A DNA stretch of 64,000 bases, from positions 658-64,657 of the forward strand of contig CAZLHJ010000002.1 in the NCBI GenBank assembly GCA_964559675.1, given 5' to 3'. Under the pieces are notes generated by a model that was not told the DNA's origin, did no database searches, and was given only the letters and a program-made list of their open reading frames with translations. Origin of the DNA: Candidatus Woesearchaeota archaeon. GTDB lineage: Archaea > Nanobdellota > Nanobdellia > Pacearchaeales > GW2011-AR1. Positions 1 to 64,000 of this stretch are shown here, in pieces. Position 1 is the stretch's first letter, and the number at the start of each line of letters is the position of its first letter. A program made the position numbers and the translations under genes.

Positions 1-1
1 C

Positions 2-1375
2 AATTTAACTACAAGTTTTGACTTTGATATTTCTCCTAAATTTAGTTTAATTGGGCAAGAAACTACTTTTAAAATTAGTTCGTTTTATAACATAACTCAA
101 TCTGAATGGGAATTTGAAGATGGAAAAAAGGTTACTTCTACAGGTAGCGAAGCAAAATATCTCTTCACGAATCAAGGAAACTATAATGTTAAAGTAACTG
201 CTAAAACTTCGTTAGGAAAAACCTCAAGTAAGACTTTTCAAATAATAGTTGGGAATCCTCAACAATCTGCTGAGAAGTTATTGAATGAAACGGATGCTAA
301 AATAAGTAGTTTAAGTTCATCAATAAATAAAAAAGAAGAATGGATAAAAAAAGAATTAGAGAAAGAATATGATTTATCTGAGTTAAATAGCAAATTAAGT
401 CAAATAAAGATATCTTATCAAAATGCGTTAGAAGATGAAGACTATATTTCTGTTATTAGTAGTCTTCTTGAGTTAAATATTCCGAGTGAAATAATAGTTT
501 CTGAGAAGGGAAGTATCCCTCTTCCTGCATCTATAGAAAATGCAGATTTAAGCTTGGTTGAAGAGGTCTCTGGAAAGGAATTTAAAAATAATGAACTGTT
601 ATTCGATTATATTTCTTCTTGGATATTAGATAATTATGATTCGAGTATTGAATTTGAAAAGATTAGTGCAGTTTACGATTCGAAAAGCGAAGTAATATTC
701 ACTAAAGTAAAATTGAGAATAGTGAATAAGAATGGAGGGGATGATTTAGATAAATATATTCTAATTAGTTATCCATATGACAATATAATCTTTAGATCGA
801 GTTATGGTGAAAAAGGCATTTCTGGAGGTTCAGCTACATCTATGAGATTATCTGGAAATGATTACGAATTCTTACTTCCGGAAGATGTGGATCTATTAGA
901 TTTAGGGATTTATTTATCTCCAGATATAACTAAATTAGATTTAATAGATGAATCAGAAATTTTGAATGAGGATGAGAATACTAAAGATTATCCATTAGGC
1001 AGAGTATTATTTTTCTTGGCTATTTTACTAGTATTTACCCTTGCAGCATATGTTTCGTTACAAGAGTGGTATAAAAGACATTATGAAAATTTCTTATTTA
1101 AAAATAAGGACGATTTGTATAATATAATTAATTTCATTTATAATGGAAGAATATCTGGATTAAAGGATTTAGAAATCAAACTTAAATTACTTGATGTTAA
1201 ATGGGGCAAGGAGCAATTAAATTATGCATTTAGGAAGATAGATGGTAAGAGGACTGGTATGTATGAGATTCCAATATTCAAATTCTTTGAGAATAATAAG
1301 GTAAAAGAAGAAATTGCAAAGAGACAGCCTACAGGTAAGGTAGACGTAAGATTTATTAAACGTCCTAATTTATAA
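2..1375 (+). CDS. Cell-surface protein fragment (5' end lies outside the window) with PKD-like Ig-fold domain and C-terminal membrane anchor
   Basis: Frame 2 is open from nt 2; the track ORF 281..1375 starts at an internal TTG. The upstream part translates to ...SEWEFEDGKKVTSTGSEAKYLFTNQGNYNVKVTAKTSLGKTSSKTFQIIVGNP, a PKD-type signature. A hydrophobic stretch VLFFLAILLVFTLAAYV lies near the C-terminus. Confidence 0.6.
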   Translation, partial: NLTTSFDFDISPKFSLIGQETTFKISSFYNITQSEWEFEDGKKVTSTGSEAKYLFTNQGNYNVKVTAKTSLGKTSSKTFQIIVGNPQQSAEKLLNETDAKISSLSSSINKKEEWIKKELEKEYDLSELNSKLSQIKISYQNALEDEDYISVISSLLELNIPSEIIVSEKGSIPLPASIENADLSLVEEVSGKEFKNNELLFDYISSWILDNYDSSIEFEKISAVYDSKSEVIFTKVKLRIVNKNGGDDLDKYILISYPYDNIIFRSSYGEKGISGGSATSMRLSGNDYEFLLPEDVDLLDLGIYLSPDITKLDLIDESEILNEDENTKDYPLGRVLFFLAILLVFTLAAYVSLQEWYKRHYENFLFKNKDDLYNIINFIYNGRISGLKDLEIKLKLLDVKWGKEQLNYAFRKIDGKRTGMYEIPIFKFFENNKVKEEIAKRQPTGKVDVRFIKRPNL

Positions 1376-1380
1376 TCAAT

Positions 1381-2007
1381 ATGTTTAAAGCGATTAAAAG
1401 AGCGGTGCTATCATTGTTTGGTAGAAAACAGAACATTAAATTAGGTTTCTATGGTCCTCCAAATGCAGGAAAGACCTCATTAGCAAATAGAATTTGTAAG
1501 GATTGGACTGGAGAAGAAATCGGAAATGTAAGTAAAGTGCCTCACGAAACTAGGGCAGTACAATTTAAAGAAAAGGTAGAAATTAAGTATAAAGGTAAAA
1601 CAATTACTTTCAAAATGGTAGACACTCCTGGAATTGCGACAAGGGTAGATTACGAAGATTTCTTGAGACACGGATTAAAGAAAAGTGAAGCAAAAAAAAG
1701 AGCTAAAGAAGCAACACAAGGAATTATAGAATCTATTAAATGGCTTGATGATATGGATGCAGTAGTAGTAGTATTAGATTCTTCTGAAAACCCTTATTCT
1801 CAAGTAAATGTCACAATAATCGGGAATTTAGTAGCTAGAAAAATCCCAGTTTTACTTGTTGCAAATAAGATAGATTTGAAAAAAGCAAACATTAAAAAAA
1901 TTGAATCTGCTTTTCCAGAATATGATGTTGTCGGAATCTCTGCAAAAGAGGGATTGAATATGGATGAGTTTTACGAGTCAGTATTTAATTTAGCGAAAAA
2001 GGTTTAA
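1381..2007 (+). CDS. Small GTP-binding protein (first gene of a GTPase/DUF2073-like/Zn-ribbon triad)
   Basis: G1 GPPNAGKT, G3 DTPG, G4 NKID and G5 SAK motifs are present in the correct order. 208 aa. Confidence 0.8.
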   Translation: MFKAIKRAVLSLFGRKQNIKLGFYGPPNAGKTSLANRICKDWTGEEIGNVSKVPHETRAVQFKEKVEIKYKGKTITFKMVDTPGIATRVDYEDFLRHGLKKSEAKKRAKEATQGIIESIKWLDDMDAVVVVLDSSENPYSQVNVTIIGNLVARKIPVLLVANKIDLKKANIKKIESAFPEYDVVGISAKEGLNMDEFYESVFNLAKKV

Positions 2008-2008
2008 A

Positions 2009-2407
2009 ATGGCAAAAAATAAAGAGAGGAAAATAAACGGGCTTGGCATTCATGTATTGCCATTCTCTGAAGTCAAGGATTTAGGCATAGCTGAAAGAGT
2101 TAAAAGGATATTAAAGCTAGTTCTAGGAAATAAAGTTGTTATTTTGCATGGAAGATTGAGGCCTGAAGAAGAAGCGAGATTAATTGAAGACACGATGGCG
2201 CTAGTAGATCATTTAAAGGATTTCAGAGGAATAGAATTAGCCGTAATTGAGCCGGATATGAAAACTGAAAGCTTGATGGTTAAGCTAAAACATAACCTTG
2301 CAAAGAGGCTTGTAGGAGATAATTCTTCATTGACAGTAATTGGTCCCGCCTCGGTTATAAAAGAGATAAAGAAAGATCCCAAGAAGATTGAACTATTATT
2401 AGGTTAA
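2009..2407 (+). CDS. Conserved archaeal protein, DUF2073-like by position and size
   Basis: Starts 1 nt after the GTPase stop. 132 aa with no catalytic motif. It occupies the middle position of the triad known from other archaea. The family assignment is from memory and was not searched. Confidence 0.45.
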   Translation: MAKNKERKINGLGIHVLPFSEVKDLGIAERVKRILKLVLGNKVVILHGRLRPEEEARLIEDTMALVDHLKDFRGIELAVIEPDMKTESLMVKLKHNLAKRLVGDNSSLTVIGPASVIKEIKKDPKKIELLLG

Positions 2408-2466
2408 TCCTTTAAGCGAATAACTATTCTATAAAGATTTATTAATCATTTATTCCTTGAAACGAT

Positions 2467-2853
2467 ATGCCATATAAATGCGTTCATTGTAATAGTTTAT
2501 TTGAAGATGGATCTAAAGAAATTCTAGAAGGATGTTCAGGATGTAAAAGTAAATTCTTTTTCTATATTAGACCTGAGAAATTAGAAGCCCTAAGGAAATT
2601 AAATCAGGAACCTACTATTGACTTATCTGAAGATGAAAAGAATAAAATTGAAGATGATGTGAGGGAAATTGCAGGATTAGAAAATGTAGATACTCCGGTT
2701 TATTTAGATTTTGAGAGTGTAAGAGTAATTCAACATGGCAAATATGTTTTAGACCTTGGAAAATTATTCTCTAAAAAAGAACCTAAAGTTTATCAATTAG
2801 AAGATGGAAAATATATCCTTGACCTTTCATTAAAGGGTGAGGAAATCAATTAA
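2467..2853 (+). CDS. Zn-ribbon protein (third member of the triad, DUF2072-like)
   Basis: N-terminal CxxC...CxxC zinc ribbon: MPYKCVHCNS...EGCSGCKSKFF. 128 aa. Confidence 0.55.
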   Translation: MPYKCVHCNSLFEDGSKEILEGCSGCKSKFFFYIRPEKLEALRKLNQEPTIDLSEDEKNKIEDDVREIAGLENVDTPVYLDFESVRVIQHGKYVLDLGKLFSKKEPKVYQLEDGKYILDLSLKGEEIN

Positions 2854-2882
2854 TTTAAAAAAGAGTTTTTCCTACTTAACTT

Positions 2883-4139
2883 ATGAATATAAATCAAATT
2901 AAGAAAAGTTTAGACCTTATTCCTGATAAGAAAGATTTGTTATTTATGAAAAATCAGAGTAATAACTTGAAAAGTCTGATTAAAGAAAGTGCAAACTCGT
3001 TAAATATAAAATTAGATGTTTTTTTGGGAGGGAGTTTTGCTAAAAAGACCTTGTTAAAGTCGAAAGATTATGATGTAGATATTTTTGTTAGATTTTATGA
3101 GAATAAAGATATTTCTGAAGGCCTAAGTAAGATTTTATCTAAGATAAAGAAATTTAAATTTGAGAAAGTTCATGGAAGTAGGGATTATTTCTTTGTTGAA
3201 ATTGAAAAAATTAAATTTGAAATCATTCCAGTACTTAGAATAAATTCTCCTAAAAAAGCAATAAATGTTACAGATTTAAGTTATTTTCATGTTAAATATG
3301 TCTCAAGGAAATTAAATGATGCGTTAATCAAAGAAGTTTTGTTACTTAAGCGATTTTTAAAAGCTAATTCTTTGTATGGTGCGGAGTCGTATATTGGAGG
3401 GATATCGGGATATGGAGTAGAATGTTTAATAATCCATTATAAAAAATTTGGAAAATTCATTTCTGAAATTTCTAAAGCTAAAGAAAAAATAGTTATTGAT
3501 GTTGAAAAACATTATAAAAATAAAAAAGAAATCTTTATTGAATTAAATGAAAGTAAACTTAATAGTCCAATTATTTTAATTGATCCGACTTGGAAAGAGA
3601 GAAATGTACTTGCTGCATTAAATAGGGAATCTTATGAAAAATTAGTTAATGTTTGTAAAGGGTTTGTAAAGAAACCTTCGATTAATCATTTTGTACTTGA
3701 AGAACTTAATATAGAAAATCTTAATATTTTAGCAAAAAAGAAAAAAGCGGATTTCTTGGAAATGGAGTCTTACACAGATAAACAAGAAGGAGATATTGCT
3801 GGAACTAAGTTAAAAAAATTCTTTAATTTTATCTCTGAGGAAATTGGAAAATATTTTGAGATAATTCAGAAAGAATTTAGATATTCTGGAGAAAAATATG
3901 CTCAAAATATAATTATTGCGAAGAGAAAAAAGGAGATAATTAAAACAGGTCCTGAGTTGAAGATGGAAAAACAAGTAATCGAATTTAAGAAAAAAAATAA
4001 ACATACTTTCGTTAAAGGTGGAAGAATCTATTCTAAAATAAAAATTGAAGATAATTTGAAAGATTTTATTCAAAATTGGGCTAAGAAGTATTCTAAAACT
4101 GTGAAAGAAATGGATATAACAAATTTAAAGATAACTTAA
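2883..4139 (+). CDS. cca: CCA-adding tRNA nucleotidyltransferase, archaeal class I type
   Basis: Pol-beta NTase motif GGSFAKKT...DYDVDIFV. The segment LLKRFLKANSLYGAESYIGGISGYGVECLIIHY resembles archaeal CCA enzymes. 418 aa. Confidence 0.7.
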   Translation: MNINQIKKSLDLIPDKKDLLFMKNQSNNLKSLIKESANSLNIKLDVFLGGSFAKKTLLKSKDYDVDIFVRFYENKDISEGLSKILSKIKKFKFEKVHGSRDYFFVEIEKIKFEIIPVLRINSPKKAINVTDLSYFHVKYVSRKLNDALIKEVLLLKRFLKANSLYGAESYIGGISGYGVECLIIHYKKFGKFISEISKAKEKIVIDVEKHYKNKKEIFIELNESKLNSPIILIDPTWKERNVLAALNRESYEKLVNVCKGFVKKPSINHFVLEELNIENLNILAKKKKADFLEMESYTDKQEGDIAGTKLKKFFNFISEEIGKYFEIIQKEFRYSGEKYAQNIIIAKRKKEIIKTGPELKMEKQVIEFKKKNKHTFVKGGRIYSKIKIEDNLKDFIQNWAKKYSKTVKEMDITNLKIT

Positions 4140-4915
4140 TTATTATTTCCGTTTATATCTAGAATATCTGATAATGAGCCTGTGAAGAAAGGAGAGTTTA
4201 ACCATACTCCGAAATCTTCTTCTGAATTTTCAGGAGTAACCATAAATAATACTTCTTTCTTATCTGACATAAATAATCTGGCATTAGAATTAACTTGTTT
4301 AGCTTTTAATCCGAATCTTGAAGCTAATTTTTTAACCTTATCTTGTGGTCCTGAAAGAGCTACTTTCACTTTGATATCGTTTTTATTTAATCTCTCAATT
4401 GTAGGAACTAAGACTCTTGCTTTGTCTTCAAAATCTGAAACTGATGTGTGGATTAAAACTTCTTTTTCTGCGCCTTCCATTAATTCTCTAATTCTAGAGA
4501 TTACGTTTGATCTTCCTTTGATAGAGCCTGTAATTTCATGGTGTTTTATTGGAGAAATTCCAGTTTTATGCAATTGTTCCAATTCAGTATATTCCTTTGT
4601 ATCTTTTAATTGGGATAATGAGCTAACCTTTTCTTGGGCTTCTTGAAGAGTTTTATTCTTCATTTTTTCAACTACTTCAGTTGGTTTTACTGCGATATAT
4701 TTTACAGGTTTTCCAATCTTGACTATTGCGAAACCGTTCTTTTCTAATGATTCTAAAACGTCATAAGTTCTTGATCTTGGAACCCCTGAAAGTTCTGCAA
4801 TCTCTCCTGCAGATGCAATTCCTTTTGTAAGTAAAGATAACCAAACTTTGGTTTCGTAAATATTGAGGTTAAAGTGTTCCTTTATCTTCTTTACTAAATC
4901 TTGTTTTATAATCAT
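4136..4915 (-). CDS. TrmB-family transcriptional regulator
   Basis: N-terminal wHTH NIYETKVWLSLLTKGIASAGEIAELSGVPRSRTYDVLESLEKNGFA is typical of TrmB. A C-terminal effector-like domain follows. Confidence 0.75.
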   Translation of the reverse strand: MIIKQDLVKKIKEHFNLNIYETKVWLSLLTKGIASAGEIAELSGVPRSRTYDVLESLEKNGFAIVKIGKPVKYIAVKPTEVVEKMKNKTLQEAQEKVSSLSQLKDTKEYTELEQLHKTGISPIKHHEITGSIKGRSNVISRIRELMEGAEKEVLIHTSVSDFEDKARVLVPTIERLNKNDIKVKVALSGPQDKVKKLASRFGLKAKQVNSNARLFMSDKKEVLFMVTPENSEEDFGVWLNSPFFTGSLSDILDINGNNN

Positions 4916-4998
4916 ACTACTAGGGAGTAACTAATCAGTATTTAAATCTTTTGATTTTGTTGCAACTCTTAAATGGTACATTTAGAAAGATTTAAAAT

Positions 4999-5440
4999 AT
5001 GGGGAATAAATTGAAAGTTATGGTAGAAAAAAGTAATTTTGGGTTTCACGCATTGAATAATAAATCACCTAGAAAAAACAGACTTGAGAAAAGACTAGGA
5101 TCTTCATTTGTAGATAAAATGAGATCCGTATCCTGAAAAGATAGGTCATGCTGTTGAAATTTTTTCTGGAGCGGGAAATATTTGGGGAATTTATAAGGGT
5201 GCGATTGAATCTGATACAGTACAATTAATATTACTTCCGAGCATACATGGTTATACTGTTCCATCTCCATCTTCTCACAACTCTCAAATAGTTTACATTT
5301 GGAATAATGAGCCTTCTAGAGTAGAGAGAGATTCAGTTCGTGGAATTAGAGAGGTGGACTTAGGTTACTTAGATAGTTTGACAAAAAACCATTTACCTAA
5401 AATAATTGTACCTTATTCCTTTAAATCAGATAAGCGATAG
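4999..5440 (+). pseudogene. Possible frameshift-split gene of unknown function (4999..5136 in frame 1, 5123..5440 in frame 2)
   Basis: A 45-codon ATG-initiated ORF is followed by a 105-codon open frame that has no ATG. The two overlap by 14 nt. The region is otherwise an unexplained gap of about 500 nt in a dense genome. Confidence 0.3.
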
Positions 5441-6344
5441 CTAATCCTAGGAAACATCCTGTTGAAATGAAAGGCATTGCAGGGTAGAATTTGCCTTTCT
5501 CAGATAGAATAAATAATATTGCTAATGCAATTGTTGCTCCTACTGAAATTGCTAGAGCTTGTATTAGCCCCATTGCTATGAAGACTACTCCTGCCAAGAT
5601 GATAGGGAATACTACATCTCCTCCTCCAAGAATCGCTACGTTTACCTTTACTTTTTTGTTCTTTTGTTTTGGTTTCATTTTTAGATTTTGAATTTTTCCT
5701 TTCTGTTGCTTATGCATATAAGGTACAAAAAATCCAGAGAAAACTTTTAATTTTTCAATTTGGTATTTTGCCATTTTCTGCATAAATCCTGCATGCCAAA
5801 CAGCGTACATATCATATATTGAAATTAGAACTAAAAGTAAAACTGTGGTCCAAATATTTAGAAGAGGGATAAAAATAGCGGCGATTCCTGGATAGATTAA
5901 AAGTTCGGTTGCATTATGAGCCAAAAGATTTCTTTTAAATATTTTAATAATTGCTAATGGAAGAGCGATTATTAAAGCAATTAATTGTGAATAATTTAAA
6001 TTTATTAATAACGCATTAAATGTGATTGCGAGAGCGAGTGTTATAACTACTAAGAACCAGGTTCTAAGAATTAGTTCTGCACGATATTTCATTAATAGGA
6101 GAAGTATGGCAACTGCGAATATAATCGCGATTACTATCGAGATTAAACTTCCTTTCGGATCTACATCTTTTGGAGGTTCAGTTCCAAATGGAAGATTATA
6201 GACTGTTTCGTTAATTATTGTACCGTTTTCAGTTACAGTTTGAATTGTCTTTGGGGAATAGACGTTTACAACATATAATCCAATTAATTGCGTTAAGAAA
6301 AACATAGCAATTAAGATTATTGTTAAGGATTTTGGATGTTTCAT
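5421..6344 (-). CDS. Presenilin / signal-peptide-peptidase-like intramembrane aspartyl protease (A22 family)
   Basis: Polytopic protein with a YD motif (ISIYDMYAVW), a GxGD motif (LGGGDVVFP) and a PAL-type motif (YPAMPFIS). Confidence 0.8.
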   Translation of the reverse strand: MKHPKSLTIILIAMFFLTQLIGLYVVNVYSPKTIQTVTENGTIINETVYNLPFGTEPPKDVDPKGSLISIVIAIIFAVAILLLLMKYRAELILRTWFLVVITLALAITFNALLINLNYSQLIALIIALPLAIIKIFKRNLLAHNATELLIYPGIAAIFIPLLNIWTTVLLLVLISIYDMYAVWHAGFMQKMAKYQIEKLKVFSGFFVPYMHKQQKGKIQNLKMKPKQKNKKVKVNVAILGGGDVVFPIILAGVVFIAMGLIQALAISVGATIALAILFILSEKGKFYPAMPFISTGCFLGLAIAYLI

Positions 6345-6382
6345 GAGTATAATAGACTAGAGTTATTTATAATAGTTACCAA

Positions 6383-8275
6383 TTATTTTAACCTGACTGT
6401 TTCTAAGTTTCTTGGTACTACTGTTTCAATATGGTTTGTCCTATGTAGCGCTGAAGCGAAGTCTAGGGATTTAGAAACTTCTCCGTGATTAATTATTATT
6501 TTTTTAGGTCTTGGAGTCATTCTACTTACGTATTGCATTAATTCATTCCTACCTGAATGTGCAGACAAACCATACATTGTTTGAACTTCCATATTTACTA
6601 TAATTTTTTCATTCCCATAATCCTTACCTAAGTTAATTTCCTTATTTCCTTCTTGAACTTGTCTTCCTAAAGAACCTACTCCTTGATAACATCCAAATAC
6701 AATTGTGTTTTTTGCATTATCTGCTAAATTTCTGAAATATTCTACAGATGCTCCTCCGACTAACATACCTGAAGTAGCAATGATTATGCATGGTCCCCCT
6801 TCCAAAACTTGTTTCCTTTCTGCAGGACTTCCAACTCTTTTGAATATTTCAGATAAAAATGGATTATTATCTTGGAAAATTTGATTTCTTACTGCTGAAG
6901 ATAAGAAATCTGGATAGGCAGTATGAATTGCATTGATATCCCAAATCATACCGTCAATATAAACTGGAACGCTTGGAAGATCTCCCCTTCTTATGGCCTC
7001 CTCTACCCTTAAGATAGTTTCTTGAGCGTGCCCTAAACCTAATTCAGGCAGTAATAATTTTCCACCTCGTTCAATAGTTCTTTTTGCAACCTCTAGGAAT
7101 GCATTCTCGACTTCTTTTATTGAAGGAAGGATATCATTTTTAGAACCGTAAGTAGACTCTATTTGTAATGTTTCAACTCTTGGAAAATGATTTACTGCTG
7201 CATCAAGTAATCTTGTTTTGTTATATTTTGTATCTCCTGAATAAACAAAGTTGTGTAATCCGTTTCCGATATTAATATGTACTTGTGCGGATCCTAAAAC
7301 ATGTCCTGCATTATATAATGTAATTCTTATATCTGGTGTAATGTCGCTTACCTCCCCATAATCTAAACAGATTGAGTGTCTAACCATTTCCTTAATGTCT
7401 TCTGGTTTATATAGTGGGAATTCTGCTTTTTTGTAAGCGATCCCTATCATATCTAATTGTAATAGTGCTGAGATATCTCGCGTTGGAGCTGTAAGGTAAA
7501 TTGGTCCACGATAACCCATTTTGTATAAATATGGAACTAATCCTGAATGGTCTAAGTGAGCGTGGCTTAAGATTATAGCGTCAATTGAGTTTAGATCCCC
7601 TACTTCTGAAACGTTGAGATATGGAAATCTTTCAGATCCTTCTGTCATTGCCGGATTTATTCCACAATCTAAAATAACTTTTGAATTTGGAGTTTGTAAT
7701 AAGAGACAAGATCTTCCTACTTGTCTTCCCCCGCCTAAGTAAGTTAATCTTACCCACATCTCCATCTTTTCAGGGCTCCAATCTTTGTAGATTTTCTTCC
7801 CTATCTCATTAAGGAATTTTCGCCTATAGTTGTTATTTGCATAAAGAACTGACCTTATCTTCTCTGTAATTTTACTTGGGATGCTTGGAGATCTTTGCAC
7901 AGTTGGAGACCACGAAGTGGATTTTCTTATATCATTTAAAATAGATCCTTGCTTTCCTATAACTAATCCTGGTTTCTTAGCTTCTATTACAACAATGGAC
8001 CTTTGGATATCAAAAATAATATTTGTTATTTCTGCTTCTTCTGGGACGAGAGCCCTAATAGTTTTTTCAGTTTCCTCTTCTGAAGTTAAAATCTTTTTTT
8101 CTGCCCTAAGTTCAATTCTCTTTTTGATCTTATTTACTACTTCTTTAATTTTATCATCTCCAGTCCTAAAGAATTCTTTATCTTCAGTGTATAGAACTAT
8201 GTTTGCACCTTCAAATTCTGCATCACTTAATGAGTTTGGTAACTCATCTTTTATAACTTTTAAGATATCTGGCAT
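6383..8275 (-). CDS. fttA: aCPSF1 / FttA: KH-domain beta-CASP metallo-beta-lactamase ribonuclease (transcription termination factor)
   Basis: 630 aa. N-terminal KH-like region (GLVIGKQGS), the MBL motif HAHLDHSG and beta-CASP C-terminal motifs. Confidence 0.9.
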   Translation of the reverse strand: MPDILKVIKDELPNSLSDAEFEGANIVLYTEDKEFFRTGDDKIKEVVNKIKKRIELRAEKKILTSEEETEKTIRALVPEEAEITNIIFDIQRSIVVIEAKKPGLVIGKQGSILNDIRKSTSWSPTVQRSPSIPSKITEKIRSVLYANNNYRRKFLNEIGKKIYKDWSPEKMEMWVRLTYLGGGRQVGRSCLLLQTPNSKVILDCGINPAMTEGSERFPYLNVSEVGDLNSIDAIILSHAHLDHSGLVPYLYKMGYRGPIYLTAPTRDISALLQLDMIGIAYKKAEFPLYKPEDIKEMVRHSICLDYGEVSDITPDIRITLYNAGHVLGSAQVHINIGNGLHNFVYSGDTKYNKTRLLDAAVNHFPRVETLQIESTYGSKNDILPSIKEVENAFLEVAKRTIERGGKLLLPELGLGHAQETILRVEEAIRRGDLPSVPVYIDGMIWDINAIHTAYPDFLSSAVRNQIFQDNNPFLSEIFKRVGSPAERKQVLEGGPCIIIATSGMLVGGASVEYFRNLADNAKNTIVFGCYQGVGSLGRQVQEGNKEINLGKDYGNEKIIVNMEVQTMYGLSAHSGRNELMQYVSRMTPRPKKIIINHGEVSKSLDFASALHRTNHIETVVPRNLETVRLK

Positions 8276-8283
8276 TGTAAACT

Positions 8284-8955
8284 TTATCTCTTATCTTCTT
8301 TAAATTGAATATCTGATATGTGACTAACGACTTGCTTAATTTCTCCAGGTTTGACAACATATACGTCCATTCCTTCACCAACAGACGGATCTCTTCCCAT
8401 TGAGGCCCTGATGCATTTTGTTGCTAATTTGATCCCTTCTTCAACGGACATATCTTTCTTGTAATCTGAATCTAAAATGGGGTGGGCCTGCATTATACCT
8501 GAACCACTTGCAACATAACCTTCTTCTTTTTTGAGTAATCCATCTGGTGAGACATCGTATAAATGAATCCCATTACTATCGAAACCTGCTACAATGAAAT
8601 GAGCTATTGCTGGAATCATTGATGGAGTTCTGATACTTTGATAAGCCATATTGGACAATAGTGTGGCAATTTCATCTATAGACATTTCTTCTTTGATCTT
8701 TAATTCCTTCAATCTGATTTCTGCTCTTAGAACTTGAAGTAATTTTACGGCATCTGAAGCAGTACCTGCCATAGTTGCAATAGTTTTTTTGTTTACTTCT
8801 ATAATCTTCTTAACATCTCCCGCTAAATATGAAACTCCTCCTTGACCCCCGTAAGAAGTTCTCCTATCTGCAGCTACGACTATCGCTCCTTTGCAAACTA
8901 TCCCTATAGTTACTGTTCCTGTCTTTGTTAAGTTTTTAGAAATTTCCTCGTTCAT
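8284..8955 (-). CDS. psmB: Proteasome beta subunit
   Basis: A short propeptide precedes TGTVTIGIVCKGAIVVAADRR (N-terminal Thr nucleophile context). GSG and other Ntn-hydrolase motifs are present. Confidence 0.9.
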   Translation of the reverse strand: MNEEISKNLTKTGTVTIGIVCKGAIVVAADRRTSYGGQGGVSYLAGDVKKIIEVNKKTIATMAGTASDAVKLLQVLRAEIRLKELKIKEEMSIDEIATLLSNMAYQSIRTPSMIPAIAHFIVAGFDSNGIHLYDVSPDGLLKKEEGYVASGSGIMQAHPILDSDYKKDMSVEEGIKLATKCIRASMGRDPSVGEGMDVYVVKPGEIKQVVSHISDIQFKEDKR

Positions 8956-9020
8956 TTTTACTGAGAACTAACTTATTATTGGCAGGAGTAAATGGTATTT
9001 AAATTTTTCCAATTTTAAAA

Positions 9021-11078
9021 TTAGAGAGGTTTCTCTATTTTTGAGATGCCCGATTCTTTTTTAACCCGAATAATATGGTCCACAAAAGATTCTATTTTAG
9101 ATTCATGACTTACTAAAATAATTTGCGATGCATTCAAATCTAGAAGGATATCTCTCATTTTATCTAATTGTAATTCTGAAAAACCTTCGGTAGGTTCATC
9201 TAAAATAATTAGATTGGTAGTTTTCAATTTACTAAAGATAGAGTTAATGGTTTGATTTAGAGATAGCCTATACGCGAGAGCTAGTGCGGTTCTCTCCCCT
9301 CCAGATAAATCTGAATAGTCCATTTCAACTTCTGAATGGGTGATAATTGGTGAGAAGTTCTCATCTAAATTCACACTAAAAGACCCTTCGGGAACTAAAA
9401 CTGTAAACCATTTTGAGAAGAAATTTGAGAACTCTTGTCTTAATTTTATTAAAACGTTTCTTTCTATAAAGTCAATAAGATTGAGATAATTATTTGATAA
9501 CCAATTGTTTAATTCCTGTAAATGGTGTAATTTGACCTTTGCAGCCTCTTTCTTTATTATTTTCTCACCGAGATCTGAAATTTGTTTTTTTCTTAATTCC
9601 AATTCTTTTTTAAATTCTGCTAATGAAATTGCGGTATTTCTTTCCAAATCTTGCTTTTGCCTTAACTCTTCCTTTTTGAGTCTAAATAGTGTTTCGTATT
9701 TTGAAAAATCTAATAATGTCTCTTTAAGTTTAGTTAAGTGATTTTCTAGCAAATCTATGTCTTTATTTTGATAATCTAACTTCCTTATCAAATCATTTAT
9801 TTTTTCTTGATTTCTCTCTGAAACAGCATTTCTTATTTTTACTTCTTCTAACTCTTTTTTTATAAGATCTAAATCTTCTTTCTCTGATTCGAATTTCCTT
9901 AGAGACAACATGAAGGTTTCTAAATCCTTTTCTAAACTAGAAATTTTAGAATTTATTTTAGAAATCTCTGATTCTACAGATGTAAAAATATTATGTTTAT
10001 GTCTTTCAGGCACATCTTGTAAACACGTTGGACAAAGGTCTATTTTGAATACTCTTTCTTTCCTAGATTCGAGAGTATTCTTTAGATTTGAAAGCGCCTG
10101 TATTTCTCCCTTGAAAGAGCTTATTTTGAGATTGAGTGCTGAAATTTCATTATATTTAGATTCTATATTTTTTAATATCGAGTCGTACTCTAATTGATTA
10201 AATTTCTTCTCTGAAGAATTAATTAATGACTCTAGATTTTTTCTTTCAAATAATAAATTTCTGAGAGTTTCTTTTTTTGCAGAAATTAATACTTTTGCCT
10301 TCTCAATTTCCCTAAATATCTCTTCCCTTTCCCTATTTTTATTTTCTAATTCTAAGATATCTTTTTCGATAGACTCTAAATTTCTCTTTTGTTCTTCTAA
10401 TTCTAGACTTTTTGAAGAGATTTTTTCATCTATATCGCTAAGGTAATCTGACATATTAAGAACTTCTTGTTTTATTGAATCTAAATCAGATATTTCAAAT
10501 TGTAGAATCTTAGATTTTTCTTTTATATCTATTTGCAAAATGGTTAAGTTCTCTCTAATAGTTTTATATTTATCAACTCCAAAAATATGCCTCAAAATAT
10601 TTAGACGAGTATCTGGATCTTCTGAAATGATTTGTTTCATACTTTCTTGAGGGGTGTAAATGGTATATTTATATAATACATTATTCTTTTTTACATATTC
10701 TTGAGGATATCCTAAAAGGTCAATTATTTTCGTTTTTATTTCTGTGGTTGAAGATTCTATTTTTTCACCATCTATTGTGATTGCGGAATATTCATTCGTT
10801 ATGCTTTTCTTATTTCTTTTTAATTTCCTTTCAATAATGATATCTTTTCCACCTATCTCAAAATTAAGTGTTACTTCCCCAGAAACCTGATTGTTCCTTA
10901 ACAAAGAAGACCCTCTCTGACCGGGTTGTAAACCGAAAAGAGCATATTCGATGGCTAGCAATAATGTACTTTTTCCTGAGCCGATATCTCCTGCTAATAA
11001 TAGAGATCCTTCTGGGAAAAAGATTTCCTGTTCCTCATAAGACCTAATGTCTTTAATTTTAAGCGATTTAATTCTCAT
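9021..11078 (-). CDS. rad50: Rad50 SMC-like ATPase
   Basis: Walker A GDIGSGKST, a long coiled coil with the zinc hook CPTC, the signature LSGGE and Walker B LIILDEPT. Confidence 0.9.
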   Translation of the reverse strand: MRIKSLKIKDIRSYEEQEIFFPEGSLLLAGDIGSGKSTLLLAIEYALFGLQPGQRGSSLLRNNQVSGEVTLNFEIGGKDIIIERKLKRNKKSITNEYSAITIDGEKIESSTTEIKTKIIDLLGYPQEYVKKNNVLYKYTIYTPQESMKQIISEDPDTRLNILRHIFGVDKYKTIRENLTILQIDIKEKSKILQFEISDLDSIKQEVLNMSDYLSDIDEKISSKSLELEEQKRNLESIEKDILELENKNREREEIFREIEKAKVLISAKKETLRNLLFERKNLESLINSSEKKFNQLEYDSILKNIESKYNEISALNLKISSFKGEIQALSNLKNTLESRKERVFKIDLCPTCLQDVPERHKHNIFTSVESEISKINSKISSLEKDLETFMLSLRKFESEKEDLDLIKKELEEVKIRNAVSERNQEKINDLIRKLDYQNKDIDLLENHLTKLKETLLDFSKYETLFRLKKEELRQKQDLERNTAISLAEFKKELELRKKQISDLGEKIIKKEAAKVKLHHLQELNNWLSNNYLNLIDFIERNVLIKLRQEFSNFFSKWFTVLVPEGSFSVNLDENFSPIITHSEVEMDYSDLSGGERTALALAYRLSLNQTINSIFSKLKTTNLIILDEPTEGFSELQLDKMRDILLDLNASQIILVSHESKIESFVDHIIRVKKESGISKIEKPL

Positions 11079-12223
11079 ATTTCTAAAATTTTATTTGCCT
11101 CTGAAAGTAATCTTTCGCTGAAAGTATCTGAAGTCTCATCTTCTTGTTTTTCAATATGTAATGCGCGAGTTATTTCTGAGATATACTGATTTAGTTTGTG
11201 AGGGTGACTTTCCTTAAACTTCTCTATAATTTGAGATTCTATTTTTTCTGAATTTGAAAAATTTAGTTTTAATTCTGGTTCAACCATATGCAATTTAGTT
11301 GTGCTTTTTAAGAATGAATATGCTCCCCTCTCTAGAGCGAATGAAGAAATTTTCTGAAAATCTATATCTGAGGTCTTACCATGTTGTAAATATCCAGTTA
11401 ACCTTAAGATTACAATTTTGTCTCTTAAATCCTTATTTTCTAATAACGAAATTATTGATTGTGTGGCTTTCACTGAACTAGTGATCTCTAGATTAATTGA
11501 AACTACGTCTTTTAATTTTATAGCCTTCCTATTTATTTTCCCATTATCGAAGATGTAAAATGATCCTTCTTGTAGCTCTTCCAATTCTGAAAGATTATTT
11601 GGAAAAGTTGGCCCTGAATAAACCCTCCCATTTTTATTATAAATTATATGTAAATGTCCTAGAGCTAAATAATCTACTTTTGGCAAGATAGTCTCGTCAA
11701 CTGATTTTATCATGGGATTTTGTGAGGCATCCCTTATTGCAGTGTGAAGCATTAAAATTTTAAATAATCCCGGAGAATCTTGGATTTTAATTCTCTCAAT
11801 TTCAGGTACTTCTAGACAAGATTTTTTTCCAGGATATCCGTAGATTGCGACATTTTTAAAAATGGTTGGTTGCAAAACGATTGAATCATTTCTTTCTTCA
11901 AATATAGATACATTTTTACAAAAACCTGCTTTTTCTAAAACATCTAGAAATGTTTTTCCAGACACAGAATAATCATGACTCCCTGCAATAATAAAGACTG
12001 GAATTTTTGAATCGTAGATTTTCTTAAATATACTGAATGATTCTTTTAAAATATCGAAACTAGGGTATGCCGAATCGTATAAATCTCCTGCTATTAAAAT
12101 AAAATCTACTTTCTCTTTTATTGAAATATCGACTGCTTGTTTAAAGGATTCTAGATTTAATTTCCTTAATTCCTCTTGTCTCCAACCCCCTAAGTGGCAG
12201 TCTGCTATATGTGCGAACTTCAT
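11075..12223 (-). CDS. mre11: Mre11 nuclease
   Basis: Phosphoesterase motifs HIADCHLG, GDLYD, GSHD and GHLH. It overlaps rad50 by 4 nt, indicating an operon. Confidence 0.9.
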   Translation of the reverse strand: MKFAHIADCHLGGWRQEELRKLNLESFKQAVDISIKEKVDFILIAGDLYDSAYPSFDILKESFSIFKKIYDSKIPVFIIAGSHDYSVSGKTFLDVLEKAGFCKNVSIFEERNDSIVLQPTIFKNVAIYGYPGKKSCLEVPEIERIKIQDSPGLFKILMLHTAIRDASQNPMIKSVDETILPKVDYLALGHLHIIYNKNGRVYSGPTFPNNLSELEELQEGSFYIFDNGKINRKAIKLKDVVSINLEITSSVKATQSIISLLENKDLRDKIVILRLTGYLQHGKTSDIDFQKISSFALERGAYSFLKSTTKLHMVEPELKLNFSNSEKIESQIIEKFKESHPHKLNQYISEITRALHIEKQEDETSDTFSERLLSEANKILEI

Positions 12224-12280
12224 AAGAAAAAATCTTTATGACGTTATATATAGATTGTTGTTAAATAAAGCTATATAGAT

Positions 12281-12721
12281 TTAACACTTAATTTTCTGTT
12301 TAATTATTGATTCGCACAAAGCTAATTTATTATCTTCAGTAAATTGTTCTGGTTGAATTTCTAATTCGTACTCTCCGTTTAATGAAGGGGTAGTCAAAAC
12401 AACTGATTGGAACTCTCCAGGCATAAAAGGAAAGAATTTCTCTTGATCTAAGATAGTTGAAATCTTTCTATTTGGCTCTTTAATTCTTATCAGTATTGCG
12501 TCAGATTTGAAAAGTCCTGAATTGAATAATGTTAGATTTAAACTATTTTCGGAACAAACATATTCTTGAAGAGAAAGAGTAACATCATTTGTACAAGAAA
12601 TTTTCTCATTTGGAACGTAAACTTTAAGATAACTATAAACTCCGATACTCATACCTATTGCAATTACAATTAAGAGTACATAAGAAATTAAATCGCTCAA
12701 TCCTTTTTTATTCTCAATCAT
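12281..12721 (-). CDS. Pilin/archaellin-like protein with class III signal peptide
   Basis: From the second Met: MIENKKGLSDLISYVLLIVIAIGMSIGVY. A basic-Gly motif is followed by a hydrophobic helix, as in the archaeal flagellin N-terminal-like domain. Confidence 0.55.
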   Translation of the reverse strand: MIENKKGLSDLISYVLLIVIAIGMSIGVYSYLKVYVPNEKISCTNDVTLSLQEYVCSENSLNLTLFNSGLFKSDAILIRIKEPNRKISTILDQEKFFPFMPGEFQSVVLTTPSLNGEYELEIQPEQFTEDNKLALCESIIKQKIKC

Positions 12722-13268
12722 TCTTGGCAACAAACCTCTCTGCATCCTTATCTTTTCTTACTATTATATAGAAACTTTCCCCTTTCTCTAAATCAAAAGT
12801 GTATTCTAAATCCCTTTCTTCACTTAATTTAATTTTAATCTTCCCAGATTCGGTTGAGCCATAATCAACTGCTGCAGTACCTAATTTTTGTTGATAAAAA
12901 TCTACTTTTGAGTTTTGACCTGATCCTGCAGAAATTCCGGTCGAACCAGAGTTTTCGACTTTATAATAAATTAAAGATTTCTTCTCAGTTTCATTTCCAT
13001 ATAAAACAAATATTTCATTATTTGGAGATGAATTAGAATAAATCTCAATTAATTTTTTTATATTGTCTTCTATAGTTGAAGAACTTGAACCGGAAAATAC
13101 TCCTTGGTCTACGACCTTCGAACTTTCAAAATTAATTTCTTTAGATAAATCGTAAACTTGGGTATCTTCGTTTGAAGTTCTTACATCATTATAAATTGCA
13201 CCTAATCCGACTAAGATTCCAACAATGATTAAAGCAGCAATTAAATAAAATTGTCCTCTTTTTTTCAT
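12714..13268 (-). CDS. Pilin-like protein with class III signal peptide
   Basis: N-terminus MKKRGQFYLIAALIIVGILVGLGAIY. Confidence 0.55.
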   Translation of the reverse strand: MKKRGQFYLIAALIIVGILVGLGAIYNDVRTSNEDTQVYDLSKEINFESSKVVDQGVFSGSSSSTIEDNIKKLIEIYSNSSPNNEIFVLYGNETEKKSLIYYKVENSGSTGISAGSGQNSKVDFYQQKLGTAAVDYGSTESGKIKIKLSEERDLEYTFDLEKGESFYIIVRKDKDAERFVAKND

Positions 13269-13307
13269 ATTTAAAAAAGTTAAAATGAGTTTTTATATTT
13301 ACTGGGT

Positions 13308-13563
13308 GTAGGCAGGGAGTTTGCTCAAACAAAACGTAAAAGCTGACCTTTTACCTTTCTCGGTCTTGCTACCCTACAAGCACCGCTTCTCCTGTTTAGG
13401 GCTGCTCCGATCAAGGCCTGACCCGTTTCGCAGAAGCGCGATCGAATAGGACAAAACGTCAACGTCCGATAAAAGACTTTTACACTTCGTCTCACGCGCT
13501 CCTTTGAAGTCCACTTAAAGCCCACGAGTGAATAGCGCAGGGCTAACGCGCCGACTTGCCTAC
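13308..13563 (-). ncRNA. Signal recognition particle RNA (7S/SRP RNA)
   Basis: A GC-rich block in an AT-rich genome. On the minus strand, the 5' GUAGGCA pairs with the 3' UGCCUAC. Two hairpin loops carry complementary AGCCC and GGGCU, matching Alu-domain loop-loop pairing, and a UGUAA element is present. GGGUCAGGCCUUGAUCGGAGCAGCCC matches the universal helix-8 motif (compare E. coli 4.5S GGUCAGGUCCGGAAGGAAGCAGCC). The track ORF 13325..13525 is an artefact of this RNA. Confidence 0.8.
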
Positions 13564-13585
13564 ATAAATACGAGAAATATGACGC

Positions 13586-13593
13586 TTAAAAAG
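13586..13593 (-). promoter_or_regulatory. TATA-like box for the SRP RNA gene
   Basis: CTTTTTAA on the minus strand, centred about 27 nt upstream of the inferred RNA 5' end. Confidence 0.35.
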
Positions 13594-13597
13594 TTAA

Positions 13598-13759
13598 CTA
13601 TTCTTCAGATTCCCTTGTAATTTGTTCTTTTATCTTTAATAAATCTGCAGAAACTTGTTTCCTAGGAACATCTTTCTCCTTTTTAGGAATAGAGATTAAG
13701 AATACTAAAATTATAAATAAAAATATTGCATTAGATGAGAGTAATAAGATCAATTCCAT
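13598..13759 (-). CDS. Possible 53-aa single-TM protein (not in the ORF track)
   Basis: ATG-initiated: MELILLLSSNAIFLFIILVFLISIPKKEKDVPRKQVSADLLKIKEQITRESEE. It has a hydrophobic N-terminus and a charged tail. No homology evidence. Confidence 0.3.
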   Translation of the reverse strand: MELILLLSSNAIFLFIILVFLISIPKKEKDVPRKQVSADLLKIKEQITRESEE

Positions 13760-13861
13760 GTAAATCTTTGAAAAATTTAGTATTTAAGGTTTATGTCAAG
13801 ATAGTCAAGATATTTGATGAAAACTATACTTTAAAGTATAGAGTTGTATCTTGAGCATCCA

Positions 13862-13917
13862 AAAGACAAGTGCCTTTTCAAACCCTGCCTTTTAATGGTG
13901 AGTGGCACATTGTCTTT
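13862..13917 (-). terminator. Hairpin plus U-tract immediately after the argS stop
   Basis: The arms AAAGACAAGTGCC and GGCACATTGTCTTT form a 13-bp stem with one bulge. The hairpin starts 5 nt after the argS stop and is followed by UUUU on the minus strand. Confidence 0.3.
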
Positions 13918-13921
13918 CTGA

Positions 13922-15589
13922 TTACATTTTTTCTAATGTTTTTATTCCTAAGAGAGTAAGAGAATTCTTGAGAGTTTGAGAGAATACATCTACTAAAGAA
14001 AGTTTAAATTGTTGAGCTTCAGAACCAATTATCTTTTCTGATTGATAAAATTCATTAAATTTTTGGGAAAGCCCGTATGAATAATTTGCAACTAAATTTG
14101 GAGAGAAGGACTCATGAGATTGCCTTATTACCTCGGAGAACTTGGATATTTCTAAGAGCAATTGTTTTTCTTTTTCTGAAATATTATTTGGGATCTTCAA
14201 GGAAAATTTATAATTTGCCTTTTTTAATACGCTTCTTGAACGTGCGTAAGTATATAGTAAATAAGGCCCAGTATTTCCTTCAAACTCTAAAAATTTTGAG
14301 ATATCGAAAATAGTATCATTAGTTCTGTGATTCCTAAGATCTCCATAGAAAATTGCGGCTCTTGCTATTAATAATGCTCTTTTTTCTAATTCGTTTTTAT
14401 CTAACTTTTCTCTTTTGATTAATTCTTTTTTTGCTAATTCGACAGTTTCATCTAATATGTCCTGCATGAAAATAGTTTTTCCTTTCCTTGTTGCAAATTT
14501 TTTACCATCGTTATCTAAGTAGAGCCCATGGTCTATATGAATGCAATTTTTAGCCCATTCATATCCGAGTAATTCTAAAACTCTAAAGACTTGTTTAAAA
14601 TGGAGTTTTTGTTCAGAACCTACTTCATATGCTAGATAATCTGCACCATATTCTTTCTTTCGGTGTATCGCTGCAGCTAAATCTCTTGTTGCATAAAGGG
14701 TTGTGCCGTCTGATTTTTTAATTAGAACTACTCCTAAATTTTCAGAAGTTAAATCTACAATATATGCTCCCTCACTTAAAGTTAGAAGTTTTTTCTTCTC
14801 TAATTCTTTAACGACTTTATCCATTTGATTATTATATTCAGATTCTCCTGATAACACATCAAATGAAATTCCTAGAGTTTGGTATATTTTATTAAATTCA
14901 GAGATGCTTTCTTCTCTGAATTTCTTCCATAGAGAGACTGCTTCTTTATTCCCAGATTCTAATTTGCTAAACCATTCCCTCCCTAATTCATCATATTTTT
15001 CATCTTTTGAAACTTTTACATATATTTCATATAGATGTTTAATAGGATTTTTTGCTAACTCTTTCTCGTTTCCGAATTCCTTGAAACCCGCAATTAATTT
15101 TCCGAATGGTGTCCCCCAATCCCCTAAATAGTTTATTTTCGTTACGTTGAAATTAAGTTTTTTTGCTATTTCTGAAACTGCATTTCCAATTATTGTTGAT
15201 CTAAGATGGCCTATACCGAAAGGTTTTGCTATATTTGGAGAAGACATATCTATTACGAAATTTTTACCTTTTCCTAAATTGTATTTTCCATAATCTTCTT
15301 TTTCTTTTGAAACCTTTCTTATAATTTCTTTTGCCAGATTTTGCCGGTTTATAAAAAAATTAATGTATGGGCCTTTAGACTCTATTTTTTCAAAATATTC
15401 CGAATTTAATTTTGAAGAAATTTCTTTGGCTATTTCTGCAGGATTTTTTTTAAATTTTTTTGAGAGTGTGAAACATGGGAATGCGTAATCTCCCATTTCA
15501 GAATTTGGAGGTACTTCTATTAAACTAGAAATTATTTCTTTTGATAAAGAGGTTTGTTTTTTTAGTAAGTCAATTATTTCCGATTTCAT
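13922..15589 (-). CDS. argS: Arginyl-tRNA synthetase
   Basis: 555 aa. Class I signature SSPNIAKPFGIGHLRSTIIGN. The C-terminal anticodon-binding region resembles ArgRS. Confidence 0.9.
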   Translation of the reverse strand: MKSEIIDLLKKQTSLSKEIISSLIEVPPNSEMGDYAFPCFTLSKKFKKNPAEIAKEISSKLNSEYFEKIESKGPYINFFINRQNLAKEIIRKVSKEKEDYGKYNLGKGKNFVIDMSSPNIAKPFGIGHLRSTIIGNAVSEIAKKLNFNVTKINYLGDWGTPFGKLIAGFKEFGNEKELAKNPIKHLYEIYVKVSKDEKYDELGREWFSKLESGNKEAVSLWKKFREESISEFNKIYQTLGISFDVLSGESEYNNQMDKVVKELEKKKLLTLSEGAYIVDLTSENLGVVLIKKSDGTTLYATRDLAAAIHRKKEYGADYLAYEVGSEQKLHFKQVFRVLELLGYEWAKNCIHIDHGLYLDNDGKKFATRKGKTIFMQDILDETVELAKKELIKREKLDKNELEKRALLIARAAIFYGDLRNHRTNDTIFDISKFLEFEGNTGPYLLYTYARSRSVLKKANYKFSLKIPNNISEKEKQLLLEISKFSEVIRQSHESFSPNLVANYSYGLSQKFNEFYQSEKIIGSEAQQFKLSLVDVFSQTLKNSLTLLGIKTLEKM

Positions 15590-15668
15590 ATAAGATATAG
15601 ATTTGAAGCGTTAATAAAATTATTTATCAGATGACCTTTAGTTAAATTGTATAAATAAGAATATAAAT

Positions 15669-15965
15669 TTAAATACCTTTAAGGTTCTTCCCACAATTTA
15701 TACAGAATTTATCGCTATCGTCAATTGGAGCTTCGCATCCGGGGCAGTTTGTTAATGGAACTATCATTTTTCCACCACACTCTCCGCAAAACTTTTGATC
15801 TATGGATCCTACTTTTCCACACCCATTACACTTAGGAGGGACTTTCTTCTTTTCTATAATTGTTTTATACCCTGGTTTTCCTCCAGAAACTAAAGCTGAA
15901 AATGCATCAATTACGGAACTGCTATTAGCATATTTCCTAAGATCTCTATTGCTACCACCTTCCAT
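15669..15965 (-). CDS. Double zinc-ribbon protein
   Basis: CNGCG...FCGECGG and CPGCE...FCINCG cysteine pairs. Confidence 0.6.
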   Translation of the reverse strand: MEGGSNRDLRKYANSSSVIDAFSALVSGGKPGYKTIIEKKKVPPKCNGCGKVGSIDQKFCGECGGKMIVPLTNCPGCEAPIDDSDKFCINCGKNLKGI

Positions 15966-16043
15966 GCATGGATTAAAAAACGGGAGTTTTTAACTTTTTT
16001 GATATCTGATTATGTTTATAAAGTTAGAAGAGTGTATAATTTT

Positions 16044-16457
16044 ATGAATATAAGGAGAGGAGTTTTAAGTGCGGGTCTGCTCTGGATATCTACATTAATA
16101 ATTGGGCTAATAATAATCTTTTTAGTTGATTTGTTTTATAATGAGGGAATTTCTAATTTTGTTTATAATCTTAGTTCGATAATTATTTTAGGAGTTGCAT
16201 TGATTTATTTTACTTGGTTTTACTTTAAGAAAGATAAGAATGTAAATGTAAAAAGGGCACTTTACTTAGGAGGGACTTTCTTTTTGATTGGTACTTGTCT
16301 GGATTTAATGTTTATAGGGATATTTGCGTTATTTGGTGGAGCAATACAAGAATTTGCATATTATTACACTAGTTGGATATTTTTAGTAAATTTGGTAATG
16401 ATATTCCTGATTCCGGTATTGTTTGTAGTATTTAGAAAAAAGAAAAGACTTAAATAA
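16044..16457 (+). CDS. Integral membrane protein, unknown function
   Basis: Four predicted hydrophobic helices. The ATG at 16044 is preferred over the TTG at 15999 used by the track. Confidence 0.45.
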   Translation: MNIRRGVLSAGLLWISTLIIGLIIIFLVDLFYNEGISNFVYNLSSIIILGVALIYFTWFYFKKDKNVNVKRALYLGGTFFLIGTCLDLMFIGIFALFGGAIQEFAYYYTSWIFLVNLVMIFLIPVLFVVFRKKKRLK

Positions 16458-16477
16458 GCTCCTTGAGAACTTTTTTT

Positions 16478-17056
16478 ATGAAAGCTGAAAAAGGAAAGTT
16501 TATAGTTCTCGATTATGAAGGTAGATTAGAAAGTGGAGAAATCTTTGACACCTCTAAACATGGCGATCATTCACATCCATTAACATTTCAATTAGGAGAA
16601 GGGCAGATTATTCCAGGATTCGAGAAGGCAGTTACTGGAATGGATGAAGGTGAAGAAAAAGAGTTTACAATAAAATCTGAAGAAGCTTATGGCGAATACG
16701 ATGAAAATAAAAAACAAGATATTCCAAAATCTTATTTCCCAGAAGACAAGGAAATTAAAGCTGGAAGTGAGATTTTTATTAGTGCCCCAGATGGAAGATC
16801 TCTTCCATTGAAAGTTGTCGATGTAAACGATGAAAATGTCACAATTGATTTGAATCATCCCTTGGCTGGAAAAGATTTAATATTTAAAATAAAAATTTTA
16901 GAAATTAAAGATTCTGCTGAGGATCTGGAACACCAACCACATCATCATGACCACGAGCATTCGGAAGAGAGTGAAGATTCTGAAGAGATAATGGATGAAG
17001 ATTTAGATGAAGGTGAAGAAGATTCAGACGAAGAAGAAGAAGCTAACAATAAGTAA
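16478..17056 (+). CDS. FKBP-type peptidyl-prolyl isomerase (SlyD-like) with His-rich and acidic tail
   Basis: FKBP core LTFQLGEGQIIPGFEKAVTGMDEGEEKEF...LNHPLAGKDLIFKIKILEI. The tail contains HQPHHHDHEH followed by a D/E-rich run. Confidence 0.8.
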   Translation: MKAEKGKFIVLDYEGRLESGEIFDTSKHGDHSHPLTFQLGEGQIIPGFEKAVTGMDEGEEKEFTIKSEEAYGEYDENKKQDIPKSYFPEDKEIKAGSEIFISAPDGRSLPLKVVDVNDENVTIDLNHPLAGKDLIFKIKILEIKDSAEDLEHQPHHHDHEHSEESEDSEEIMDEDLDEGEEDSDEEEEANNK

Positions 17057-17137
17057 ATAAGTGTAGTTAAAATAAAATTCTAAATTAATGTTTAAATTGG
17101 AACTTAAATCGATTAATGAATTTGAAATAAGTTATAA

Positions 17138-18739
17138 TTAAATTTTCTCAATAAACTCTCTAACTAAATCTAAGACTTCTTTTTGTTTTCCAGGTACGAA
17201 GTTAAGAGATCCTGCGTTTTTATGTCCGCCGCCCTCTATAAATGCAGTCGGTAATTTTTCGTTAATAAATTTCATTAATTCTTGTACTGAGAAGTTAGCT
17301 TCGTCTGTTGCTCTAATCGTGATTGCAGTGCTTAAAACTCCTAATGTGACTAATTTTTTAACACCTTTTGTTTTTTGTAGATCGTCGTGAATTAGACCTA
17401 TAGCAATTCCAGGGCGAGGATAAAATCCAAATCCTGGAAAAGCTTTTTCAACGAATATTTTTTGAACGGTAACTTTTCCAACAGATTCTACTTCTGAGCC
17501 TGCTCTTGCCATCGCAATACCTTTTGCTTCTAATCTTCTAACATATGGGGCCATTAACTTAACAAGATTTTTTTGTTTTTCTTTCGGTTCTCCAAATATA
17601 ACTTCGATATATTCTCTTGCTTCCATAAACTTCAATTTTGCCGATACAAAATCTATTACTGTCGCGATATCATCTAAAAGAGATTTTGGATATCCTTGTT
17701 CTTCTGCTAATTTCAAATAACCATTTACAACTTCAGGGTTGTCGATTCTGTCTGCTAATGAGGCCATTGCAGATATTTGAGCCATATTTTCTACATCTGG
17801 ATTTATGAATCTTGCAACTTCAGTGCATAACATTCCTGCAGAAAATTGAGAACCAGATTCGCCCACTAGAAACGGATTAATATGTGCTAGAACTTCTTGA
17901 GAAATTACATCTTTATCGTATGCGTGGTGATCTATAACAATGAAATCCATTCCATGGACCTTACCTTGTTGAATTCCGAAAAGATCTTGTTCTGTAGAAC
18001 CGTTATCTGCGATGATTACGAGAGGCATTTTATTTGAGAACTTTGCGACGTTTCTTAAGGAAGTAGCAGTATCTCTAATTGAATCATCTATTTCATAAAA
18101 TGGTGCTGAGCAAGGAGCTCTAGTGTAATACTCCCATGCCGCCTTTTCAGAAGAATGTTGTTTTTCAATTAGGGGGATAATTGCTTTTTCTAATGCAAAT
18201 CCCGAGCTATATCCGTCTGCATCGTTATGGTGTCGGACGATTATAGGCCTATTTTGGATAATTGCTAATCTTATCTCTGTTGCAGCTTTTACAAATTCAT
18301 TTTTTAACTTGTCTAAAATTGGAGATTCGACCATAAATTCTGGAGGCTCAATACTTGCTCTTTCTCTTTCTATTTTTTTTAAATTTTCTAAAAATTCAGA
18401 TCTTTCTTCTGGAGATAATTTTGAAATTTGAGTAACTTCTCCCTCTAATGCATCCCTAAATTCCTCGATTACGACTTCTGCCTTTATTGTATCTCCTTCG
18501 TTGATATCAGGGTGTGCCCTAACACCTGCACCTTCAAATGCTTTGAGAGAAAGAGATCCAGTTCCATCAGATATAGTAAATACTGTTGGTCCTCCAGTTT
18601 GTTGGACTCTATCGATTACCCCGACTAATTTGAAAATTCTTCCTTTATGTGAAGCATTTATATCCTCAATATTAGCAACTTCTGCTTTTTGTTTTTGTGG
18701 AGGAGAACTCTTCTTTCCTTTATCAAATTTCTTTTTCAT
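17138..18739 (-). CDS. RecJ-like DHH/DHHA1 phosphoesterase with N-terminal OB-fold
   Basis: DHH motifs VRHHNDADGYSS, ADNG and IDHHA, and the DHHA1 motif GGGHKNAGS. The N-terminal ~100 aa look like an OB fold (IFKLVGVIDRVQQTGGPTVFTISDGTGSLSLKAFEG). Confidence 0.75.
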   Translation of the reverse strand: MKKKFDKGKKSSPPQKQKAEVANIEDINASHKGRIFKLVGVIDRVQQTGGPTVFTISDGTGSLSLKAFEGAGVRAHPDINEGDTIKAEVVIEEFRDALEGEVTQISKLSPEERSEFLENLKKIERERASIEPPEFMVESPILDKLKNEFVKAATEIRLAIIQNRPIIVRHHNDADGYSSGFALEKAIIPLIEKQHSSEKAAWEYYTRAPCSAPFYEIDDSIRDTATSLRNVAKFSNKMPLVIIADNGSTEQDLFGIQQGKVHGMDFIVIDHHAYDKDVISQEVLAHINPFLVGESGSQFSAGMLCTEVARFINPDVENMAQISAMASLADRIDNPEVVNGYLKLAEEQGYPKSLLDDIATVIDFVSAKLKFMEAREYIEVIFGEPKEKQKNLVKLMAPYVRRLEAKGIAMARAGSEVESVGKVTVQKIFVEKAFPGFGFYPRPGIAIGLIHDDLQKTKGVKKLVTLGVLSTAITIRATDEANFSVQELMKFINEKLPTAFIEGGGHKNAGSLNFVPGKQKEVLDLVREFIEKI

Positions 18740-18918
18740 ATATAGTAAATTGAAAGTGCTGTTAAAAACCTTTGCCTGTAATTTTTAGACTATTTTTTAT
18801 AAAGATTTGTTGTAATTTTTATTATTTAAAATGATTGAAAGTTTTTGTTATTGATCACAGGTTTAAGCATATAAAAAGCTTTAGCTAGCCTTAAATAGCC
18901 CTTTTTCGTCTATGAAAT

Positions 18919-19095
18919 ATGAGAAAAGTCAAAAATTCAAGAAAGAAAATCGAGGTAGAGCCTCCCCCCGAGAACAGTTTTGAAAAGATAGTTGATACTC
19001 TCCCGCATCAAATGATGCCTTTCTTAATCCTTAAAGCAGTAATGGGCGTAGCAACCAGCTTCTTTACATTATTTGCTGTAAGGAGGTTTATGTGA
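18919..19095 (+). CDS. Possible 58-aa tail-anchored membrane protein (not in the track)
   Basis: MRKVKNSRKKIEVEPPPENSFEKIVDTLPHQMMPFLILKAVMGVATSFFTLFAVRRFM. It ends 4 nt before the next ORF. Confidence 0.3.
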   Translation: MRKVKNSRKKIEVEPPPENSFEKIVDTLPHQMMPFLILKAVMGVATSFFTLFAVRRFM

Positions 19096-19099
19096 AAAG

Positions 19100-19327
19100 G
19101 TGATAGTCGATAATAGAAAATCTGGAATTTCCGACGATTATGAAGGAAGAATTGATGTTGATAAGGCACTAAATTCCCTTGGAGAACATCTGGTTTTAGA
19201 CCCTATGACTGGAAGACCTGTAAATTCAAGCTATAGAGAAGGAGTAGTTAGAAGATTAGCGGAAGAAAAGCAACAAGCAATGGATTCTAGGGGAACTAGT
19301 TATGTGCCTCCAAGATCTCAAATTTAA
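19100..19327 (+). CDS. Hypothetical protein (GTG start)
   Basis: Track ORF only; no recognisable motif. Confidence 0.35.
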   Translation: MIVDNRKSGISDDYEGRIDVDKALNSLGEHLVLDPMTGRPVNSSYREGVVRRLAEEKQQAMDSRGTSYVPPRSQI

Positions 19328-19395
19328 ATTTTATTTTTCGTGCTTATTAACACGAACCTTTGCCTTTGCTTAAACTTTCTAGTTCTGATTAAAAC

Positions 19396-19418
19396 ATTTA
19401 GCTTTATTAAAGCGAACT
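19396..19418 (+). repeat. 23-bp direct repeat ATTTAGCTTTATTAAAGCGAACT, copy 1
   Basis: Identical to 19827..19849. Confidence 0.9.
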
Positions 19419-19826
19419 CATTCAAAATCTTTAAAATTGTTTGAAGGTAGAAAGAATAAAAATTCTTAAATTAGAAAATTGGAGTGGGCAAGGTTAGAGA
19501 AAATTTAGAATATTTATTGGAAGTTATGAAGCCTTTGAGTGTTATGATGGCACTCAATTCAGTTTTTTTACTTACTCTAGTTTAGGTCTTCTTGCAATTT
19601 CGACATTTTATGGAGTAGAATCGGCCAACATGTCCCAAACACAACTATTTGCAACTTCATTAATGCATATAGGTTTAAGAGGAGGAATATATAATATATT
19701 TTCAAAAAATTCTTTGAATTATAAGAAAAAAGCAGATCAATTACAAAGAAGACAGGATTTGGCAACTAGGTGGTAATTAAAACGAACTTTCTACCTATGC
19801 TAAAAGTTTTTGTTTTTTGCATAAAG

Positions 19827-19849
19827 ATTTAGCTTTATTAAAGCGAACT
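19827..19849 (+). repeat. 23-bp direct repeat ATTTAGCTTTATTAAAGCGAACT, copy 2
   Basis: Identical to 19396..19418. It lies 42 nt upstream of the ATG at 19891. Confidence 0.9.
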
Positions 19850-19890
19850 TGTTTGGAAAAGAATATAAGTTTAGAAATTCTTGATAGTTT

Positions 19891-20145
19891 ATGAGTCTTG
19901 AAAAATTAAATCAATCTGAGTATGGAAATTTTAGAATGGTTGGAAATGAAAGCTTACCTATCTATTATGAGGTTGTAAATCCCTTAAAAAATCAGTGGAA
20001 TAGGGCTCAAAAATTAATTGATGAAAATGCACCTCAAAGAGCAACTCATTATAGGATTCCAAAAAACTCTGGAGGAGATCCGATTATAACGGATGATCTT
20101 AATGATAGAATTTTAGTTGAATATTTTATGAGAAAAAGCAGTTAA
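19891..20145 (+). CDS. Hypothetical protein
   Basis: Track ORF. A TATA-like AATATAAG lies about 25 nt upstream of the ATG, suggesting a leaderless transcript. Confidence 0.4.
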   Translation: MSLEKLNQSEYGNFRMVGNESLPIYYEVVNPLKNQWNRAQKLIDENAPQRATHYRIPKNSGGDPIITDDLNDRILVEYFMRKSS

Positions 20146-20257
20146 ATTTAGGTAGAAAAGTACCTGAAAATCTGAAATTTTTCAAAAAGAGGTCAAAAGT
20201 TCGTGTTAACCTTGTCAAAGGTTCTCTTAATGCATCTTGTGCGAACCATTGTTAAAA

Positions 20258-20512
20258 TTAATACTCATACATTTCATTCCAAGCATTTTCTGCCTTTTTT
20301 GAGAGTTTATCTGCTAAGGAAGGATTACTGCCCCTTACAATTTCTGAGCGAAACTTGTAAATGTCAGATTTTGCACAATAGTAGCTTGCCCTGTCATCTG
20401 AATCTATGTGGATTCCATTTAAAAAATCAGAATATATTTCTCTTATAGTCTTAATAGCAGCAAGATAGAAAATTTTTTTAAGACCTTCTGCTGTTTTTTT
20501 GTCGACTTCCAT
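20258..20512 (-). CDS. Hypothetical helical protein
   Basis: Track ORF. The TATA-like TTAAATAC lies about 17-24 nt upstream of the ATG. Confidence 0.4.
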   Translation of the reverse strand: MEVDKKTAEGLKKIFYLAAIKTIREIYSDFLNGIHIDSDDRASYYCAKSDIYKFRSEIVRGSNPSLADKLSKKAENAWNEMYEY

Positions 20513-20564
20513 TAGAGGTTCTAAGGTTTAGAGTATTTAATGATTATTGTAAAATATTGAGCGT

Positions 20565-20610
20565 ACTCGGCGCTTCGCGCCTCATGAAATAATAGTAGCT
20601 AATTTTTAGG
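20565..20610 (+). repeat. ~46-bp repeat with GC hairpin core, copy A
   Basis: ACTCGGCGCTTCGCGCCTCATGAAATAATAGTAGCTAATTTTTAGG. The core is GGCGC-TTC-GCGCC. Confidence 0.85.
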
Positions 20611-20743
20611 AAATTAACGCGAACTCTGGAATTTTTATATTAATTTTATGATAGAAAGTTCGTTTTATATTTATGCTGGAAGAAATTAGAAATGATAGAA
20701 AGTTTTAGCGCTGGATTTATTAAAAATAAAGAAAAAGGATAAA

Positions 20744-20965
20744 TCAATATTTTGATCTATCCATAGGAGACATTAGTTTAGATATAAGGAAAATCATCCA
20801 AATACCTGAAAGACCTACTAATAGGTAAATGATTAATTCGGCTGTTGGCCACGCTCCAAATATTAGATTTACTAAATTGAAGCCAAAAGCTACTAGTCCC
20901 CAATTAATCGCCCCTATGATTACAAGCACTGTTGCAATCCAGTCAATCGCATTTAAGTTTCTCAT
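20744..20965 (-). CDS. DUF378-type two-TM small membrane protein
   Basis: AIDWIATVLVIIGAINWGLVAFGFNLV...LLVGLSGIW matches the DUF378 pattern as I remember it. It is a paralogue of 21355..21567. Confidence 0.7.
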   Translation of the reverse strand: MRNLNAIDWIATVLVIIGAINWGLVAFGFNLVNLIFGAWPTAELIIYLLVGLSGIWMIFLISKLMSPMDRSKY

Positions 20966-21019
20966 GGAAAAAGTAATGCGTGAAGATTTATTAAAACTCG
21001 TGGTATTTTTAGAACAAAA

Positions 21020-21295
21020 TTATTTTTGTTTTTCTATTTGTTTTTCCTCTTTTTTTCTTCTCCTGAATTCAAGGTTTTGTGCCTTTTGAGAAGCTTTCCC
21101 TATGTATATAGTTACTAAGACTGCTAAAATTGTAACAACTAATGCGTATCCCCAAGGGCCACTTTTTGCTAGGAAACCTAAGGGAGCTCCTTCCTGGAAT
21201 AAAGATTGAATTGCATTATTCCATGCAAGGGCGGCTACCAACCCAAAAGCAGCAGTTGATAATGAGGCGAGTTTTTCTATAACTTCTTTTTTCAT
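21020..21295 (-). CDS. Small membrane protein with AAFGLVAALAWNNAI motif (DUF5654-like)
   Basis: Starts at the internal Met (MKKEVIEKLASLSTAAFGLVAALAWNNAIQSLF). It shares this motif with 21705..22019 and 22022..22276. Confidence 0.6.
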   Translation of the reverse strand: MKKEVIEKLASLSTAAFGLVAALAWNNAIQSLFQEGAPLGFLAKSGPWGYALVVTILAVLVTIYIGKASQKAQNLEFRRRKKEEKQIEKQK

Positions 21296-21354
21296 TTTGA
21301 TAATTAAAAGGTTAAATAAAAAGGTTAAATAAAAATAAAGGTTTTTGTCCAAAT

Positions 21355-21567
21355 TTACTTGAACAACTTAACTAATAACCATAGACCGGATAAACCTACC
21401 AATAGGTAAACTATTGCTGCTACTGCTGGCCATGATCCGAAGACTATAGCTACAAGATCCCAACTGTAATCTATAGCAGAGAAACTGTTTAATCCTACAA
21501 GGCCCCAGTTTAATGCTCCTATGATTACAAGAATAGATGCTATCCAATCAATTGCGCTTCTTTCCAT
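21355..21567 (-). CDS. DUF378-type two-TM small membrane protein
   Basis: AIDWIASILVIIGALNWGLVGLN...LLVGLSGLW. Confidence 0.7.
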   Translation of the reverse strand: MERSAIDWIASILVIIGALNWGLVGLNSFSAIDYSWDLVAIVFGSWPAVAAIVYLLVGLSGLWLLVKLFK

Positions 21568-21670
21568 TTTAAAAACCTCCTTTCATAATGATATTATTTT
21601 GAGGTTTTTGTGCTTTTTATTTGTTTTGGGTTGGTAAAAATGTGTTTAGAAAAAGAAAAACAGGTGTTGA

Positions 21671-21689
21671 GGTGTTTGGACAGGTGTTT
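21671..21689 (+). repeat. 19-mer GGTGTTTGGACAGGTGTTT, copy 1
   Basis: Exact 19-mer in the spacer between two small-membrane-protein genes. Confidence 0.9.
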
Positions 21690-21704
21690 TATCGACGATA
21701 TAGT

Positions 21705-22019
21705 TTATAGGTAGGGTTTATCTTGTAAGTATTTTGAGGTGATTAGGATAATAATAATACCTAAAATAGTCATAAATGTGGCAGTTAAAGCTTGAGATGA
21801 AAGGGCAGATTCTGCTTGATAAAAGTGAGCGAGAATAGCTTGAAAAAAGGTGAAAATAACCTCCCTCCAGACAAATGCAATTGTGAACCCGATAGTCACA
21901 ATGATTAGAAGTCGCATTTGTTTTTTGAATTCTTTTTTGTAATAGTGGCTGACCTGGAATGCGTCTGAGACTCTGTTTTTTAAAGATTTATGACTTGGAG
22001 TTATACGTCTGAATACCAT
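21705..22019 (-). CDS. Small membrane protein, paralogue of 21020..21295
   Basis: FKKQMRLLIIVTIGFTIAFVWREVIF plus a C-terminal TM segment. Confidence 0.55.
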   Translation of the reverse strand: MVFRRITPSHKSLKNRVSDAFQVSHYYKKEFKKQMRLLIIVTIGFTIAFVWREVIFTFFQAILAHFYQAESALSSQALTATFMTILGIIIILITSKYLQDKPYL

Positions 22020-22021
22020 TT

Positions 22022-22276
22022 TTATTTATCTTTTAGAATTTTAGATGTGAGAAATAAAATTATTACTGCAAAAAGAGTGATTGCTAACGCAGTTATGGAT
22101 TCTGTCAAGACAAACTCTGTTGAATTGATTATTTGTCCAATTAGATTCTGTGCAGAATTATAGATTGCATTTCTCCATGCGAAAGCTACAGTAAAACCAA
22201 TTGCTGCGATGATTGCAAGCCTTAATTGTCTCTTGAATTCTTTTTTGAAGGACTTTTTTGTCTTGAATACTTTCAT
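22022..22276 (-). CDS. Small membrane protein, paralogue of 21020..21295
   Basis: FKRQLRLAIIAAIGFTVAFAWRNAIYN plus a C-terminal TM segment. A GGTGA Shine-Dalgarno-like element lies 5 nt upstream of the ATG at 22276. The track start at 22285 is an alternative. Confidence 0.6.
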   Translation of the reverse strand: MKVFKTKKSFKKEFKRQLRLAIIAAIGFTVAFAWRNAIYNSAQNLIGQIINSTEFVLTESITALAITLFAVIILFLTSKILKDK

Positions 22277-22342
22277 TTTTATCACCTAATTTCTCTCAAA
22301 ATTGTATAAGGATAGTTGGTTTTTATATGTATTGTACGGCGC

Positions 22343-22389
22343 ACTCGGCGCTTCGCGCCTCATGGAATAATTGTGGCTAAATTTGTAAG
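22343..22389 (+). repeat. ~46-bp repeat with GC hairpin core, copy B
   Basis: ACTCGGCGCTTCGCGCCTCATGGAATAATTGTGGCTAAATTTGTAAG. The first 22 nt are identical to copy A. Confidence 0.85.
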
Positions 22390-22428
22390 ATTGTGGGGCG
22401 CGAGAGTTCGTTTAATTTTACATAAAAA

Positions 22429-22447
22429 GGTGTTTGGACAGGTGTTT
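22429..22447 (+). repeat. 19-mer GGTGTTTGGACAGGTGTTT, copy 2
   Basis: Exact copy in the divergent spacer 22286..22718. Confidence 0.9.
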
Positions 22448-22551
22448 GAAACAATTGTAAAAGATTAAAAGTTTTAGCTAAGATTAGATTAAATGAGTTT
22501 TTTAGGTGTTTTTTTATAAATTTATTTATCGTCGATAAACAGGTGTTTTGG

Positions 22552-22570
22552 GGTGTTTGGACAGGTGTTT
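22552..22570 (+). repeat. 19-mer GGTGTTTGGACAGGTGTTT, copy 3
   Basis: Exact copy in the same spacer. Confidence 0.9.
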
Positions 22571-22718
22571 TTATTAATTATAGGGGTGTTTAAAAATTAT
22601 TTTTGTTTTTTTTGTGGTGTTTGGTGGTGTTTTTTTAATCTTTTATTAAAAAACAAATTTGGTATTTTTACGGCTTCTAGTAGTAAAATTTATAAAGAAT
22701 GCTGTTTAAAATAAGAGT

Positions 22719-23327
22719 ATGTTTTTCTGGAATTCAAAAAAAAGAATTGAGAAGATTGAGGAAAATACTCAAAAAGGATTTGATTCTGTAAAAAAGGATA
22801 TGGATGTGATTGGAAAATGGATTAAACACCTTGATAGGCAAGACAAACAGGTGTTTGATATTTTAAATTCTTTAAAATTGGATTTATCGTCTATTCAAGA
22901 AGAGGTTGAAAGTTTAAGAGAAGCGGTTGATTTAATTTCTGATTCTGAAAAAAACAAACAGGTGTTTAAAAAATTGCCTGTTTTGAGTAAACAGACAGGT
23001 GTTGAAGGTGTTCAAAAAGCTGTCCAAACAGCTGTCCAAACAGACAATTTTTACGAAATTTTCAAAAACTTAAGTGGAAATGAAAAAATTTTAATTTTGG
23101 CACTCATGCAAGCGGATATGAAGTTGAGTTATGAAGATTTGTCTTTAATGTTGGGAAAAGAGAGATCAACAATAAGGGGACAAGTAAATGCGATTAAGCA
23201 GAAAAATGAGGGTTTGATTGAAGAAATTGTTGAAAAATCGGGTAAAAAAAGAGTATATATTCCTGAAGAAATTAAGGAAAAACTGTCAAAATACGCAAAA
23301 GTGAGAGTTAAAAAGAGGAAGAATTGA
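22719..23327 (+). CDS. Coiled-coil / short-repeat / C-terminal winged-helix protein (family member 1)
   Basis: N-terminal coiled coil (GFDSVKKDMDVIGKWIKHLDRQ). The centre holds KQVF and AVQT repeats. The C-terminal wHTH-like part reads LSGNEKILILALMQADMKLSYEDLSLMLGKERSTIRGQVNAIKQK. Confidence 0.6.
   Translation: MFFWNSKKRIEKIEENTQKGFDSVKKDMDVIGKWIKHLDRQDKQVFDILNSLKLDLSSIQEEVESLREAVDLISDSEKNKQVFKKLPVLSKQTGVEGVQKAVQTAVQTDNFYEIFKNLSGNEKILILALMQADMKLSYEDLSLMLGKERSTIRGQVNAIKQKNEGLIEEIVEKSGKKRVYIPEEIKEKLSKYAKVRVKKRKN
23020..23042 (-). repeat. Tandem inverted copies of the TGTTTGGACAG core inside CDS 22719..23327
   Basis: The plus strand reads CTGTCCAAACAGCTGTCCAAACA, which is the reverse complement of TGTTTGGACAG twice. 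Confidence 0.85.
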
Positions 23328-23344
23328 GGTTAAACGAACTTAAA

Positions 23345-23628
23345 ATGGCTAAAAACATGAAAAGTGAGAGTTATTCTGAAAGAAAATCGTCTAATTTTCA
23401 AGAAAAGTTACAAGAAGTGAGAGATATTTTGAGAAAATTGGATGTAATAGATAGGTGGAAAGCAGGTGTAAAAAATTTGAAAGATTTTGAATAAAAATGA
23501 TCAAAAAAAGAGAAAAAAAGCTAATAGATTGGAAGAGTTGAGTGAAAAATTCAAAAAGTGAGGGAATATTGGAAAGAGAGATCAATTTTCCTGAGGAATT
23601 GAGTGAAAAACTAGAAAGTGTGAGCTAA
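23345..23628 (+). pseudogene. Decayed third copy of the coiled-coil/wHTH family
   Basis: 23345..23494 encodes a 49-aa N-terminal fragment; LQEVRDILRKLDVIDRWKAGV resembles VKKDMDVIGKWIKHL. 23542..23628 encodes ...SEGILEREINFPEELSEKLESVS*, which resembles the member-1 C-terminus NEGLIEEIVEKSGKKRVYIPEEIKEKLS. The wHTH middle part is missing. Confidence 0.45.
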
Positions 23629-23775
23629 AGATATTTGGCTTTATATGGTCTAAAAAGCCTAAATTTGAGGCTTTTGGAGTGTTTCACAATTGGAGAAATG
23701 AAAATAGACATAATTGTAATTAGATATTCGTTTAAAAGAATAACTAAAATAAATTTTAGATAAAATAGTAATTTT

Positions 23776-24561
23776 TTATAGACTTCTGAGTTGAATTAAT
23801 GTGGGAAGAGAGACTATTTTTCTTAATGAATTCGAGAGAGATAAGAAGATTTTCTTATTATTTTCTCTGATTTTTTCTATAGGTATTCCTTTTTTTAGAA
23901 TTCTTTGTATATAATCCCGTATCGAAGACTCAGTTAGATTAAGAGTTGTTGAGAGCATTAAATAATCGACGATAAATCCTTTTTCTTCTAATTCATAGAG
24001 GGTTTGCAATACTTGCATCTCTTGATTGGTAAGCTTCTTTACTTTAGATCTGAGTTCTTTCTTAATATCATCTAAAGAGGCTAAAAATTCTGAGAGTTGG
24101 TGGAGTTTGTCCACTCGGATTTGGGCCTTATGTGTTGGAATATGTGTCGAAGAATGTGTCGAATTATAGGATTGTGCGAACTTGACCCCTTCATTTCCTG
24201 TCGAAGTGTCTGTCTGTTGGTCTGTCTGTCTGTCTGTCGAAACCCCCTTATTTCTTGTGGAAATGTCTAAATTTGAGCTTTTTACGCGTTCTAGAGGCAA
24301 ATTACCTGTCGAAGAATGTGTCGAAAGGTCTTTTTCTGTTTGATTTACTTGTTCTTGAGTTGGATTAATCTGTCGAAGTGTCTGTCTAATTGTTGGATTA
24401 TTCGTTGGATTGATTGTCTGTCTGTCTAAAGTTCGTTTTAGTTCTCTAATTTCATTTGTTAGATTAGAAATCTCTGATTGTATGTCTAGAATATCTTGTT
24501 TCACCTTTGCAAATGCGTCTTTTATAGCGTCAGCCATGTTTTTTAGAACTGACTTAAGCAT
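23776..24561 (-). CDS. Coiled-coil / short-repeat / C-terminal winged-helix protein (family member 2)
   Basis: The N-terminus AFAKVKQDILDIQSEI...TLDRQ aligns with member 1. The centre is repetitive (STHSST, DRQTDQQTD, INPT). The C-terminal part is LTNQEMQVLQTLYELEEKGFIVDYLMLSTTLNLTESSIRDYIQRILKKG. Confidence 0.6.
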   Translation of the reverse strand: MLKSVLKNMADAIKDAFAKVKQDILDIQSEISNLTNEIRELKRTLDRQTINPTNNPTIRQTLRQINPTQEQVNQTEKDLSTHSSTGNLPLERVKSSNLDISTRNKGVSTDRQTDQQTDTSTGNEGVKFAQSYNSTHSSTHIPTHKAQIRVDKLHQLSEFLASLDDIKKELRSKVKKLTNQEMQVLQTLYELEEKGFIVDYLMLSTTLNLTESSIRDYIQRILKKGIPIEKIRENNKKIFLSLSNSLRKIVSLPTLIQLRSL

Positions 24562-24642
24562 ATAAAGATTATTATAAAGAGATTATAGCTTTTAGTTGAC
24601 TTAGGAGAATAGATTTATAAACAGTTTAAAAGTTGTTTTTTT

Positions 24643-24960
24643 ATGGGAAGAGCAGTAATCTTGGTCGGAAAATTAAATCATATATCTGAGAGTTATCAGT
24701 TTATGATTGGTCTAGAGTATTCCTCAGGCATTTATATTGGTTCAGAAGATAGGGCACAATTTTACGATGAATTTTCAGATTTTATTGTTCAAAAAGTTTT
24801 GAATTTTGGTTCTAATCTCCAATTGGGGGTATTGAATGGTTGGAGAATTGGTGAAGCGGGGAATGAACGAATAGGAAAACTTGAAGAACATTTAGTTGAA
24901 AAACTTTCGGGAATTGTGAAGAGAAAGATTATAGAAAATACCTCTTCGCAATCTATATGA
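24643..24960 (+). CDS. Hypothetical protein
   Basis: Track ORF. TTTATAAA lies about 24 nt upstream of the ATG. Confidence 0.4.
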   Translation: MGRAVILVGKLNHISESYQFMIGLEYSSGIYIGSEDRAQFYDEFSDFIVQKVLNFGSNLQLGVLNGWRIGEAGNERIGKLEEHLVEKLSGIVKRKIIENTSSQSI

Positions 24961-25025
24961 AATATTACCTAGAAATACGTTAAATTGATAGACAGATTTA
25001 TATAATTTTGAGTTTGAATATAAAT

Positions 25026-25223
25026 ATGTCGGGTGAAAACTATATGGGTAGAAATGTTGAGGAAGGAAAGGGCTATGACTTTGAAGATGGAACTAGAGTT
25101 AGAACATTTACTACTGAAGAGATTAGGAATGGAAGAAGAAAGCCTGTTGAAACTTATAGATTTTGTCAGGCGATGAGACATTGGAGAGAAAGAAGTATGG
25201 ATAGCCATAGAAGATTTGATTAA
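25026..25223 (+). CDS. Hypothetical small basic protein
   Basis: The ATG at 25026 is preferred over the TTG at 25008 used by the track. No motif recognised. Confidence 0.35.
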   Translation: MSGENYMGRNVEEGKGYDFEDGTRVRTFTTEEIRNGRRKPVETYRFCQAMRHWRERSMDSHRRFD

Positions 25224-25272
25224 TTTATTCTATTTAACTAAAATTTATTAAGAGTATTGACTTGATAGAATC

Positions 25273-25485
25273 GTGTTTGAGGAAAGAGAAGATATGGATG
25301 ATTTTTATTTACCTGAAATAATTAATAGGGGGGAAGAGATTGTTTTTGAGAGTTTAGTAAACCCTGATCCTTCTTTGAGATACAGGATTATTCATGAGGG
25401 TCGTAATGACATTTATAATAAGTTGGTTGAATTAGAGGAGAATAGATCTTCTGAAAGAGTTAAACTTGATGTCTTCCTGAATTAA
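25273..25485 (+). CDS. Hypothetical protein (GTG start)
   Basis: Track ORF only. Confidence 0.3.
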   Translation: MFEEREDMDDFYLPEIINRGEEIVFESLVNPDPSLRYRIIHEGRNDIYNKLVELEENRSSERVKLDVFLN

Positions 25486-25760
25486 TTGAATTTATTTAAT
25501 TTTGAATATATTTCATATGCTTCTTTTGTAAGGGTCCAACGTTGACGTCTTTTATAGTCTAAACCTAGAGAATTTTTATTAATTTCTGAGACTAAATTCT
25601 TTTTCTTAAGATCTGATAGAATAGATTTTGTGAATTCTTCATCCCGGGCGATTTCTTGTGCAATTTTATTGGTGAATTGTGCTGAAGGAGATGTTGAAAA
25701 TAAGTAATGTAGGATTTGTTCTGAAATCTTTTGAATCTTTTGTTGAGATATTTTGGGCAT
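25482..25760 (-). CDS. Small winged-helix DNA-binding protein
   Basis: 92 aa. ISEQILHYLFSTSPSAQFTNKIAQEIARDEEFTKSILSDLKKKNLVSEI...RRQRWTLTKEAYEIY follows a helix-turn-helix plus wing pattern. Confidence 0.55.
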   Translation of the reverse strand: MPKISQQKIQKISEQILHYLFSTSPSAQFTNKIAQEIARDEEFTKSILSDLKKKNLVSEINKNSLGLDYKRRQRWTLTKEAYEIYSKLNKFN

Positions 25761-25810
25761 TTTTATAAATGATTAAGAAAGTTTATAAAAGTATTCGGTT
25801 TAATTTTTTT

Positions 25811-26110
25811 ATGAGAATTCCTGAAACTGGCAGAGCATTGAAAGGTGCAATTAGAAGGATAAAAAGAAGATATGCTCAAACAATTACTTCTGTTAGAAGA
25901 GAATATGGAGAAGAGTATCTTAAAGAAGAGAGGGGTGGAGAAAGTTATCTTAATACGAATAGATTGAACATGATTGATTTACTGAAATTAGAAGAGGATT
26001 TGGAGTTAAGAGAAGAGAGGTTATTGAGAAGAATGAGAAGATATGAAGATAGATTGGAAAGTATTAGAGAAAGAAGTATTTTTAGATTATGTTTTGATTC
26101 TGTGTTTTAA
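25811..26110 (+). CDS. Hypothetical Arg/Glu-rich protein
   Basis: Track ORF 25769..26110; the start at the internal Met is preferred. Predicted to be charged and helical. Confidence 0.35.
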   Translation: MRIPETGRALKGAIRRIKRRYAQTITSVRREYGEEYLKEERGGESYLNTNRLNMIDLLKLEEDLELREERLLRRMRRYEDRLESIRERSIFRLCFDSVF

Positions 26111-26127
26111 AGTGTTTTTTTAATCTA

Positions 26128-26142
26128 TTTATTAAAGCGAAC
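26128..26142 (+). repeat. 15-bp partial copy TTTATTAAAGCGAAC at the right edge of the island
   Basis: Matches the 3' 15 nt core of the 23-bp repeat. It lies 42 nt upstream of the lhr start. Confidence 0.8.
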
Positions 26143-26183
26143 ATTTAAAAATTGAGCCGTCGAGTATTTATTACCTATTTTTA

Positions 26184-28781
26184 GTGAAAATGACTAGTAT
26201 AGAATATATTGATGCGCTTCCTAGTAAGGAAGTTGAAAAAATCTTGAACCCTCTTGTCAAGGAATGGTTCTTTGGAAGGTTTGAGGATTTCAGCCTTACT
26301 CAGAGGTATAGTGTAAAGAGAATTCATGATAGGAAAAATATTCTTGTGAGTGCGCCTACTGGTGGAACTAAAACTTTGAGTGCGTTCTTGAGTATTTTGA
26401 ACTATTTGGTAGATATTAGTTTGAAAAAAGAACTTGAAGATAAGATTTATGCCGTTTATTGTTCACCACTTAAGGCCTTGAGTAATGATATTTATGTTAA
26501 TTTAATTAGACCTCTTGAAGAAATTAAAGAATTGGCTGAGAAAAGAGGTTTGAAGATGCAAGATATTAGGGTAGGGTTAAGGACTGGAGATACAGATGCT
26601 AAAGAAAGAGCGAAAATGGCTAGGAAAGTTCCACACATACTTGTAACAACTCCGGAAAGTTTAGCTATTGTTTTAACCACTCCTAAAATGGTTGAAAATT
26701 TGAGAGCACTTGAGTTTGTAATTATTGATGAAATTCATGCTTTAACTAATAAAAGAGGAGTTTATTTGAGTTTGACCTTAGAAAGATTACATGATACAAG
26801 TTTAATCGAACCTGTGAGGATAGGTTTGAGCGCGACAGTCTCCCCTATTGAAGAAGTTGCTAAATTTTTAGTTGGGGAAGGAAGAGAATGCAATATAGCT
26901 CAAGTTAAAATGGTAAAGAAGATAGAAATTGAATTAGATTTTCCTGGGAAAAACATACTTGAAGCTGAGAGTTTGGAAAGCCAGAAAGAATTATACCACT
27001 TATTGGATGGGATAATAGAGAAGAATAGAACTACTTTAATTTTTACAAATACTAGGGCGGCTACTGAAAGAATAATTCATTATTTAGATTTACATTTTCC
27101 TGGAAAATATGTTGGGAATATTGGTGCACATCATAGTTCAATGAGTAAAGATCAGAGGTTTATGATCGAAGAGAGATTGAGAAATGGAGACTTGAAGGTA
27201 GTTGTTAGTTCTACCAGTTTAGAATTGGGAATAGATATTGGAAGTATAGATATTGTTGTACTTTTGAAGAGCCCTAAGGGAGTTTCTAGATCATTACAAA
27301 GAATAGGTAGAGCAGGACATAAATTACATGATAATCCTAGGGGAAAATTTATTGTTTTGGATAGAGATGATTTAGTCGAATGTAGTGTTTTGATGAAAGA
27401 TATGATTGAAGGTAAGATTGATCGGGCAGATATACCTAAAAACTCACTTGATGTTTTGGCTCAGCAAATTTATGGAATGGCGATAAGTAGAATTTGGGAT
27501 GTTGATGAGATGTTAAGAGTAATTAGAAGAAGTTACTGTTATAAAGATTTGAGTAAAAATGATTTCTTTGATGTTTTGAGTTATCTTGCAGGAGATTATG
27601 CCCTTGAACACAGAAGTGTTTATGGAAAGATATGGTATGATCCTGAGACTAAACAAGTTGGAAAGAAAGGCAAATTAGCTAGAGTTATATATATGACTAA
27701 CATTGGAACAATTCCTGATGAGAGTTATATTTCGGTAGTTGTTCAAGCTCCAGCGGAAAGGAAGGGGCAAGTTGTTGGAAAAATTGACGAGGGTTTTCTT
27801 GAAAGAATGAAGAGGGGAGATGTATTTACATTAGGTGGTCAGAAATTTCAATTCTTGTATACTCGAGGAATGAAAGCATATGTGTCTGCAGATGTTAGTA
27901 AAAAAGTCACAATCCCTAGTTGGTTTAGTGAAATGTTGCCTCTGAGCTACGATGTTGCATTGGATATTGGTAAATTTAGATCGTATGTTAAAGAAAGAAT
28001 TAAGAAAAAGAAAGAGTGTATTGAGTTTATTAAAGATTATATTCATTGTAATGATAAAATAGCTAAAGAAATTTATAATTATTTTTATGAACAGTTTAAG
28101 TTTTCTGAAATTCCAGATTATAAGACAATAGTGATTGAGAAGTTTAAGGAAGAAAAAGAATATTTGATGTTTCATACCTTATTTGGGAGAAGAGTTAATG
28201 ATGTTTTAAGTAGGGCGTTTGGGTTTGCTGCTGGAAGATTGAAAATGAGAGATGTTGAAGTTGGAATAAGTGATAATGGATTCTATATTGCGGGAGAAGG
28301 ATTGGATGAGGAGAAAATTCTTAAGTTTGTTAATAGTAAAGATTTAGGAAAGATTTTAGAAGAAGCTTTGGAAAAAACAGAAGTTTTGAAGAGAAGATTC
28401 AGACATTGTGCAGGTAGAAGTTTGATGATATTGAGAAATTATAAAGGTAGAGAGAAGAGCGCGGGAAGGCAACAAGTCCATTCTGGAATTTTATATGCTG
28501 CAGTTAGAAAAATAAGTAAGGATTTTCCAATATTAAGGGAAGCTAGAAGAGAAGTTTTAGAAGATTTGATGGATATAAAAAGTGCGACCGAGGTAATTGA
28601 ATATATCGAGAAAGGTAAAATTAAAGTTGTTAAGAAAAGATTACCTTTTGTTAGTCCGTTTGGTCTGAATTTAATGATGCAAGGAAGATCTGATTTGATT
28701 AAAATGGAAGATAGAAATAATTTCTTGAAGAGGATGCATAAGTTACATATGAAAGCAATTGGCGAAGATGAAAGTAAATAA
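26184..28781 (+). CDS. lhr: Lhr-type superfamily 2 DNA helicase
   Basis: Motif I SAPTGGTKT, motif II DEIH, motif III SAT and motif VI QRIGRAGH. The 865-aa length with a long C-terminal extension is typical of the Lhr core. Confidence 0.85.
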   Translation: MKMTSIEYIDALPSKEVEKILNPLVKEWFFGRFEDFSLTQRYSVKRIHDRKNILVSAPTGGTKTLSAFLSILNYLVDISLKKELEDKIYAVYCSPLKALSNDIYVNLIRPLEEIKELAEKRGLKMQDIRVGLRTGDTDAKERAKMARKVPHILVTTPESLAIVLTTPKMVENLRALEFVIIDEIHALTNKRGVYLSLTLERLHDTSLIEPVRIGLSATVSPIEEVAKFLVGEGRECNIAQVKMVKKIEIELDFPGKNILEAESLESQKELYHLLDGIIEKNRTTLIFTNTRAATERIIHYLDLHFPGKYVGNIGAHHSSMSKDQRFMIEERLRNGDLKVVVSSTSLELGIDIGSIDIVVLLKSPKGVSRSLQRIGRAGHKLHDNPRGKFIVLDRDDLVECSVLMKDMIEGKIDRADIPKNSLDVLAQQIYGMAISRIWDVDEMLRVIRRSYCYKDLSKNDFFDVLSYLAGDYALEHRSVYGKIWYDPETKQVGKKGKLARVIYMTNIGTIPDESYISVVVQAPAERKGQVVGKIDEGFLERMKRGDVFTLGGQKFQFLYTRGMKAYVSADVSKKVTIPSWFSEMLPLSYDVALDIGKFRSYVKERIKKKKECIEFIKDYIHCNDKIAKEIYNYFYEQFKFSEIPDYKTIVIEKFKEEKEYLMFHTLFGRRVNDVLSRAFGFAAGRLKMRDVEVGISDNGFYIAGEGLDEEKILKFVNSKDLGKILEEALEKTEVLKRRFRHCAGRSLMILRNYKGREKSAGRQQVHSGILYAAVRKISKDFPILREARREVLEDLMDIKSATEVIEYIEKGKIKVVKKRLPFVSPFGLNLMMQGRSDLIKMEDRNNFLKRMHKLHMKAIGEDESK

Positions 28782-28826
28782 TTGCTTAACAAATAGAATT
28801 AAATATTTGGAAGATTTTGGGTTTAT

Positions 28827-29276
28827 ATGGGTTATTCTGCAAAAAGAAGCATTAGTGTTTGGAAAAGGCCGTTGAATTCTTCAGAGAGGAGGTATAAAGT
28901 AAGTGTTAATCTTTTGAATTCTGTAGGGAGTTATGATTTTTTTGTTGCACCTCCTGAACGGAGTTTTCAAGAAAGAAATGTAAGAGAAACTTTGAAGAGT
29001 ATTTTAGGTTTGAGTAAGGGTTTAGACGTTTGTATATTGAGAAGAGAAAACGGAACTGGGAGAATAAGTGTTTGTCAAGCCTTTAAAACTAAAAATTATG
29101 ATTTGGAAAAAGAGAGATTTGAAGAGTTGGCTAGAGAATTTGCATTATCTTATGCAGAACAAATATCGGACAGTTGGAATGTAGATTTGAATGATCATAC
29201 TAGAAAAGAACTTAAATTTCCTAGGAAATTTGCTGAAGCCGTTCATCGTATTTATTCTAAAAGGCGTTCTGCTTAA
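28827..29276 (+). CDS. Hypothetical protein between lhr and the phosphoesterase gene
   Basis: Track ORF, 149 aa, no motif recognised. Confidence 0.4.
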   Translation: MGYSAKRSISVWKRPLNSSERRYKVSVNLLNSVGSYDFFVAPPERSFQERNVRETLKSILGLSKGLDVCILRRENGTGRISVCQAFKTKNYDLEKERFEELAREFALSYAEQISDSWNVDLNDHTRKELKFPRKFAEAVHRIYSKRRSA

Positions 29277-29323
29277 AGTGACTTAAGGAAAAACCTTAAT
29301 AATAACTAATTTTGGGTATTTAT

Positions 29324-30058
29324 ATGAAAGCTAATAATGAGTTTGAATTTATGGGGAAATGTTTGTATGTGCCAGAGATAAAAGCATTAGTAATTGGGGA
29401 TTTGCATTTAGGATATGAAGAATTTTTGAATAGGTCTGGAATATTAATTTCTAGGCAAATGTTTGGTGAGATTTTGAAAGAGATTGGTGAGGTGATTGAT
29501 AAGATTTTAGAGAAAGGTTTGGGAATTGAGAAAATTATTTTATTAGGTGATGTTAAACATAGTTTTTCTAAAAATTTAAGACAGGAATGGAATGATGTAT
29601 TGGAGTTTTTTGATTTCTTGAGTGTTGAGAAAGGTGTTGAGAAAATAATTGTAACAAGAGGAAATCATGATAATTATTTGAAAACTATTGCTGGAAAGAG
29701 AAAAGTTGAAGTTTTAGATTATTTCATTGATAGAGAATATGCTTTTTTCCATGGTGATAAAGAATTTGTTGAAATTTATGATAAAAATATAAAATATTTT
29801 ATAGTTGGTCATGGGCATCCTGCAATTAAAATAAAAGAAGGGATTAAAGTTGAGAAATTTAAGTGTTTTTTAATTGGGGATATTGATAAAAAGAAAATCG
29901 TTATTTTGCCTAGTTTTATAGAATATAATGAAGGTAGTGATCCAAGAGAAAATGATTTGAACATGTTTAAAGAATTTAATTATGATAAGTTCGAAGTTCT
30001 AATAGTGAGTGATAATTTAGAAGTTTTGAATTTTGGTAAAATAAAGAATTTAGCTTAA
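29324..30058 (+). CDS. Binuclear metallophosphoesterase (MPE/PdeM-like, SbcD/Mre11-related)
   Basis: Motifs VIGDLHLG, LLGDVKH, RGNHD and VGHGHP appear in the canonical order. Confidence 0.75.
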   Translation: MKANNEFEFMGKCLYVPEIKALVIGDLHLGYEEFLNRSGILISRQMFGEILKEIGEVIDKILEKGLGIEKIILLGDVKHSFSKNLRQEWNDVLEFFDFLSVEKGVEKIIVTRGNHDNYLKTIAGKRKVEVLDYFIDREYAFFHGDKEFVEIYDKNIKYFIVGHGHPAIKIKEGIKVEKFKCFLIGDIDKKKIVILPSFIEYNEGSDPRENDLNMFKEFNYDKFEVLIVSDNLEVLNFGKIKNLA

Positions 30059-30477
30059 ATCTTTACTTTTGGAATTGGAATGTGTATTGGTAAATTAACT
30101 TCTTCTTCTAATGATACTGCTTTTAATGTACACTTTCTTAAAATTAAATTATATAATGATTCTCTATATTGTGTTGGTGTTTCTTTCTTTTTCCATTCTT
30201 TTAAGAATTCTTTTTCTTCTTCCTCTGAAACAGTTAAAGCGAAATTTCCTTCAATTAACAAGTAGTTTTCTTTTATTTCTTTGTTTTTAGATTTTTCAGT
30301 ATTATCTGTGTATGTAATTTTATAACTAAATGAAATTTTCAATATTTTTGAAGTGATTAAATCTGAATTTTCTTTTTCTATGTTTGTGAATGAAATTATC
30401 ATATTTGGAGAAACGTTCTGCATCTTCACTAACTTATGTGCTTCAATTTTTGTGAAATTAAATCCTACTGTTTGCAT
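30055..30477 (-). CDS. Hypothetical protein
   Basis: Track ORF, 140 aa, no confident motif. Confidence 0.4.
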   Translation of the reverse strand: MQTVGFNFTKIEAHKLVKMQNVSPNMIISFTNIEKENSDLITSKILKISFSYKITYTDNTEKSKNKEIKENYLLIEGNFALTVSEEEEKEFLKEWKKKETPTQYRESLYNLILRKCTLKAVSLEEEVNLPIHIPIPKVKI

Positions 30478-30521
30478 GTTATTAATAAAAAATTTATGTT
30501 TTTAAAGATTGTTATAGTTCT

Positions 30522-30782
30522 TTATAGAAGGTCTTCTTCAGAAACCACTACAAAATCACCAATAGCAATTATTGTGTTATATGGAATTAAGGGCTCTTTT
30601 GAAGAAGTGTACTCTAAATTTAATGATCTTGAATAAGGAGTTGCGTCTTTTACTATTATTTGAATTAATTCACCTGTTCTTGTTTCGAAAGTAACGTCTT
30701 TTACTAGACCTAGCCTTTTACCTTCTTTTGTAACAATTAATTTGCTTAAGATTTCTCTTAAGGGTTTTTTATCTAGTCCCAT
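30522..30782 (-). CDS. PRC-barrel domain protein
   Basis: KRLGLVKDVTFETRTGELIQIIV...PYNTIIAIGDFVVV. Confidence 0.65.
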   Translation of the reverse strand: MGLDKKPLREILSKLIVTKEGKRLGLVKDVTFETRTGELIQIIVKDATPYSRSLNLEYTSSKEPLIPYNTIIAIGDFVVVSEEDLL

Positions 30783-30999
30783 GATTAAATTTTAAGATGG
30801 TAAGTATATAAATATTATTGTTGGGAAAATAGAGATAATTGAGAGTTTAATATTGATGATTTTTTTATATATTGAAACGTGATTGATATTTTTGATAATA
30901 GTGTGGAATTAATAGGTATTGGGTAAGGGTAAGTGGAAAATTAATAGAAATATATTTTATTGTGAGTTTTGATGAAAATATTAAATAAAATTGAGTTAA

Positions 31000-31027
31000 C
31001 TCCCCCACCCTTGCGTTTCTTATGGAA
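31000..31027 (-). promoter_or_regulatory. ORB-like origin recognition box 1
   Basis: The minus strand reads TTCCATAAGAAACGCAAGGGTGGGGGAG, that is TTCCA...GAAA plus a G-string. Confidence 0.75.
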
Positions 31028-31080
31028 AAATAATAAACTTTAAATAAGGAAGACTTTCTTTTCTTTTTCTATTTTTCTTT

Positions 31081-31140
31081 TTTAAATATATATATTATAT
31101 ATTATATATTATATTATATATAATTATAAAGTATATGTTA
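31081..31140. other. AT-only DNA unwinding element
   Basis: TTTAAATATATATATTATATATTATATATTATATTATATATAATTATAAAGTATATG contains only two G and no C. Confidence 0.7.
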
Positions 31141-31184
31141 TAGTTCGTATTAATTTGAGACGTATTAATTTGTTATTTATTTAG

Positions 31185-31210
31185 TTCCATAAGAAGTGTA
31201 GGTGTGGGTG
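31185..31210 (+). promoter_or_regulatory. ORB-like origin recognition box 2
   Basis: TTCCATAAGAAGTGTAGGTGTGGGTG. Confidence 0.7.
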
Positions 31211-31263
31211 TAGATTTATTGTTTTTGTATTTATTCATTATTTTTCGAGGATAATTAAATAAA

Positions 31264-31289
31264 TTCCATGAGAAATAACGGTTGGTGTG
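31264..31289 (+). promoter_or_regulatory. ORB-like origin recognition box 3
   Basis: TTCCATGAGAAATAACGGTTGGTGTG. Confidence 0.6.
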
Positions 31290-31341
31290 CAGATAAGTTT
31301 ATATATGAAAATAAGTTTAACAAATTATCAAAGAGGTTGAA

Positions 31342-32547
31342 ATGGACAAATTAGATTCGATATTTAATTCTTATGTAGAAAATAAATTATTTACTAATAA
31401 GACTGTTCTTCAATCTAATTATACTCCAGACACCATCCCTCATAGAAATGCGCAAATAGAAAGTGTTGCTTCCATACTAGCTCCATCATTACGTGGAGAA
31501 AAAGTAAGTAATTTATTTGTTTATGGGAAAACTGGAAGTGGTAAGACATTAAGTGTTCAACACGTTGGAAACAGAATAAAGGAAAAGATGAAAGAACTCG
31601 GACATGATCATTTAAGATTTTTATACGTTAATTGCAAATTAAAAAAAGTTGCAGACACAGAATATAGGATTATTGCAGAGTTGATAAAAGAATTAGGCGG
31701 GAGTGTTCCAGCTACAGGTTTACCTACAGATGAGGTTTATTCAAGATTCATTGATATGGTAGATAGTAAGAAGCAAGTTATATTATTGGTATTAGATGAA
31801 ATAGATCAAGCTGTTAAGAAAATTTCAGATAATTTCATCTATACATTAACTAGAGTTAATTCAGATTTAAAAAATGCTCAGATTAGCCTGATAGGTATTA
31901 GTAACAGTTTGACATTCATGGATAATTTAGACCCTAGGGTAAAAAGTAGTTTAGGAGAAGAAGAATTAGTTTTTCCACCTTATAATGCTTTACAATTACA
32001 AGATATTTTAAGGGAGAGGGCTGAGAGTGCTTTTAAGGAAGGGATTTTACAGGAAGGAGTGTTGTCTAAATGTGCAGCATATGCTGCAAGAGAGCATGGG
32101 GATGCAAGGAGGGCTTTAGATTTACTAAGGGTAGCTGGCGAGTTAGCCGAAAGAGAGGGCAGTGAGAAAATCAAATTGGAACATATTGATATGGCTAATC
32201 AAAAAATAGAGAAAGATAAGATGTTAGATATAATTGAAAGTGAACCTACACAATTCCAACTAGTTCTTTACTCAATAATGTTATTAACAGAAAATAAAGG
32301 TAAAGATGGAATTTACACAGGAGATGTTTATAGTATGTATGAATCAATATGTAATAAAACAAAAAGTGAAATTTTAACCCAAAGAAGAGTTTCAGATATT
32401 TTATCTGAGTTTGATATGTTAGGTATAATTAATGTGAGTGTAGTAAGCAAAGGAAGACATGGAAGGACTAGAGAAATAAAGTTGATGTTAGCACCCAATA
32501 TAAAAGAAAAGGCCAAAGAAATTTTGGAAAAATCATTACATATATGA
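31342..32547 (+). CDS. cdc6: Orc1/Cdc6 replication initiator
   Basis: AAA+ Walker A YGKTGSGKT, Walker B LVLDEID, the sensor region and a C-terminal winged helix (GRHGRTREI). Confidence 0.9.
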   Translation: MDKLDSIFNSYVENKLFTNKTVLQSNYTPDTIPHRNAQIESVASILAPSLRGEKVSNLFVYGKTGSGKTLSVQHVGNRIKEKMKELGHDHLRFLYVNCKLKKVADTEYRIIAELIKELGGSVPATGLPTDEVYSRFIDMVDSKKQVILLVLDEIDQAVKKISDNFIYTLTRVNSDLKNAQISLIGISNSLTFMDNLDPRVKSSLGEEELVFPPYNALQLQDILRERAESAFKEGILQEGVLSKCAAYAAREHGDARRALDLLRVAGELAEREGSEKIKLEHIDMANQKIEKDKMLDIIESEPTQFQLVLYSIMLLTENKGKDGIYTGDVYSMYESICNKTKSEILTQRRVSDILSEFDMLGIINVSVVSKGRHGRTREIKLMLAPNIKEKAKEILEKSLHI

Positions 32548-32556
32548 GAAAACAAA

Positions 32557-34146
32557 ATGAAACAGGAAATATTAAATGTAGTAAAGGAAAAAGGTATTTT
32601 ATTAGAGAGGGATGTCTTCAATTTAGTTAATAATATAGATGACCCTAAAATAGTTAGGCAATTTTTAGAGAGTTTAGAGTTAGCTTCAACTCAAAAAATG
32701 ATTACTAAAAAATTTATTGAAAGTAATTATGATTATATGAAAGTATTTTTAGCTTCTTTAGAAGATGATAAAAAAGAAATATTCTCTAAATTTTTTAATT
32801 TTAACGAACAAAAAAAAGAAGAAAAAGAAATAGTAGTAAAAAATACGGATAAAAAAGAAGGCTTGGATTATAAAATCTTTTATGCAGACACCAAACCTGA
32901 TAAAAAAATAGATTTGAAGGATTTCGTAGGCCACTTTAGGGCGAGATATAGTGAAATTCAAAGAATTTTGATGGGACGACCTGAATTGAGTACAAATTTA
33001 GTTTCCATAAACAAAATATCAAGTGAAAGGACTAGTTTATCTATAATTGGGATTGTAACTGAGAAAAGAATCACTAAAAATAAGAATATGGTAATTAGTT
33101 TTGAAGATTTAACTGGAAAAATAGGAGGGATTGTCAAAGTAGACAATGAAGAATTATTTTCAAAGGCAGATGAATTACAATTAGATGATATTGTTGGTGT
33201 AAAGGCGTCAGGAAATAGAGATTTGCTTTTTATTCATGATATTATCTTCCCAGATGCATTTTTACACGAGAAGACTAGATTTAATGAGGATATTTCCATA
33301 GCCTTTCTTTCAGATTTACATGTTGGAAGTGATAGGCATTTAGGAAATAGTTTGAATAATTTTCTAAACTGGATAAATAGCGATGATGAGGTTGCTAGAA
33401 AAATAAAATATATTTTTTTTGTAGGAGATAATGTGGATGGGGTAGGGGTTTTCCCAGGTCAAGATAAGGTTTTGAAATTGAAAAGTATGAATGAACAATA
33501 TGGTTTATTGGCTTCTTATTTAAAGAAGATTCCAAAAAATATCACCATGTTTATGTGTCCAGGTCAGCACGATGCAACAAGAGTTCATGAGCCTCAACCA
33601 ATTATCAGTAAAAAATACGCTCCTGATTTATATGAAGTAGAAAATTTAACTTTAGTAACTAATCCTACCTTGGTTAAATTATTAGAGGGTGAAAAAGAAT
33701 TCAAGGTTTTAATGTATCATGGTGCGAGTATTCACAATTACATTAATGAAATTAAAGAGTTGAGGTTAATGAAAGCACATAGGTGTCCAGCAAAAGCAGT
33801 TAAACATATGTTGAAAAGGAGACATTTAGCATCAAGTCATGGTGTGAGTACTAGTATAGTTTATATTCCAAATGCTGAGAAAGATCCGTTAGTTATAAGT
33901 GAAGTTCCAGATGTGTTATGTACTGGAGAAGTTCATAGGTTAGATATAGAAAATTATAATGGCGTGTTGATTGTGACTGGAAGTTGTTGGCAAGCACAGA
34001 CCCCCTTTGAAGAAAAAGTCGGAAATATTCCAGATCCTTGTAAGGTTCCAGTTTTAAATTTGAAAAGTGGGGAATTGAGGATTTTCGATTTCGGAATTGA
34101 AGAAGAAATAAAAAGGAATTATAACGAAGGGAAGGAAGTAAAATGA
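32557..34146 (+). CDS. dp1: DNA polymerase D small subunit (DP1)
   Basis: Calcineurin-like phosphoesterase motifs DLHVGS, GDNVDG, GQHD, YHG and GEVH follow an OB-like region. 529 aa. Confidence 0.9.
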   Translation: MKQEILNVVKEKGILLERDVFNLVNNIDDPKIVRQFLESLELASTQKMITKKFIESNYDYMKVFLASLEDDKKEIFSKFFNFNEQKKEEKEIVVKNTDKKEGLDYKIFYADTKPDKKIDLKDFVGHFRARYSEIQRILMGRPELSTNLVSINKISSERTSLSIIGIVTEKRITKNKNMVISFEDLTGKIGGIVKVDNEELFSKADELQLDDIVGVKASGNRDLLFIHDIIFPDAFLHEKTRFNEDISIAFLSDLHVGSDRHLGNSLNNFLNWINSDDEVARKIKYIFFVGDNVDGVGVFPGQDKVLKLKSMNEQYGLLASYLKKIPKNITMFMCPGQHDATRVHEPQPIISKKYAPDLYEVENLTLVTNPTLVKLLEGEKEFKVLMYHGASIHNYINEIKELRLMKAHRCPAKAVKHMLKRRHLASSHGVSTSIVYIPNAEKDPLVISEVPDVLCTGEVHRLDIENYNGVLIVTGSCWQAQTPFEEKVGNIPDPCKVPVLNLKSGELRIFDFGIEEEIKRNYNEGKEVK

Positions 34147-37100
34147 ATATTGAAGAATATTTTGATAAGATAAGTGTAGATGTTGAAAAACAGTTTGAAT
34201 TAGCGAATAGAGCAAAGGCGATTGGTGTCGACCCAGTAAATAAAGTAGAAGTTCCTATTGCTACAACTTTAGCAGAAAAGGCAATTGGTTTGATTTCTAC
34301 AATTTATCCACAATTAAATGATAAAAAGATTGTTAATAGGATTATAGAGTTAGAAAAAGAATATGGGCAATTAGATACTGCTGTTCCATTTAAAATTGCA
34401 GAAGAGATTGCAAAAGAGAAGTTTTGCAAGTTTAAAGATTTGTTAGAGGCGATGGATGCAGGAATTAGAGTAGGATTTTCTTATATTACATTAGGTGTAG
34501 TTTCAAGTCCAATCGAAGGATTTACACAATTGAAAATAGGCAAGACAAGAAAAGGAGAGGATTACTTGATAGCTTTATTTTCTGGACCTATAAGATCTGC
34601 TGGAACAACTGCAAGTTGCGTAGTTTTAATGTTGATTGATTATTTGAGGGAAGTTTTTGGATTTGCAAAATATGATCCGGATGAAAATGAAGTGAAAAGA
34701 TATGTAACTGAAAATTACGATTATCATGAAAGAGTAAACAATCTTCAATATCTACCAACTGAAGAAGAAATTACTTTTTTAGCTCAAAATATTCCCATAC
34801 AAGTAGCAGGAGAACCTACCGAAGATAAGGAAGTTTCTAATTATAAGGACTTGGAGAGAGTAGAGACTAACTTTATCAGAGGAGGAATGTGTTTAATTTT
34901 TTCAGAAGGATTAGCACAGAAAGCTCAGAAAGGATTGAGGTTATGGAGGAGCGTACAACAAAAAGGTTTTACTGCAACAGGTTGGGAATTCTTAGATAAA
35001 TTTATTGAGATTAAGAATAAGAGAGAAAAAGGAAAAACGGATAGTTCTCCAACATATATAAAAGATTTAGTTGCAGGTAGACCTGTCTTTTCACATCCTT
35101 CAAGAAGCGGAGGATTTAGATTTAGATATGGGAGAAGTAGGAATAATGGATTTTCTGCTGTTAGCGTGCATCCTGCAACCATGACTGTTTCTGGAGGATT
35201 TATTTCAAATGGAACACAATTAAAGGTAGAGAAGCCGACTAAGGGATGTACTGTAAGTGCGTGTGATGAAATAGATGGGCCAATCGTTCGATTAAAAGAT
35301 GGAAGTGTTAAAAGATTGAAAAACCCAGAAGATGGTAAAACTCTCTATTCTAAAATTGACGAAATAATTTATCTGGGAGATATATTATTTACTTTTGGAG
35401 ATGTGTTAAATAGAAATTATAATCTTTTGAAATCTCCTTATGTGGAGGAATGGTGGGATTTAGAATTAAAGAAAAAATGTAAGGAAAAAAATATAGATTA
35501 CGATGATTTGAAAATTGATAAATATCATGTTGATTTTGAACAAGCTTTAGATCTATCTAGGAAGTTAGAAATTCCCTTACACCCAGAATTTATATATTTC
35601 TGGAAAGAAATAACAAAAGAGGATTTGTCTTTTTTAATTGAGTGGATAAGTAAGGGAGAAATAAAAGAAGGGAAATTAATTTTGCCTTATTCTAGAGACG
35701 AAAAGGAACTTTATGGAAAGGCTAAGAGGGCTTTGGAGTTGATAGGGTGTGAACATTTATTTTCAACAGAGAGTTACGTGCTAAATCAAATAGATACGAA
35801 TGCAGTTTTGTTAAATTTAGGGATGGATTCTAAGAATTTCAAAGAGAAATCTAAAGAATTGATAAAAAAATTAAATGAGTTTGAAGGTAGTAATTTAGAA
35901 TTTATTAACGAAATGTCTGAAATAAAAATTAAAGATAAATCCGGGACATTTATCGGGGCGAGAATGGGGAGACCAGAGAAAGCAAAGTTAAGAAAATTAA
36001 CTGGAAGCCCGCACGCAATATTTCCGGTAGGTGAAGAGGGAGGGAGATTGAGAAGTTTTCAATCGGCTGTTGAAGGTCCAGGTTATGTAAAAGCAGAATT
36101 TCCAAACTTTTATTGTGAGAAATGTAATCTTAGAAGTATTTATCCTAAATGTAATATTTGTGGTGATAGATGTATAAAGAAATTTTATTGTTTGGGTTGT
36201 GATAGAGACTATAAAACTCCGTGTGATAAGGAAGGACATAGGAGTTTAGAATATAAAATGGAAAGAGTACCGATAGTAGAATTATTTGATAATGCTAAAA
36301 AGATTGCCAAGGTAAGTGTAGATGAGATTCCAATTGTAAAGGGAGTCAGGGGGACAAGTAGTAAGGATCATAGTTGCGAACATTTAGCTAAAGGGATGTT
36401 GAGGGCAAAATATAATTTGAATGTTAATAAAGATGGGACAATTAGATATGACATGACTGAAATGGTTGTTACTCATTTTAGGCCAAGAGAGATTGGAGCA
36501 AGTGTTGAGAAATTAAAATCTTTAGGTTATGAAAATGATATTTATGGAAATCCTTTAGAGAATGAAGAACAGATGTTGGAAATGTTCCCACACGATATTT
36601 TATTACCTGTTTGTCCAGATACTATGGATGAAAAAGCAGATGAGGTTTTCTTGAAGATTAGTAAGTTTATTGATGATGAATTGGAAAATATTTATGGTGT
36701 TGAAAGAATGTTCAATGCTAAAACGAGAGATGATTTATTAGGGCAATTAGTAGTTTGTATAGCTCCACATATCTGTACTGCAACAGTTGGAAGATTAATC
36801 GGATTTAGTAAGACTCAAGCATTGTTAGCTTCACCATATATGCATGCTGCGATGAGAAGAGATTGTTTCGATTATGATACTTATTTACCTATCAATGAGA
36901 AAGGTAATTGGAAAATTGAAAAAATGGGAGATATTTATGAAAATTTAAATGAGAAAGGTAAGGTTATTGATAATTTCGGAACTATTGAGAAGAGAGTAAA
37001 TGATTTTGAAGCTCTCGGACCAGAAGATAATGATAAAATTTCTAGATTAAAGGTGAATAATTTTACAAAACATACGAAAAAAAAATTGTTGAAGATAAAA

Positions 37101-39035
37101 ACTGCACTCGGGAAAGATATTTCTGTAACTGAGAATCACAAATTTTTAATTGGCGGGAAATTGAAGTTAGCTAGTGAATTGAAAATAGGGGATGAAATTC
37201 CTTGCCCTATTAAATTAGATATTGAAGAGAGAGATATTAAGGAAATTAGAATTTCAGACATTTTGAACAATAAGAAAGACTTGGTGATAAGAGGTATAAA
37301 ACAAATTATTAAGAATTTAAATGCTGACGAGTTGAATGATATTTTATCCAGATGTAAAATATCAAGGAAATCCTTTACAAATTATTTTTTGAGAGATAGT
37401 TTTCCACTAGAATTTGTTTTGAGTATGGATTCTAAATTAAAGGAAAAAGCATTAAACTTTGGAAAGGTATCTAGAAAGAGGGACAGGATAAGCGTTCCAA
37501 ATAAAATAAAGATAAGTGATGAATTATTAGAAGTTATAGGGTTATACATTGCAGAAGGTTATTCTAGAAAAGTTGTGGGGGTTAAAGGCCTTAATCAAGT
37601 GTATATTGCTTCAAATGATGATAAGTTAAGGGAATTTGTAAAAAAAGTCGTTTTTGAACATTTTGGATTAAAACCGAGCGAAAATAAAATTGATAGGGTG
37701 ACCTTTTCGTCAGGTGTTCTGTATTCTTTCTTTATTGAATTTTTGAAAGCAGGATCTAATGCTAGAGAAAAAAGAATTCCAAGTATATTTTTAAATCTTC
37801 CAAAAAAGAGAATAGCTTGTTTACTCAGGGGATATTTTGAAGGAGATGGTTCGGCAGAGAAGAATCGTGCGAATGTTTCATTTGATAGTGTAAGTGAAGG
37901 TCTTTTGAATGATGTTGAGTTTTGTTTATCAAGGTTTGGTATTTTTGTCAAGCGATATGAATATGAAAAAGAACCGGGAGAAATAGTAAAGAAATTTTAT
38001 ATTTCAAAAAAGAGAGAAATACCTAAATTTAAGATTGTTAAAGGAAAAATTTTATCCGATTTTATCAGTAATTTTTATCAGATTGGATTTTTAAGCGAGA
38101 GGAAAAATAAAATTTTAGGAAATTATAGAAAAATGAATCCTTATGGATCCAGAGTAAGAAAAGATAATAATTTTGTTTATAATCCTATAATCTCTATTGA
38201 AGATTTAGGTGAGAAGGAGAGTTATTGTTTGAATGTAGATCATCCAAGACATCTTGTTTATGCAAATGGGTTGATAAGTAAACAATGTGATGGAGATGAA
38301 GCGGCAGCGATGTTTTTGATGGATTTACTTCTTAATTTTTCAAAGAGTTTCTTACCCGCACATAGGGGAGGAACACAAGATGCACCTTTAGTTCTTAATA
38401 CAAGAATTAGAGCGGGAGATGTAGATGATCAAATTTTAGATTTTGAATTAGGAGAGTATCCTCTAGAGTTATACGAATTTTCTGAACAAGGAAAACATAG
38501 TTCAGACATAAAAAATTTAGATACTGTTAAAAAAAGGTTGAAAGATGGAAAAGATCCATTTACTTCTATGTTATTTACTCATAATACTTATGATATAAAT
38601 GGGGGAGTTACAAATACAGCGTATAAATTAATTCCAACAATGGATGAAAAAGTGGATAAACAAATGGAGTTATGTAAGAAAATAAGAGCAGTTGATGTGA
38701 GTGATGTGGCTAGATTAACAATTGAAAGGCACTTTGTGAGGGATACTAGAGGTAATTTAAGAAAGTTCAGTATGCAAGGATTTAGATGTGTAAGTTGTAA
38801 TGATAAATATAGGAGAGTTCCTTTAGCAGGAAAGTGTTTGAAATGTGGTGGGAAGTTATTGTTTACAATCTCGGAAGGAAGTATTTTGAAGTATATGCAA
38901 AAGAGTTTAGATTTAGCGAGAGAATATGATGTAGGTAAATATATTTTAGAAAGCCTTGAACTTACAGAAATGTATATTCATAGTATTTTTGGAAAAGAGA
39001 AAGAAAAACAAGAAGCGCTTGGGAAATGGTTCTAG
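34143..39035 (+). CDS. dp2: DNA polymerase D large subunit (DP2), intein-containing precursor
   Basis: 1630 aa. Zn-finger clusters are CEKCN...CNICG and CVSCN...CLKCGG. The conserved catalytic-region sequence ...MHAAMRRD/CDGDEAA is interrupted by the intein. It overlaps dp1 by 4 nt. Confidence 0.9.
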   Translation: MNIEEYFDKISVDVEKQFELANRAKAIGVDPVNKVEVPIATTLAEKAIGLISTIYPQLNDKKIVNRIIELEKEYGQLDTAVPFKIAEEIAKEKFCKFKDLLEAMDAGIRVGFSYITLGVVSSPIEGFTQLKIGKTRKGEDYLIALFSGPIRSAGTTASCVVLMLIDYLREVFGFAKYDPDENEVKRYVTENYDYHERVNNLQYLPTEEEITFLAQNIPIQVAGEPTEDKEVSNYKDLERVETNFIRGGMCLIFSEGLAQKAQKGLRLWRSVQQKGFTATGWEFLDKFIEIKNKREKGKTDSSPTYIKDLVAGRPVFSHPSRSGGFRFRYGRSRNNGFSAVSVHPATMTVSGGFISNGTQLKVEKPTKGCTVSACDEIDGPIVRLKDGSVKRLKNPEDGKTLYSKIDEIIYLGDILFTFGDVLNRNYNLLKSPYVEEWWDLELKKKCKEKNIDYDDLKIDKYHVDFEQALDLSRKLEIPLHPEFIYFWKEITKEDLSFLIEWISKGEIKEGKLILPYSRDEKELYGKAKRALELIGCEHLFSTESYVLNQIDTNAVLLNLGMDSKNFKEKSKELIKKLNEFEGSNLEFINEMSEIKIKDKSGTFIGARMGRPEKAKLRKLTGSPHAIFPVGEEGGRLRSFQSAVEGPGYVKAEFPNFYCEKCNLRSIYPKCNICGDRCIKKFYCLGCDRDYKTPCDKEGHRSLEYKMERVPIVELFDNAKKIAKVSVDEIPIVKGVRGTSSKDHSCEHLAKGMLRAKYNLNVNKDGTIRYDMTEMVVTHFRPREIGASVEKLKSLGYENDIYGNPLENEEQMLEMFPHDILLPVCPDTMDEKADEVFLKISKFIDDELENIYGVERMFNAKTRDDLLGQLVVCIAPHICTATVGRLIGFSKTQALLASPYMHAAMRRDCFDYDTYLPINEKGNWKIEKMGDIYENLNEKGKVIDNFGTIEKRVNDFEALGPEDNDKISRLKVNNFTKHTKKKLLKIKTALGKDISVTENHKFLIGGKLKLASELKIGDEIPCPIKLDIEERDIKEIRISDILNNKKDLVIRGIKQIIKNLNADELNDILSRCKISRKSFTNYFLRDSFPLEFVLSMDSKLKEKALNFGKVSRKRDRISVPNKIKISDELLEVIGLYIAEGYSRKVVGVKGLNQVYIASNDDKLREFVKKVVFEHFGLKPSENKIDRVTFSSGVLYSFFIEFLKAGSNAREKRIPSIFLNLPKKRIACLLRGYFEGDGSAEKNRANVSFDSVSEGLLNDVEFCLSRFGIFVKRYEYEKEPGEIVKKFYISKKREIPKFKIVKGKILSDFISNFYQIGFLSERKNKILGNYRKMNPYGSRVRKDNNFVYNPIISIEDLGEKESYCLNVDHPRHLVYANGLISKQCDGDEAAAMFLMDLLLNFSKSFLPAHRGGTQDAPLVLNTRIRAGDVDDQILDFELGEYPLELYEFSEQGKHSSDIKNLDTVKKRLKDGKDPFTSMLFTHNTYDINGGVTNTAYKLIPTMDEKVDKQMELCKKIRAVDVSDVARLTIERHFVRDTRGNLRKFSMQGFRCVSCNDKYRRVPLAGKCLKCGGKLLFTISEGSILKYMQKSLDLAREYDVGKYILESLELTEMYIHSIFGKEKEKQEALGKWF
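36864..38285 (+). mobile_element. Intein (474 aa) with LAGLIDADG homing-endonuclease domain inside DP2
   Basis: Starts with Cys (CFDYDTYLPI). Block B is VTENHKF. The LAGLIDADG motifs are VIGLYIAEGYS and LLRGYFEGDGSA. It ends ...HLVYANGLISKQ, followed by the +1 Cys of CDGDE. Confidence 0.85.
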
Positions 39036-39098
39036 TATTGTTACTTTATGGAGGTAACAAATAGAAAGATTTAAAAGGAGTTTTCTATTAATTTTTTT

Positions 39099-39992
39099 AT
39101 GGTAGAAAGAAGTAACTCAAGTGGGGAAAGTGTTAATCAACTTAGATATTCTTTAATTCAAGGAGAATTAGCCTTGAGATTATATGGTGAAATAAAGGAT
39201 TTGGGTTTAGGGCAGATAGATTTAGATAAAGAAGGAACTTTAATTAGAAGTAACCCGTTTATTTCTGCGAGAATAGATACTAGAGTAAGGGAATTGGGTT
39301 TAGGGAAGGTTGTAACTCCTTATGACTTATCTTCTCCAGAAGTTATGGAGATAGTTAGAGGAAGATTTTATTCTGATGCTCCAGCTTTTGTTGTACAAAG
39401 TGCAAGGGATTTAGATAATCCTAAAAATCGAGGATTACTTAATCAAATAATCTCCTTAGTTGAAGAAAGGCAGGGAAGAGTAAAGTTTCCATTTTTAGTG
39501 AAGGGTTTTGATTGTCAGGAACGTTACGAAATAATTCCAAGAGATGATTTTCAAATTATAGAAGATGAAAATTTATCTGGGATATATAATAAAAGTAAAT
39601 TTGATGAAGTTGATGAAAATGGAATTCCTAAGAAATTTGTTAGATTTGGAAAAAGGACTTTCTGGGCGAGAAATAATGGTCTTTCCAGGTTGTGCTTGAT
39701 CAGCGATTTGGGCTTGTACTCCGACTTCGACGGCTTGTCCCTCTCGAACGACAATGGTCGGGTGGTTTTAGTTTCTGGCGAAGCCGGTACGCAAAATTTT
39801 GGGAAGATTAGTGAAGAGGATATAGATAATATTACAGATGTTTCTCACTTGGAGGAGATGATAGCGTATAGGTTTGGGCAATTAGGAAGTTCTGAGTGTA
39901 TAGGAGAATATAGACAAAATATTTTAGATAAATTGACAGATTTACAACAAACCTACAAGCTTTGGACTGGAGAATATTTTAAATTAGACTAA
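39099..39992 (+). CDS. Hypothetical protein with internal GC-rich conserved-looking segment
   Basis: Track ORF, 297 aa. The segment RTFWARNNGLSRLCLISDLGLYSDFDGLSLSNDNGRVVLV is encoded by DNA that is visibly more GC-rich than its surroundings. Confidence 0.5.
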   Translation: MVERSNSSGESVNQLRYSLIQGELALRLYGEIKDLGLGQIDLDKEGTLIRSNPFISARIDTRVRELGLGKVVTPYDLSSPEVMEIVRGRFYSDAPAFVVQSARDLDNPKNRGLLNQIISLVEERQGRVKFPFLVKGFDCQERYEIIPRDDFQIIEDENLSGIYNKSKFDEVDENGIPKKFVRFGKRTFWARNNGLSRLCLISDLGLYSDFDGLSLSNDNGRVVLVSGEAGTQNFGKISEEDIDNITDVSHLEEMIAYRFGQLGSSECIGEYRQNILDKLTDLQQTYKLWTGEYFKLD

Positions 39993-40136
39993 TGTTGTGA
40001 GAGCTAGAATTCCGTTTATTATTAACCAAAGACCAACTATTAAGTTCAATGAACGGGGCCAGACAAGGATTATAATTCCCGCTATAAGGCTAATTATTCC
40101 AGAGAAAATTGCGAAAGGCACATTAATTAATACCAT
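39984..40136 (-). CDS. 50-aa two-TM protein, DUF3096-like (not in the track)
   Basis: MVLINVPFAIFSGIISLIAGIIILVWPRSLNLIVGLWLIINGILALTTLV. The pattern IAGIxILxWPxxLNxIVGxxLIxxG is as I recall for DUF3096. The track ORF 39997..40194 (+) is its antisense shadow. Confidence 0.55.
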   Translation of the reverse strand: MVLINVPFAIFSGIISLIAGIIILVWPRSLNLIVGLWLIINGILALTTLV

Positions 40137-40223
40137 AATTTTTGAAAGTGTTTTGTTTTATATAAATTTATTGTGTTTTGTTTTTACTTCATAATTTGTA
40201 ATGTTTAAAATAGGCAGGTATTA

Positions 40224-41438
40224 TCAAAAAAAATAAAATAAAATTGTTGGTAGAATTAAGCATCCTGTTAGATTAATTCTTTGAGAGTTTGAGTTCAGGG
40301 TGAAAAGGCCAAGAAAAGTTGAGGATGCAAGAACGAGTAAACCGAGAGGATTTGTCAATACGAGGTTTAAAGAAATTAAAATTATTAATGTGATTATTGA
40401 AATTTTGGAATAATTTAATTTTTGTATGTATTTTACTGAAATTGAGGAAAGCTTTAGAGATAGGAAAAAAGCAAAGATGCTCGAAATAATTATTGAGACA
40501 ATTATTAAGATCAAAAGTGATTGTGAGATATTATTTTTAGAGAGTTCAAGTATTGCAGCTGCAGAGCCGGTTCTTGCTCTGGAGATTGAGTAGGCAGAGA
40601 CAAAACTGATTGACATCACCACAGTGTTAATTAAACCTAGGGAAATTAGGAATTTCTTAGGAGAGTTTTCTTTTTGAATCGATGAAGAAATTATTGCTGC
40701 ATGTCCAGAGCTTAGACCAGGGAGAAACGAACATAAAACTGAGATTAATGAGGAAAAAGATAGGTTGATTACGAAGAGATAATTTTTATTTAATATATCT
40801 TTAATTGAATATTGTTTTTGAATTGGTATTGAAGTTTTTTGTTTTATTGAAAAAATAATTGATGAAAGTCCAAATAGTCCTGACAAGAGAGGGAGGAGAG
40901 GTTCCTTTATCGGAAGATTGAGTGAGAAGAATCCGATTATTCCAGAGAGTATGAAAATTAATATTGCAGTAAATATGTTTTTTTGATTAAATAAAATAAA
41001 TAGGGATGTAAAGATTAAGATAAATGGTATGAAAAGTTGAATTGACGAATAAAACTTTGGAGCGACATAAATTATTAAAGGGAAAAATATGAGGGATATT
41101 GGAATTGCCGATATTGATCCTAATATTGTTAGGAGAATGGCTTTGTGTCCTTCTCCATTTTTTAACATTTGATGGCCTGGAAGTAAAGATAAGAAGGAGT
41201 CTTCTTCAGGAGCACCCAGTAATATCGATGGAATAAAATCTATGAATGTGTGAGTTATTGACATCGAAACTATAAATGTAATTAAAGTGGTTGAAGAGGA
41301 ATTTGAAAGAATGGATGTGGCAAGTATTGTTCCTAAGAGAAAAGAGTTTATCGTATTTATATGGAGTCCAGGAGTTAAGCCAGTGATAGTTCCAGCTATT
41401 AATCCGAGTAAAAGTGCAAAGAGAAATTCAATTATCAT
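40224..41438 (-). CDS. Polytopic membrane protein, TctA/DUF112-like
   Basis: About 10 or more hydrophobic helices. GLTPGLHINT and FLPGLSSGHAAI resemble the PGL/PGI motifs of the two TctA half-repeats. The assignment is tentative. Confidence 0.45.
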   Translation of the reverse strand: MIIEFLFALLLGLIAGTITGLTPGLHINTINSFLLGTILATSILSNSSSTTLITFIVSMSITHTFIDFIPSILLGAPEEDSFLSLLPGHQMLKNGEGHKAILLTILGSISAIPISLIFFPLIIYVAPKFYSSIQLFIPFILIFTSLFILFNQKNIFTAILIFILSGIIGFFSLNLPIKEPLLPLLSGLFGLSSIIFSIKQKTSIPIQKQYSIKDILNKNYLFVINLSFSSLISVLCSFLPGLSSGHAAIISSSIQKENSPKKFLISLGLINTVVMSISFVSAYSISRARTGSAAAILELSKNNISQSLLILIIVSIIISSIFAFFLSLKLSSISVKYIQKLNYSKISIITLIILISLNLVLTNPLGLLVLASSTFLGLFTLNSNSQRINLTGCLILPTILFYFF

Positions 41439-41767
41439 TTGCTTACGATTATTTTACGTGAGATGATTTTAGGAGAATTGTATGTGTCGAGTTGGCCGTA
41501 GATTTTTATGTTTTTGTTTAAGTAGTTAGTTTTGTGGGCTCTCGAAGACTTGGAGATTTGAATTGTGATATTATTATTTAGTTTTAGAGTTTTGTATTCA
41601 CCATAGTAGTTTTCAGATATCACTTTTCCAAATGTTTTCACAAAAGAGTTATCTTGTAATTTAGAGAGTTCATATAAATTATCAATATATTCGTAATCAG
41701 AGTAGAAAAATAAATAGGCTAATACAATTATAAGTAAAAATGAGGAGATTAGATAAATAAATCTCAT
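41435..41767 (-). CDS. N-terminally anchored small protein, unknown function
   Basis: N-terminal TM segment (FIYLISSFLLIIVLAYLFF). It overlaps the downstream membrane-protein gene by 4 nt. Confidence 0.4.
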   Translation of the reverse strand: MRFIYLISSFLLIIVLAYLFFYSDYEYIDNLYELSKLQDNSFVKTFGKVISENYYGEYKTLKLNNNITIQISKSSRAHKTNYLNKNIKIYGQLDTYNSPKIISRKIIVSK

Positions 41768-41814
41768 TAAATTAATAGGAAAAGGTTTATATTAAGCATT
41801 TTGATATTTGTTTT

Positions 41815-42840
41815 ATGTTAAAAGTGCTAAGTGTTGATGAGAAATATGAACTAATAACTAGAAACTTGGAAGAGGTTATTGGAGGAGATGAATTAAAAGA
41901 GCTTCTTAAGACAAAAAAGGAAGTTTCAGTTTATTGGGGTACAATGCCTACAGGAAGCCCACACGTTTCTTATTTGTATCCTCTTTCAAAAGTCGGAGAT
42001 TTCTTGAAAGCAGGGTTAAGAGTTAAGATATTACTTGCTGATTTACATGCAGCGCTAGATGGGGTTCCATGGGAGGTTTTAGATAAGAGGCAGAAATATT
42101 ACAAAGCATTAATTCCAGAGATGTTGAAAAGTTTAGGTATAGATGTAAAAAAATTAGAGTTTGTTGAGGGGAGTAAGATTCAGTTGGAACCTAGCTATTT
42201 CAAGGATTTATTAAAATTAAGCACTTTTACAAATGTGAACGATGCAACACGAGCAGCTTCAGAAGTTGTTAAATTGGGAGATAATCCTAAATTAGGCGGG
42301 ATAATGTATCCTTTGATGCAAGCACTCGATGAAGAGTATTTGGGAGTAGATATTCAGTTCGGTGGAACAGATCAAAGAAAGATTTTTGTTTATGCAAGAG
42401 AGTTCCTTCCCAAGATAGGATATAAATCTAGAATAGAGTTAATGAATTTTATGTTGCCTGGTCTAATCGGGCAAAAAATGAGTTCAAGTGTTCCTGGAAG
42501 TAAAATAGATATGTTAGATGGTGAAGAAGAAGTTAATAAAAAAATAAATAAATCTGTTTGTGAGGAAGGGAATCCAAATAACGGATTAATGGCTTTCTTG
42601 AAGTATGTGGTTTTTGTAATTAAGAAAGATAATAATGAAAAATTAAAGATAGAAAGGCCTGAAAAATTTGGAGGAAATTTAGAGTATTCAAATTATGGAG
42701 AATTGGAGAAGGACTTTGTAGCTAAGAAATTACATCCATTAGATTTGAAGAAAACAGTGGCTAGAGAGATTAATAATTTGATAGAAGAAGTTAGAGAAAA
42801 TAAAACTCTTCAGAAGTTGTATAAAGAAGCTTACGAATAA
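41815..42840 (+). CDS. tyrS: Tyrosyl-tRNA synthetase (archaeal type)
   Basis: HIGH-region variant PTGSPHVSY. ILLADLHAALDG, GGTDQRKIFVYAREFLP and KMSSS match archaeal TyrRS (compare M. jannaschii ADLHAYLN, GGMEQRKIHMLARELLP, KMSSS). Confidence 0.85.
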   Translation: MLKVLSVDEKYELITRNLEEVIGGDELKELLKTKKEVSVYWGTMPTGSPHVSYLYPLSKVGDFLKAGLRVKILLADLHAALDGVPWEVLDKRQKYYKALIPEMLKSLGIDVKKLEFVEGSKIQLEPSYFKDLLKLSTFTNVNDATRAASEVVKLGDNPKLGGIMYPLMQALDEEYLGVDIQFGGTDQRKIFVYAREFLPKIGYKSRIELMNFMLPGLIGQKMSSSVPGSKIDMLDGEEEVNKKINKSVCEEGNPNNGLMAFLKYVVFVIKKDNNEKLKIERPEKFGGNLEYSNYGELEKDFVAKKLHPLDLKKTVAREINNLIEEVRENKTLQKLYKEAYE

Positions 42841-43749
42841 TTATTTAGTTTGAAATTCTACGGTATCAAGGTCTTTTAGAACGTGTGCAAGACCAACTTT
42901 TTGATTAGGGAATTTACTGGATGGACCAGTTACTTTTGTTTCTTTTACATTTTGCGAGAATCCTTTCCTAATTGTTTCTGCTACGTCTTTAACTGTGGAC
43001 TTAGGTTGGAGGATAATTGGGTTAGGAGATGCAGGTTTTCCTGGCTCTTTAGTATAAATTCTAATTACAGACATTTGTTTTATGATTAAGTCTTTTAATT
43101 TTAGTATATTATATTCCGTTACGCAAGAAATTGCAAGTCCTTGGAGTTTTTTTGATTTTATCGTTTCTTCAAGTTTTCTAAGTTCTTGGGTTGTGAGAAG
43201 ATCAGATTTATTTATTACAATGATTCTTTTTCCAATTGTCTTAGATAGGAAGCTTTGTACTTTCTCAAGTTCTTGAATATTTGAGAGTACCAGAATCAAG
43301 CAATCTGCAGTATTTACTAAACCATAATCGAATTCTTCAGATCCCAATGATGGCAAGTCCACTATTTGGGATTTATATCCATTATATTCTAAGGTTCCAA
43401 GTTCAGGAGATTTAGTTGTGAATGGGTAAGGTGCTATTTTAGGGGATGCGTTTGTCAGGGTCTTCAATAGAGAAGATTTACCAGAGTTTGCAAGTCCAAT
43501 TAGGGCACATTGGAACCCTTCTTTTCTAATACCTTTTTTACCAGAAGATTTCTTCTTTTTCTCTTTTTCAGTTTTCTCTTTTAGCTTTTTAAGACGAGTT
43601 TTTAGTTCAGAAAGTAGGTTCTCAGAGCTTTTGTGTTTAGGAGCTGCCTTAATCATTTCTTCTAACCAATAAATCTTCTCAGAGGTCGTTTTTGCTTCTA
43701 AGTATTTACCTTCTGCGGTGAAAAATTCATGTGATGCATTGATTGGCAT
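42841..43749 (-). CDS. DRG/Obg-like GTPase with C-terminal TGS domain
   Basis: G1 GLANSGKSS, PFTT, DLPS and NKSD motifs. The N-terminal lysine-rich helix and the C-terminal TGS-like segment are as in DRG proteins. Confidence 0.8.
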   Translation of the reverse strand: MPINASHEFFTAEGKYLEAKTTSEKIYWLEEMIKAAPKHKSSENLLSELKTRLKKLKEKTEKEKKKKSSGKKGIRKEGFQCALIGLANSGKSSLLKTLTNASPKIAPYPFTTKSPELGTLEYNGYKSQIVDLPSLGSEEFDYGLVNTADCLILVLSNIQELEKVQSFLSKTIGKRIIVINKSDLLTTQELRKLEETIKSKKLQGLAISCVTEYNILKLKDLIIKQMSVIRIYTKEPGKPASPNPIILQPKSTVKDVAETIRKGFSQNVKETKVTGPSSKFPNQKVGLAHVLKDLDTVEFQTK

Positions 43750-43799
43750 AGTAATTTAGGTATACAAAACTTTTTAAGAGTTGTTTATTCTAAAACCTT

Positions 43800-44990
43800 A
43801 TGGATTTTCTTAGAAAAAAACTCAAAAATGGAATAACTGTAATAATGGAGAAAAGAGAGCAAGAGGTAGTTGCTCTGAGTATTACAAACAGATTTGGGGC
43901 AGCATATGAAGAAAGTAAAATTAAAGGAATTGCGCATTTTATAGAACATTTATTATTTACAGGGACTGAAAAAAGAACTCATGAAGATATTTCTAGGGAG
44001 ATAGAGAAAAAAGGCGGAATTTTGAATGCATTTACCAGTCATGAGGTAACTAGTTATTGGTTTAAGCTTCCAAGCGGGCACGTTTTCGCAGGGTTGGATA
44101 TATTGATTGATATGTTAAATAATTCCACTTTTAACGAAGAGAAGTTTGAGAAAGAAAAGAAGGTGATTTTAGAGGAAATAAAGATGTATCACGATTCCCC
44201 ACAGCATTATGTTTTTGAGATGATTGAACAAAATATGTTTGAGAAGCCATTTGGAGATTTAGTAATTGGAAATAAGGAAAGTGTAAGTGCATTAAGTAGA
44301 GATTTCGTTTATAATTATTGGAAGGAAAATTATAGTTCTGAAAACTTCATTGTTACAATAGTTGGAAATGCAGATTTTGAGAAAGTATGCGATTATTTAG
44401 AAAATGCATTTAAGCCGAAAAATAAAAAATTAGGGATTAAAGAAATTAAATTAAAGAATTCTGAAACTGTGGAAGAAAGAGAAGGAATAGATCAAGCGCA
44501 TTTTGTTTTCGGAGTACATTCTCCATTACCTAACGAAGATGATTATTATGCATTAGAAGTTTTAGATGCATATTTAGCAAACGGGATGAGTTCAAGATTA
44601 TTTTTAGAGATTAGGGAGAAAAGAGGTTTGGCATACAGTGTAAATAGTAGTTTAAATTCAGAGAAAAATTATTCAAATTATCTAATTTATGTCGGAACTA
44701 AAAAAGAATCTATAGATGAAGTAAAAGAGATTATTTTGAAAGAATTTGAAGGTGTTCAAAATATGAAGGAGAAGGATTTGGAAGAAGCTAAGGAGAGATT
44801 GATTGGTTTGAAAAAAGTTAGAAGTGAAGAGAGTTCAAGAGTCATGAATGCTTTAATGTTTAGCGAATTGGTTGATAAGGCAGAGGATTATTATGATTAT
44901 GAGAATAAAATTAGAAATGTGAAATTAGATGATATTAAGAGATTGGCAAAAATAAAAGAATATAGCAGTGCGGCGATTGTTCCTAAGTGA
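43800..44990 (+). CDS. M16 (pitrilysin-family) zinc peptidase
   Basis: Inverted zinc motif HFIEH, with a downstream Glu in ILEEIKMY. Confidence 0.85.
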   Translation: MDFLRKKLKNGITVIMEKREQEVVALSITNRFGAAYEESKIKGIAHFIEHLLFTGTEKRTHEDISREIEKKGGILNAFTSHEVTSYWFKLPSGHVFAGLDILIDMLNNSTFNEEKFEKEKKVILEEIKMYHDSPQHYVFEMIEQNMFEKPFGDLVIGNKESVSALSRDFVYNYWKENYSSENFIVTIVGNADFEKVCDYLENAFKPKNKKLGIKEIKLKNSETVEEREGIDQAHFVFGVHSPLPNEDDYYALEVLDAYLANGMSSRLFLEIREKRGLAYSVNSSLNSEKNYSNYLIYVGTKKESIDEVKEIILKEFEGVQNMKEKDLEEAKERLIGLKKVRSEESSRVMNALMFSELVDKAEDYYDYENKIRNVKLDDIKRLAKIKEYSSAAIVPK

Positions 44991-45562
44991 ATATGGATGG
45001 AGAAAAAGTTAGAGCATTTATATGTATAGATTTTGAGTTTGGAATTGAAGGGCATGAAGATGTAATTAAGGAAATTGCTCGAGTGCAAGAGTTAATCGGT
45101 AAGAAAAAGTTTGTTGGAAAATTGACCGAGCTTGAGAATTTACATTTAACTTTAAAATTTCTAGGAGAGATTAGTGAAGATAAACTGAAAGAAGTTAAAG
45201 AGCGACTTGGAAAGATAGAATTTAAGGAATTTGAAGCACATTTATTGCACGTAGGATGTTTTGTTTACAAGAGAAATCCTAGAATCGCATGGGTCAAGAT
45301 TGCAGGAAAAGAGATTTATGATTTACAAAAAAGAATTGATGAAGTACTCGAAGGCTTATTCACAAAAGAAGAAAGATTTATGAGTCATTTAACTCTTGCG
45401 AGAATAAAATATGTTAAAGATAAGAAAGAGTTTATTGATTATATTGAGAAATTAAGTGTTAAGCCCCTCAAGTTTAAAGTTAAATCATTTAAATTAAAGG
45501 AAAGTAAATTGGGTTTGCTTGGTCCGGATTATTCTGATTTGAAAGTGTATAGTTTGAAATAA
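44987..45562 (+). CDS. thpR: 2H phosphoesterase / RNA 2',3'-cyclic phosphodiesterase (LigT-like)
   Basis: Two HxT motifs: HLTLKFLG and HLTLARIK. Confidence 0.8.
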   Translation: MNMDGEKVRAFICIDFEFGIEGHEDVIKEIARVQELIGKKKFVGKLTELENLHLTLKFLGEISEDKLKEVKERLGKIEFKEFEAHLLHVGCFVYKRNPRIAWVKIAGKEIYDLQKRIDEVLEGLFTKEERFMSHLTLARIKYVKDKKEFIDYIEKLSVKPLKFKVKSFKLKESKLGLLGPDYSDLKVYSLK

Positions 45563-45596
45563 TTTTATTTATATAGTTAGTTTTGGTATTTTTATT

Positions 45597-45917
45597 TTGA
45601 TGAGTGTTTTAAATGAAGTGGAGCCTACAGGAATTTCTCCTTCTATCAATATTAATTCATTATCTCCTGAGAACTTTAGAACCATGGTTTATGAAGGAAT
45701 TGTGGAATTTTTACTAGTTCGTGGAGGTAGGGATTTCGAGGGAATTGTTTTGAGGGGAGAAGAACAAAATTGTGGAAGAGTTTATCAAGAGATTCATGAT
45801 AAGATAGAGAGTATGCCAGTCTACATAAATGAAAGAACCTCTGGAAAAAATAATTGGAATTTAGATTTAGATGATTTAATTAGGTTGTATAAATTACGAC
45901 AAGATGCGTTTAAGTAA
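45597..45917 (+). CDS. Hypothetical protein
   Basis: Track ORF, 106 aa. Confidence 0.4.
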   Translation: MMSVLNEVEPTGISPSININSLSPENFRTMVYEGIVEFLLVRGGRDFEGIVLRGEEQNCGRVYQEIHDKIESMPVYINERTSGKNNWNLDLDDLIRLYKLRQDAFK

Positions 45918-46581
45918 GCTCTTTATTCAATAAATCAAGGAAATCTTTGGAACGTTTGCCTAGGATTGTGGAGAGATCTTCTTCTGAGGCATTGAAAATG
46001 TTTTTAAGAGAATGAAATTTTTCAATGAGCTTTTTTGCTTTTGTTGGGCCGATATTGGGAAAACCTTCAAGGATATATATGAGGGTTTCTTTTTCAGAAA
46101 ATTGAAATTTATTTGGACGGAAACTTATGGGTTTTGATTTCTTTCTAGAAAGAATCGAGATAAATGATGCAGTTTCTTTTTCATTTTGAGAGAAGATGAT
46201 TGGGACTTGCATCTCAGTTATTGTAGAGAGGAGAAAACCTCTAACTGCGTTTTCTTTTAATTGGAAATTGTCAAATAGTTCTTCATAAGGTCCTTCAATG
46301 ATTAGGAAGTGTTTTGGATATTGTTTTATTTCTATGAGTTGAGTGAGTATTCTTTTATTTATTATGGAGGATTTGAAATCAGAGATAGTTTTTCTTTCTA
46401 TTGCGATATCTTTTACTAGATAATCTGAGATTGGAAGAGATTTAAAATGTATTTCGTGTCCGAGTTTTGAGAGTTCTGAAGGAACAAAGGAGTTTTTTTC
46501 TCTGAAATCTATAATTATTTCTGGAAGTTTGTTTTGGCTAAGGCTAGAGGGTTTTGATTTTGAAAATATATTATATAACAT
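45910..46581 (-). CDS. XPF/Hef-type ERCC4 nuclease with C-terminal (HhH)2
   Basis: ERCC4 motifs IIIDFREK, SDYLV and IAIERKTISDF. The HhH part is LEGFPNIGPTKAKKLIEKFHSLKNIFNASEEDL. Confidence 0.85.
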   Translation of the reverse strand: MLYNIFSKSKPSSLSQNKLPEIIIDFREKNSFVPSELSKLGHEIHFKSLPISDYLVKDIAIERKTISDFKSSIINKRILTQLIEIKQYPKHFLIIEGPYEELFDNFQLKENAVRGFLLSTITEMQVPIIFSQNEKETASFISILSRKKSKPISFRPNKFQFSEKETLIYILEGFPNIGPTKAKKLIEKFHSLKNIFNASEEDLSTILGKRSKDFLDLLNKELT

Positions 46582-46611
46582 GGAGGAAAAAGGAAATTAA
46601 AGTTAATTAAA

Positions 46612-48171
46612 TTAATCTTTTTTGAAGAATTCTCGAATATCTTTTGTTGTATTTTTACGACTCGAATCTAGGTCTCTTTTGACCGAATCTAGAGTTTTAT
46701 ACATTTTCTTTTCTCTAGCAGCAGAAGCATAATGGTTTGAAACATCTCTAGTATCTTTAGTAATAAGGATAATTAGTTTTCCAGGTTTAAGTCTCGCAGT
46801 TCTTCCAGCCCTCTGAATTTTTCTAATCGCACTCGGAATTGGTTCGTAAAAGATTACTGCAGAAACTTCAGGGATGTCTAAGCCTTCTTCTGCTATAGAT
46901 GTTGCAACTAAGACGTTTATCTCTCCTTCTTTGAATTTTTCAATGATTTGTTTTTGCTGTTTTTGATTTAGGCCCGTGAAGCCAGTGCTTGATGATTTTT
47001 TAGCTTGTCCAACGAACATTTCAGGTTTTATTTTTGTATTTTTCTTTAGGTTTTCAATAATTGTTGTTGCAGTTTCTCTAAATTGTGTAAAGATGATTGT
47101 TTTCGCTTTTGGATTAGACTCTAATTCTGAGTCTATTAGTTCTTTAACCTTTGAAATTTTAGGGTGTTCAATAGATTTAGATAAGAGATGGTTTAGTGAG
47201 ACTAGAGCTGCTTGGAACTCAGGTTTTTTAACTAAGATTTGAACGCCCTTTGATTTTTGCTCATTTGCTTGTTGGATTAATGATCTTAGATATTGATTTA
47301 AAGAAGAAAGTGCTTGTGTTTCCAATAGTTCAAGTGCGTGGGAAATTTTTAGTGCCTGTGCAGCAACAGATAATGCAGGCATAACTGAGAAATCTTTTTG
47401 AGTAGCTTTTTTACCTAAAGAGGTTTGTAATTTTAAGAGAGTTAATTTATTTGGAGGTCCAAATAAGTAATGTTTATCTTTTAAATACGAAATATATGAA
47501 TCGTAAATCCCTTTGAACAGTACTTTCAATTCTATAAATTCTTCAGGAAAATCCACTTCAATTTTTCGGAATTCTAGTTCTTGCAAATAGGGTTTTACAT
47601 CTTCAGATTCCCTATTTCTGATCTCTATTTCTTTTATATTTAGATGTGCACAGATTTCTTTTATTTTGTCTAGTTCTGATCCGGGAGAAGCTGTAAGGCC
47701 GAGAATTCTTTGATTCGCAGTTTGTCTTTTATAATAATCTACTACTTGTGTGTATGAGTAATTTTTGAGGCAACGATGTGCTTCGTCTATAATTAGGAGA
47801 GAAACTTCTTCTAAATTATAAAGTCCGGATTTTAAATCGTTTGAGATACATTGAGGGGTAGAGAAGATTATATCTGCTTTATCGAATAATGATTTTCTAC
47901 TTTTCGCATTAACTTCTCCTGTGAAAATTTCTAGGGAGGCAAATAACTCTGGAAGTTGTTTTTTATATGTAATTAGGTGTTGTTCAACTAGTGGTCGAGT
48001 TGGGGCAAGGAAAAGTACTTTACTTCCAGGAAATTTTTGTAATCTATCTATGGATAATAGAAGGGCTATGAGCGTTTTTCCAACTCCTGTTGGAAGTACA
48101 ACTAAGGTATTTGCTTTTGATGCAGTTTCAAATATTTTTTTCTGGTATTCTCTAGGTTTTAAGTCAATCAT
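46612..48171 (-). CDS. hef: Hef-type SF2 helicase (helicase half only)
   Basis: PREYQ, LPTGVGKT, DEAH, TASP and QRAGRTAR. It stops 30 nt before the ERCC4 nuclease gene. Confidence 0.85.
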   Translation of the reverse strand: MIDLKPREYQKKIFETASKANTLVVLPTGVGKTLIALLLSIDRLQKFPGSKVLFLAPTRPLVEQHLITYKKQLPELFASLEIFTGEVNAKSRKSLFDKADIIFSTPQCISNDLKSGLYNLEEVSLLIIDEAHRCLKNYSYTQVVDYYKRQTANQRILGLTASPGSELDKIKEICAHLNIKEIEIRNRESEDVKPYLQELEFRKIEVDFPEEFIELKVLFKGIYDSYISYLKDKHYLFGPPNKLTLLKLQTSLGKKATQKDFSVMPALSVAAQALKISHALELLETQALSSLNQYLRSLIQQANEQKSKGVQILVKKPEFQAALVSLNHLLSKSIEHPKISKVKELIDSELESNPKAKTIIFTQFRETATTIIENLKKNTKIKPEMFVGQAKKSSSTGFTGLNQKQQKQIIEKFKEGEINVLVATSIAEEGLDIPEVSAVIFYEPIPSAIRKIQRAGRTARLKPGKLIILITKDTRDVSNHYASAAREKKMYKTLDSVKRDLDSSRKNTTKDIREFFKKD

Positions 48172-48172
48172 C

Positions 48173-48820
48173 TTAGAAAGGTAAAATTAAAGCAAAAAGA
48201 AAGATTACAAATGTTATAATAGCTAATGTAGTCCATAATGGACGAGAGCCGTAGAAAATTTGAGCGCCATCAAGTTTAGAGAAGGGGATCATGTTAACGA
48301 AAGCGTAATATGCTGCCAATTTTGTTAGAGTTTCTACATGTGGAAGTGGGAGAAAGTAAGCTATTATGGATAGGGCTAGAACTGCGATTATCCCCCCTGC
48401 ACCTATAAATGAAATATGTAAGTCAGTCATCTCCGTATAGCTGTAATGGCCAAATCTTTTCGAAGCTCGATATTTAGAAGCTTTTGTTTCGTAAGTTAAA
48501 AGAGTTGGAACTTTAAGCAATCCTAATGAAAATAATGAAAAGAAAATAGGGAATATTATACCTGCAGGAACTGGATTTTTCAAATAGTCTTTCGGTTTAA
48601 ACCAAAATCTTTGCATTGTGAAAAATTCATGTTCAACATCTGAATCTAAAAGTGAAGCAATAAATTTTTTACTGAAAACTGAAATTGCAATGATTATCGT
48701 CGAGAAACCGAAGGCAATAAAAATAAAACTATAGTTTTCTTTCAAAACTTGTGAAAATGAAGCAATAGCAGTAAAGATAATTATCGCTATCAAAATGTTT
48801 GTAAACTCTTTTTGTTGCAT
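48173..48820 (-). CDS. Membrane protein resembling a site-2 protease (M50) C-terminal half, with no HExxH seen
   Basis: VNMIPFSKLDGAQIF resembles the NxxPxxxLDG motif of M50 proteases. No HExxH motif is present (only VEHEF). Confidence 0.35.
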   Translation of the reverse strand: MQQKEFTNILIAIIIFTAIASFSQVLKENYSFIFIAFGFSTIIIAISVFSKKFIASLLDSDVEHEFFTMQRFWFKPKDYLKNPVPAGIIFPIFFSLFSLGLLKVPTLLTYETKASKYRASKRFGHYSYTEMTDLHISFIGAGGIIAVLALSIIAYFLPLPHVETLTKLAAYYAFVNMIPFSKLDGAQIFYGSRPLWTTLAIITFVIFLFALILPF

Positions 48821-48921
48821 TTTTTTAATTGTTTAGGGATTTATATAAGGGTTTTGGTTCGAGGGAAGTATATATTTTCTGAAAGCATAAAGTATAAAAA
48901 CGGGTGTTTTTTGAGTATACC

Positions 48922-49212
48922 ATGCTTAGAATAAAGAAACTCAGCGAGGTGGTCGGAAAAAACGTCTATACCTCTGAAGGAGATTACTTCGGACAAGTAG
49001 AGGAAGTTAACTTAGTTGACAATAAAGTGGATGGTTGGAAAATCAAAATTGGGAGTGGTTTCATCAGCATGTTTGGTGGAGCAAGAGGAGTTATAATCCC
49101 TCACCAGTTTGTTAGAGCAATTGGAGATATAATGGTTGTTAATAAGGGAAGTTTACCTGGAAAGGAAGAAAGTGTTAATTTTGAATCTGAAGAAGTAGAA
49201 GAAATCGCTTAA
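48922..49212 (+). CDS. PRC-barrel domain protein
   Basis: VVGKNVYTSEGDYFGQVEEVNLVDNKVDGWKI...IIPHQFVRAIGDIMVV. The track start at 48904 is an alternative. Confidence 0.6.
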   Translation: MLRIKKLSEVVGKNVYTSEGDYFGQVEEVNLVDNKVDGWKIKIGSGFISMFGGARGVIIPHQFVRAIGDIMVVNKGSLPGKEESVNFESEEVEEIA

Positions 49213-49248
49213 GTAAATATTTAAATAATGGTGATGAGAAATTAAATT

Positions 49249-49761
49249 ATGGCAGAAAGGGGAGTTACTATTTTACAAAATCCATTCGTTATAGAATTTA
49301 TACTTCCATTTATTCTTTTATTTAGTGTAATTTTTGCAGTTTTACAAAAGTCTGAAGTTTTAGGTAAGAGTAAGAAGCAAATTGATGCAATGGTTGCTTT
49401 TGCAATGGCCCTTATTTTTGTTGCATTTAGTCAAGCAGTAGGTATTGTTATACAGATGACTGTATTTCTAGGAATAGGGTTAGGCATATTTTTAGTTTTA
49501 ATGATTTTAGTTGGGATGGTTAATCCAGGTGGATTTGATAAGGCATTTTCAAGGAATTTCAGTAAATGGGCATCTATTGTCGCCATAATCGCTGTTGTTA
49601 TCGCAGCAGCGATATTCACAGGATTATGGGATTGGATATATACCCAATTTATTGTTGGAGGAGAGGGAGAAATTTTAACAAATATTTTTGCAATCGTAAT
49701 TATTGCAGCAGCAATTGGGTTTGTTTTATGGGGAGCTAAAGGCGAATCAAAGAAAGAGTAA
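49249..49761 (+). CDS. Polytopic membrane protein (tandem family, copy 1)
   Basis: Four or five hydrophobic helices. ILPFILLFSVIFAVLQKS resembles ALPFLLIFAIVFGILTAT in copy 2. Confidence 0.5.
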   Translation: MAERGVTILQNPFVIEFILPFILLFSVIFAVLQKSEVLGKSKKQIDAMVAFAMALIFVAFSQAVGIVIQMTVFLGIGLGIFLVLMILVGMVNPGGFDKAFSRNFSKWASIVAIIAVVIAAAIFTGLWDWIYTQFIVGGEGEILTNIFAIVIIAAAIGFVLWGAKGESKKE

Positions 49762-49812
49762 GAGAAACATATTTAAATTAGAGTTTGATTAATAAATTAA
49801 TAAAGAGGAAAA

Positions 49813-50355
49813 ATGGCTTACGATCTTGTTTCATTAATGTATGAATTTGAGGCTAATGGTATTTTTGATATAGCGTTACCTTTCTTATTGATTTTTGCAA
49901 TTGTGTTCGGAATTTTAACTGCTACAAATATTTTTAGCGGAAATAAAGGAGTAAATGTAATTGTTGCAGTTGTAATTGGTTTAATGTCATTAAGGCTTGG
50001 AATGGTTCAAGCATTCTTTACAGAAGTATTTCCGAGATTTGGAATCGCAATAGCTATTCTTTTAGTTATAGGTATTTTAGCAGCAGCGTTTATTCCAGAT
50101 GAACAAAGAAAATATTGGAGTATAGGTTTAGCAGCAGCAGGGGCATTGTTTGGAGCAATTGCGGTGTTTAATGCATTTGATGCAGTAGATTGGTTCTGGA
50201 CGGATTGGTTCTTCGGAGAGAATTTATCTACGACAATTATAGTTTTAGCAATTGTAGGGCTAATTATCGCAGTTTCAATAAGTAATTCCCCAAAATCTAC
50301 CGATAAGGATGCTGGAAAAGCTAATTTCTCAATGTGGAGACCAGTTAAAAGTTAG
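49813..50355 (+). CDS. Polytopic membrane protein (tandem family, copy 2)
   Basis: Size and topology are similar to copy 1. Confidence 0.5.
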   Translation: MAYDLVSLMYEFEANGIFDIALPFLLIFAIVFGILTATNIFSGNKGVNVIVAVVIGLMSLRLGMVQAFFTEVFPRFGIAIAILLVIGILAAAFIPDEQRKYWSIGLAAAGALFGAIAVFNAFDAVDWFWTDWFFGENLSTTIIVLAIVGLIIAVSISNSPKSTDKDAGKANFSMWRPVKS

Positions 50356-50363
50356 ATTTAAAG

Positions 50364-50876
50364 ATGGCAGATTTTAGCGTTTTTGTTCAGATTGCACCTG
50401 TAATAGCTTATTTGTTAGTTGCTTTGGTTATTGGAGCTATTTTATATAAAACGGAGTTATTGAAGGGAAGTCCGTGGATTGCAGTATTTATTACATTAGG
50501 AATTGCTAGTTTATTTATTGCATTTGCAGGAGTTGTTGATTTTGTTCAGACTGTTGTGCCGTGGTTTGCAGTTTTAGTGTTTTGTTTATTTTTATTATTT
50601 GTAATGATTGGTTTTGTAGGAAAAGACGCTGATTTTATGAAGAAGGGAATCGGAATTGCAGCAGTCATAATTTTAGGATTAATATTTTTAGTTTCTGCAT
50701 TTTTCGTATTTAGTGATTTCTTTATTAGTTATTTACCTGGGCCAGGATACGGATACGATGCGGACCCAAAGGCACTTTATTTCACAGATTGGTTATATTC
50801 ACCAAGGGTGTTCGGAGCAATTTTATTATTGGGCGTTTCTGCATTAGTTGCTTGGGTTTTGTTTAAGAGTAAGTAG
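50364..50876 (+). CDS. Polytopic membrane protein (tandem family, copy 3, more divergent)
   Basis: 170 aa with similar hydrophobic architecture. Confidence 0.45.
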   Translation: MADFSVFVQIAPVIAYLLVALVIGAILYKTELLKGSPWIAVFITLGIASLFIAFAGVVDFVQTVVPWFAVLVFCLFLLFVMIGFVGKDADFMKKGIGIAAVIILGLIFLVSAFFVFSDFFISYLPGPGYGYDADPKALYFTDWLYSPRVFGAILLLGVSALVAWVLFKSK

Positions 50877-50933
50877 GATGTTTTTTAAGATAGAATTCAA
50901 TCGTTTGAATTTTAGTTAATAAATTAATTTTAG

Positions 50934-51569
50934 TTAATGTTTATGTTTATGGTCTTTTAAAGAAGCTTTGAATGTTTTTTGAGTCTCTATCATTTCTGTT
51001 TTTATGTTATCTACGTTGTCAATCGTTTCCCCTATTTTTTTAAGAATCGAAATTTGCAAGGTATCTATTATTTTTTCAATTCTCTTCAATCTTTCTTCTA
51101 TATTAGAGATGGAAGTTTCTAAATTATTTTTCAAATCTATTGTTTTCTCAAGTTGATTTTTAAGTTTAGATAATTTTTCAGAAACTACTTGTTCTGAAAT
51201 TTCAGTTATAGTGTCTGAGCTATAAGATTGGGCCTGATAAGGTTGATATTGTTGATATTGATATTGTGGTTGTTGAGCGTACATTTGCTCTTGTGAAGTG
51301 TAATCTTGTACTGGTGGAGAGTATTGAGTGGGTGCTTGGATCTGAGTTTCTTCTTCCGTAGGAAACATCGAAGGTTGAAGAGCGTCTTGATTTTCAATCG
51401 GAGGTTGAACTTCAGCACTTGAATCATAAATAGCTTCTTTTATTTGAGCTTGAGATAAAGCAGAAGATATTTCTGAATTGGAGAGGCCCCTTGATTTCAG
51501 AACTGAGGAAATTTCTAAATCTGTTCTTCCTTCATTTTTCATGTTTTTTATATCGTCTATCGTCCCCAT
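50934..51569 (-). CDS. Protein with Q/Y/P-rich low-complexity centre and C-terminal coiled coil
   Basis: QEQMYAQQPQYQYQQYQPYQAQSY, followed by heptad-like LSKLKNQLEKTIDLKNNLETSISNIEERLKRIEKII. Confidence 0.5.
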   Translation of the reverse strand: MGTIDDIKNMKNEGRTDLEISSVLKSRGLSNSEISSALSQAQIKEAIYDSSAEVQPPIENQDALQPSMFPTEEETQIQAPTQYSPPVQDYTSQEQMYAQQPQYQYQQYQPYQAQSYSSDTITEISEQVVSEKLSKLKNQLEKTIDLKNNLETSISNIEERLKRIEKIIDTLQISILKKIGETIDNVDNIKTEMIETQKTFKASLKDHKHKH

Positions 51570-51892
51570 TATTCCCTCATTATGTCTAATTGTCTCTGAA
51601 TTATTTCAAGTTCTGCTCGTTTGGCAGTTTTGGAAAGTTCTTCTATAGATTTTTCCAAAAGTTGTTTCATTCTCTCGTTGTCTTTTTTTAAGATAGAAAT
51701 TGACTTTTTCATCTCTTGAATGTCTGAAAAGTTTTTTTCTCTTTCTTCAACGAGTGTTTGTCCTATTAATAATAATCTATCCTTTAATAGCCTTTGTTTT
51801 TCTTCAAGATCTCTAATTCTAGTATTTACGTCTGTAAGGAACTGGTCTTGGGAAGAAGATGCTGTTTGAACGTCCATTCCTTTTAAAAGCAT
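51569..51892 (-). CDS. Small coiled-coil protein
   Basis: 107 aa with heptad-rich sequence. Its stop abuts the start of the downstream gene. Confidence 0.5.
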   Translation of the reverse strand: MLLKGMDVQTASSSQDQFLTDVNTRIRDLEEKQRLLKDRLLLIGQTLVEEREKNFSDIQEMKKSISILKKDNERMKQLLEKSIEELSKTAKRAELEIIQRQLDIMRE

Positions 51893-51965
51893 AAAGAGTT
51901 TAAAAATTCTTTTAATTATAGAAATGTATTTTAAGAGGTGTTTTTTAATTCTAAAGAGGTGAAAT

Positions 51966-54233
51966 ATGTTTAATCAAACTTCTGAACTATACAAAACTGA
52001 AATTGAAAGAAGACAGGGCGAAAACTTGATGTATATTAATTATATGCAAGCACCATATGTTCCAAGTTTAGTTGAAAATTCAGATGTGATGGCTAGGACG
52101 ATAGACTCTTTAGTAGAAAATCCTAATGCCTCTAGGATAATTTTTGTTCAACAAAGAAATTATAGTTATAATTTTGAACAAACTTATTTATTATTGGAAA
52201 TAGCAGGATTATTTAATTTCTTAATTAAACAAGAGAATATTTTGTCTCAAGAAAAATTAAGTTTGTTTGGAAATATTTCTGAAGTTTATCCTGATTTAGC
52301 GCTTCTTTTAGATTTATTGAAAAAGGATCCTGTAAAATCTTATTCTGAAATAAATCTTAGAGTAAATATGTTAAGGAAAAAATTAGATAAGGGAGAGTTT
52401 TCAAATAGAGGGAATTTATTGAATTATATTAGGTTTTTAGAGAGGTTCAAGGGTTTATTGGAATCAACAAAATTAATGAAGGAAGTTTTGACTAAGTATT
52501 CAGATTATGGAAGTGGAAGAGAAGTTTACAGGGAATTATTTAGACCAGATATTTTACCTAATTTCACTTTTACAAGATTAGTTGCACAATTGCCGAGGAA
52601 TTCAGATTTAATTGACCAGTATAGTGTAAGGAGTAATGATGAAGATATAGAAGTTACAATTCTTAAATTGAGAGATAAAGGAGTTTTCTTTTATCACGTT
52701 ATGGCTCCAGAGTATAGTTTGAGTGAGGATCACCATATGTTATTAAATTTGGCAAGAAATGTCTTAACAGAGCATAGGCCAAAAGCAGAGGAGTTTACAG
52801 ATCCCGAAAGAATAAGGCAAGTTTTCTTTAATATTTCAAAAGGATTGTTGGGAGATTTATCTAAGAGTAAAGGAGTAGATTTGAGCTATAGGGAGTTAGA
52901 GAAACTTGCAAGAATTTTGGTTCGACATACTATCGGTTTTGGCTTGATAGAAATTTTATTAGCAGATGAAAAATTACAAGATATTGTGTTAAATGCTCCA
53001 ATTGCACAAAATCCTGTTTTTGTTAGACATGCAGAATTTGAGGAGTGCGCAACGAATATAATCCCAAGTTATGAGGATGCAGATTCGTGGGCTGCAAAAT
53101 TGAGATTACAAAGCGGAAGAGCATTAGATGAAGCAAATCCAGTTTTAGACACTGATCTTAATTTTGGAATCGTAAGAGCAAGAGTAGCAGCAATAAAAGA
53201 GCCATTAAGTCCACAAGGATTAGCATATGCATTTAGAAGGCATAGGGATAATCCGTGGACATTGCCTTTGTTTATTGATAGGGGAATGATTAATAGTTTC
53301 GGGGCAGGATTATTGAGCTTTTTAATAGACGGGAGTAGAACCTTATTGGTTGCAGGTACGAGGAGCGCTGGAAAGACTTCTCTTTTAGGAAGTTTAATGC
53401 TTGAGATTATGCCAAAATATAGGGTAATTGTGGTTGAAGATACACAAGAATTGCCAATAGAAGCTTTACGAAAAATAGGGTATAATATCTTGGGGATGAA
53501 AGTTAGAAGTGCTTTGGTAAGCGGAAGTACTGAAATAGAAGCATCTGAAGGAATTAGAACTAGTTTAAGGTTGGGAGATAGTGCGTTAATAGTTGGAGAG
53601 GTTAGGAGTAGCGAAGCTAAGGCATTATACGAGGCTATGAGGGTTGGAGCTCTTGCTAATGTAGTTGCAGGAACAATTCATGGTGATTCTCCATACGGGG
53701 TTTTTGATAGAGTTGTTAATGATTTGGGGGTAGAGAGGACTAGTTTCAAAGCAACAGATATTATCGTTGTTACAAATCCTGTTAAGAGTGCAGACGGATT
53801 ACATTCAAAAAGAAGAGTTGTTCAAATTACAGAAATTAGAAAACACTGGGAGGGAGATCCTTTGGCTGAAGGAGGATTTGTGGATTTAATGAAATATAAT
53901 GTTGAAAAAGATGAATTGGAACCGACTCAAGAGTTAATAAATGGAGATTCAGAGATAATCAAAAGTATTGCTTCGAATGTTAAGGAGTGGGCTGGAAATT
54001 GGGACGCTGTTTTTGATAATATTATTTTGAGAGGTAAGATGAAACAAGAAATTGTAGACATAGCAAGAAAAATGAATAAACCTATATTGATGGAAGCAGA
54101 ATTTAATTCGCTATGTAATGCTGCATTTCATAGAATAAGCGAGGAATTAAAGGAAAAAGAATCAAAAATGGATTCGGAGTTAGTTTTTAAGAATTGGAAA
54201 AATTGGATTAGTAAAAAAGCAGAAGAATTTTAA
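51966..54233 (+). CDS. Type II/IV secretion-family ATPase (FlaI/PilB/VirB11-like) with long N-terminal extension
   Basis: Walker A GTRSAGKTS, Walker B-like VIVVEDTQE, and GEVRSSEA. 755 aa, with Walker A only at about residue 465. Confidence 0.85.
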   Translation: MFNQTSELYKTEIERRQGENLMYINYMQAPYVPSLVENSDVMARTIDSLVENPNASRIIFVQQRNYSYNFEQTYLLLEIAGLFNFLIKQENILSQEKLSLFGNISEVYPDLALLLDLLKKDPVKSYSEINLRVNMLRKKLDKGEFSNRGNLLNYIRFLERFKGLLESTKLMKEVLTKYSDYGSGREVYRELFRPDILPNFTFTRLVAQLPRNSDLIDQYSVRSNDEDIEVTILKLRDKGVFFYHVMAPEYSLSEDHHMLLNLARNVLTEHRPKAEEFTDPERIRQVFFNISKGLLGDLSKSKGVDLSYRELEKLARILVRHTIGFGLIEILLADEKLQDIVLNAPIAQNPVFVRHAEFEECATNIIPSYEDADSWAAKLRLQSGRALDEANPVLDTDLNFGIVRARVAAIKEPLSPQGLAYAFRRHRDNPWTLPLFIDRGMINSFGAGLLSFLIDGSRTLLVAGTRSAGKTSLLGSLMLEIMPKYRVIVVEDTQELPIEALRKIGYNILGMKVRSALVSGSTEIEASEGIRTSLRLGDSALIVGEVRSSEAKALYEAMRVGALANVVAGTIHGDSPYGVFDRVVNDLGVERTSFKATDIIVVTNPVKSADGLHSKRRVVQITEIRKHWEGDPLAEGGFVDLMKYNVEKDELEPTQELINGDSEIIKSIASNVKEWAGNWDAVFDNIILRGKMKQEIVDIARKMNKPILMEAEFNSLCNAAFHRISEELKEKESKMDSELVFKNWKNWISKKAEEF

Positions 54234-56377
54234 GATCCTAGGCCAGATAATGCGACGCTCGCTAACACTGTTAAAGCTACGATAGAAATAAGCGAGGTGA
54301 TTAGGTAAAGAGAAATTCCCCTTAGTAAGTTTTTGGATAATTCATTTTTCTCCTTTAATTTATCCGATCCTGAATCTACTGTAACTAGGGCTTTTGTTAA
54401 GATAAAAATGATCTGAATTATATATAATCCAATTGAAATTTGTATAAAGTAGGGAGGCAGCATTTGATTAACATCAAAAATTGAGACTATATTTCCTAAA
54501 TTAGAAAATCCTCCTGCAGATGCTTGATTCGAGGTGGTCTCTACTTGGAGAGATTGTAATTTATTCAGTATTAATGTTATCATAGATGATAGACCTACGA
54601 CAATTCCAGCTAATAAGGGTGCAAGGAAAACCATATTTGATTTCATATCAGATACGATTTCAGCTAGAAGATCTTTTAATCTAGAGTTAATTTTATCTAT
54701 ATTTTTTACATATTCTGAAATAGACATTAATGACCTTGCAGCAACTTGAAGCCCTTTCTTTGCAGATTCTAATAATATTCTCATGGATGTCGCTATTAAT
54801 TGTGAGGGGAAATAAATTAGAGCTCCTCTCTTTTTATCAAATATAGATAATTCTAATGACATCCCTAACTGAGAAATATTTTGATTAACTATTGAGAAGA
54901 ATTCATGTGTTCTTTGCCCTTGTGTAGATGCAGCAACTCTTCCAAACGCAATCTCTGCAGGAATTCCATCACCTAATCTGTTTCCTAATTGGAATAAAGT
55001 ATTTGTGAATTCTTTCTCTAGCATTTTTGTTTCTTCTCGTGATTTAATCAAGGAGGAAGTTTTAGACTTGTAGACTAGGGAGAAAAGAAGTGCAAATGAA
55101 AGTGGCACAAATAGACTCAATAGAACGGCTATCGGTCCGAATGGACCTTTTATTTCTCCACCTATGTTTTTGAAATCAAAAGCTTCTATGCCTCCTAATA
55201 TAGAAAGTGTAAAATCTTTTGGAACTCCCCAGTCAGAAATGAAAGGGATTTGTAAAATTAAAGGGAGTAAACCTATGATTAAAAGAGGTATTGCAATAAA
55301 TGAAGCAGTAATCCAAGGTTTTCTCGATGAGAATTTATAATATTCTGGATTTAATTCTAAGATTGATGATTCTCCATAACCTCCTGGTCTTTTCAATAAA
55401 GCTTCAGAGACCATATAGAAGACGAAGAAGGGAATTATAATATTGAACAATACAATTATTGTTGGCCAGTTAATTAAGTTACCTAAGAGGGTTGATGCAA
55501 GAGGCAGGAGGGCTAAACCCAATGTTGGGAGGATTATTCCTAACATATAAACATTAGTTAATGGTGTTCTTATTTGTCTAGAGTAGAAAAGCATTTTTTC
55601 ATAAACTCCATCTAAAATTATCTGGAGAGATTTTTCTAGAATTTGTACTCTTCTAGATTCAGATGGTTCGAATAAAGATGATTCTACTAAATGAAAAGCT
55701 TCAACGAATTCTGGAGCGTATTCTCTCCAACCTTCTAAATAATTATCTAAAGATTGTTTTATTGTAGAGTACTTTCCGATTTGAACATCATAGAATATTT
55801 TCATAAAATCTTGCGCTAATGGTCCTTCTAAGTGATCTGCTGTGAATGCTATTGCTCTTTCTAAATTAGATGTATGTTTCATATAAATTACAATGTATAA
55901 AATCGCAGGGACCATTTCAGAAGATGCTTTTAATCTCCATAAATTAGCTAATCTTTCAGGTAAACTATATGTGTAGTAGAAGACGAACATTGAAGCAATA
56001 ATTCCTAAAAATGCAAATAATAGTGGGAATTCTGAAGTTATTAATAAAATAGATACGCTTACAAGTAAGGTGAGTAAGAATAGTCCGATGAAAGAAACAA
56101 TGGAGAGTGAAAGGGCTTGTGATGGGGTTACATTTATTTTTGAAACATCTAAGTGTTTTTGAATTCTCACCCTGTCTTTTTCAGAAACTTTCACTTTTAA
56201 GATGTTTCCAAGAGATTGACACCATCTTTCATATCTAGAAAGTTCATTTATCATATCTTTTTTAAAATGGGAATAGTCTTGTGAACTTGTTGGTGTTTCC
56301 TCAGAATTTGTTATTTCTGATTCTAACTTTTTTGAATATTTTTCAAGTATCTCTTTCGTAGATAGATTATTTCCCAT
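54230..56377 (-). CDS. Polytopic pilus/archaellum assembly platform protein (FlaJ/TadC/PilC-like)
   Basis: 715 aa. Two soluble helical segments are each followed by clusters of TM helices. It is convergent with the ATPase and overlaps it by 4 nt. The assignment rests on architecture and context. Confidence 0.55.
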   Translation of the reverse strand: MGNNLSTKEILEKYSKKLESEITNSEETPTSSQDYSHFKKDMINELSRYERWCQSLGNILKVKVSEKDRVRIQKHLDVSKINVTPSQALSLSIVSFIGLFLLTLLVSVSILLITSEFPLLFAFLGIIASMFVFYYTYSLPERLANLWRLKASSEMVPAILYIVIYMKHTSNLERAIAFTADHLEGPLAQDFMKIFYDVQIGKYSTIKQSLDNYLEGWREYAPEFVEAFHLVESSLFEPSESRRVQILEKSLQIILDGVYEKMLFYSRQIRTPLTNVYMLGIILPTLGLALLPLASTLLGNLINWPTIIVLFNIIIPFFVFYMVSEALLKRPGGYGESSILELNPEYYKFSSRKPWITASFIAIPLLIIGLLPLILQIPFISDWGVPKDFTLSILGGIEAFDFKNIGGEIKGPFGPIAVLLSLFVPLSFALLFSLVYKSKTSSLIKSREETKMLEKEFTNTLFQLGNRLGDGIPAEIAFGRVAASTQGQRTHEFFSIVNQNISQLGMSLELSIFDKKRGALIYFPSQLIATSMRILLESAKKGLQVAARSLMSISEYVKNIDKINSRLKDLLAEIVSDMKSNMVFLAPLLAGIVVGLSSMITLILNKLQSLQVETTSNQASAGGFSNLGNIVSIFDVNQMLPPYFIQISIGLYIIQIIFILTKALVTVDSGSDKLKEKNELSKNLLRGISLYLITSLISIVALTVLASVALSGLGS

Positions 56378-56468
56378 TGTAACCTCTTTTTTTCAGTAAA
56401 TTTAAGGTATTTAGTATTATAAATTATACGTTGAGAAGATTTTTATAGTTAAGGAGAGTTTTTTAAGG

Positions 56469-56627
56469 ATGAAGAAAAGGGGATTTGCGCTCGTTTGGGA
56501 TAATATGATTCCATGGGTTATTGCTTTAATTGTTTTGGCACTAGTTTTAACATTATATTTTGTTTTGGGAGAAAAGGGAGAGGGAGCACTTAGTTACTTT
56601 AAAGATATGTTGAGGTTTGGGAGATGA
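56469..56627 (+). CDS. Pilin-like protein 1 (52 aa; not in the track)
   Basis: MKKRGFALVWDNMIPWVIALIVLALVLTLYF. ATGA overlap with the next gene. Confidence 0.5.
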   Translation: MKKRGFALVWDNMIPWVIALIVLALVLTLYFVLGEKGEGALSYFKDMLRFGR

Positions 56628-57955
56628 ACAGAAAAGGAGATACTAGTTTTGAGCCAATCGTTATTTTAACAATTGCTATTTTTGTTTTGGTTATTGTAGG
56701 ACTGGGATTTTATACAATTTATAGTGGGAAAATTCAATTTGCAAATTATCTTCCTGATTTTCTTAGAGACAATTCAACTGTTGAAGAGAAATTAATTTTA
56801 AGGTATGGGATTTTAAAAGATACTTTAGAGTATAGTGATGGAAGTGGAAGTTGGAGGGCTTTTTCTGAGGAAGAGGTAGAATATGATGGAAAGGAATTAG
56901 GAGATGTTAAACAAGTTTTCAAAGATTATTGGTATTCTGACAGAGAACAAGTGTTAAGTTTCAAAGGTTATTTTTTAAATATTGAATTGATAAATTCAAT
57001 CGAAGCGAATGAGAGAAATTACCCTATAAGTAGTGTCGTCATAGATTCGAGGGATTTAGGATTAGATAATTTGAATCCGCCGATTTATGTTATAAGTATT
57101 AATGATTTGATTTTTTATAAAGAAAATATTCTTTGGTCTGATGGGCAGAAAACAGGTGAAAGATTTGTTGAGGTAAAATCAATTCATTCAAGTAAAGATT
57201 ATTCATTTTCTTATGCTAATGAATTGTCTCAGTTAGCTATCGAATGGAGGGATTCTGTTCTTGGAGAACCTATTGAAATAGCAGATAAGAATTTGTGCGC
57301 AGATAAAGTAATGAATAACAATGAAGTTTATCTTGTTGTTGATTTAAGTAAGGAATCGGATGGAAAGTGTAATTATGAGATTGTTGTAAAAGATAGGTTT
57401 AGGGCTAAATGGACTTTAGATTCTGCTATCAAAGAGTTAGAAAAAAGAAGTGGAAAATATTCAGCAAATAAGAAATTTATTGACCAGTTGTATCAAGATA
57501 GATTAATGAATGAGGAAGAATATGAGGATATAACTGGTTTGGGTGTTTTCAATAAAGAGGAAGATATGGGTTATGTTTTGGATTTGTTAAATTTGAAAAA
57601 GAAATTGAATACTCCTAAAGAACTCCCATCAGGCATATTTTTAGTTGAGAAAAGTGGAGGAGAAGGGTTATATGAATTATATTTCTATAATTATGTTGAT
57701 GGAGGCGAACCTACTATGTTCAAAGATGTTTATATGACTAGGAGGGATAATGAATATTCCTTATTAGTTAGGGAGTTAAAGGATGGAGAATTTACTTTAT
57801 TAAAGAATGGTTTAACCGAGGATAAGGAAATTTCAATTTTCGGAGAATTGGAGTCATGGAAGGGCAAAATTAGTGAAGAATCTTATAACTTACTTGAGCA
57901 GATTATTTCAAGTAAGATTATAATTTCAAAATTAAAGAGCACGGGTGTAAAATGA
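56624..57955 (+). CDS. Pilin-like protein 2 (443 aa)
   Basis: MNRKGDTSFEPIVILTIAIFVLVIVGLGFY, followed by a large extracellular-type domain. Confidence 0.6.
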   Translation: MNRKGDTSFEPIVILTIAIFVLVIVGLGFYTIYSGKIQFANYLPDFLRDNSTVEEKLILRYGILKDTLEYSDGSGSWRAFSEEEVEYDGKELGDVKQVFKDYWYSDREQVLSFKGYFLNIELINSIEANERNYPISSVVIDSRDLGLDNLNPPIYVISINDLIFYKENILWSDGQKTGERFVEVKSIHSSKDYSFSYANELSQLAIEWRDSVLGEPIEIADKNLCADKVMNNNEVYLVVDLSKESDGKCNYEIVVKDRFRAKWTLDSAIKELEKRSGKYSANKKFIDQLYQDRLMNEEEYEDITGLGVFNKEEDMGYVLDLLNLKKKLNTPKELPSGIFLVEKSGGEGLYELYFYNYVDGGEPTMFKDVYMTRRDNEYSLLVRELKDGEFTLLKNGLTEDKEISIFGELESWKGKISEESYNLLEQIISSKIIISKLKSTGVK

Positions 57956-58071
57956 ATTCAAAAGGACAGAGTTTAGTTGGGGAAAATTTAATCAAAATTG
58001 TGACTTGGTTAATATTTTTCATTATTGGGGCAATAGCAGTTTATTTTATCATTCAAAAAATAACTGGATGA
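57952..58071 (+). CDS. Pilin-like mini-protein 3 (39 aa; not in the track)
   Basis: MNSKGQSLVGENLIKIVTWLIFFIIGAIAVYFII. ATGA overlap with the upstream gene. Confidence 0.45.
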   Translation: MNSKGQSLVGENLIKIVTWLIFFIIGAIAVYFIIQKITG

Positions 58072-58105
58072 TAAGGGTTATAAAGAATAGGTTTTTCTGA
58101 ATAAT

Positions 58106-59137
58106 ATGTATAGAAAAAGGGGATTCGATAAGAGGGGAGAGTTAACATCTACTCAAATTATTGGATTGATATTAGCGATTGCAGGATTTGTAATTGTTTT
58201 AATTTTATTATTTAGTTTAGAGTTTGAAGGACAAGCAACAGATGAGGCTTGCAGATTAAGCGTTTTAAGTAGGGCTACTGCCCCAGAAAGTGTTAATGAG
58301 TATATCCCTTTGAAATGTCAAACGAAAAAGATTTGTTTTACAACTGGAGGAGATTGTGAAGATTTTGCAGGAGAGAAGGGAGTTAAGAAATATGATTTAT
58401 CTGGGAAATTGGAAAGAGATAAGGAATTGATTGAAAGAGTTAGCGCAGAAGAGATGTTTAATTGTTGGAGTATGATGGGAGAGGGCAAATTGAATTTATT
58501 TAGCGGAGGTGTTGCAAAACAATTTGGAGTTGAAGCTAGTCAACTTAGTTGTGTTATATGTTCAAGGTTTGCGTATAGTTTTGATGAGGGTGAAGGAGAA
58601 TATAGAAAGAGTCTTTTAGAAGATTCTGAAAATGGAGTTAATGTTGCAGAATATTTGAAATTAAATAAAGTTCCAAATAGGGATGAGACTTATTTGAATT
58701 ACTTTACAGATGATCAAGTTAAGGGATATCCGAAAGTTGAAGATGGAAAAGAATTAGATAAACTTTCTTTAAATGATAAAATGTTTGGAGACTCAAATCA
58801 GATGGCAACAGTATTTACGCAGATTAAACCAAAAACATATGAAAATGTTATCGGGAATTTGGTTTTTGCAGGTATTGCAGTTGCAGGAACAACTTTAGCT
58901 TCTCCGGCTAGGGCACTTGTTAATCCATTAACTGTAGGTATAGTTGGTGTTGGAGCAGCAGGTCTTGGGGTTTATTCGATGAGTAATGTATATGCTGGAA
59001 GAACAGTTGCTGCAACCTATTGTGGTAATATTTCTGGAGGAAATGATCGAGGGGATGGATGTTCCGGAATTCAAATTGTACCGTATGATTATAAAACTAT
59101 AAATCAAATATGTGGAGTTATAGAGGGAAATCCTTAA
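58106..59137 (+). CDS. Pilin-like protein 4 (343 aa, 10 Cys, extra C-terminal hydrophobic region)
   Basis: MYRKRGFDKRGELTSTQIIGLILAIAGFVIVLILLF. Later comes VFAGIAVAGTTLASPARALVNPLTVGIVGVGAAGLGVY. Confidence 0.6.
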   Translation: MYRKRGFDKRGELTSTQIIGLILAIAGFVIVLILLFSLEFEGQATDEACRLSVLSRATAPESVNEYIPLKCQTKKICFTTGGDCEDFAGEKGVKKYDLSGKLERDKELIERVSAEEMFNCWSMMGEGKLNLFSGGVAKQFGVEASQLSCVICSRFAYSFDEGEGEYRKSLLEDSENGVNVAEYLKLNKVPNRDETYLNYFTDDQVKGYPKVEDGKELDKLSLNDKMFGDSNQMATVFTQIKPKTYENVIGNLVFAGIAVAGTTLASPARALVNPLTVGIVGVGAAGLGVYSMSNVYAGRTVAATYCGNISGGNDRGDGCSGIQIVPYDYKTINQICGVIEGNP

Positions 59138-59138
59138 A

Positions 59139-59708
59139 ATGATTCAGAAAAGAGCAGAGTTAACATTGAATAATGCATTGTCATTAATTATTGCAGTTGG
59201 TGGAATAGCATTATTGATTTATGCAGGGGTTTTGTTATCTAGTTTATATTTGACGGACGAAAATAAGAATGCGCAAGCTACTCTTGATTATTTAGAAGGG
59301 AAGATAAAAGCTCTTGAAGATGGGCAGAAAGGAGAATTTTTGATTCAAGGATTCAAGACTGAAGGTAAGTGGTATTTAGTGGGATTTAGCAAGGATGAAA
59401 ATAGACCTGATAAATGTTTTTTGAATAGTTGTTTATGTATTTGTAAGGGTTCTGGTGATAAGGAAAGTTGTCAAATAAATGGATTTTGTAGGGAGGTGGA
59501 TAAGGAGAATGTGCTTGCCTCTAGTATTATTTCAGAATTGGTTTATGGAGATTATTCAGCAGGAACTGGAGCAGCCCCAGGTAAAAAATTAGAGAATAGA
59601 CCTGTAAATTATATTGAGATTTCAAATGTTTTGACTTATGTTGGAATTGAGAAGAAAGAAAATTCATTATTGATTGAAGCTCTTGAAAAAAAAGAGTACA
59701 ACAATTAA
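59139..59708 (+). CDS. Pilin-like protein 5 (Cys cluster)
   Basis: MIQKRAELTLNNALSLIIAVGGIALLIYAGVLL, with the cluster KCFLNSCLCICKGSGDKESCQINGFC. Confidence 0.6.
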   Translation: MIQKRAELTLNNALSLIIAVGGIALLIYAGVLLSSLYLTDENKNAQATLDYLEGKIKALEDGQKGEFLIQGFKTEGKWYLVGFSKDENRPDKCFLNSCLCICKGSGDKESCQINGFCREVDKENVLASSIISELVYGDYSAGTGAAPGKKLENRPVNYIEISNVLTYVGIEKKENSLLIEALEKKEYNN

Positions 59709-59709
59709 G

Positions 59710-60153
59710 ATGAAGCTAAATAAAAAAGGAGATATGGAAATACTGAGTAATCAGATTATATTCTTAATAATCGCAGTGCTTGTTTTTGCAGGACTTTTTT
59801 GGTATGTTTCAGGTTTGAGAAATGCAGCATGGATTTGGGAAGAGTATTATTCAAAAGAAATAGTTAATGTAATTAATCTTGGTGAACGTGGAGATAAATT
59901 GGAAATTGATGTAACTAAGGCAACTTCGATTGCTAAGAAAAATGAGGTAAGGAGTTTTTCAGAGGTATTTACATTTGATAATTCTCAAAATGATTTTTGT
60001 GTAAAATTAAGTCAGGGAGGAAAGAGTTGTTATAAATGGTTTAATGATTTAGATGTAGTTGAATTAGATATAAAATTTGGTGTTGGAAATGAAGGTGGAA
60101 ATATTTTGATTTTTAAATTAGTTGAAGCTGATAGGGAGGTAAAAGATGAATAA
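59710..60153 (+). CDS. Pilin-like protein 6
   Basis: MKLNKKGDMEILSNQIIFLIIAVLVFAGLFWY, from the internal Met of track ORF 59674..60153. Confidence 0.6.
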   Translation: MKLNKKGDMEILSNQIIFLIIAVLVFAGLFWYVSGLRNAAWIWEEYYSKEIVNVINLGERGDKLEIDVTKATSIAKKNEVRSFSEVFTFDNSQNDFCVKLSQGGKSCYKWFNDLDVVELDIKFGVGNEGGNILIFKLVEADREVKDE

Positions 60154-60610
60154 AAAAGGAGAGTTAGGTAATCAAATTAGCGGAGTTTTATTTTTCGCAT
60201 TAATCGCAATGATTGCTGTAGGATTAGTTGCAGGGGTTTGGATTTATTTTGGGGGTGGTTATGATTCTAGATTATTGGAAGCAAGTGTCTTGAATTTTAA
60301 AGTGAGTGAGTGTTTTAAGGATAATCTGAATGAGTTCGATTTTAGCAAATCTAATGAGGAGAAGTTGAAAGAATTTAGTGAAATATGTTTTTTGGATGAG
60401 GATGTTTTGAAAGAGTATTATATAATCGAGATTAGTGAATCTGAAAAAGTATTAATTAGATTTAAAGATTCTGAAGCGTGTAGATTTGAAGGAGCAAAAG
60501 GAAATGAAAATTTTGCTAAATGTTTTAAAAAAATTGAGATTATAGATGGAAAGGAATATTTGTTTATTACAGGAAGTAATCAATTTTCTAGAAAGAGGTT
60601 ATCTGAATGA
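60146..60610 (+). CDS. Pilin-like protein 7
   Basis: MNKKGELGNQISGVLFFALIAMIAVGLVAGV. Confidence 0.6.
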   Translation: MNKKGELGNQISGVLFFALIAMIAVGLVAGVWIYFGGGYDSRLLEASVLNFKVSECFKDNLNEFDFSKSNEEKLKEFSEICFLDEDVLKEYYIIEISESEKVLIRFKDSEACRFEGAKGNENFAKCFKKIEIIDGKEYLFITGSNQFSRKRLSE

Positions 60611-61113
60611 TGAAGAGAAAAGGGCAAATTGGAAGAATTTTAACAACCTTCCCAGTTATGATCTTAATAGTAATGGTTTTAGCAATTTATATTCTTTTAA
60701 GTGTAGGTTTGAAAGTTACTAATGGTCCAGGAGAGTTTTCAGAGAAGACCTTTAATATAGAAGAAAATATTCTTTTTGAAAATATAATCTTGAGATCTTC
60801 TGAAACAGGATATAAAGAAACAGACATTTCATTATTGGACGCACTTGTTTTATTAAATAACGGCGAGATCAGAGAATCTCAGATAAGGGATGGTTTAAGG
60901 GAATTAGTTAATAAAGAAAAAAGATGTGTTTATTTATTTTATAAGGGTAGTTCATTCGGGTGGTATCTTAATCAAGATAATGTGGTAGATATAAATGATA
61001 TTGTAAAAAAAGATATAAATCGTAAGGTAGAAACTCAAATATATTTACATAATGGCAACGAATTTATTGTGCAGAGTTATTATGGTAGTTGCTTGGAGGC
61101 GGAAGATGAATAG
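60607..61113 (+). CDS. Pilin-like protein 8
   Basis: MMKRKGQIGRILTTFPVMILIVMVLAIYILL. Confidence 0.6.
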   Translation: MMKRKGQIGRILTTFPVMILIVMVLAIYILLSVGLKVTNGPGEFSEKTFNIEENILFENIILRSSETGYKETDISLLDALVLLNNGEIRESQIRDGLRELVNKEKRCVYLFYKGSSFGWYLNQDNVVDINDIVKKDINRKVETQIYLHNGNEFIVQSYYGSCLEAEDE

Positions 61114-61555
61114 AAAGGGAGATATTCCAACTATTTTGTTATTTTTTATTTGCTTATTCTTAATCGGATTTGCATTATTTAGTTTTAACAGTATCGGTGG
61201 AAAATTTGGAAACACTCTCTCAGACGTAAATAGGGTTTACAAAGAAGTAATAATTTCAGAAGAGTTTTTACAAAAAAGTATTTTGAAACTTGGAGTGGAA
61301 TCTAAATGTAATAAGGAAGAGTTTGTAAGGATAAGTAGGGAAAGTCCGAGATTAAAGAATTTAGATCCTGTTTTTGAAAAATTGGAATATGGAGAGTTTG
61401 ATTTAAGTCTTGATGGTGAAGGGTGTTCTTTTAAGATAGAAAATTTAAAATTTAAAGCTGAAAGAGAAGATGTTAGATTAGAAAGGAATTATGATCTGGA
61501 AATGGCCTTTAGTTTAAGTTCAAAATTAATTAAATTGGAAAAGGTTTATAAATAA
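61106..61555 (+). CDS. Pilin-like protein 9
   Basis: MNRKGDIPTILLFFICLFLIGFALF, from the internal Met of track ORF 61052..61555. Confidence 0.6.
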   Translation: MNRKGDIPTILLFFICLFLIGFALFSFNSIGGKFGNTLSDVNRVYKEVIISEEFLQKSILKLGVESKCNKEEFVRISRESPRLKNLDPVFEKLEYGEFDLSLDGEGCSFKIENLKFKAEREDVRLERNYDLEMAFSLSSKLIKLEKVYK

Positions 61556-61558
61556 AAG

Positions 61559-62017
61559 ATGTTTAGCACTAACATGTTCAATAAGAGAGGTCAAGAGGGA
61601 ATTACAATTGGAACATTATTATTAATTGTTCTGGGTTTAGTTGTTGTTGTTACTATTATTATCGGAGCTACTTCAGGATTTGGATTTATTTTTGATAAAT
61701 TTAAATTAGCTCCTGGACAAGATTTGCAAGCAGTTGCAAAGAGTTGTGAAATAGCTGCACAGAATAATTTGAAAGCAGATTATTGTTACACATTTAAGGA
61801 AGTTGAATTGGATGGTAAAAGTCAATATGTAAATTGTGAGGACTCAAGAGTTATTGCTTCAATGGTAGAGCAAGTAGATAAGTCTTTTACATGTGACGAT
61901 GTAGATGAGAAAAGCGCAATAGAAAATTATTGTATGAATAATGTTGCAGAGAAAGATTGGGAAAAAATATTAGTTAATGGAAAGACTTGTAAAGATTACG
62001 GGTATATGCTATCTTAA
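61559..62017 (+). CDS. Pilin-like protein 10 (6 Cys)
   Basis: MFSTNMFNKRGQEGITIGTLLLIVLGLVVVVTIIIG. Confidence 0.6.
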   Translation: MFSTNMFNKRGQEGITIGTLLLIVLGLVVVVTIIIGATSGFGFIFDKFKLAPGQDLQAVAKSCEIAAQNNLKADYCYTFKEVELDGKSQYVNCEDSRVIASMVEQVDKSFTCDDVDEKSAIENYCMNNVAEKDWEKILVNGKTCKDYGYMLS

Positions 62018-62317
62018 ATTTATTAGTTCTAGAGGTTAGATTTTTAAACTATCGTCGCTAGTATATAATATGGATTATGGATATGGTGACAAGAGAAGTA
62101 AGAAGAAGGACAAGTTTAGAGAGAGAAAGAAGCATCCATATAAGATGGGCGGGGCACATAGGTCGACTAAGATTTCTCTAAGTAGTGTTAATTCTAGTGG
62201 AAACTCCGAGAGCTCTAGTTCAAATTCTGGAGATAAAAGTAAGAAGAAAAAGAGAAGGTAGTTCTTTAATTATTCAGATTCAGAAAATTGGTTTAGGTTA
62301 TCTGGCTTATTAAATTT

Positions 62318-63301
62318 TTATTGGTGATTATTCATTATTTCTTCTACTATTTTTAAAGTATATAATAAGATTATCGGGCCGATTATAAATCCAAATATCC
62401 CAAATACAGGTATTCCTCCAAAGACTCCAAGAAGCATAATCATTGGGTGGATATTTGATTTATCTCCAACAAGTTTGATTCTTAGCAAGTTATCTATCCC
62501 AAAGCTCACAATAACTCCAGTGATGATTACTCCTATTGCTCCCGGGATGTTTTGTGCAAAAATAAGGTATAATGCGGTAGGTACCCAAATAATCGCAGGG
62601 CCTATTGCAGGGATGAATGCAGAAAAGAATATTAGTGCAGGTAGGAATAGGTATGCATCGACTCCTGAGAAATAAAATCCAACTACTGAGACTACAAATT
62701 CAATTAGCGCAATTAAAATTGTTCCGTAGACGATGTTTCGTGTTGAAAGGGCGATTTCCTTTGAAAATTGTTTTTTATTCTTTGAGGGGATGAGGTTAAC
62801 TGCTTTTTCAGTTAGTAAATTCCAGTTTATTAGGATATAATACATTGCAAAAAACGTGATTAAAAGAGCGATTAAAATGGAAGGTAAGAAGGCCGCTGCA
62901 GTAGTGAATAACGAAACTACTATCTTTATTGTTTGATTTGTAAGATTTTGCACATCTATATCTAAATTATTAATTAGTTCAGTATTTTGGAAGAATGCAT
63001 TTATCTTGGAGAGAAATTCAGGATTTGTAACGGTAGATGCTTGATTTATTATACCTGCAGTCAGTGCGCCTAATGGAAGAATAATTAACAATATAACTAA
63101 TAAAATACAAAGAATTGCGGAAAGAGGTCTATTTGCTTTTTTAGTTAATCTATCGTAAAGAGGTTTTGTTAGATATGCTAGAATAAAAGCAGAGATTAAA
63201 GGTATTATGAATGGCTTTATTACTAAATAAGATAGAAATATTAGTACAAGTATAAGTCCGAAAAAGAAATATCTCTTCGTATCGGAATTTGTTGGATTCA
63301 T
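62318..63301 (-). CDS. AI-2E/PerM (UPF0118) family transporter
   Basis: 327 aa with about 8 TM segments. The C-terminal half FSAFIPAIGPAIIWVP...GDKSNIHP is typical of the family. Confidence 0.7.
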   Translation of the reverse strand: MNPTNSDTKRYFFFGLILVLIFLSYLVIKPFIIPLISAFILAYLTKPLYDRLTKKANRPLSAILCILLVILLIILPLGALTAGIINQASTVTNPEFLSKINAFFQNTELINNLDIDVQNLTNQTIKIVVSLFTTAAAFLPSILIALLITFFAMYYILINWNLLTEKAVNLIPSKNKKQFSKEIALSTRNIVYGTILIALIEFVVSVVGFYFSGVDAYLFLPALIFFSAFIPAIGPAIIWVPTALYLIFAQNIPGAIGVIITGVIVSFGIDNLLRIKLVGDKSNIHPMIMLLGVFGGIPVFGIFGFIIGPIILLYTLKIVEEIMNNHQ

Positions 63302-63351
63302 ATAAATATAAATGAGATAACATTAATAAATCTTGTTGAATATTTTTAATT

Positions 63352-64000
63352 ATGCTTAATTTAGAGATGTACGGGGTTTTGTTTTTAATCGCTTTTCTAT
63401 TTGTAATATTTGCAGTGTTTCAAGATATTAAAAAGAGAGAAATTTCGAATTGGTTAAATTTTAGTTTAGTTGCTTTTGCTTTGGCTTATAGGGCTTTTTA
63501 TTCTGTTTATAATGATTGGAATTTCTTTTTTCATGGGCTAGTTGGATTTGTATTCTTTTTTGGATTAGCTAATTTGTTATATTATACTCGAGTTTTCGGA
63601 GGAGGGGATGCTAAATTACTAATGGGATTTGGGATTCTTTTACCATATAATTCGTATCTTGGTGTATTCACAGAAGGATTGTTTTTTATTTTTATTTTAT
63701 TAGCGATTGGAGGGATTTACGGTTTAATCTTTAGTATCTACCTAGCAATTAAAGATAGAAAAGAATTTAGTAAGAGGTATAATTCCAAATTTAAGAGGTA
63801 TAAAAAATATTTTTATGTTGTTTTATTTGTATTTTTAGTTTTATTTGTATTAGGTATTTTTATTGATTTATTCTATTTGATAATTGGAATTTTAATTTAT
63901 TTGAGTTTTAATTTATTTATTTTTATAAAATCTGTTGATGAGATGATGCTCGTTTTGAAAAAACCTGGGGATTTACAAGAGGGGGATTGGATTGAAAATG
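63352..64000 (+). CDS. A24-family prepilin/preflagellin peptidase (3' end outside the window)
   Basis: Open frame from the ATG at 63352 to the window end. The first Asp context is FQDIKKREISN and the second is VFGGGDAKLLMGFG. The protein is polytopic. Confidence 0.8.
   Translation, partial: MLNLEMYGVLFLIAFLFVIFAVFQDIKKREISNWLNFSLVAFALAYRAFYSVYNDWNFFFHGLVGFVFFFGLANLLYYTRVFGGGDAKLLMGFGILLPYNSYLGVFTEGLFFIFILLAIGGIYGLIFSIYLAIKDRKEFSKRYNSKFKRYKKYFYVVLFVFLVLFVLGIFIDLFYLIIGILIYLSFNLFIFIKSVDEMMLVLKKPGDLQEGDWIEN

Follow-up and report, generated by a model that had tools for sequence, protein, structure and literature searches.

The window analysed here is a 64,000-nucleotide stretch of DNA from an uncultivated organism represented by a MAG. 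Between its RecJ-like gene on the left (17138–18739, minus strand) and its Lhr gene on the right (26184 or 26190 to 28781, plus strand) lies an interval of 7.4 kb. A preliminary description had counted about 18 short ORFs of 39–261 aa there, all without recognisable function. The public assembly has 17 genes of 56–261 aa, and five small membrane proteins (two DUF378, three DUF5654) do belong to known families, scoring above Pfam gathering thresholds. These five genes, whose presence is confirmed, are internal paralogues spanning 20744–22285. The three proposed winged-helix genes were also recovered, wh202 and wh261 by AlphaFold2 and Foldseek, wh92 by weak profile matches only. The spacers are indeed long: coding density, computed from the public assembly's gene table, is 68% in the interval vs 92% in the flank, for which the 9.9 kb beyond recJ served as reference. 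The genes and the repeats on the left side are listed below.

17138–18739, minus strand: RecJ-like (GAN/Cdc45-type) gene, left flank (Pfam OB-fold, DHH, DHHA1)
18919–19095, plus strand: o58, strain-specific
19100–19327, plus strand: o75, strain-specific
19345–19420 and 19775–19850, plus strand: two direct repeats of about 75 nt
19891–20145, plus strand: o84a, strain-specific, no relatives found, between 20-nt inverted repeats
20258–20512, minus strand: o84b, strain-specific, no relatives found
20561–20606, plus strand: 46-nt GC-rich repeat, copy 1, with a GGCGC-TTC-GCGCC hairpin
20744–20965 and 21355–21567, minus strand: DUF378 genes
21020–21295 (or 21352), 21705–22019 and 22022–22285, minus strand: DUF5654 genes
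22719–23327, plus strand: wh202 (202 codons), with a long N-terminal helix, a conserved disordered linker and a C-terminal winged helix
23324–23494, plus strand: o56, a doubtful ORF overlapped by AAGTGAGRG repeats and not conserved as a protein
23776–24561, minus strand: wh261, with a helix (2–49), a disordered region (50–143) and a MarR-like winged helix (179–260)
24643–24960, 25008–25223 and 25273–25485, plus strand: o105, o71 and o70, strain-specific inserts between wh261 and wh92
25482–25760, minus strand: wh92, small conserved winged-helix protein
25811–26110, plus strand: o113 (called as 99 aa), Arg/Glu-rich, strain-specific, between wh92 and Lhr
26190–28781, plus strand: Lhr-core helicase, right flank (Pfam DEAD, Helicase_C, WH_Lhr, DEAD_assoc)

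Conserved backbone and strain-specific inserts

About 50 related contigs share the order DUF5654/DUF378, spacer, wh202, wh261, wh92, Lhr, MPE, o140, Orc1/Cdc6, PolD, with wh202 identities of 45–75%. For nine of the 17 genes, family and order are the same in these relatives (the five membrane-protein genes, wh202, wh261, wh92; Lhr is a conserved neighbour). In most of them the DUF5654/DUF378 genes are upstream of wh202 and divergent from it, and the suspected linkage between regulators and small membrane-protein genes is thus conserved. There, wh261 and wh92 adjoin each other, and wh92 (49–71% identity; weak EarA-like, HTH_69 and Rrf2 profile matches) is divergent from Lhr. Lineages without Lhr keep the gene order too, the trio wh202–wh261–wh92 abutting o140–orc1–PolD. 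The RecJ-like protein shares 63% identity with Pacearchaeota and Woesearchaeota MAG proteins. Its gene and Lhr are never neighbours in the relatives; where the RecJ-like gene is near, it lies 3.7–5 kb upstream of wh202 (L024, L026, L027, L064), and its orientation here is inverted relative to L024, L027 and L064. Overall, the backbone is an origin-linked chromosomal cluster that is conserved in a Pacearchaeota-like lineage of tiny DPANN archaea.

Into this backbone, tiny strain-specific ORFs are inserted in two zones, at 18.9–20.7 kb and 24.6–26.1 kb. The strain-specific ORFs number eight or nine (o58, o75, o84a, o84b, o105, o71, o70, o113 and probably o56), and tblastn with them found no match in 59 related loci. 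No homologue of o105 exists among 5.8 billion proteins (an ORFan), and o58 and o75 matched no family and no phage. The proteins o84b and o105 are weakly similar, at 36% over 39 aa with an E of 0.004 from a tiny database. In the NCBI assembly copy, an N-gap and an o70-like fragment adjoin the start of wh261.

The several short-repeat families of the interval are locally enriched, as counts against expectation bear out. Each direct repeat of about 75 nt contains two TTAA(N)NCGAAC boxes with about 60 nt between them; the pair brackets about 355 nt without a long ORF. The decayed paralogue suggested before was not recovered, since 19420–19790 shows no similarity to o84a, o75, o58, o84b or o105. 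TTAAARCGAAC occurs 12 times in the window vs 4.1 expected, and nine of the 12 fall inside the interval. The 20-nt inverted repeats around o84a (19777–19796 and 20190–20209, 85% complementary) contain the CGAAC box. The 46-nt GC-rich repeat has a second copy at 22339–22384 (89% identical), is part of a duplicated spacer of about 200 nt and occurs in none of the related loci.

The preliminary description had taken the whole interval for an accessory island. With its low coding density, many ORFans, short repeats and conserved genes on either side, the interval does resemble genomic islands and integrated mobile elements, and horizontal acquisition of an island or self-contained effector module between recJ-like and lhr would also suit the inverted repeats around o84a, the inverted recJ and the assembly heterogeneity adjoining wh261. 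No other 7.4-kb segment deviates as strongly in tetranucleotide profile. However, the deviation peaks in the conserved repeat-rich core, both variable blocks stand at the window median and the GC content is that of the flanks, so the comparison of composition with the flanks went against the island. Searches of the interval for integrases, transposases, PHROG and PADLOC families gave no match of note, phage and CRISPR hits were absent, no tRNA was present and Rfam returned nothing even at E≤1, which agrees with the earlier remark that integrase, transposase, tRNA target, CRISPR and known defence locus are lacking. Unlike genomic islands, the interval lacks a recombinase, a tRNA or att target and foreign composition. 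For its core, an island is refuted by the gene order conserved in relatives, and as an account of the interval we consider it very unlikely: it fails for the centre and the right, and what is left of it is the strain specificity of eight or nine short ORFs. The interval is a composite of conserved backbone and strain-specific inserts, not one accessory island.

The wh202 gene and its motifs

Homologues of wh202 number more than 2,100, with identities of 62–72%, a conservation level equal to that of Lhr and Orc1; the family is lineage-restricted, with 276 representatives among 1.84 billion. Neither wh202 nor wh261 (739 homologues) has a sequence match reaching threshold in Pfam, NCBIfam or PDB. 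The AlphaFold2 model of wh202 matched AbfR2, MarR and ArsR in Foldseek, and both proteins are predicted to consist of a helix joined by a disordered linker to a MarR/Lrs14-like winged helix. Aligned by hhalign, they are colinear over helix, linker and wHTH (probability 86%, E 5e-6), which marks them as distant paralogues. The sites around wh202 are as follows.

21660–21700, plus strand: G[GC]TGTTT pair with ATCGACGAT, between DUF5654b and DUF378b
22286–22718, plus strand: conserved gene-free spacer upstream of wh202
22426–22632, plus strand: G[GC]TGTTT direct-repeat array in the spacer, spacings 10–12 nt
22526–22538, plus strand: TTATCGTCGATAA in the spacer
22689–22696, plus strand: TATA box in the spacer
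22701–22707, plus strand: proximal GCTGTTT between TATA box and wh202
22844–22856 and 22955–22967, plus strand: intragenic AAACAG[CG]TGTTT at KQ[LV]F of wh202
23009–23043, plus strand: GCTGTCCAAACA, twice, at AVQTAVQT of wh202
23299–23564, plus strand: AAGTGAGRG direct repeats starting at 23299, 23362, 23415 and 23556

Across 44 loci, the sense strand of the 400 nt upstream of wh202 carries 11.7 G[GC]TGTTT per kb vs 0.26 per kb elsewhere, a 45-fold enrichment, and every wh202 orthologue is preceded by the motif. Clusters of at least three motifs are almost restricted to this upstream region and the coding sequence. Among 33 non-redundant loci, 26 have a TATA box at -40 to -21 of wh202 and 12 a proximal site at -20 to -1. 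In the window, ACAGGTGTTT has 13 matches vs 3.4 expected, ten of them at 21660–23035. The idea of DNA-binding proteins with cognate repeats, put forward in general terms before, is on this phylogenetic footprint strongly supported for wh202 as a putative binder.

The motif inside wh202 is spelled by rare codons, KQ[LV]F being written AAA CAG (C/G)TG TTT. For the Gln, CAG outnumbers CAA by 75:4 (background 35%); the Leu is CTG in 31 of 35 (background 6%) and the Val GTG in 45 of 47 (background 16%). In 17 matched loci, codon columns with a synonymous-constraint score above 5 numbered 15 of 202 in wh202 and 16 of 261 in wh261, compared with 1 of 865 in Lhr, 1 of 248 in MPE and 1 of 92 in wh92, the controls from the same loci. 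Kinship of the orthologues inflates such codon statistics; that it causes the signal is argued against by the low values of these matched controls.

The first AAGTGAGRG copy lies in the final wh202 codons (KVRV) and the others lie downstream. Across loci, this repeat is found 115 times on the sense strand vs 7 on the antisense strand, and where a wh202 orthologue is present, 98 of 113 sense copies fall within -60 to +300 of its 3' end. A strong strand bias is also seen for G[GC]TGTTT (230 vs 51). Such bias could point to an RNA-level role for some motifs, and the embedded motifs might then act as mRNA structure, protein-binding sites on transcripts or translational control rather than as DNA sites; some copies do lie in the probable 3' UTR of wh202. 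Nevertheless, the main array is upstream of the TATA box and hence probably untranscribed, the full motif is palindromic DNA of the kind that dimeric wHTH proteins typically use as operators, the wh261 element described below matches a known Cdc6/Orc1-binding DNA site, and Rfam found no match. We regard action in RNA as highly unlikely.

The wh261 linker and the replication origin

The DNA encoding the wh261 linker contains elements resembling an origin recognition box (ORB), and the canonical oriC lies on the far side of Lhr.

24241–24262, minus strand: ORB-like element TTCCACAAGAAATAAGGGGGTT in wh261 linker DNA
24185–24204, minus strand: ORB-like element TCGACAGGAAATGAAGGGGT in wh261 linker DNA
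29312–30058: MPE phosphoesterase gene, after Lhr (Metallophos)
30990–31341: canonical oriC, with ORBs and a (TA)n element, orc1/cdc6 adjoining
31001–31027: ORB(-) of oriC
about 31085–31135: (TA)n unwinding element of oriC
31185 and 31264: ORB(+) copies of oriC
31342–32547: orc1/cdc6, directly after oriC (Orc1 domains)

An (ACAG)n tract separates TTCCACAAGAAATAAGGGGGTT from TCGACAGGAAATGAAGGGGT, and TGTC-type repeats occur inside wh261. The consensus of the linker DNA in 46 orthologues is TTTCCAnnnGAAAT-GAA-GGGGTT. Codon choice follows the element: S101 is TCC in 44 of 44 (background 7%), G106 is GGG in 44 of 46 (background 21%), and D110, D114 and D118 are GAC (background 21%). The core matches GTTCCAGTGGAAATGAA of Pyrococcus ORB1, an oligonucleotide bound by Cdc6 in vitro (PMC1904270). 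It also resembles the ORBs on either side of the AT-rich element that precedes orc1, at a distance of 6.8 kb; in most of 15 loci, the window included, those inverted copies are the only other G-string ORBs. The oriC layout is the same in 10 relatives. The origin link was absent from the preliminary description.

The wh202–wh261 region might itself be an origin, either a second chromosomal one or a relic of an integrated plasmid, with G[GC]TGTTT as iterons, wh202 or wh261 as initiator and the ORB recruiting Orc1. The phased direct repeats 10–12 nt apart, the ORB 1.5 kb from them, the switch of gene orientation at the locus and the retention of the wh261 ORB in loci without orc1 within 10 kb (L045–L047) would all suit an origin. 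Yet there is no AT-rich unwinding element between inverted ORBs here, the textbook one being upstream of orc1; the wh261 ORB, single or a direct repeat, flanks no such element and therefore does not make up a complete origin. Moreover, neither wh202 nor wh261 contains an ATPase, helicase or Rep domain, and all relatives have the locus fixed in their chromosome, so it is not a recent plasmid. The GC3 skew is uninformative: with no sign change within the window, it does not single out either ORB cluster as the active one. An origin at this site appears unlikely.

Alternatively, the coiled-coil wHTH paralogues could bridge or coat DNA at the arrays, making the locus a centromere-like, segregation or chromatin-organising site. 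The long N-terminal helices of wh202 and wh261 suit oligomerisation, the phased repeats lie on one helix face, the position adjoining oriC is conserved, and the conservation of wh202 is unusually high for a transcription factor. However, the cluster contains no partition NTPase (ParA, SegA), the motif clusters are almost confined to one locus, and the site between TATA box and start codon fits ordinary repression. We consider this role, too, very unlikely.

Comparison with known systems and proposed model

The wh261 element shares with archaeal ORBs and mini-ORBs the dyad core TTCCA-n-TGGAAAT-GAA followed by a G-string, and a position within a few kb of orc1/cdc6. It differs in its place, upstream of orc1 in the codons for the disordered linker of a winged-helix protein, and in being usually a single copy, with an (ACAG)n or (CCAA)n tract after it. 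Like the Thermococcales dp1 ORB cluster, which is reported to lie within a coding gene and to be Cdc6-bound in vivo, it is intragenic and conserved across genomes (Matsunaga et al. 2007, PMC1904270). In Haloarcula hispanica, a downstream ORB cluster negatively regulates oriC2, and this cluster and E. coli datA are likewise initiator sites outside but near an origin (PMC4010727), on which the idea of titration or regulation is based; the haloarchaeal cluster is intergenic with several copies. UBP/ucm at Sulfolobus oriC1, a sequence-specific non-initiator protein that binds an origin motif (PMC12141716), offers a precedent for such a binder at an archaeal origin, but UBP is a saddle-shaped beta-hairpin DNA binder of unrelated fold, and its motif is found within the origin itself, between the ORBs. 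Among autoregulated MarR/Lrs14-type regulators, S. acidocaldarius AbfR2 (PDB 6cmv) gave the best Foldseek match to the wHTH fold, and a palindromic putative operator at the own promoter, with a site between TATA box and start codon, is a further likeness. In contrast to these regulators, wh202 and wh261 have an extra N-terminal helix of 50–75 residues and a conserved disordered linker, and putative operators also occur within coding sequence.

Taken together, we favour an origin-proximal regulatory cluster in which a wHTH protein regulates its own gene and Orc1 has a satellite site, a reading to which we assign a probability of about 0.6. Synteny, motif enrichment, constraint on codons, the sequence identity of the ORB and the protein folds are what the analysis shows directly; we infer the pairing of proteins with motifs and the regulatory outcome as follows. 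As a coiled-coil dimer with a MarR/Lrs14-like winged helix, wh202 would recognise the half-site G[GC]TGTTT and its palindromic form AAACAG[CG]TGTTT, in the array at -190 to -70 relative to its start codon, between TATA box and start codon, and within its own coding sequence. Through these sites it would autoregulate, and the divergent membrane-protein genes are probably also under its control; wh261, wh92 or another factor could bind the array instead. Other conserved motifs stand outside this model: AAGTGAGRG downstream of wh202, TTATCG[AT]CGATAA, TTAA(N)NCGAAC and (ACAG)n. Because the linker-coding DNA holds a bona fide-looking ORB, Orc1/Cdc6 probably binds inside wh261. Two DNA-binding-protein genes of the cluster carry conserved putative protein-binding motifs, an ORB included, within their coding sequences. 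The wh261 ORB may tie wh261 expression to occupancy by the initiator, or it may serve beside the origin as a satellite site or as one that titrates initiator.

Gene content and conservation of the interval

The interval at 18740-26183 lies between a RecJ-like gene (OB, DHH and DHHA1 domains) on one side and an Lhr-core helicase gene on the other, as assigned with Pfam. Public annotation places 17 genes of 56-261 aa in it, and its coding share is 68%, compared with 92% in the 9.9 kb beyond recJ. The contig DYHJ01000001.1 (MAG GCA_020724245.1; 140 kb, approximately 31% GC) matches the window. The preliminary description had called the interval an accessory island of ORFs with no recognisable function; its observations were largely right, and its interpretation as an island was not. 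Family, tRNA and repeat searches confirmed that the interval holds no integrase, tRNA target, CRISPR or known defence locus. None of the 17 ORFs matched recombinase, integrase, transposase, phage or defence families (Pfam, PHROGs, NCBIfam and PADLOC), PADLOC returning only weak matches of winged helix-turn-helix (wHTH) type; no tRNA was found in the 64-kb window, no direct repeat brackets the interval, and no regular repeat-spacer array occurs within it. Structured RNAs gave no Rfam match within the interval even at E ≤ 1. Previously listed among ORFs with no recognisable function, the five small membrane proteins match DUF378 (n = 2; 67.9 and 63.5 bits, cutoff 25) and DUF5654 (n = 3; 73, 31.4 and 37.2 bits, cutoff 23.8) above the Pfam gathering scores, and a literature search on these two families gave nothing functional. 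The non-membrane ORFs matched nothing above threshold in Pfam, PHROGs, NCBIfam or PADLOC, and no decayed paralogue, as had been proposed, was found at 19420-19790.

Three of the genes encode winged-helix proteins, named here by their length in amino acids:

22719-23327, plus strand: wh202
23776-24561, minus strand: wh261
25482-25760, minus strand: wh92

We compared gene order in three long MAG contigs and 59 metagenome loci. From left to right, relatives constantly carry DUF5654/DUF378 genes (minus), a gene-free spacer of 0.3-1 kb, wh202 (plus), wh261 (minus) and wh92 (minus), followed by Lhr (plus), the phosphoesterase gene MPE (plus), o140 (minus), Orc1/Cdc6 (plus) and PolD (plus). The core, consisting of the membrane-protein genes and the winged-helix trio, keeps the same order in approximately 50 loci, and in the lineages that lack Lhr (L041, L050, L053, L057, L059 and L063) the trio still adjoins o140-orc1-PolD. 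The RecJ-like and Lhr genes, whose adjacency in related genomes had been suggested as a check, are adjacent in none of the relatives; a RecJ-like gene that does occur in the vicinity is 3.7-5 kb upstream of wh202. The search for homologues of wh202 gave more than 2,100. Because the best of them are 62-72% identical, wh202 is about as conserved as Lhr (approximately 72% identity to relatives) and Orc1 (approximately 74%), and more so than the RecJ-like protein (63%). The nearest RecJ-like proteins, at this 63% identity, come from Pacearchaeota and Woesearchaeota MAGs; as a guide to synteny, the loci carrying them (L003-L005) were uninformative, sharing no neighbours on either side.

Only eight or nine ORFan ORFs are absent from the same site in relatives. 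The short ORFs o58, o75, o84a, o84b, o105, o71, o70 and o113 had no tblastn match in any locus examined, o105 had no homologue among 5.8 billion proteins, o84a had no relative in IMG/VR, and nine short ORFs, concatenated, had no tblastn match in 50,697 phage genomes. A link between the variable ORFs and mobile elements was rejected on the empty phage-genome, IMG/VR and protein searches. These ORFs fall in two insert zones, one between recJ and the membrane-protein genes and a second that separates wh261, wh92 and lhr from one another, three genes that adjoin in relatives. Beside wh261, the NCBI copy of this contig (L001, 3919-4178, equivalent to window approximately 24562-24642) has a 10-N scaffold gap, a duplicated stretch from upstream of wh261 and a fragment of an o70-like gene abutting wh261, which suggests strain-level indel variation of the o105/o71 block. 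In L006-L008, the 10 kb upstream of wh202 hold other small genes than the window does, including MscL, DUF3096, DUF4383, ParE/DUF7557 and DUF2283/DUF4258 toxin-antitoxin pairs. Throughout the lineage, the stretch from FKBP/RecJ to wh202 is a zone of hypervariable small genes.

Composition does not set the interval apart from its host: its GC content (0.29-0.34) is that of the flanks. By tetranucleotide profile it is the most deviant 7.4-kb window, and the deviation sits in the conserved, repeat-rich core, while the two variable blocks lie at the median distance. With no recombinase, no att target, no absence of the core from relatives and no distinct composition, an integrated mobile element or genomic island was rejected. 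The interval is not an accessory island; we read its backbone as a regulatory cluster that lies near the origin and is conserved in the lineage. This calls for caution in island-calling for compact genomes, as low coding density and repeats here mark a regulatory hub and not foreign DNA.

Several local observations stand apart. Relative to FKBP and wh202, the RecJ-like gene (17138-18739) has the opposite orientation from that in L024, L027 and L064, so the left edge of the interval is also a rearrangement breakpoint. One relative has an Lhr match broken into two pieces approximately 1.4 kb apart (L033, 4908-8894), which suggests either a disrupted gene or the insertion of an intein or mobile element; in another, a reverse-transcriptase (RVT_1) gene adjoins ArgRS (L007, 42-788). 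The ORF for the PolD large subunit (34143-39035) encodes 1,630 aa versus approximately 1,140-1,150 aa in relatives (gene tables of L006 and L008) and is likely to contain an intein or some other insertion. A 13-nt tandem repeat, AATAAAAAGGTTA, occurs in 2.6 copies at 21302-21335, directly upstream of the called start of DUF5654a, and may be a duplicated promoter element. At 13308-13563 (minus), an SRP RNA in this archaeal genome was found only by the bacterial large-SRP model (62.5 bits, threshold 60).

Motifs at the wh202 promoter and inside coding sequence

The multiple repeat families reported for the interval are real when motif counts are set against expectation: TTAAARCGAAC has 12 matches versus 4.1 expected, nine of them within the interval, and ACAGGTGTTT has 13 versus 3.4, ten of them at 21.66-23.04 kb. 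Further motifs of the locus are TTAAACGAACTT, TTATCG[AT]CGATAA, AAGTGAGRG and (ACAG)n, and repeats of TGTC type lie inside wh261. There are also repeats of approximately 75 nt at 19.35 and 19.78 kb and a genome-specific, GC-rich 46-nt repeat whose two copies are part of a duplicated spacer.

The spacer upstream of wh202 carries approximately 10 sense-strand copies of the motif G[GC]TGTTT at local spacings of 10-12 nt, and in relatives the motif is kept while the surrounding spacer has diverged. Across 44 loci the 400 nt ahead of wh202 hold it at a density of 11.7 per kb, versus 0.26 per kb elsewhere, and clusters of at least three copies are almost confined to this spacer and the wh202 coding sequence. 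Among 33 non-redundant loci, the array occupies positions -190 to -70 of wh202, a TATA box lies at -40 to -21 in 26, and 12 have one more site after the TATA box but ahead of the start codon, a classic location for repression in archaea. The full form, AAACAG[CG]TGTTT, is a palindrome. A pair of copies precedes DUF378b at 21660-21700, and minor clusters occur near DUF5654 genes in relatives. A role for G[GC]TGTTT as part of oriC was rejected, since it is not enriched upstream of orc1 (0.25 per kb). The proposal of DNA-binding proteins with cognate repeats was well supported for wh202, which has a conserved motif array at its own promoter.

TTAA(N)NCGAAC(TT), mapped at 19347-26142 and in L006-L065, is intergenic, depleted in ORFs and recurrent in relatives, where it appears just after the wh202 stop, inside wh261 (at the peptide LKRT) and across the zones of small genes. 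The 80 nt that follow stop codons are modestly enriched in it (31% vs 11%), and a promoter role was rejected, as it shows no preferred distance to downstream start codons. AAGTGAGRG, at 23299-23564 and the equivalent position in approximately 45 loci, has 115 sense versus 7 antisense matches in 558 kb; its first copy lies within the last wh202 codons (KVRV, with a fixed GTG codon), and one to three more follow within 250 nt downstream.

Within wh202, the conserved peptide KQ[LV]F occurs twice and is spelled AAA CAG (C/G)TG TTT almost without exception. Its Gln codons are CAG rather than CAA in a ratio of 75:4 (background 35%), its Leu codons CTG in 31/35 (background 6%) and its Val codons GTG in 45/47 (background 16%). 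The peptide AVQTAVQT is encoded by GCT GTT CAA ACA twice, and at its Ala positions the residue varies (A, P or G) with codon bases 2 and 3 fixed. We scored codon homogeneity per column in 17 matched loci, taking scores above 5 as high. Such columns number 15 of 202 in wh202 and 16 of 261 in wh261, as against 1 of 865 in Lhr, 1 of 248 in MPE and 1 of 92 in wh92. The hot spot at wh202 S57-S58 spells TTATCGTCGATA, which is also found in the spacer and at wh261 codons 196-200; that at wh261 LKRT spells TTAAAACGAACT with the rare CGA codon; and that at wh202 KVRV spells AAAGTGAGAG, of which one to three more copies lie in the next 250 nt downstream. Comparison at the codon level shows that putative binding-site motifs are kept inside coding sequence by selection on synonymous codons.

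A predicted origin recognition box inside wh261

The strongest codon constraint in wh261 falls at codons 100-118. S101 is TCC in 44/44 orthologues (background 7%) and G106 is GGG in 44/46 (background 21%); D110, D114 and D118 are GAC (background 21%), and all Thr codons are ACA. The consensus of 46 orthologues reads (A)TTTCCA-nnn-GAAAT-GAA-GGGG-TT, with an (ACAG)n or (CCAA)n tract after it, and the wh261 element is TTTCCACTGGAAATGAAGGGGTT. The dyad core of an origin recognition box (ORB, the Orc1/Cdc6 site), TTCCA-n(1-3)-(T)GGAAA, appears as TTTCCAnnnGAAAT in the 46 orthologues, and 3' of it an invariant GGGG, matching the G-rich string of an ORB, stands at fixed spacing. In the core, 16 of 17 bases agree with those of the Pyrococcus ORB1 oligonucleotide, GTTCCAGTGGAAATGAA...GGGGGG, to which Cdc6 binds in vitro (PMC1904270). 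In that study, Cdc6 was also found to bind in vivo to a cluster of ORBs lying within the dp1 coding gene (PMC1904270). Sharing both the dyad core and the G-string, the wh261 element is a predicted archaeal ORB, at which Orc1/Cdc6 would be expected to bind. The DNA encoding it falls within a segment of wh261 predicted to be disordered, which would explain why the protein tolerates it: a textbook initiator site in DNA encoding a disordered linker.

In most loci orc1 lies 1.7-7 kb from this element, the exceptions being L045-L047, where orc1 is not within 10 kb. Inverted ORBs flanking an AT-rich unwinding element are not found at wh261, which has a single ORB or a direct repeat; they are found at 31.0-31.3 kb. 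The copies and the origin elements are:

24185-24204, minus strand: ORB copy in wh261
24241-24262, minus strand: ORB copy in wh261
30990-31341: oriC, directly upstream of orc1/cdc6
31001-31027, minus strand: ORB
approximately 31085-31135: (TA)n unwinding element
31185, plus strand: ORB
31264, plus strand: ORB
31342-32547: orc1/cdc6 (Pfam Cdc6 domains)

In ten relatives the layout is the same: the ORBs ahead of orc1 are inverted, wh261 holds one, and further G-string ORBs are few or absent. On both sides, GC and GC3 skew are positive on the plus strand, and the sign does not change anywhere in the window; GC3 skew therefore does not place the active origin.

Winged-helix proteins and a possible link to replication initiation

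For wh202, wh261 and wh92, no sequence match in Pfam, NCBIfam or the PDB attains threshold; there are only sub-threshold matches to wHTH families (HTH_11, Fe_dep_repress, Sta1 and Lrs14, E 0.003-0.05). With 44 homologues as input, AlphaFold2 models wh202 as a helix (4-78), a segment of low confidence and yet highly conserved sequence (79-110) and a winged helix (111-197, pLDDT approximately 85), for which Foldseek gave the Lrs14-like AbfR2, MarR/MepR and ArsR/SmtB as best PDB folds. In the wh261 model, a helix (2-49) and a disordered region (50-143) precede a MarR-like winged helix (179-260, AlphaFold2 pLDDT > 90). Profile-profile comparison aligns the two proteins colinearly (probability 86%, E 5e-6), and a wh202 profile search also retrieves weaker two-segment matches of 220-300 aa that look like wh261; we read the two as distant paralogues. 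The wh202 family is lineage-restricted: 276 representatives fall at E ≤ 1e-3 out of 1.84 billion. The small wHTH protein wh92 has only weak similarity to EarA-like proteins, HTH_69 and Rrf2. In their models wh202 and wh261 share the fold of MarR/Lrs14-like wHTH factors but do not belong to those families by sequence; as with such factors, a candidate palindromic operator lies at wh202's own promoter, its presumed binder being wh202. The fold of Sulfolobus UBP is unrelated to either.

We infer which protein binds which motif, and with what outcome, as follows. On the most economical account, wh202 would regulate itself by binding its promoter array and intragenic sites, and the divergent membrane-protein genes are probably under its control as well. 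Orc1/Cdc6 is likely to bind within wh261, and this would either link wh261 expression to occupancy by the initiator or supply a satellite or titrating site. An analogue is the downstream ORB cluster proposed for Haloarcula hispanica oriC2 (PMC4010727). In a further reading, the wh202 and wh261 coding sequences could form a cis-regulatory platform beside oriC, with wh202 carrying its own operators and wh261 an ORB. The two would make up a DPANN-specific circuit in which initiator occupancy, and through it the initiation of replication, is coupled to how DNA-binding proteins associated with the origin are expressed; alternatively, the region could be a satellite site for titrating the initiator or for segregation. 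We hold this tentatively, at roughly one chance in four. The known parts are ORBs and autoregulated wHTH proteins; what is new is their combination in an unannotated, conserved DPANN trio whose coding sequences carry predicted binding sites. The pairing of Orc1 with the wh261 ORB and that of wh202 with AAACAG[CG]TGTTT are predictions for in vitro work that needs no cultivation.

To our knowledge, replication control is essentially unstudied in the uncultivated, genome-reduced DPANN archaea. The canonical layout of ORBs around an unwinding element upstream of orc1 pins the probable replication origin of a Pacearchaeota-like lineage, and the trio adds conserved, unannotated winged-helix genes tied to that origin, among them a wh202 family of more than 2,100 members that has no Pfam model.

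Follow-up and report, generated by a model that had tools for sequence, protein, structure and literature searches.

A dense cluster of short repeats upstream of and within a gene for a winged-helix protein (gene A; 22719..23327, + strand, 202 aa) in a Candidatus Woesearchaeota archaeon is best read as duplex-DNA binding sites that together make up a single composite operator array for that gene, an interpretation to which we assign a probability of roughly 0.55. Judged by sequence comparison, this is probably a helically phased operator array, comprising an upstream part and an intragenic mirror copy, that is bound by the gene A product to control its own transcription. The basic unit of the array is G[G/C]TGTT(T), two inverted units of which yield an AAACAG[C/G]TGTTT palindrome, and a second palindrome, TATCGNCGATA, flanks the array. 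Positions given here refer to the window, the 64-kb stretch of DNA that was analyzed as a whole.

The initial annotation had described a repeat density beyond chance at this locus, and the counts bear this out, with an enrichment that far exceeds the shuffled or expected numbers and is local to gene A. All eight copies of the 9-mer ACAGGTGTT (21660, 21680, 22438, 22539, 22561, 22847, 22958, and 22995) are exact and on the + strand, whereas shuffled sequences contain 0.21 on average and never more than 2. The 19-mer GGTGTTTGGACAGGTGTTT is present exactly at 21671, 22429, and 22552, with two further copies bearing three mismatches on the − strand (23014 and 23026), while the 11-mer TGTTTGGACAG occurs exactly twice on the − strand (23020 and 23032), where it encodes AVQTAVQT. 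GGTGTTT is found 21 times in the window versus the 6.97 copies expected by chance for its whole length; 14 of these fall within 21671–22967, leaving only seven for the remainder of the 64 kb. Some details required revision. Additional GGTGTTT units reported at 22505 and 22585 stand, and those placed at 22615 and 22624 begin at 22616 and 22626. The palindrome TATCG(A/T)CGATA is exact at 21690 and 22527; its reported variant at 23964, within neighboring gene B, carries one mismatch, lacks DNA-level conservation among gene B orthologues, and is probably due to chance. Finally, the 9-mers at 22847 and 22958 do encode K-Q-V-F, and the third intragenic copy (22995), lying in a different frame, yields T-G-V.

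Upstream of gene A, the repeats are arranged as a distal site and a proximal array. The distal composite site (21658..21700, + strand) consists of AAACAGGTGTTG followed by GGTGTTTGGACAGGTGTTT and an adjoining TATCGACGATA palindrome, and is flanked by two minus-strand genes for small membrane proteins, DUF378 (21355–21567) and DUF5654 (21705–22019). A comparable second cluster of G[GC]TGTTT units lies 0.45–3 kb upstream in 15 loci including the window, and is accompanied by a TATCGNCGATA-type palindrome in the window and in three orthologous loci (L019, L068, and L080). The proximal array spans −290 to −87 relative to the ATG. It opens with a second copy of the 19-mer (AAAAAGGTGTTTGGACAGGTGTTT, 22424..22447, + strand, ∼290 nt 5′ of the ATG) and a lone GGTGTTT unit (22505..22511, + strand), followed by the TATCGTCGATA palindrome with a free central base (22527..22537). 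In the window this palindrome adjoins AAACAGGTGTTT; in orthologues with an exact copy, it usually ends 3–5 nt ahead of the first G[GC]TGTTT unit. The core of the array, AAACAGGTGTTT tgg GGTGTTTGGACAGGTGTTT (22537..22570, + strand), is the counterpart of GGTGTTTnnnGGTGTTTAAACAGCTGTTT in most orthologues, and the central palindrome is partly degenerate in the window, reading GGACAGGTGTTT versus AAACAGCTGTTT in most orthologues. Three more + strand GGTGTTT units (22585..22632; starts 22585, 22616, and 22626) follow at 21, 31, and 10 nt after the preceding unit. Across the spacer, successive GGTGTTT starts are separated by 12, 64, 37, 10, 12, 21, 31, and 10 nt, mostly multiples of ∼10.5. The core promoter (22689..22707, + strand) is formed by a TATA box, TTTATAAA (22689–22696; −30 to −23), and a GCTGTTT unit (22701–22707) just before the ATG. 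The DNA flanking the array is AT-rich.

This layout was compared across 80 species-level orthologous loci of gene A from metagenome-assembled genomes of Pacearchaeota, Woesearchaeota, and Nanoarchaeota. G[GC]TGTTT is present in the 300 nt before the ATG in 80/80 loci, with 295 copies on the gene strand and 3 on the opposite strand, against a background of about 0–4 per 100-nt bin with all loci summed. The spacing histogram (78 loci) peaks at 10–12, 21, and 31–32 nt, or about one helical turn and its multiples, a quantization expected of proteins bound to one face of duplex DNA. A dyad-symmetric AAAC[AG]G[CGT]TGTT, suited to a dimer, lies upstream in 69/77 loci, and the AAACAG[C/G]TGTTT core has a median start of −151, with an interquartile range from −173 to −150. 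In 71/77 orthologues the TATA box begins at −30, implying from archaeal promoter geometry a leaderless transcript for gene A, and 26/77 possess a G[GC]TGTTT unit at about −17, between TATA and ATG. A scan blind to gene content, performed with the 19-mer core of the orthologues, returned 130 exact matches in 120 metagenome contigs; 107 of them lie less than 500 nt upstream of a gene A orthologue on the same strand, and for another 10 the remainder of the contig is too short. A dispersed repeat of the REP or MITE-like type was considered and rejected, given that the 80 loci show only background levels in their flanks and the rest of the window is at chance density.

Gene A is a core gene of the Pacearchaeota/Woesearchaeota. 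Its product is predicted to contain a long N-terminal helix (residues 4–78), which would form a 75-residue coiled coil, a low-confidence linker (78–109; pLDDT <50) that is invariant and predicted to be disordered, and a C-terminal winged helix-turn-helix domain of the Lrs14/ArsR/MarR type. The best matches to the C-terminal domain are the structure 6cmv (E = 4e-4) and, more weakly at the sequence level, NF053606 Sta1 (E = 0.003), with all family scores for the protein falling under the family thresholds. The domain resembles archaeal winged-helix regulators of the Lrs14/Sta1/AbfR type; the N-terminal helix and the motif-encoding linker have no counterpart there.

The coding sequence itself harbors two groups of sites. 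The first (22824..22895; +105 to +177) is a mirror image of the upstream composite site: AAACACC(TT) at 22824, the reverse complement of GGTGTTT, covers codons K36-H37-L38; an intragenic copy of AAACAGGTGTTT (22845–22856) covers K43-F46; and TTATCGTCTATT (22884–22895), a palindrome that is degenerate in this genome, covers L56-I59. The upstream palindrome starts at about −151 and the intragenic one at about +126, placing the two almost symmetrically about the start codon. The second group is a tandem array in the linker-coding DNA (22953..23043; +235 to +325), composed of AACAAACAGGTGTTT at 22953, CCTGTTT at 22977, AAACAGACAGGTGTT at 22989, GGTGTTC at 23007, and GCTGTCCAAACAGCTGTCCAAACAG at 23019–23043.

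Codon usage in the 80 orthologues bears the imprint of both groups. In the first, the frozen codons are CAC (93% versus a 28% background), CTT (81% versus 25%), CTG (90% versus 7%), and two TCG codons (89% and 85% versus 8%); the C-terminal codons of gene A, which belong to a separate repeat family (see below), are frozen as well (GTG 100% versus 15%). In the linker group (about residues 79–108), most of the conserved codons are fixed in 76–100% of orthologues, with Q92 at 79%, V106 at 76%, and L89 split between TTA and TTG. Where residues do vary, they do so within the degeneracy of the motif: Leu (CTG) and Val (GTG) alternate at residues 45 and 82, and Ala (GCT), Gly (GGT), or Pro (CCT) occupies residues 94, 101, and 105 in 70, 64, and 78 of the 80 orthologues, respectively. 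Mean entropy is 0.37 bit for motif-overlapping codons versus 1.50 expected, compared with 1.06 for other codons and 1.16 for the winged-helix domain (Mann–Whitney p = 1.4e-11, a value that is somewhat optimistic given that the codon set was drawn after looking at the alignment). At positions with the same amino acid, codon identity amounts to 85% for motif codons versus 54% for the winged-helix domain. Translational selection does not explain this pattern, since the frozen codons CTG (7%), GTG (15%), TCG (8%), and CAC (28%) are rare. As far as the alignment can tell, the DNA motif dictates codons of gene A, and some amino acids in the disordered linker, because the sites must be kept.

A pure protein-repeat origin had already been regarded as less likely in the initial annotation, and we consider it barely credible that the intragenic copies are a protein-level repeat (KQVF, VQT) resembling the spacer motif by coincidence or through recent duplication or gene conversion. 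The peptides DKQ[LV]FD, NKQVFKK, and AVQTAVQT are indeed conserved, and xQT repeats also occur in the paralogue encoded by gene B. Protein selection, however, neither fixes synonymous third positions, which are frozen here, nor favors rare codons, and a single 9-mer is used in two reading frames. Moreover, the chemically dissimilar residues Ala, Gly, and Pro alternate where the DNA motif permits G or C, three spacer motifs rather than one reappear in the coding sequence, and conservation persists across species whose gene A proteins have a median identity of 60%.

Constraint at the RNA level appears very improbable; here the repeats would bind a protein or base-pair (e.g., GGUGUUU with AAACACC) as elements of the mRNA or of a noncoding RNA that overlaps it or is antisense to it. 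The strict upstream strand bias (295 versus 3) would suit such elements, and an 11-bp hairpin can form in the window between AAACACC (22824) and GGUGUUU (22850). Yet a TATA box at −30 points to a leaderless transcript, which on promoter geometry would leave the upstream array outside the mRNA, and the 10.5-nt spacing period and loop-less palindromes are properties of duplex DNA. Compensatory change is absent, as the 48 loci with CTG at codon 45 and the 8 loci with GTG there alike keep CAC at codon 37. The coding segment has a folding z-score of only −1.16, and Rfam searches returned no hits. A DNA-level function, as initially proposed, is instead supported by the 80 orthologues, in which the upstream motif keeps its place, its strand, and its helical phase, and in whose coding sequences the motif is preserved at synonymous positions, the outcome that the initial annotation had asked the alignment of these loci to test; the motif is locus-specific, and the orthologous genes retain it.

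We return to the composite operator array. Among the candidates listed in the initial annotation were operators or iterons bound by the adjacent winged-helix protein; what the comparison supports is a DNA-level array at a fixed promoter position, and gene A as its reader is a candidate and the most economical choice. Three features expected of an autoregulatory operator with an auxiliary intragenic site are found here: fixed sites in the gene's own promoter region, a dyad suited to a dimer, and selected sites within the transcribed region. We infer gene A as the binder, repression as the consequence of binding, and looping or bridging of the two arrays. The protein would dimerize, or oligomerize further, via its 75-residue coiled coil, and its winged helix would bind TGTTT units cooperatively. 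The upstream and intragenic arrays might then be bridged or coated, enclosing the promoter and the leaderless transcript start, and the upstream operator would cooperate with the intragenic one in tight, concentration-dependent autorepression. The distal site (21658–21700) may place the adjacent genes for small membrane proteins under the same control, and the TATCGNCGATA palindrome may be read by one of the conserved neighbors, B or C. The binder of the array could also be B, C, Orc1, or an unlinked protein instead of A. Simple promoter occlusion is not universal, as only 26/77 orthologues have a unit between TATA and ATG.

Precedents for upstream operators that cooperate with an intragenic auxiliary operator are E. 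coli gal OE/OI, with OI inside galE, and lac O1/O2, with O2 inside lacZ. As in these systems, the candidate sites of a single regulator flank the transcription start, one of the two sets being located in coding DNA, and looping repression is the natural model. The difference is that whole arrays (∼6 upstream and ∼7 intragenic units) with at least two motif types are involved, that they lie inside the putative regulator's own gene, and that the footprint at synonymous sites persists across 80 orthologous species-level genomes. Autoregulation seldom calls for anything nearly so elaborate as this array, in which two palindromes are combined with five to ten units upstream and about seven sites within the gene.

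The repeats of gene A belong to a wider conserved mosaic. A separate family, AAAAGTGAG(A/G)G(TT), begins in the final codons of gene A and extends across the A–B spacer (23298..23624, + strand; starts 23298, 23361, 23414, 23555, and 23615) and totals 317 copies in 81 loci, all on the + strand. Gene B (23776..24561, − strand) had been called a paralogue of gene A; the relationship is undetected by pairwise BLASTP and supported by profile–profile comparison (hhalign probability 93.9%, E = 1.5e-7), B being a remote paralogue with the same architecture. The linker-coding DNA of gene B contains the window's best match to an origin recognition box (TTCCACAAGAAATAAGGGG, 24244–24262, − strand), together with a second half-copy (24187–24205) and (GACA)n. 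This box is conserved as DNA in most gene B orthologues (63/79 in one reading frame), the amino acids varying exactly at its unspecified positions. Gene C (25482..25760, − strand), a 92-aa ORF without a family match, is by eye a candidate small winged-helix protein; it is present in every orthologous locus with enough flank, and its product might bind one of the other motifs. The order A–B–C is retained in 73–79 of 81 loci.

A canonical oriC with orc1/cdc6 lies further downstream (31004..32547, + strand), with inverted origin recognition boxes (31009–31027 on the − strand; 31185–31203 and 31264–31282 on the + strand), a (TA)n unwinding element between the inverted boxes (31079–31142), orc1 (31342–32547), and then PolD genes. 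Orthologous locus L201 displays the same arrangement of boxes, unwinding element, and orc1. The start of orc1 follows that of gene A by 3.2–3.7 kb in L076, L078, L079, and L074, by ∼4.2 kb in L068 (where the match is cut by the locus end), by 7.1 kb in L201, and by 8.6 kb in the window, and in at least eight genomes the two genes are 3.2–8.6 kb apart; in L202 the distance exceeds 10 kb. In this clade, origin recognition boxes frequently terminate in G-strings of the GGTGT type, such as AGGTGTGGGTGT in the window and GGTGTGGGTGTTT in L201. Within the window, gene orientation switches on a large scale at the spacer that precedes gene A.

The initial annotation had also proposed a plasmid-like replication or partition site or island, an idea at odds with a chromosomal core cluster whose synteny is conserved in 80 species and whose neighbors in the window are housekeeping genes. 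Plasmid and viral collections contained no matches to the locus, Pfam, NCBIfam, and PHROGs provided no Rep family for gene A, no ParA-type ATPase was found among the ORFs scanned, and the canonical oriC lies elsewhere (31.0–31.2 kb). A related proposal is in our judgment highly unlikely: an additional origin of the iteron type, or what remains of an integrated replicon, with the gene A product as an initiator that binds the direct repeats as a monomer for initiation and the inverted repeat as a dimer for autorepression. Its appeal is a formal likeness to the plasmid Rep initiators pPS10 RepA, F RepE, and R6K π, which use iterons and an inverted-repeat operator: helically phased tandem direct repeats and an inverted repeat of the same half-site precede a winged-helix gene near its promoter, in AT-rich flanking DNA. 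The unit of 7 nt, however, is shorter than classical iterons (17–22 bp), and gene A encodes a coiled coil and one winged helix, whereas Rep initiators have two winged-helix domains. This is a chromosomal locus, conserved vertically and in synteny, and no (TA)n-type unwinding element adjoins the array. The array units lack the TTCCAnnGGAAA dyad plus G-string of true boxes (31009, 31185, and 31264, and 24244 in gene B), and inverted boxes flanking an AT-rich element beside orc1 are found at 31004–31208, not at the array. Genomes of this archaeal group are typically roughly 1 Mb in size. A second origin 3–9 kb from a complete canonical one would have no obvious rationale.

Proximity to the origin lends itself to a different account, in which the main role of the arrays, close to the origin, is in architecture, partition, or the control of replication, and autoregulation is a by-product. 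The arrays, the repeats that follow gene A, and the box in gene B would nucleate a large nucleoprotein complex of A, B, C, and Orc1 by oriC, serving as a centromere-like anchor or coupling origin firing to the level of these regulators. We hold this account to be possible but rather unlikely. It accommodates the A–B–C synteny, the nearness of orc1 in several loci, the conserved box in gene B, the orientation switch, and the fact that the motifs cover ∼2.6 kb of coding and noncoding DNA; a composite site that is essentially single-locus likewise resembles a centromere or origin more than the operator of a regulon. Such centromere-like sites include parS inside spo0J/parB, the direct repeats of TubR-tubC, and the archaeal AspA and SegB sites upstream of their own operons. 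Here, too, a locus-specific, origin-proximal repeat cluster (the 19-mer being almost confined to the locus) is situated beside and inside the gene for a small DNA-binding protein that could spread or oligomerize. Unlike in those systems, a scan of 43 window ORFs and of the Pfam-annotated genes of L201–L203 revealed no partner NTPase of the ParA, SegA, or TubZ type. Origin proximity may also be inherited synteny, as the distant orc1 of L202 illustrates, and GGTGTTT lacks the TTCCA..GGAAA dyad recognized by Orc1, leaving no direct Orc1 link to the gene A arrays.

In Sulfolobus, the ucm element, an accessory origin motif, is bound by UBP, a saddle-shaped dimer with hundreds of genomic sites (PMC12141716). 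The gene A array is similarly an element near an archaeal origin that is putatively read by a non-initiator protein. It differs from archaeal origin motifs in lacking the dyad and in lying 3–9 kb from the unwinding element rather than inside it, and from the sites of UBP in being essentially confined to a single locus. The wider mosaic, comprising the AAAAGTGAGAGTT repeats and the origin recognition box in gene B, together with the distance of 3–9 kb to oriC, hints at a function beyond transcription. More speculatively, and with rather low probability, A, B, C, and their DNA might form an origin-proximal nucleoprotein organizer specific to the Pacearchaeota/Woesearchaeota, with Orc1 on the box in gene B, A coating the TGTTT arrays in and ahead of its own gene, and a third factor on the AAAAGTGAGAGTT repeats, such that a 2.6-kb complex beside oriC would couple replication initiation or origin segregation to regulator dosage. 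Were this true, the disordered linkers of A and B would be coding by-products of binding-site arrays, the DNA motif being selected and the peptide following.

DPANN archaea are uncultivated, and to our knowledge almost nothing has been established about gene regulation and chromosome control within them. The proposed composite operator array of gene A offers a testable cis-regulatory code, namely, an unusually clear set of motifs that is validated by phylogeny and whose spacings and positions are exactly defined. Its binding sites appear to override codon choice and, in linkers predicted to be disordered, amino acid choice, which bears on the subject of overlapping codes. Through its tie to oriC and the conserved Orc1-type box in a neighboring coding sequence, the locus may also afford an entry to replication control and origin organization in genome-reduced archaea.

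Gene A (22719-23327, + strand) encodes a 202-aa protein with more than 2000 homologues, and an array of short repeats both precedes the gene and enters its coding sequence. No description of the protein family or of the motif was found in the literature. The AlphaFold model of the product shows a long helix (residues 4-78), a segment of pLDDT below 50 (78-109), and a winged helix-turn-helix (97-197) whose closest structural neighbours are Lrs14/AbfR2, ArsR/SmtB and MarR proteins. Searches against curated families returned nothing at threshold and only HTH_AsnC, Sta1 and Lrs14 below it; a firm family assignment was dropped because all matches were sub-threshold. For comparative work, 80 species-level orthologues (49-72% identity to A, one locus per species) were retained, all from Pacearchaeota, Woesearchaeota or Nanoarchaeota metagenome-assembled genomes. 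The convergent gene B (23776-24561, - strand) is a remote paralogue of A as judged by profile comparison (hhalign, 93.9%); pairwise BLASTP between the two was not significant.

Within the window, which has a G+C content of about 31%, the 9-mer ACAGGTGTT occurs eight times, always on the + strand and between 21660 and 23003, against a mean of 0.21 and a maximum of 2 in dinucleotide-preserving shuffles. The 19-mer GGTGTTTGGACAGGTGTTT is found exactly at 21671, 22429 and 22552, TATCG(A/T)CGATA at 21690 and 22527, and TGTTTGGACAG in two exact - strand copies at 23020 and 23032. GGTGTTT is present 21 times where 6.97 are expected; 14 copies fall within 21671-22967, and the 7 in the rest of the 64 kb equal the chance expectation for the whole window. 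This recount reproduced every repeat count of the initial annotation, and its GGTGTTT units are all real, with two of them moved slightly (22615 to 22616 and 22624 to 22626). A TATCG variant at 23964 inside B was discarded as a conserved site, since B orthologues do not keep it. GGTGTTT was likewise rejected as a generic promoter element: a unit lies between TATA box and ATG in only 3 of about 75 window genes, namely gene A, 48922-49212 and 51966-54233. The latter two carry single units (48903-48909 and 51937-51943) between a TATA-like box and the ATG; the first encodes 96 aa with no family match and a PRC-barrel likeness by eye, and the second a FlaI/T2SSE-type ATPase. These units may be further targets or chance matches, and are too weak as evidence of a regulon.

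Across the 80 orthologous loci, the 300 nt before the ATG hold 295 GGTGTTT copies on the gene strand and 3 on the opposite strand, while the remaining 100-nt bins hold about 0-4 copies with all loci summed. The order of elements is also kept among orthologues. TTATCG(N)CGATAA is followed after 3-5 nt by GGTGTTT and 3 nt later by GGTGTTTAAACAGCTGTTT, whose palindrome has a median start of -151; in the window, GGTGTTTGGACAGGTGTTT stands in for the GGTGTTTAAACAGCTGTTT of most orthologues. Next come more G[GC]TGTTT units, then a conserved TAGGGCTTAAAA.CGCAA tract and a TATA box at -30 (71/77 loci), and 26 of the 77 loci have an extra unit at -17, between TATA box and ATG. Spacing from one unit to the next has peaks at 10-12, 21 and 31-32 nt, which places the units on the same helical face. 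Counterparts exist for the distal site at 21658-21700 as well, a further-upstream cluster of units being present in 15 loci (window included); a palindrome adjoins it in 4, and small-membrane-protein genes mostly surround it. Immediately upstream of the array in the window, five tiny membrane-protein genes occupy 20744-22285 (two DUF378, three DUF5654), and DUF5654 genes occur at the equivalent position in 36/81 loci. Co-variation of the window variant TTTGGACAG with synonymous GTC codons of V102/V106 was considered and rejected (4/8 versus 16/72, Fisher p = 0.10).

In other genes of the window, too, TATA box and ATG are about 30 nt apart, and in archaea this promoter geometry signifies a leaderless mRNA. 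From it we infer that the mRNA of A is leaderless, which would leave the upstream array outside the transcript. A function of the repeats at the RNA level is very doubtful on this and other grounds: folding gave a z-score of -1.16, codons 37 and 45 show no compensatory change, and a known RNA family at the array was dismissed because Rfam returned nothing over 20400-24700 at E <= 1. The sole Rfam match in the window is an SRP RNA at 13308-13563 (- strand), which scores 62.5 bits with the bacterial large SRP model (gathering score 60) in an otherwise archaeal genome.

The locus specificity of the motif was examined by an exact scan of metagenome contigs, made without regard to the genes they carry, for GGTGTTTAAACAGCTGTTT, the 19-mer core of the orthologous arrays. 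Of the 130 sites found, on 120 contigs, 107 precede a same-strand A orthologue by less than 500 nt; at 10 more the remaining contig is too short to tell. Seven of the other 13 share a contig with an A homologue (as a second upstream site, inside A, or with a more distant homologue), five lie in unrelated DNA, three of these GC-rich, and the last, in the metagenome locus L195, belongs to a typical array with no detectable A homologue.

A codon alignment of the 80 orthologues was compared with the spacer motifs. Codons of the winged-helix domain show normal wobble, with up to four synonymous codons per site, and A codons are near-invariant exactly where the DNA matches a spacer motif. K36-H37-L38 is written AAA CAC CTT in 96/93/81% (background 66/28/25%), the reverse complement of AAGGTGTTT; K43-Q44-L45-F46 is AAA CAG CTG TTT in 100/100/90/100% (background for CTG 7%), forming the AAACAGCTGTTT palindrome; and L56-S57-S58-I59, TTA TCG TCG ATa, forms the TTATCGTCGATA palindrome with TCG at 89% and 85% (background 8%). 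Further on, N79-F83 (AAC AAA CAG GTG TTT) matches AACAAACAGGTGTTT with GTG at 100% (background 15%), K91-V95 (AAA CAa ACA GCT GTT, 79-99%) matches AAACAAACAGCTGTT, and V98-T108 (GTT CAA aaa GCT GTt CAA ACA GCT GTt CAA ACA, 76-100% with the variable codon 100 excluded) contains tandem AAACAGCTGTT. Mean codon entropy is 0.37 bit at motif codons versus 1.50 expected, 1.06 at other codons and 1.16 in the winged-helix domain; the Mann-Whitney p of 1.4e-11 for motif codons is optimistic, as these were delimited after the alignment was seen, and the individual codon counts hold independently of that choice. Orthologue pairs sharing an amino acid use the same codon at 85% of motif codons versus 54% in the winged-helix domain. 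Translational selection is not behind this preference, because the codons favoured are rare.

Amino-acid changes in A at these codons are ones that the degenerate DNA motif permits. At residue 45, 55 orthologues have Leu (CTG) and 13 have Val (GTG); at residue 82, 40 have Val (GTG) and 27 have Leu (CTG). Ala (GCT), Gly (GGT) or Pro (CCT) predominate at residues 94, 101 and 105 (70, 64 and 78 of 80), with T as third base except in 3, 1 and 0 orthologues. In the window the same 9-mer is translated in two frames, as Q-V-F at 22847 and 22958 and as T-G-V at 22995. That the intragenic copies are purely a protein repeat is the least credible explanation. AVQTAVQT, the most invariant stretch, falls in a predicted disordered segment of A, and the conserved entity appears to be a DNA word rather than a peptide.

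The intragenic copies are arranged in two groups. Codons 36-59 read, in order, the reverse complement of GGTGTTT, AAACAGCTGTTT and TTATCGTCGATA, the mirror image of the upstream succession of palindrome, GGTGTTT units and AAACAGCTGTTT. With starts at about -151 and +126, the two AAACAG.TGTTT palindromes are nearly symmetrical about the start of transcription. Codons 79-108 hold the second group, a tandem array with 12-nt spacing.

These data show duplex-DNA protein-binding sites under strong purifying selection, which combine helical phasing with dyad elements in an array that surrounds the winged-helix gene and continues within it. The DNA-level function advanced in the initial annotation is supported by the very check proposed with it, orthologues keeping the motif at synonymous positions. 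Its further suggestion, that the sites serve the adjacent winged-helix protein, stands as regards DNA sites, and A is probably the binder. The most economical mechanism, to which we give a probability of roughly 55%, is cooperative binding by A leading to autorepression; the binder, the sign of regulation and looping are what we infer in it. A would dimerise or oligomerise via its long coiled coil. It would bind both arrays cooperatively, the upstream and the intragenic one, at the TGTTT units and the AAACAGSTGTTT palindrome, such that the promoter and the 5′ part of A would be bridged or coated. Upstream and intragenic operator pairs are known from gal OE/OI and lac O1/O2, which the arrangement at A may parallel, and its combination of direct and inverted repeats resembles that at the rep genes of iteron plasmids.

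The plasmid or island idea put forward for the array was not supported. A mobile-element or plasmid source was rejected because the window has no tRNA genes, the ortholog core 19-mer had no match among viral contigs, and A matched no plasmid by tblastn and no PHROG family. Housekeeping genes surround the array, among them those for Rad50/Mre11-like proteins, ArgRS, FttA, a proteasome subunit, a RecJ/GAN-like protein, Lhr, Orc1/Cdc6 (31342-32547) and the PolD small subunit, followed by a 1630-aa ORF that comparison with the metagenome contig L201 marks as the probable PolD large subunit. A canonical oriC (31004-31208) lies upstream of orc1/cdc6. In it, a (TA)n tract (31079-31142) is set between inverted origin recognition boxes (TTCCATAAGAA...GGTG.GGG), one on the - strand at 31009-31027 and the other on the + strand at 31185-31203; a third box lies at 31264-31282. 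L201 has the same origin layout at 16731-17041, and the GC-skew profile of the window is dominated by gene orientation. With the canonical origin at 31.0-31.2 kb, 8 kb away, the array is not that origin, and a second, iteron-type origin, which the likeness to iteron-plasmid rep genes might suggest, is highly improbable.

Proximity to the origin raises another reading, an architectural, partition or replication-control element. Synteny of A, B and C (25482-25760, - strand, a 92-aa ORF without family match) is kept in 73-79 of 81 loci. With B in 79/81 loci and C in all 66 with enough flank, presence-absence offered no contrast for matching motifs to A, B or C, and that approach was abandoned. 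The orc1 start follows the A start by 3.2-3.7 kb in four loci (L074, L076, L078 and L079), about 4.2 kb in L068, 7.1 kb in L201, 8.6 kb in the window and more than 10 kb in L202. The array also belongs to a larger mosaic of conserved DNA words. AAAAGTGAG(A/G)GTT occurs in 317 copies in 81 loci (mean 3.9 per locus), on the + strand only; in the window it runs from the last codons of A through the A-B spacer (23298-23624, + strand) at irregular intervals of about 30-100 nt. Repeats in the spacer are of the AAAAGTGAGAGTT type, and the last codons of A are frozen, with GTG at 100%. The linker-coding DNA of B contains an origin recognition box, TTCCACAAGAAATAAGGGG (24244-24262, - strand), the best box match in the window, above those at oriC, with a half-copy 57 nt away (24187-24205, - strand). 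In one frame, 63 of 79 B orthologues carry (T)TTCCAnnGGAAAynnnGGGGTTCC with (ACAG)n or (ACAA)n after it, and the variable residues of B (T/I/S/K/N and K/E/R/D/N/G/Q) coincide exactly with the unspecified positions of the box. Mosaic, box and synteny near the origin together make an origin-proximal role a serious rival or complement to autorepression by A; no ParA-type partner turned up in the scanned ORFs, and we regard this role as possible rather than probable.

Several hairpin-like elements lie nearby. The A-B spacer contains a conserved hairpin, GAGGAAAAATTGGA...ATCAATTTTTCTGA(T/G)G, at about 23560-23600, as well as TTAAACGAAC boxes. A GC-rich inverted repeat, GGCGC-TTC-GCGCC, has two exact copies (22347-22359 and 20569-20581; 0 expected), each inside a conserved element of about 45 nt (..GCGC..TCGGCGCTTCGCGCCTCA..ATTATTGTGGCTAAT) and 55-85 nt upstream of a small - strand gene, one encoding a DUF5654 membrane protein (22022-22285) and the other uncharacterised (20258-20512). 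This element was found in about 10 of 40 ortholog loci inspected and has no Rfam match. In seven loci (L002, L010, L012, L013, L017, L020 and L026), a different conserved hairpin-like element, ..GAAGAGGTTTAATC..n..GATCAAACGTCTTC..GGGAAAAAGAGGCGATA, replaces it, about 250-400 nt upstream of the A orthologue, and may be a small RNA gene.

In kind, the array at A is an operator or iteron-like array, a known category. What appears to be new is how far it extends into the coding sequence of the regulator itself, that it is conserved over 80 orthologous genomes at species level, and that it forms part of an origin-proximal mosaic with an origin recognition box within coding sequence.

Follow-up and report, generated by a model that had tools for sequence, protein, structure and literature searches.

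Repeat arrays within and around a convergent pair of winged-helix genes near the replication origin of DPANN archaea

Binding sites for a protein can lie within the protein's own gene, as do the iterons of ori-lambda in gene O and parS in B. subtilis spo0J, and lacO2 and galOI are intragenic operators. Plasmid RepA iterons and parC of plasmid R1 illustrate a related layout, in which short repeats phased by one helical turn flank a promoter and adjoin the gene for the presumed binding protein. To our knowledge, origin architecture and origin-associated factors of DPANN archaea remain unstudied. Archaeal origins carry ORB (origin recognition box) and mini-ORB elements. In Thermococcales, an ORB cluster inside dp1 is bound by Cdc6 in vivo, and the Pyrococcus mini-ORB, TTCCAGTGGAACT, carries TTCC/GAA cores (PMC1904270); the concept of an ORB G-string comes from haloarchaea (PMC3528665).

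Here we analyze a locus of two genes, A and B, in a 64,000-nucleotide stretch of archaeal DNA (the window). As with ori-lambda, spo0J parS and lacO2/galOI, its cis-elements lie inside coding sequence, in a linker-like part, and would cooperate with sites outside. The A/B arrays differ from those intragenic sites in being far denser, packing three classes of motif into about 2 kb, and in being kept across a whole archaeal order; binding of A and B to their own genes is suggested by sequence patterns. The locus shares with the RepA iterons and parC the phased repeats flanking a promoter, but is core chromosomal, its repeats run into the open reading frame, and we found neither a DNA unwinding element (DUE) nor a partner NTPase at A/B (32 window ORFs compared with Pfam).

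The gene pair and its neighborhood

Gene A (22719..23327, plus strand) encodes a 202-aa protein and gene B (23776..24561, minus strand) its 261-aa paralogue; both open reading frames are confirmed as the initial annotation described them. In the AF2 models (secondary structure and pLDDT), a disordered linker (79-109) joins the N-terminal coiled coil of A (residues 4-78) to its winged helix (111-197); in B, a disordered linker (50-142) connects the N-terminal helix (2-49) with a C-terminal part made up of a helix plus winged helix (144-260). The winged helix-turn-helix (wHTH) fold, with its three helices and beta wing, is predicted at a pLDDT of about 85 in A (111-197) and of about 95 in B (179-260), within an overall range of 80-97 for these domains. 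The winged helix and the long N-terminal helix that had been read from the two sequences are thus present in both models. Foldseek places the C-terminal domain among MarR/ArsR/Lrs14-type wHTH proteins, with AbfR2 (PDB 6cmv; E about 5e-4), MepR, SmtB and MexR as best matches (E 5e-4 to 5e-3). Unlike these regulators, A and B lack sequence-family membership, and they combine a long N-terminal coiled coil with a disordered linker, whereas MarR is a compact dimer. Pfam yielded no family above cutoff for either protein (best wHTH matches HTH_AsnC, 14.7 bits against a cutoff of 27, and HTH_11, 17.9 bits against 25), NCBIfam gave nothing above cutoff either, A having only sub-cutoff matches (for example Sta1, 17.5 bits against 80), and a PDB sequence search returned no meaningful match, in agreement with the initial view that the pair belongs to no characterized regulator family. 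A weak match between the A profile and the OB-fold of PolD DP1 (E 0.006) was judged spurious, as the fold differs.

The similarity between A and B that had been proposed for both termini depends on how it is measured. Pairwise BLASTP gives a best E of 0.08, on unrelated segments, and no meaningful alignment; the family-A profile aligned to the single B sequence captures the recognition helix alone, with a probability of 4.6%. Comparing profile with profile (hhalign), by contrast, gives a probability of 89% and an E of 2.4e-6 over 151 columns spanning the N-terminus, the centre and the wHTH. As judged from these profiles, A and B are paralogous, a relationship that is detectable at profile level only. 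The proposed picture of a convergent paralogous pair of coiled-coil/linker/winged-helix proteins amid matching DNA repeats stands.

A and B form a convergent pair in 79 of 80 related loci from Pacearchaeota-type DPANN archaea, positioned 3-9 kb upstream of oriC-orc1-dp1-dp2. The pair belongs to a fixed gene neighborhood of the origin, in the order small membrane genes, A, B, o92, (Lhr), oriC, orc1, dp1 and dp2. The gene o92 (25482..25760, minus strand) encodes a putative small winged-helix protein of 92 aa with only a weak EarA-like Pfam match; it lies directly upstream of B in most genomes (median gap 42 bp), and its synteny holds in 73/80 loci. The canonical oriC of the window (30995..31290) consists of an ORB on the minus strand (30995-31031), an AT-rich unwinding element (31080-31140) and plus-strand ORBs starting at 31184 and 31264. 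It is followed on the plus strand by orc1/cdc6 (31342-32547; Pfam Cdc6_lid 8e-27, Cdc6_C 1e-26), the PolD small subunit gene dp1 (32557-34146; Pfam DNA_pol_E_B) and the intein-containing large subunit gene dp2 (34143-39035; PolC_DP2 domains plus intein). GC skew, considered as an origin marker, shifts yet shows no sign inversion at A/B or oriC; it is uninformative on replication because gene orientation explains most of the left/right difference. An origin of the pair from a mobile element was rejected, as no relatives occur in IMG/VR. A literature search returned no description of the A/B family or of DPANN origin architecture and origin-associated factors.

Phased arrays around gene A and in the A-B spacer

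Gene A carries a helically phased TGTTT/AAACA array (AAACAGCTGTTT; CTGTYCAAACAG tandems) that extends from about -250 to +330. Its upstream, iteron-like part (22426..22640, plus strand) comprises nine GGTGTTT copies in 10-12 bp steps, the composite TGTTTGGACAGGTGTTT (22431-22447 and 22554-22570) and the palindrome ATCGTCGAT (22528-22536), and a TATA-like box of A is located near 22686. A distal copy of this upstream module, ACAGGTGTTG-AGGTGTTTGGACAGGTGTTT-TATCGACGATA, sits between two small membrane-protein genes (21660..21700, plus strand). Inside the gene, the array occupies codons 36-108 (22824..23042, plus strand) with the elements AAACACCTT, AAACAGGTGTTT (read as KQVF, twice), TTATCGTC and two copies of CTGTCCAAACAG (read as AVQTAVQT), a unit that is the reverse complement of the upstream TGTTTGGACAG. 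In the window, copies of the array motif lie on the minus strand upstream of A and on the plus strand within it.

The claim that DNA repeats of the open reading frames match repeats beyond them is borne out far above chance: 10 of the 13 window matches to ACAGGTGTTT (at most one mismatch; 3.4 expected in the whole window) fall within 21660-23035, as do 14 of 21 matches to GGTGTTT within 21671-22967. Across 77 loci, STGTTT reaches 6.7 per 400 bp on the plus strand upstream of A against a background of 0.31, a strand-biased, 22-fold enrichment, and its spacings peak at 10-12, 21 and 31-32 bp, as helically phased direct repeats adjoining A. The architecture of the upstream array is kept across loci. 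Matches to AAACASSTGTT cluster at -300..-100 and +100..+400, with almost none elsewhere in the 10-kb loci, and the exact 17-mer TGTTTAAACAGCTGTTT adjoins an A gene in 65/120 metagenome matches. The motifs of the coding sequence thus extend into flanking non-coding DNA with a helical phasing of about 10.5 bp. Upstream and in-gene motif variants covary weakly (Fisher p 0.01, not corrected for phylogeny).

Between the two genes, the initial annotation had placed a decayed third copy. We rejected this reading, because similarity to A in the spacer reaches only E 0.075-0.23 (tblastn); rather than a pseudogene, the spacer holds a conserved one-strand AAAGTGAG array, which explains the similarity better. 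The array, AAAGTGAG(A/G)GTT, covers the 3' end of A and the spacer (23298..23625, plus strand). Its first copy encodes the C-terminal K-V-R-V of A, further copies start at 23361, 23414 and 23555, and a variant lies at 23616. In 80 loci, 284 matches fall at +400..+1000, compared to about 17 elsewhere, all on the plus strand and with spacing peaks in about 10-bp steps; the 9-mer AAAAGTGAG is present in 102/130 spacers. The array is followed by a conserved hairpin, GGGAATATTGG-N10-CAATTTTCC (23561..23600, plus strand), flanked by GUGA...CUGAGG, of which 28 distinct homologous copies fold alike with compensatory changes. Because AAAGTGAG is strictly one-stranded and precedes a covarying hairpin, part of the signal may act in RNA.

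Nucleotide-level constraint and ORB-like elements inside the genes

The repeat centres had been described as rapidly changing. For A, the reverse is true: NKQVFKKLPVLGKQT.VE.VQ.AVQTAVQT in its centre is near-invariant in more than 2000 clusters at 64-72% identity (the family counts 2135 clusters), making it the most conserved part of the protein. For B (739 clusters; 876 representatives at 50% identity), the description applies in part, in that protein lengths range over 165-387 aa and Q/T/N/P tracts of variable length surround a core that is itself invariant. The peptides KQVF/AVQT and STHSST/DRQTDQQTD/INPT occur as reported, as do the (CAGA)n and TGTCGAAG DNA units. At conserved residues, codon entropy amounts to 0.36 bits across A codons 36-110, compared with 1.03 in the A wHTH (p 6e-6), and to 0.16 bits in the B core against 1.33 in the B wHTH (p 2e-7). 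Indeed, in 66 genomes the A centre fixes Leu as CTG (48/53, against 8% background), Val as GTG (36/36) and Ser as TCG (49/53), and the variable codon preceding VQT ends in T in 65-66 of them; the B core fixes Ser as TCC (46/47, against 6% background) and Gly as GGG (43/45). Several of these codons, Leu CTG, Ser TCG and Ser TCC, are otherwise rare ones, as is the Asp GAC that B uses throughout. Residues vary where the DNA spacer is free, namely at x in xVQT of A and at the middle codon of TCC-NNN-GGA-AAT in B, and the in-gene TGTTCAAACA is the nearest stop-free form of the upstream TGTTTAAACA. The A centre and the B core are the slowest-evolving parts of their genes and are under purifying selection at the nucleotide level. 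An overlapping reading frame was rejected as the source of this constraint, because no alternative frame stays open across loci. The conserved object is the DNA, and the peptide repeats are a by-product in a disordered linker.

The centre of B contains one or two ORBs (TTCCAnnGGAAAT-N3-GGGG) like those of the neighboring oriC, followed by (CAGA)n. In the window, the better copy, TTTCCACAAGAAATAAGGGGG (24243..24263, minus strand; read I-S-T-R-N-K-G-V), has a 12-nt core, TTCCACAAGAAA, one base off the core TTCCATAAGAAA of the window's own oriC ORBs, and a weaker copy, TTCGACAGGAAATGAAGGGGTC (24184..24205, minus strand), reads T-S-T-G-N-E-G-V. Essentially every locus carries TTCCAnnGGAAA(T/C)N3-4GGGG in B, that is a TTCC plus GAA dyad at mini-ORB spacing with a G-string, GGGG(G), 3-4 nt 3' of it. 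A position weight matrix built from 19 oriC ORBs upstream of orc1 finds its top match inside B, on the coding strand, in 54/73 loci, with B elements scoring below the oriC ORBs (11-25 vs 19-38 bits). By sequence, the B core matches the ORBs of the adjacent oriC, and we regard the B-internal ORB(s) as candidate Orc1/Cdc6 sites. The resemblance to the Thermococcales dp1 cluster (PMC1904270) includes the TTCC...GAA dyad at identical spacing, the 3' G-string and a place in a protein-coding gene within a few kb of oriC-orc1-dp1-dp2; several loci carry TTCCAGTGGAAAT, whose first 11 bases are those of the Pyrococcus mini-ORB. By contrast with that cluster, the candidate Orc1 site of B lies in the linker of a wHTH gene, is kept as the peptide motif (I)S-x-G-N-x-G-V followed by (CAGA)n, and is not paired around an AT-rich DUE. 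The B elements occur singly, as direct copies, or as inverted copies whose G-strings face inward across (CAGA)n, the second copies in other loci being direct or inverted, and they lie about 2-7 kb upstream of orc1; no canonical inverted pair flanking an AT-rich DUE and adjoining orc1 was found among them.

The (CAGA)n-type tract of the window lies between the two ORB-like elements (24207..24239, minus strand; T-D-R-Q-T-D-Q-Q-T-D). In 80 loci the motif is confined to B, and its codons are uniform, with D always GAC (100%), T always ACA, and Q CAG. Different species have anywhere between 0 and 10 units, always in frame. Phase variation was rejected, since 115/115 B genes read through in one frame with no frameshifted (OFF) alleles. 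The uniformity of the tract could stem from replication slippage instead of selection.

Readings of the locus

We favor, with modest confidence, the reading that the repeat centres are cis-acting DNA elements housed in that stretch of the open reading frame which encodes a tolerant disordered linker, in two paralogous wHTH genes of a fixed origin neighborhood. Sequence-specific operator binding by A and B is suggested by the motif arrays around and inside their genes. As dimers or oligomers held together by the coiled coil, A, and probably also B and/or o92, would bind the phased TGTTT/AAACA and AAAAGTGAG arrays cooperatively. The resulting nucleoprotein complex would begin about 250 bp ahead of A, span the gene and reach into the A-B spacer, and it would autoregulate the pair. 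Orc1/Cdc6 would bind the ORB(s) inside B, which would tie the locus to initiator occupancy; the B ORB may be an auxiliary site for Orc1 or titrate it, or Orc1 bound there may act as a roadblock to B transcription. The ORB cluster inside dp1 of Thermococcales (PMC1904270) provides a precedent for an Orc1 site in a gene. Both the self-binding nucleoprotein arrays and Orc1/Cdc6 in B are inferred from sequence.

Two alternatives concern the level at which the constraint acts. That the centres are fast-evolving protein repeats, hypervariable linkers whose DNA repeats are a coding image or decayed gene copies, is very improbable: the length differences of B's Q/T/N/P tracts and (CAGA)n across species and the weak A-like fragments in the spacer fit it, but the A centre is near-invariant, synonymous sites are frozen in both centres, phased motifs recur in non-coding DNA on both flanks, and the B core matches the oriC ORB. 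We also give little credence to constraint at the RNA level, whether through mRNA/3'UTR elements or through a small RNA located in the A-B spacer, instead of DNA binding sites. It would account for the strict strand-specificity of AAAGUGAG at the A 3' end and downstream and for the hairpin, whose GUGA...CUGA(U/G)G flanks resemble a kink-turn-like motif. Against it, the TGTTT arrays precede the TATA box, the window's upstream copies are opposite in strand to the in-gene ones, the spacing steps of about 10 bp suit helical DNA, ORBs are known as DNA elements, and Rfam and tRNA scans of the A/B region found no family or tRNA. Moreover, AAACAGCTGTTT is a perfect palindrome without room for a hairpin loop and so reads as a dyad site in DNA, not as a stem-loop of RNA.

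Other readings concern function. WhiP at Sulfolobus oriC3 and plasmid RepA with its iterons are comparison cases for a locus that forms part of replication control, either as a second iteron-type origin with A as winged-helix initiator or as a datA-like Orc1-titrating or regulating locus with A and B as origin accessory factors. We consider this unlikely. Phased direct repeats with an inverted-repeat core do adjoin a wHTH gene, B contains ORBs, in some cases inverted pairs separated by 56-70 bp, with ORBs occasionally present upstream of A as well, the distance to orc1 is fixed at 3-9 kb, and the extended Cdc6-bound region around oriC in Pyrococcus is a precedent (PMC1904270); yet a complete canonical oriC, with inverted ORBs flanking an AT-rich DUE, already adjoins orc1, the B ORB pairs have inward G-strings and a (CAGA)n spacer that is not AT-rich, the genomes are smaller than 1 Mb, and skew does not invert at A/B. 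Nor is there a distinct DUE beside the A array or an autonomous or mobile context, as the synteny is core chromosomal and no relatives occur on viral or mobile contigs. A broader version is offered only tentatively, in which A/B would be a hitherto unrecognized module of DPANN replication or chromosome-organization control, an Orc1-bound, origin-proximal nucleoprotein domain of two dedicated coiled-coil/wHTH factors and the initiator on phased arrays that overlap the genes of the two factors, serving as datA-like titration site, auxiliary origin or centromere. It is improbable that A and B are specifically centromere-binding proteins and the phased arrays an origin-proximal centromere, as in ParR/parC at its own promoter or Spo0J with parS in its own gene. 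Phased short repeats that flank and overlap both gene and promoter of a DNA-binding protein with a coiled coil, at a single-copy, origin-proximal locus, would suit such a role, but Pfam detects no ParA/SegA/ParM-type NTPase among the 32 window ORFs, and the fold of A and B is wHTH, unlike ParB or the ribbon-helix-helix fold of ParR-type proteins.

On the favored reading of intragenic cis-elements, disordered protein linkers serve as real estate for cis-elements in A and B, a dual use of sequence, so that AVQTAVQT and STGNEGV, seemingly conserved peptide motifs, would be images of DNA sites. This calls for caution when low-complexity motifs and synonymous constraint are read in the annotation of compact genomes. 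For DPANN origin biology, the locus offers a concrete conserved candidate set: two uncharacterized, putatively DNA-binding proteins together with three arrays of motifs and an additional ORB whose distance from oriC is fixed.

A further palindrome, ATCGACGAT, lies in the wHTH-coding part of B (23965..23973, plus strand; F-I-V-D-Y). All three exact matches in the 64-kb window are at the A/B locus (0.17 expected), and Val at this codon is GTC in 26/37 cases against a background of 9%.

An uncharacterised gene pair beside the replication origin

Both genes of the convergent pair, A (22719..23327, + strand, 202 aa) and B (23776..24561, - strand, 261 aa), are present as initially annotated in the window, which has ~31% G+C, and the peptide and DNA repeats listed for them were found in the sequence. 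Comparison of A with B by BLASTP gave nothing meaningful, and a family-A profile searched against the single B sequence aligned at the recognition helix only. By contrast, the two family profiles align to each other with 89% probability (E 2.4e-6, 151 columns), across an N-terminal F..VK.D motif, the centre (KQT.VE.V..VQT.VQT in A versus STGNEGV.TDRQT..QTD in B) and the winged helix. The proposed paralogy is thus supported at the profile level only and does not extend to pairwise BLASTP. Structure prediction yields the same architecture for both proteins, a long helix, a linker and a winged helix: in A, a helix (residues 4-78), a low-confidence segment (79-109) and a winged helix (111-197); in B, a helix (2-49), a disordered segment (50-142) and a helix plus winged helix (144-260, pLDDT ~95). 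Foldseek groups the C-terminal domain of A with MarR/ArsR/Lrs14-type regulators. Sequence searches of Pfam, NCBIfam and the PDB returned no match above cutoff for either family, which is uncharacterised, in agreement with the initial reading.

At 90% identity, the A family forms at least 2135 clusters, of which the top 120 are full-length matches of 64-72% identity; the B family comprises 739 clusters at 90% identity and 876 representatives at 50% identity, 165 to 387 aa long. The metagenome-assembled genomes in which they occur are named Pacearchaeota, Woesearchaeota or Nanoarchaeota. The convergent arrangement is kept in 79 of 80 species-representative loci, within a fixed order of small membrane-protein genes, A (+), B (-), the 92-aa putative winged-helix gene o92 (-), the Lhr helicase where present, a metallophosphoesterase, o140, orc1 and dp1. 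The start of A lies 3.1-4.2 kb from orc1 in genomes that lack Lhr and 7.2-9.6 kb in the rest. In the window, Orc1/Cdc6 (31342-32547) is followed by the PolD subunits DP1 and DP2, the latter with an intein, and is preceded by a textbook oriC (30995..31290) in which inverted origin recognition boxes (ORBs) TTTTCCATAAGAAACGCAAGGGTGGGGGAG and TTCCATAAGAAGTGTAGGTGTGGGTG flank a TATATA-rich element. We rejected a mobile-element origin of the pair on the grounds of this fixed synteny near oriC and of the finding that neither family occurs on viral contigs in IMG/VR. A and B are a core, origin-proximal gene pair.

Synonymous sites are frozen in the gene centres

Codon alignments covered 67 A and 47 B genes, and 70,000 codons from the flanks supplied the background usage. 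The centre of A, initially described as a hypervariable protein repeat, is instead its most conserved part, and synonymous sites are frozen at the repeats of both genes, which contradicts that description. K43-Q44-L45-F46 of A is written AAA CAG CTG TTT, a perfect palindrome, with Leu as CTG in 48/53 genes (background 8%); K36-H37-L38 is AAA CAC CTT (His CAC, 58/63); S57-S58 is TCG TCG (49/53 and 35/43, background 8%); and N79-K80-Q81-V82-F83 is AAC AAA CAG GTG TTT (Val GTG, 36/36). For x-V-Q-T-x-V-Q-T, the DNA is NNT GTY CAA ACR NNT GTY CAA ACA; residue x is free (A/P/G/V/S/T/D/N), but its codon ends in T in 65-66 of 66 genomes. The core of B follows ATT TCC ANN GGA AAT NNN GGG GTT CCA ACA GAC AGA CAG ACA GAC, with Ser as TCC in 46/47 genes (background 6%), Gly as GGG in 43/45 and Asp always as GAC (background 21%). 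At conserved residues, codon entropy is 0.36 bits in A codons 36-110 versus 1.03 bits in the A winged helix (p 6e-6), and 0.16 bits in the B core versus 1.33 bits in the B winged helix (p 2e-7). No alternative reading frame is open across genomes, and Rfam has no match in the A/B region. The frozen positions coincide exactly with the repeats, showing that the centres are under nucleotide-level selection; the structural models show the segments that host these DNA motifs as predicted disordered linkers.

Phased motif arrays and an origin recognition box

The motifs in the gene centres are continuous with phased non-coding arrays. Allowing one mismatch or fewer, ACAGGTGTTT has 13 matches in the window versus 3.4 expected, 10 of them within 21660-23035, both intergenic and inside A; of the 21 GGTGTTT matches in the window, 14 fall within 21671-22967, and all three exact window matches of the 9-bp palindrome ATCGWCGAT lie at the A/B locus. 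Reverse-complementing the AVQTAVQT codons of A gives the upstream composite TGTTTGGACAGGTGTTT. A's frame does not admit the upstream palindrome, TGTTTAAACA, since GTT TAA ACA holds a stop codon; the in-gene TGTTCAAACA comes closest to it without a stop. Across the 10-kb loci, AAACASSTGTT sites concentrate at -300..-100 and +100..+400 from the A start codon and are nearly absent elsewhere. The upstream order is conserved: TATCGACGATA, GGTGTTT repeats, the core TGTTTAAACAGCTGTTT, further GGTGTTT repeats, a spacer of ~90 nt, a TATA box, a spacer of ~25 nt and the ATG. STGTTT reaches 6.7 copies per 400 bp upstream on the coding strand, versus 1.8 on the other strand and 0.31 in the background, with spacing peaks at 10-12, 21 and 31-32 bp. 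An exact metagenome search with the 17-mer core found 120 loci, 65 of which carry an A gene, mostly 130-160 bp downstream of the match; most of the remainder lie on higher-GC contigs and are probably chance matches. Upstream and in-gene variants covary (p 0.01, a value that takes no account of phylogeny), which is only suggestive.

A third motif, AAAGTGAG(A/G)GTT, encodes K-V-R-V at the C-terminus of A and repeats across the A-B spacer, on the + strand only, in steps of ~10 bp. It has 284 matches at +400..+1000 versus ~17 elsewhere, a mean of 3.2 copies per spacer. This one-strand array accounts for what had been taken for a decayed third gene copy, and we rejected a pseudogene in its favour. 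A hairpin follows the last copy (window 23556-23603, with homologous sites in 28 distinct loci). It has flanks GUGA ... CUGA(U/G)G, a kink-turn-like flavour, and compensatory changes in its stem (e.g. GGAAAAATTG/CAATTTTTCT versus GGGAGCTTTG/CAACGCTCCT). For this hairpin and AAAGUGAG, selection on RNA-level elements is a rival but improbable explanation.

Read on its coding strand, the B core of the window is TTTCCACAAGAAATAAGGGGG. Within it, the 12-nt core TTCCACAAGAAA is one base away from the core TTCCATAAGAAA of the oriC ORBs of the same genome, with the same 3' G-string. The consensus across loci is TTCCAnnGGAAA(T/C)-N3-4-GGGG, and several genomes carry TTCCAGTGGAAAT in B. The TTCC and GAA cores of the Pyrococcus mini-ORB TTCCAGTGGAACT are invariant (PMC1904270), and haloarchaeal ORBs end in a G-string (PMC3528665). 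We derived a weight matrix solely from ORBs in the region upstream of orc1 (19 boxes, 13 genomes). In 54 of the 73 ten-kb loci, the top-scoring match falls within B and on its coding strand; other loci have direct or inverted ORB pairs inside B. True oriC ORBs, where present, outscore those of B (19-38 versus 11-25 bits). Judged by these sequence comparisons, the B core is shown to be an origin recognition box. The middle residue of S-x-G-N varies (T/I/S/K) between fixed neighbours because the middle dinucleotide of the dyad is free. A (CAGA)n tract, found inside B only, follows the ORB; its length differs between species (0 to 10 units), and the frame is kept in 115/115 B genes examined.

We propose that the coiled-coil/winged-helix proteins would bind cooperatively to the phased arrays, that such binding would autoregulate the pair, and that Orc1/Cdc6 may bind inside B. 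In Pyrococcus, a second ORB cluster lies within the dp1 coding sequence and is Cdc6-bound in vivo (PMC1904270). Alternatively, the locus might be an additional origin, or a control locus of the datA type; we consider this unlikely. That the phased arrays constitute a centromere is more improbable still. Winged-helix regulators, ORBs, intragenic operators and iteron-like phasing are known kinds. The A/B family is new, as is the arrangement: two paralogues next to oriC are traversed by three phased motif arrays and an ORB, a layout kept across a DPANN order. Searches of the literature on ORB architecture and DPANN origins, and of a 2026 Nanobdellota preprint, found no description of it.

Other features of the origin region

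The gene o92 (25482..25760) usually lies 42 bp upstream of B (median gap in related genomes); here an insert of ~920 bp (24643-25485) separates them, with two + strand ORFs of 105 and 70 aa that belong to no family. ARAGORN found no tRNA genes in the window. Replication and repair genes cluster around the origin (9021-12223, 17138-18739, 26184-28781 and 45910-48171), the set comprising Rad50/Mre11-like proteins, a RecJ/GAN-like DHH protein, the Lhr helicase and an XPF/Hef-like nuclease plus helicase. The intein of DP2 (34143-39035) spans ~36920-38280 and has a LAGLIDADG homing-endonuclease domain. GC skew of the + strand is very strongly positive over 22000-64000, even in - strand genes (GC3 skew ~+0.3), and much weaker left of ~19 kb; the canonical oriC coincides with no sign change, and the skew is uninformative for interpreting the A/B locus.

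Only very small ORFs occupy 18900-22300, among them genes for tiny membrane proteins arranged as paralogous pairs (DUF378-like, 20744-20965 and 21355-21567; m104, 21705-22019, and m87, 22022-22285). These genes are conserved neighbours of A, and an A-type motif module (21660-21700) precedes one pair. A highly conserved GC-rich hairpin, ..CGGGCGCGTTC-GGCGCTTCGCGCC-TCAC..ATTGTGGCTA-T-rich (20553-20640 and 22330-22420), is found 83 times in related loci (e.g. L003:2503, L025:2918/3688/4720, L035:794/1772/2306); in many genomes its density upstream of A is 1-4 copies per 5 kb. Dinucleotides beside its TC/TC internal loop covary (GT..AC 33, AC..GT 6, GG..CC/CA, AT..AT), and neither ARAGORN nor Rfam matches the hairpin, a candidate for a new structured RNA or a new repeat element. 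The intergenic motif TTAAACGAAC(T), reverse complement AGTTCGTTTAA, occurs at 19349-19420, 19778-19850, 20615-20680 and 22400-22420 and in many related loci. TATGCTGGAAG, where small ORFs opening with M-L-E start, often follows it; the motif is probably a promoter or terminator module specific to the lineage.
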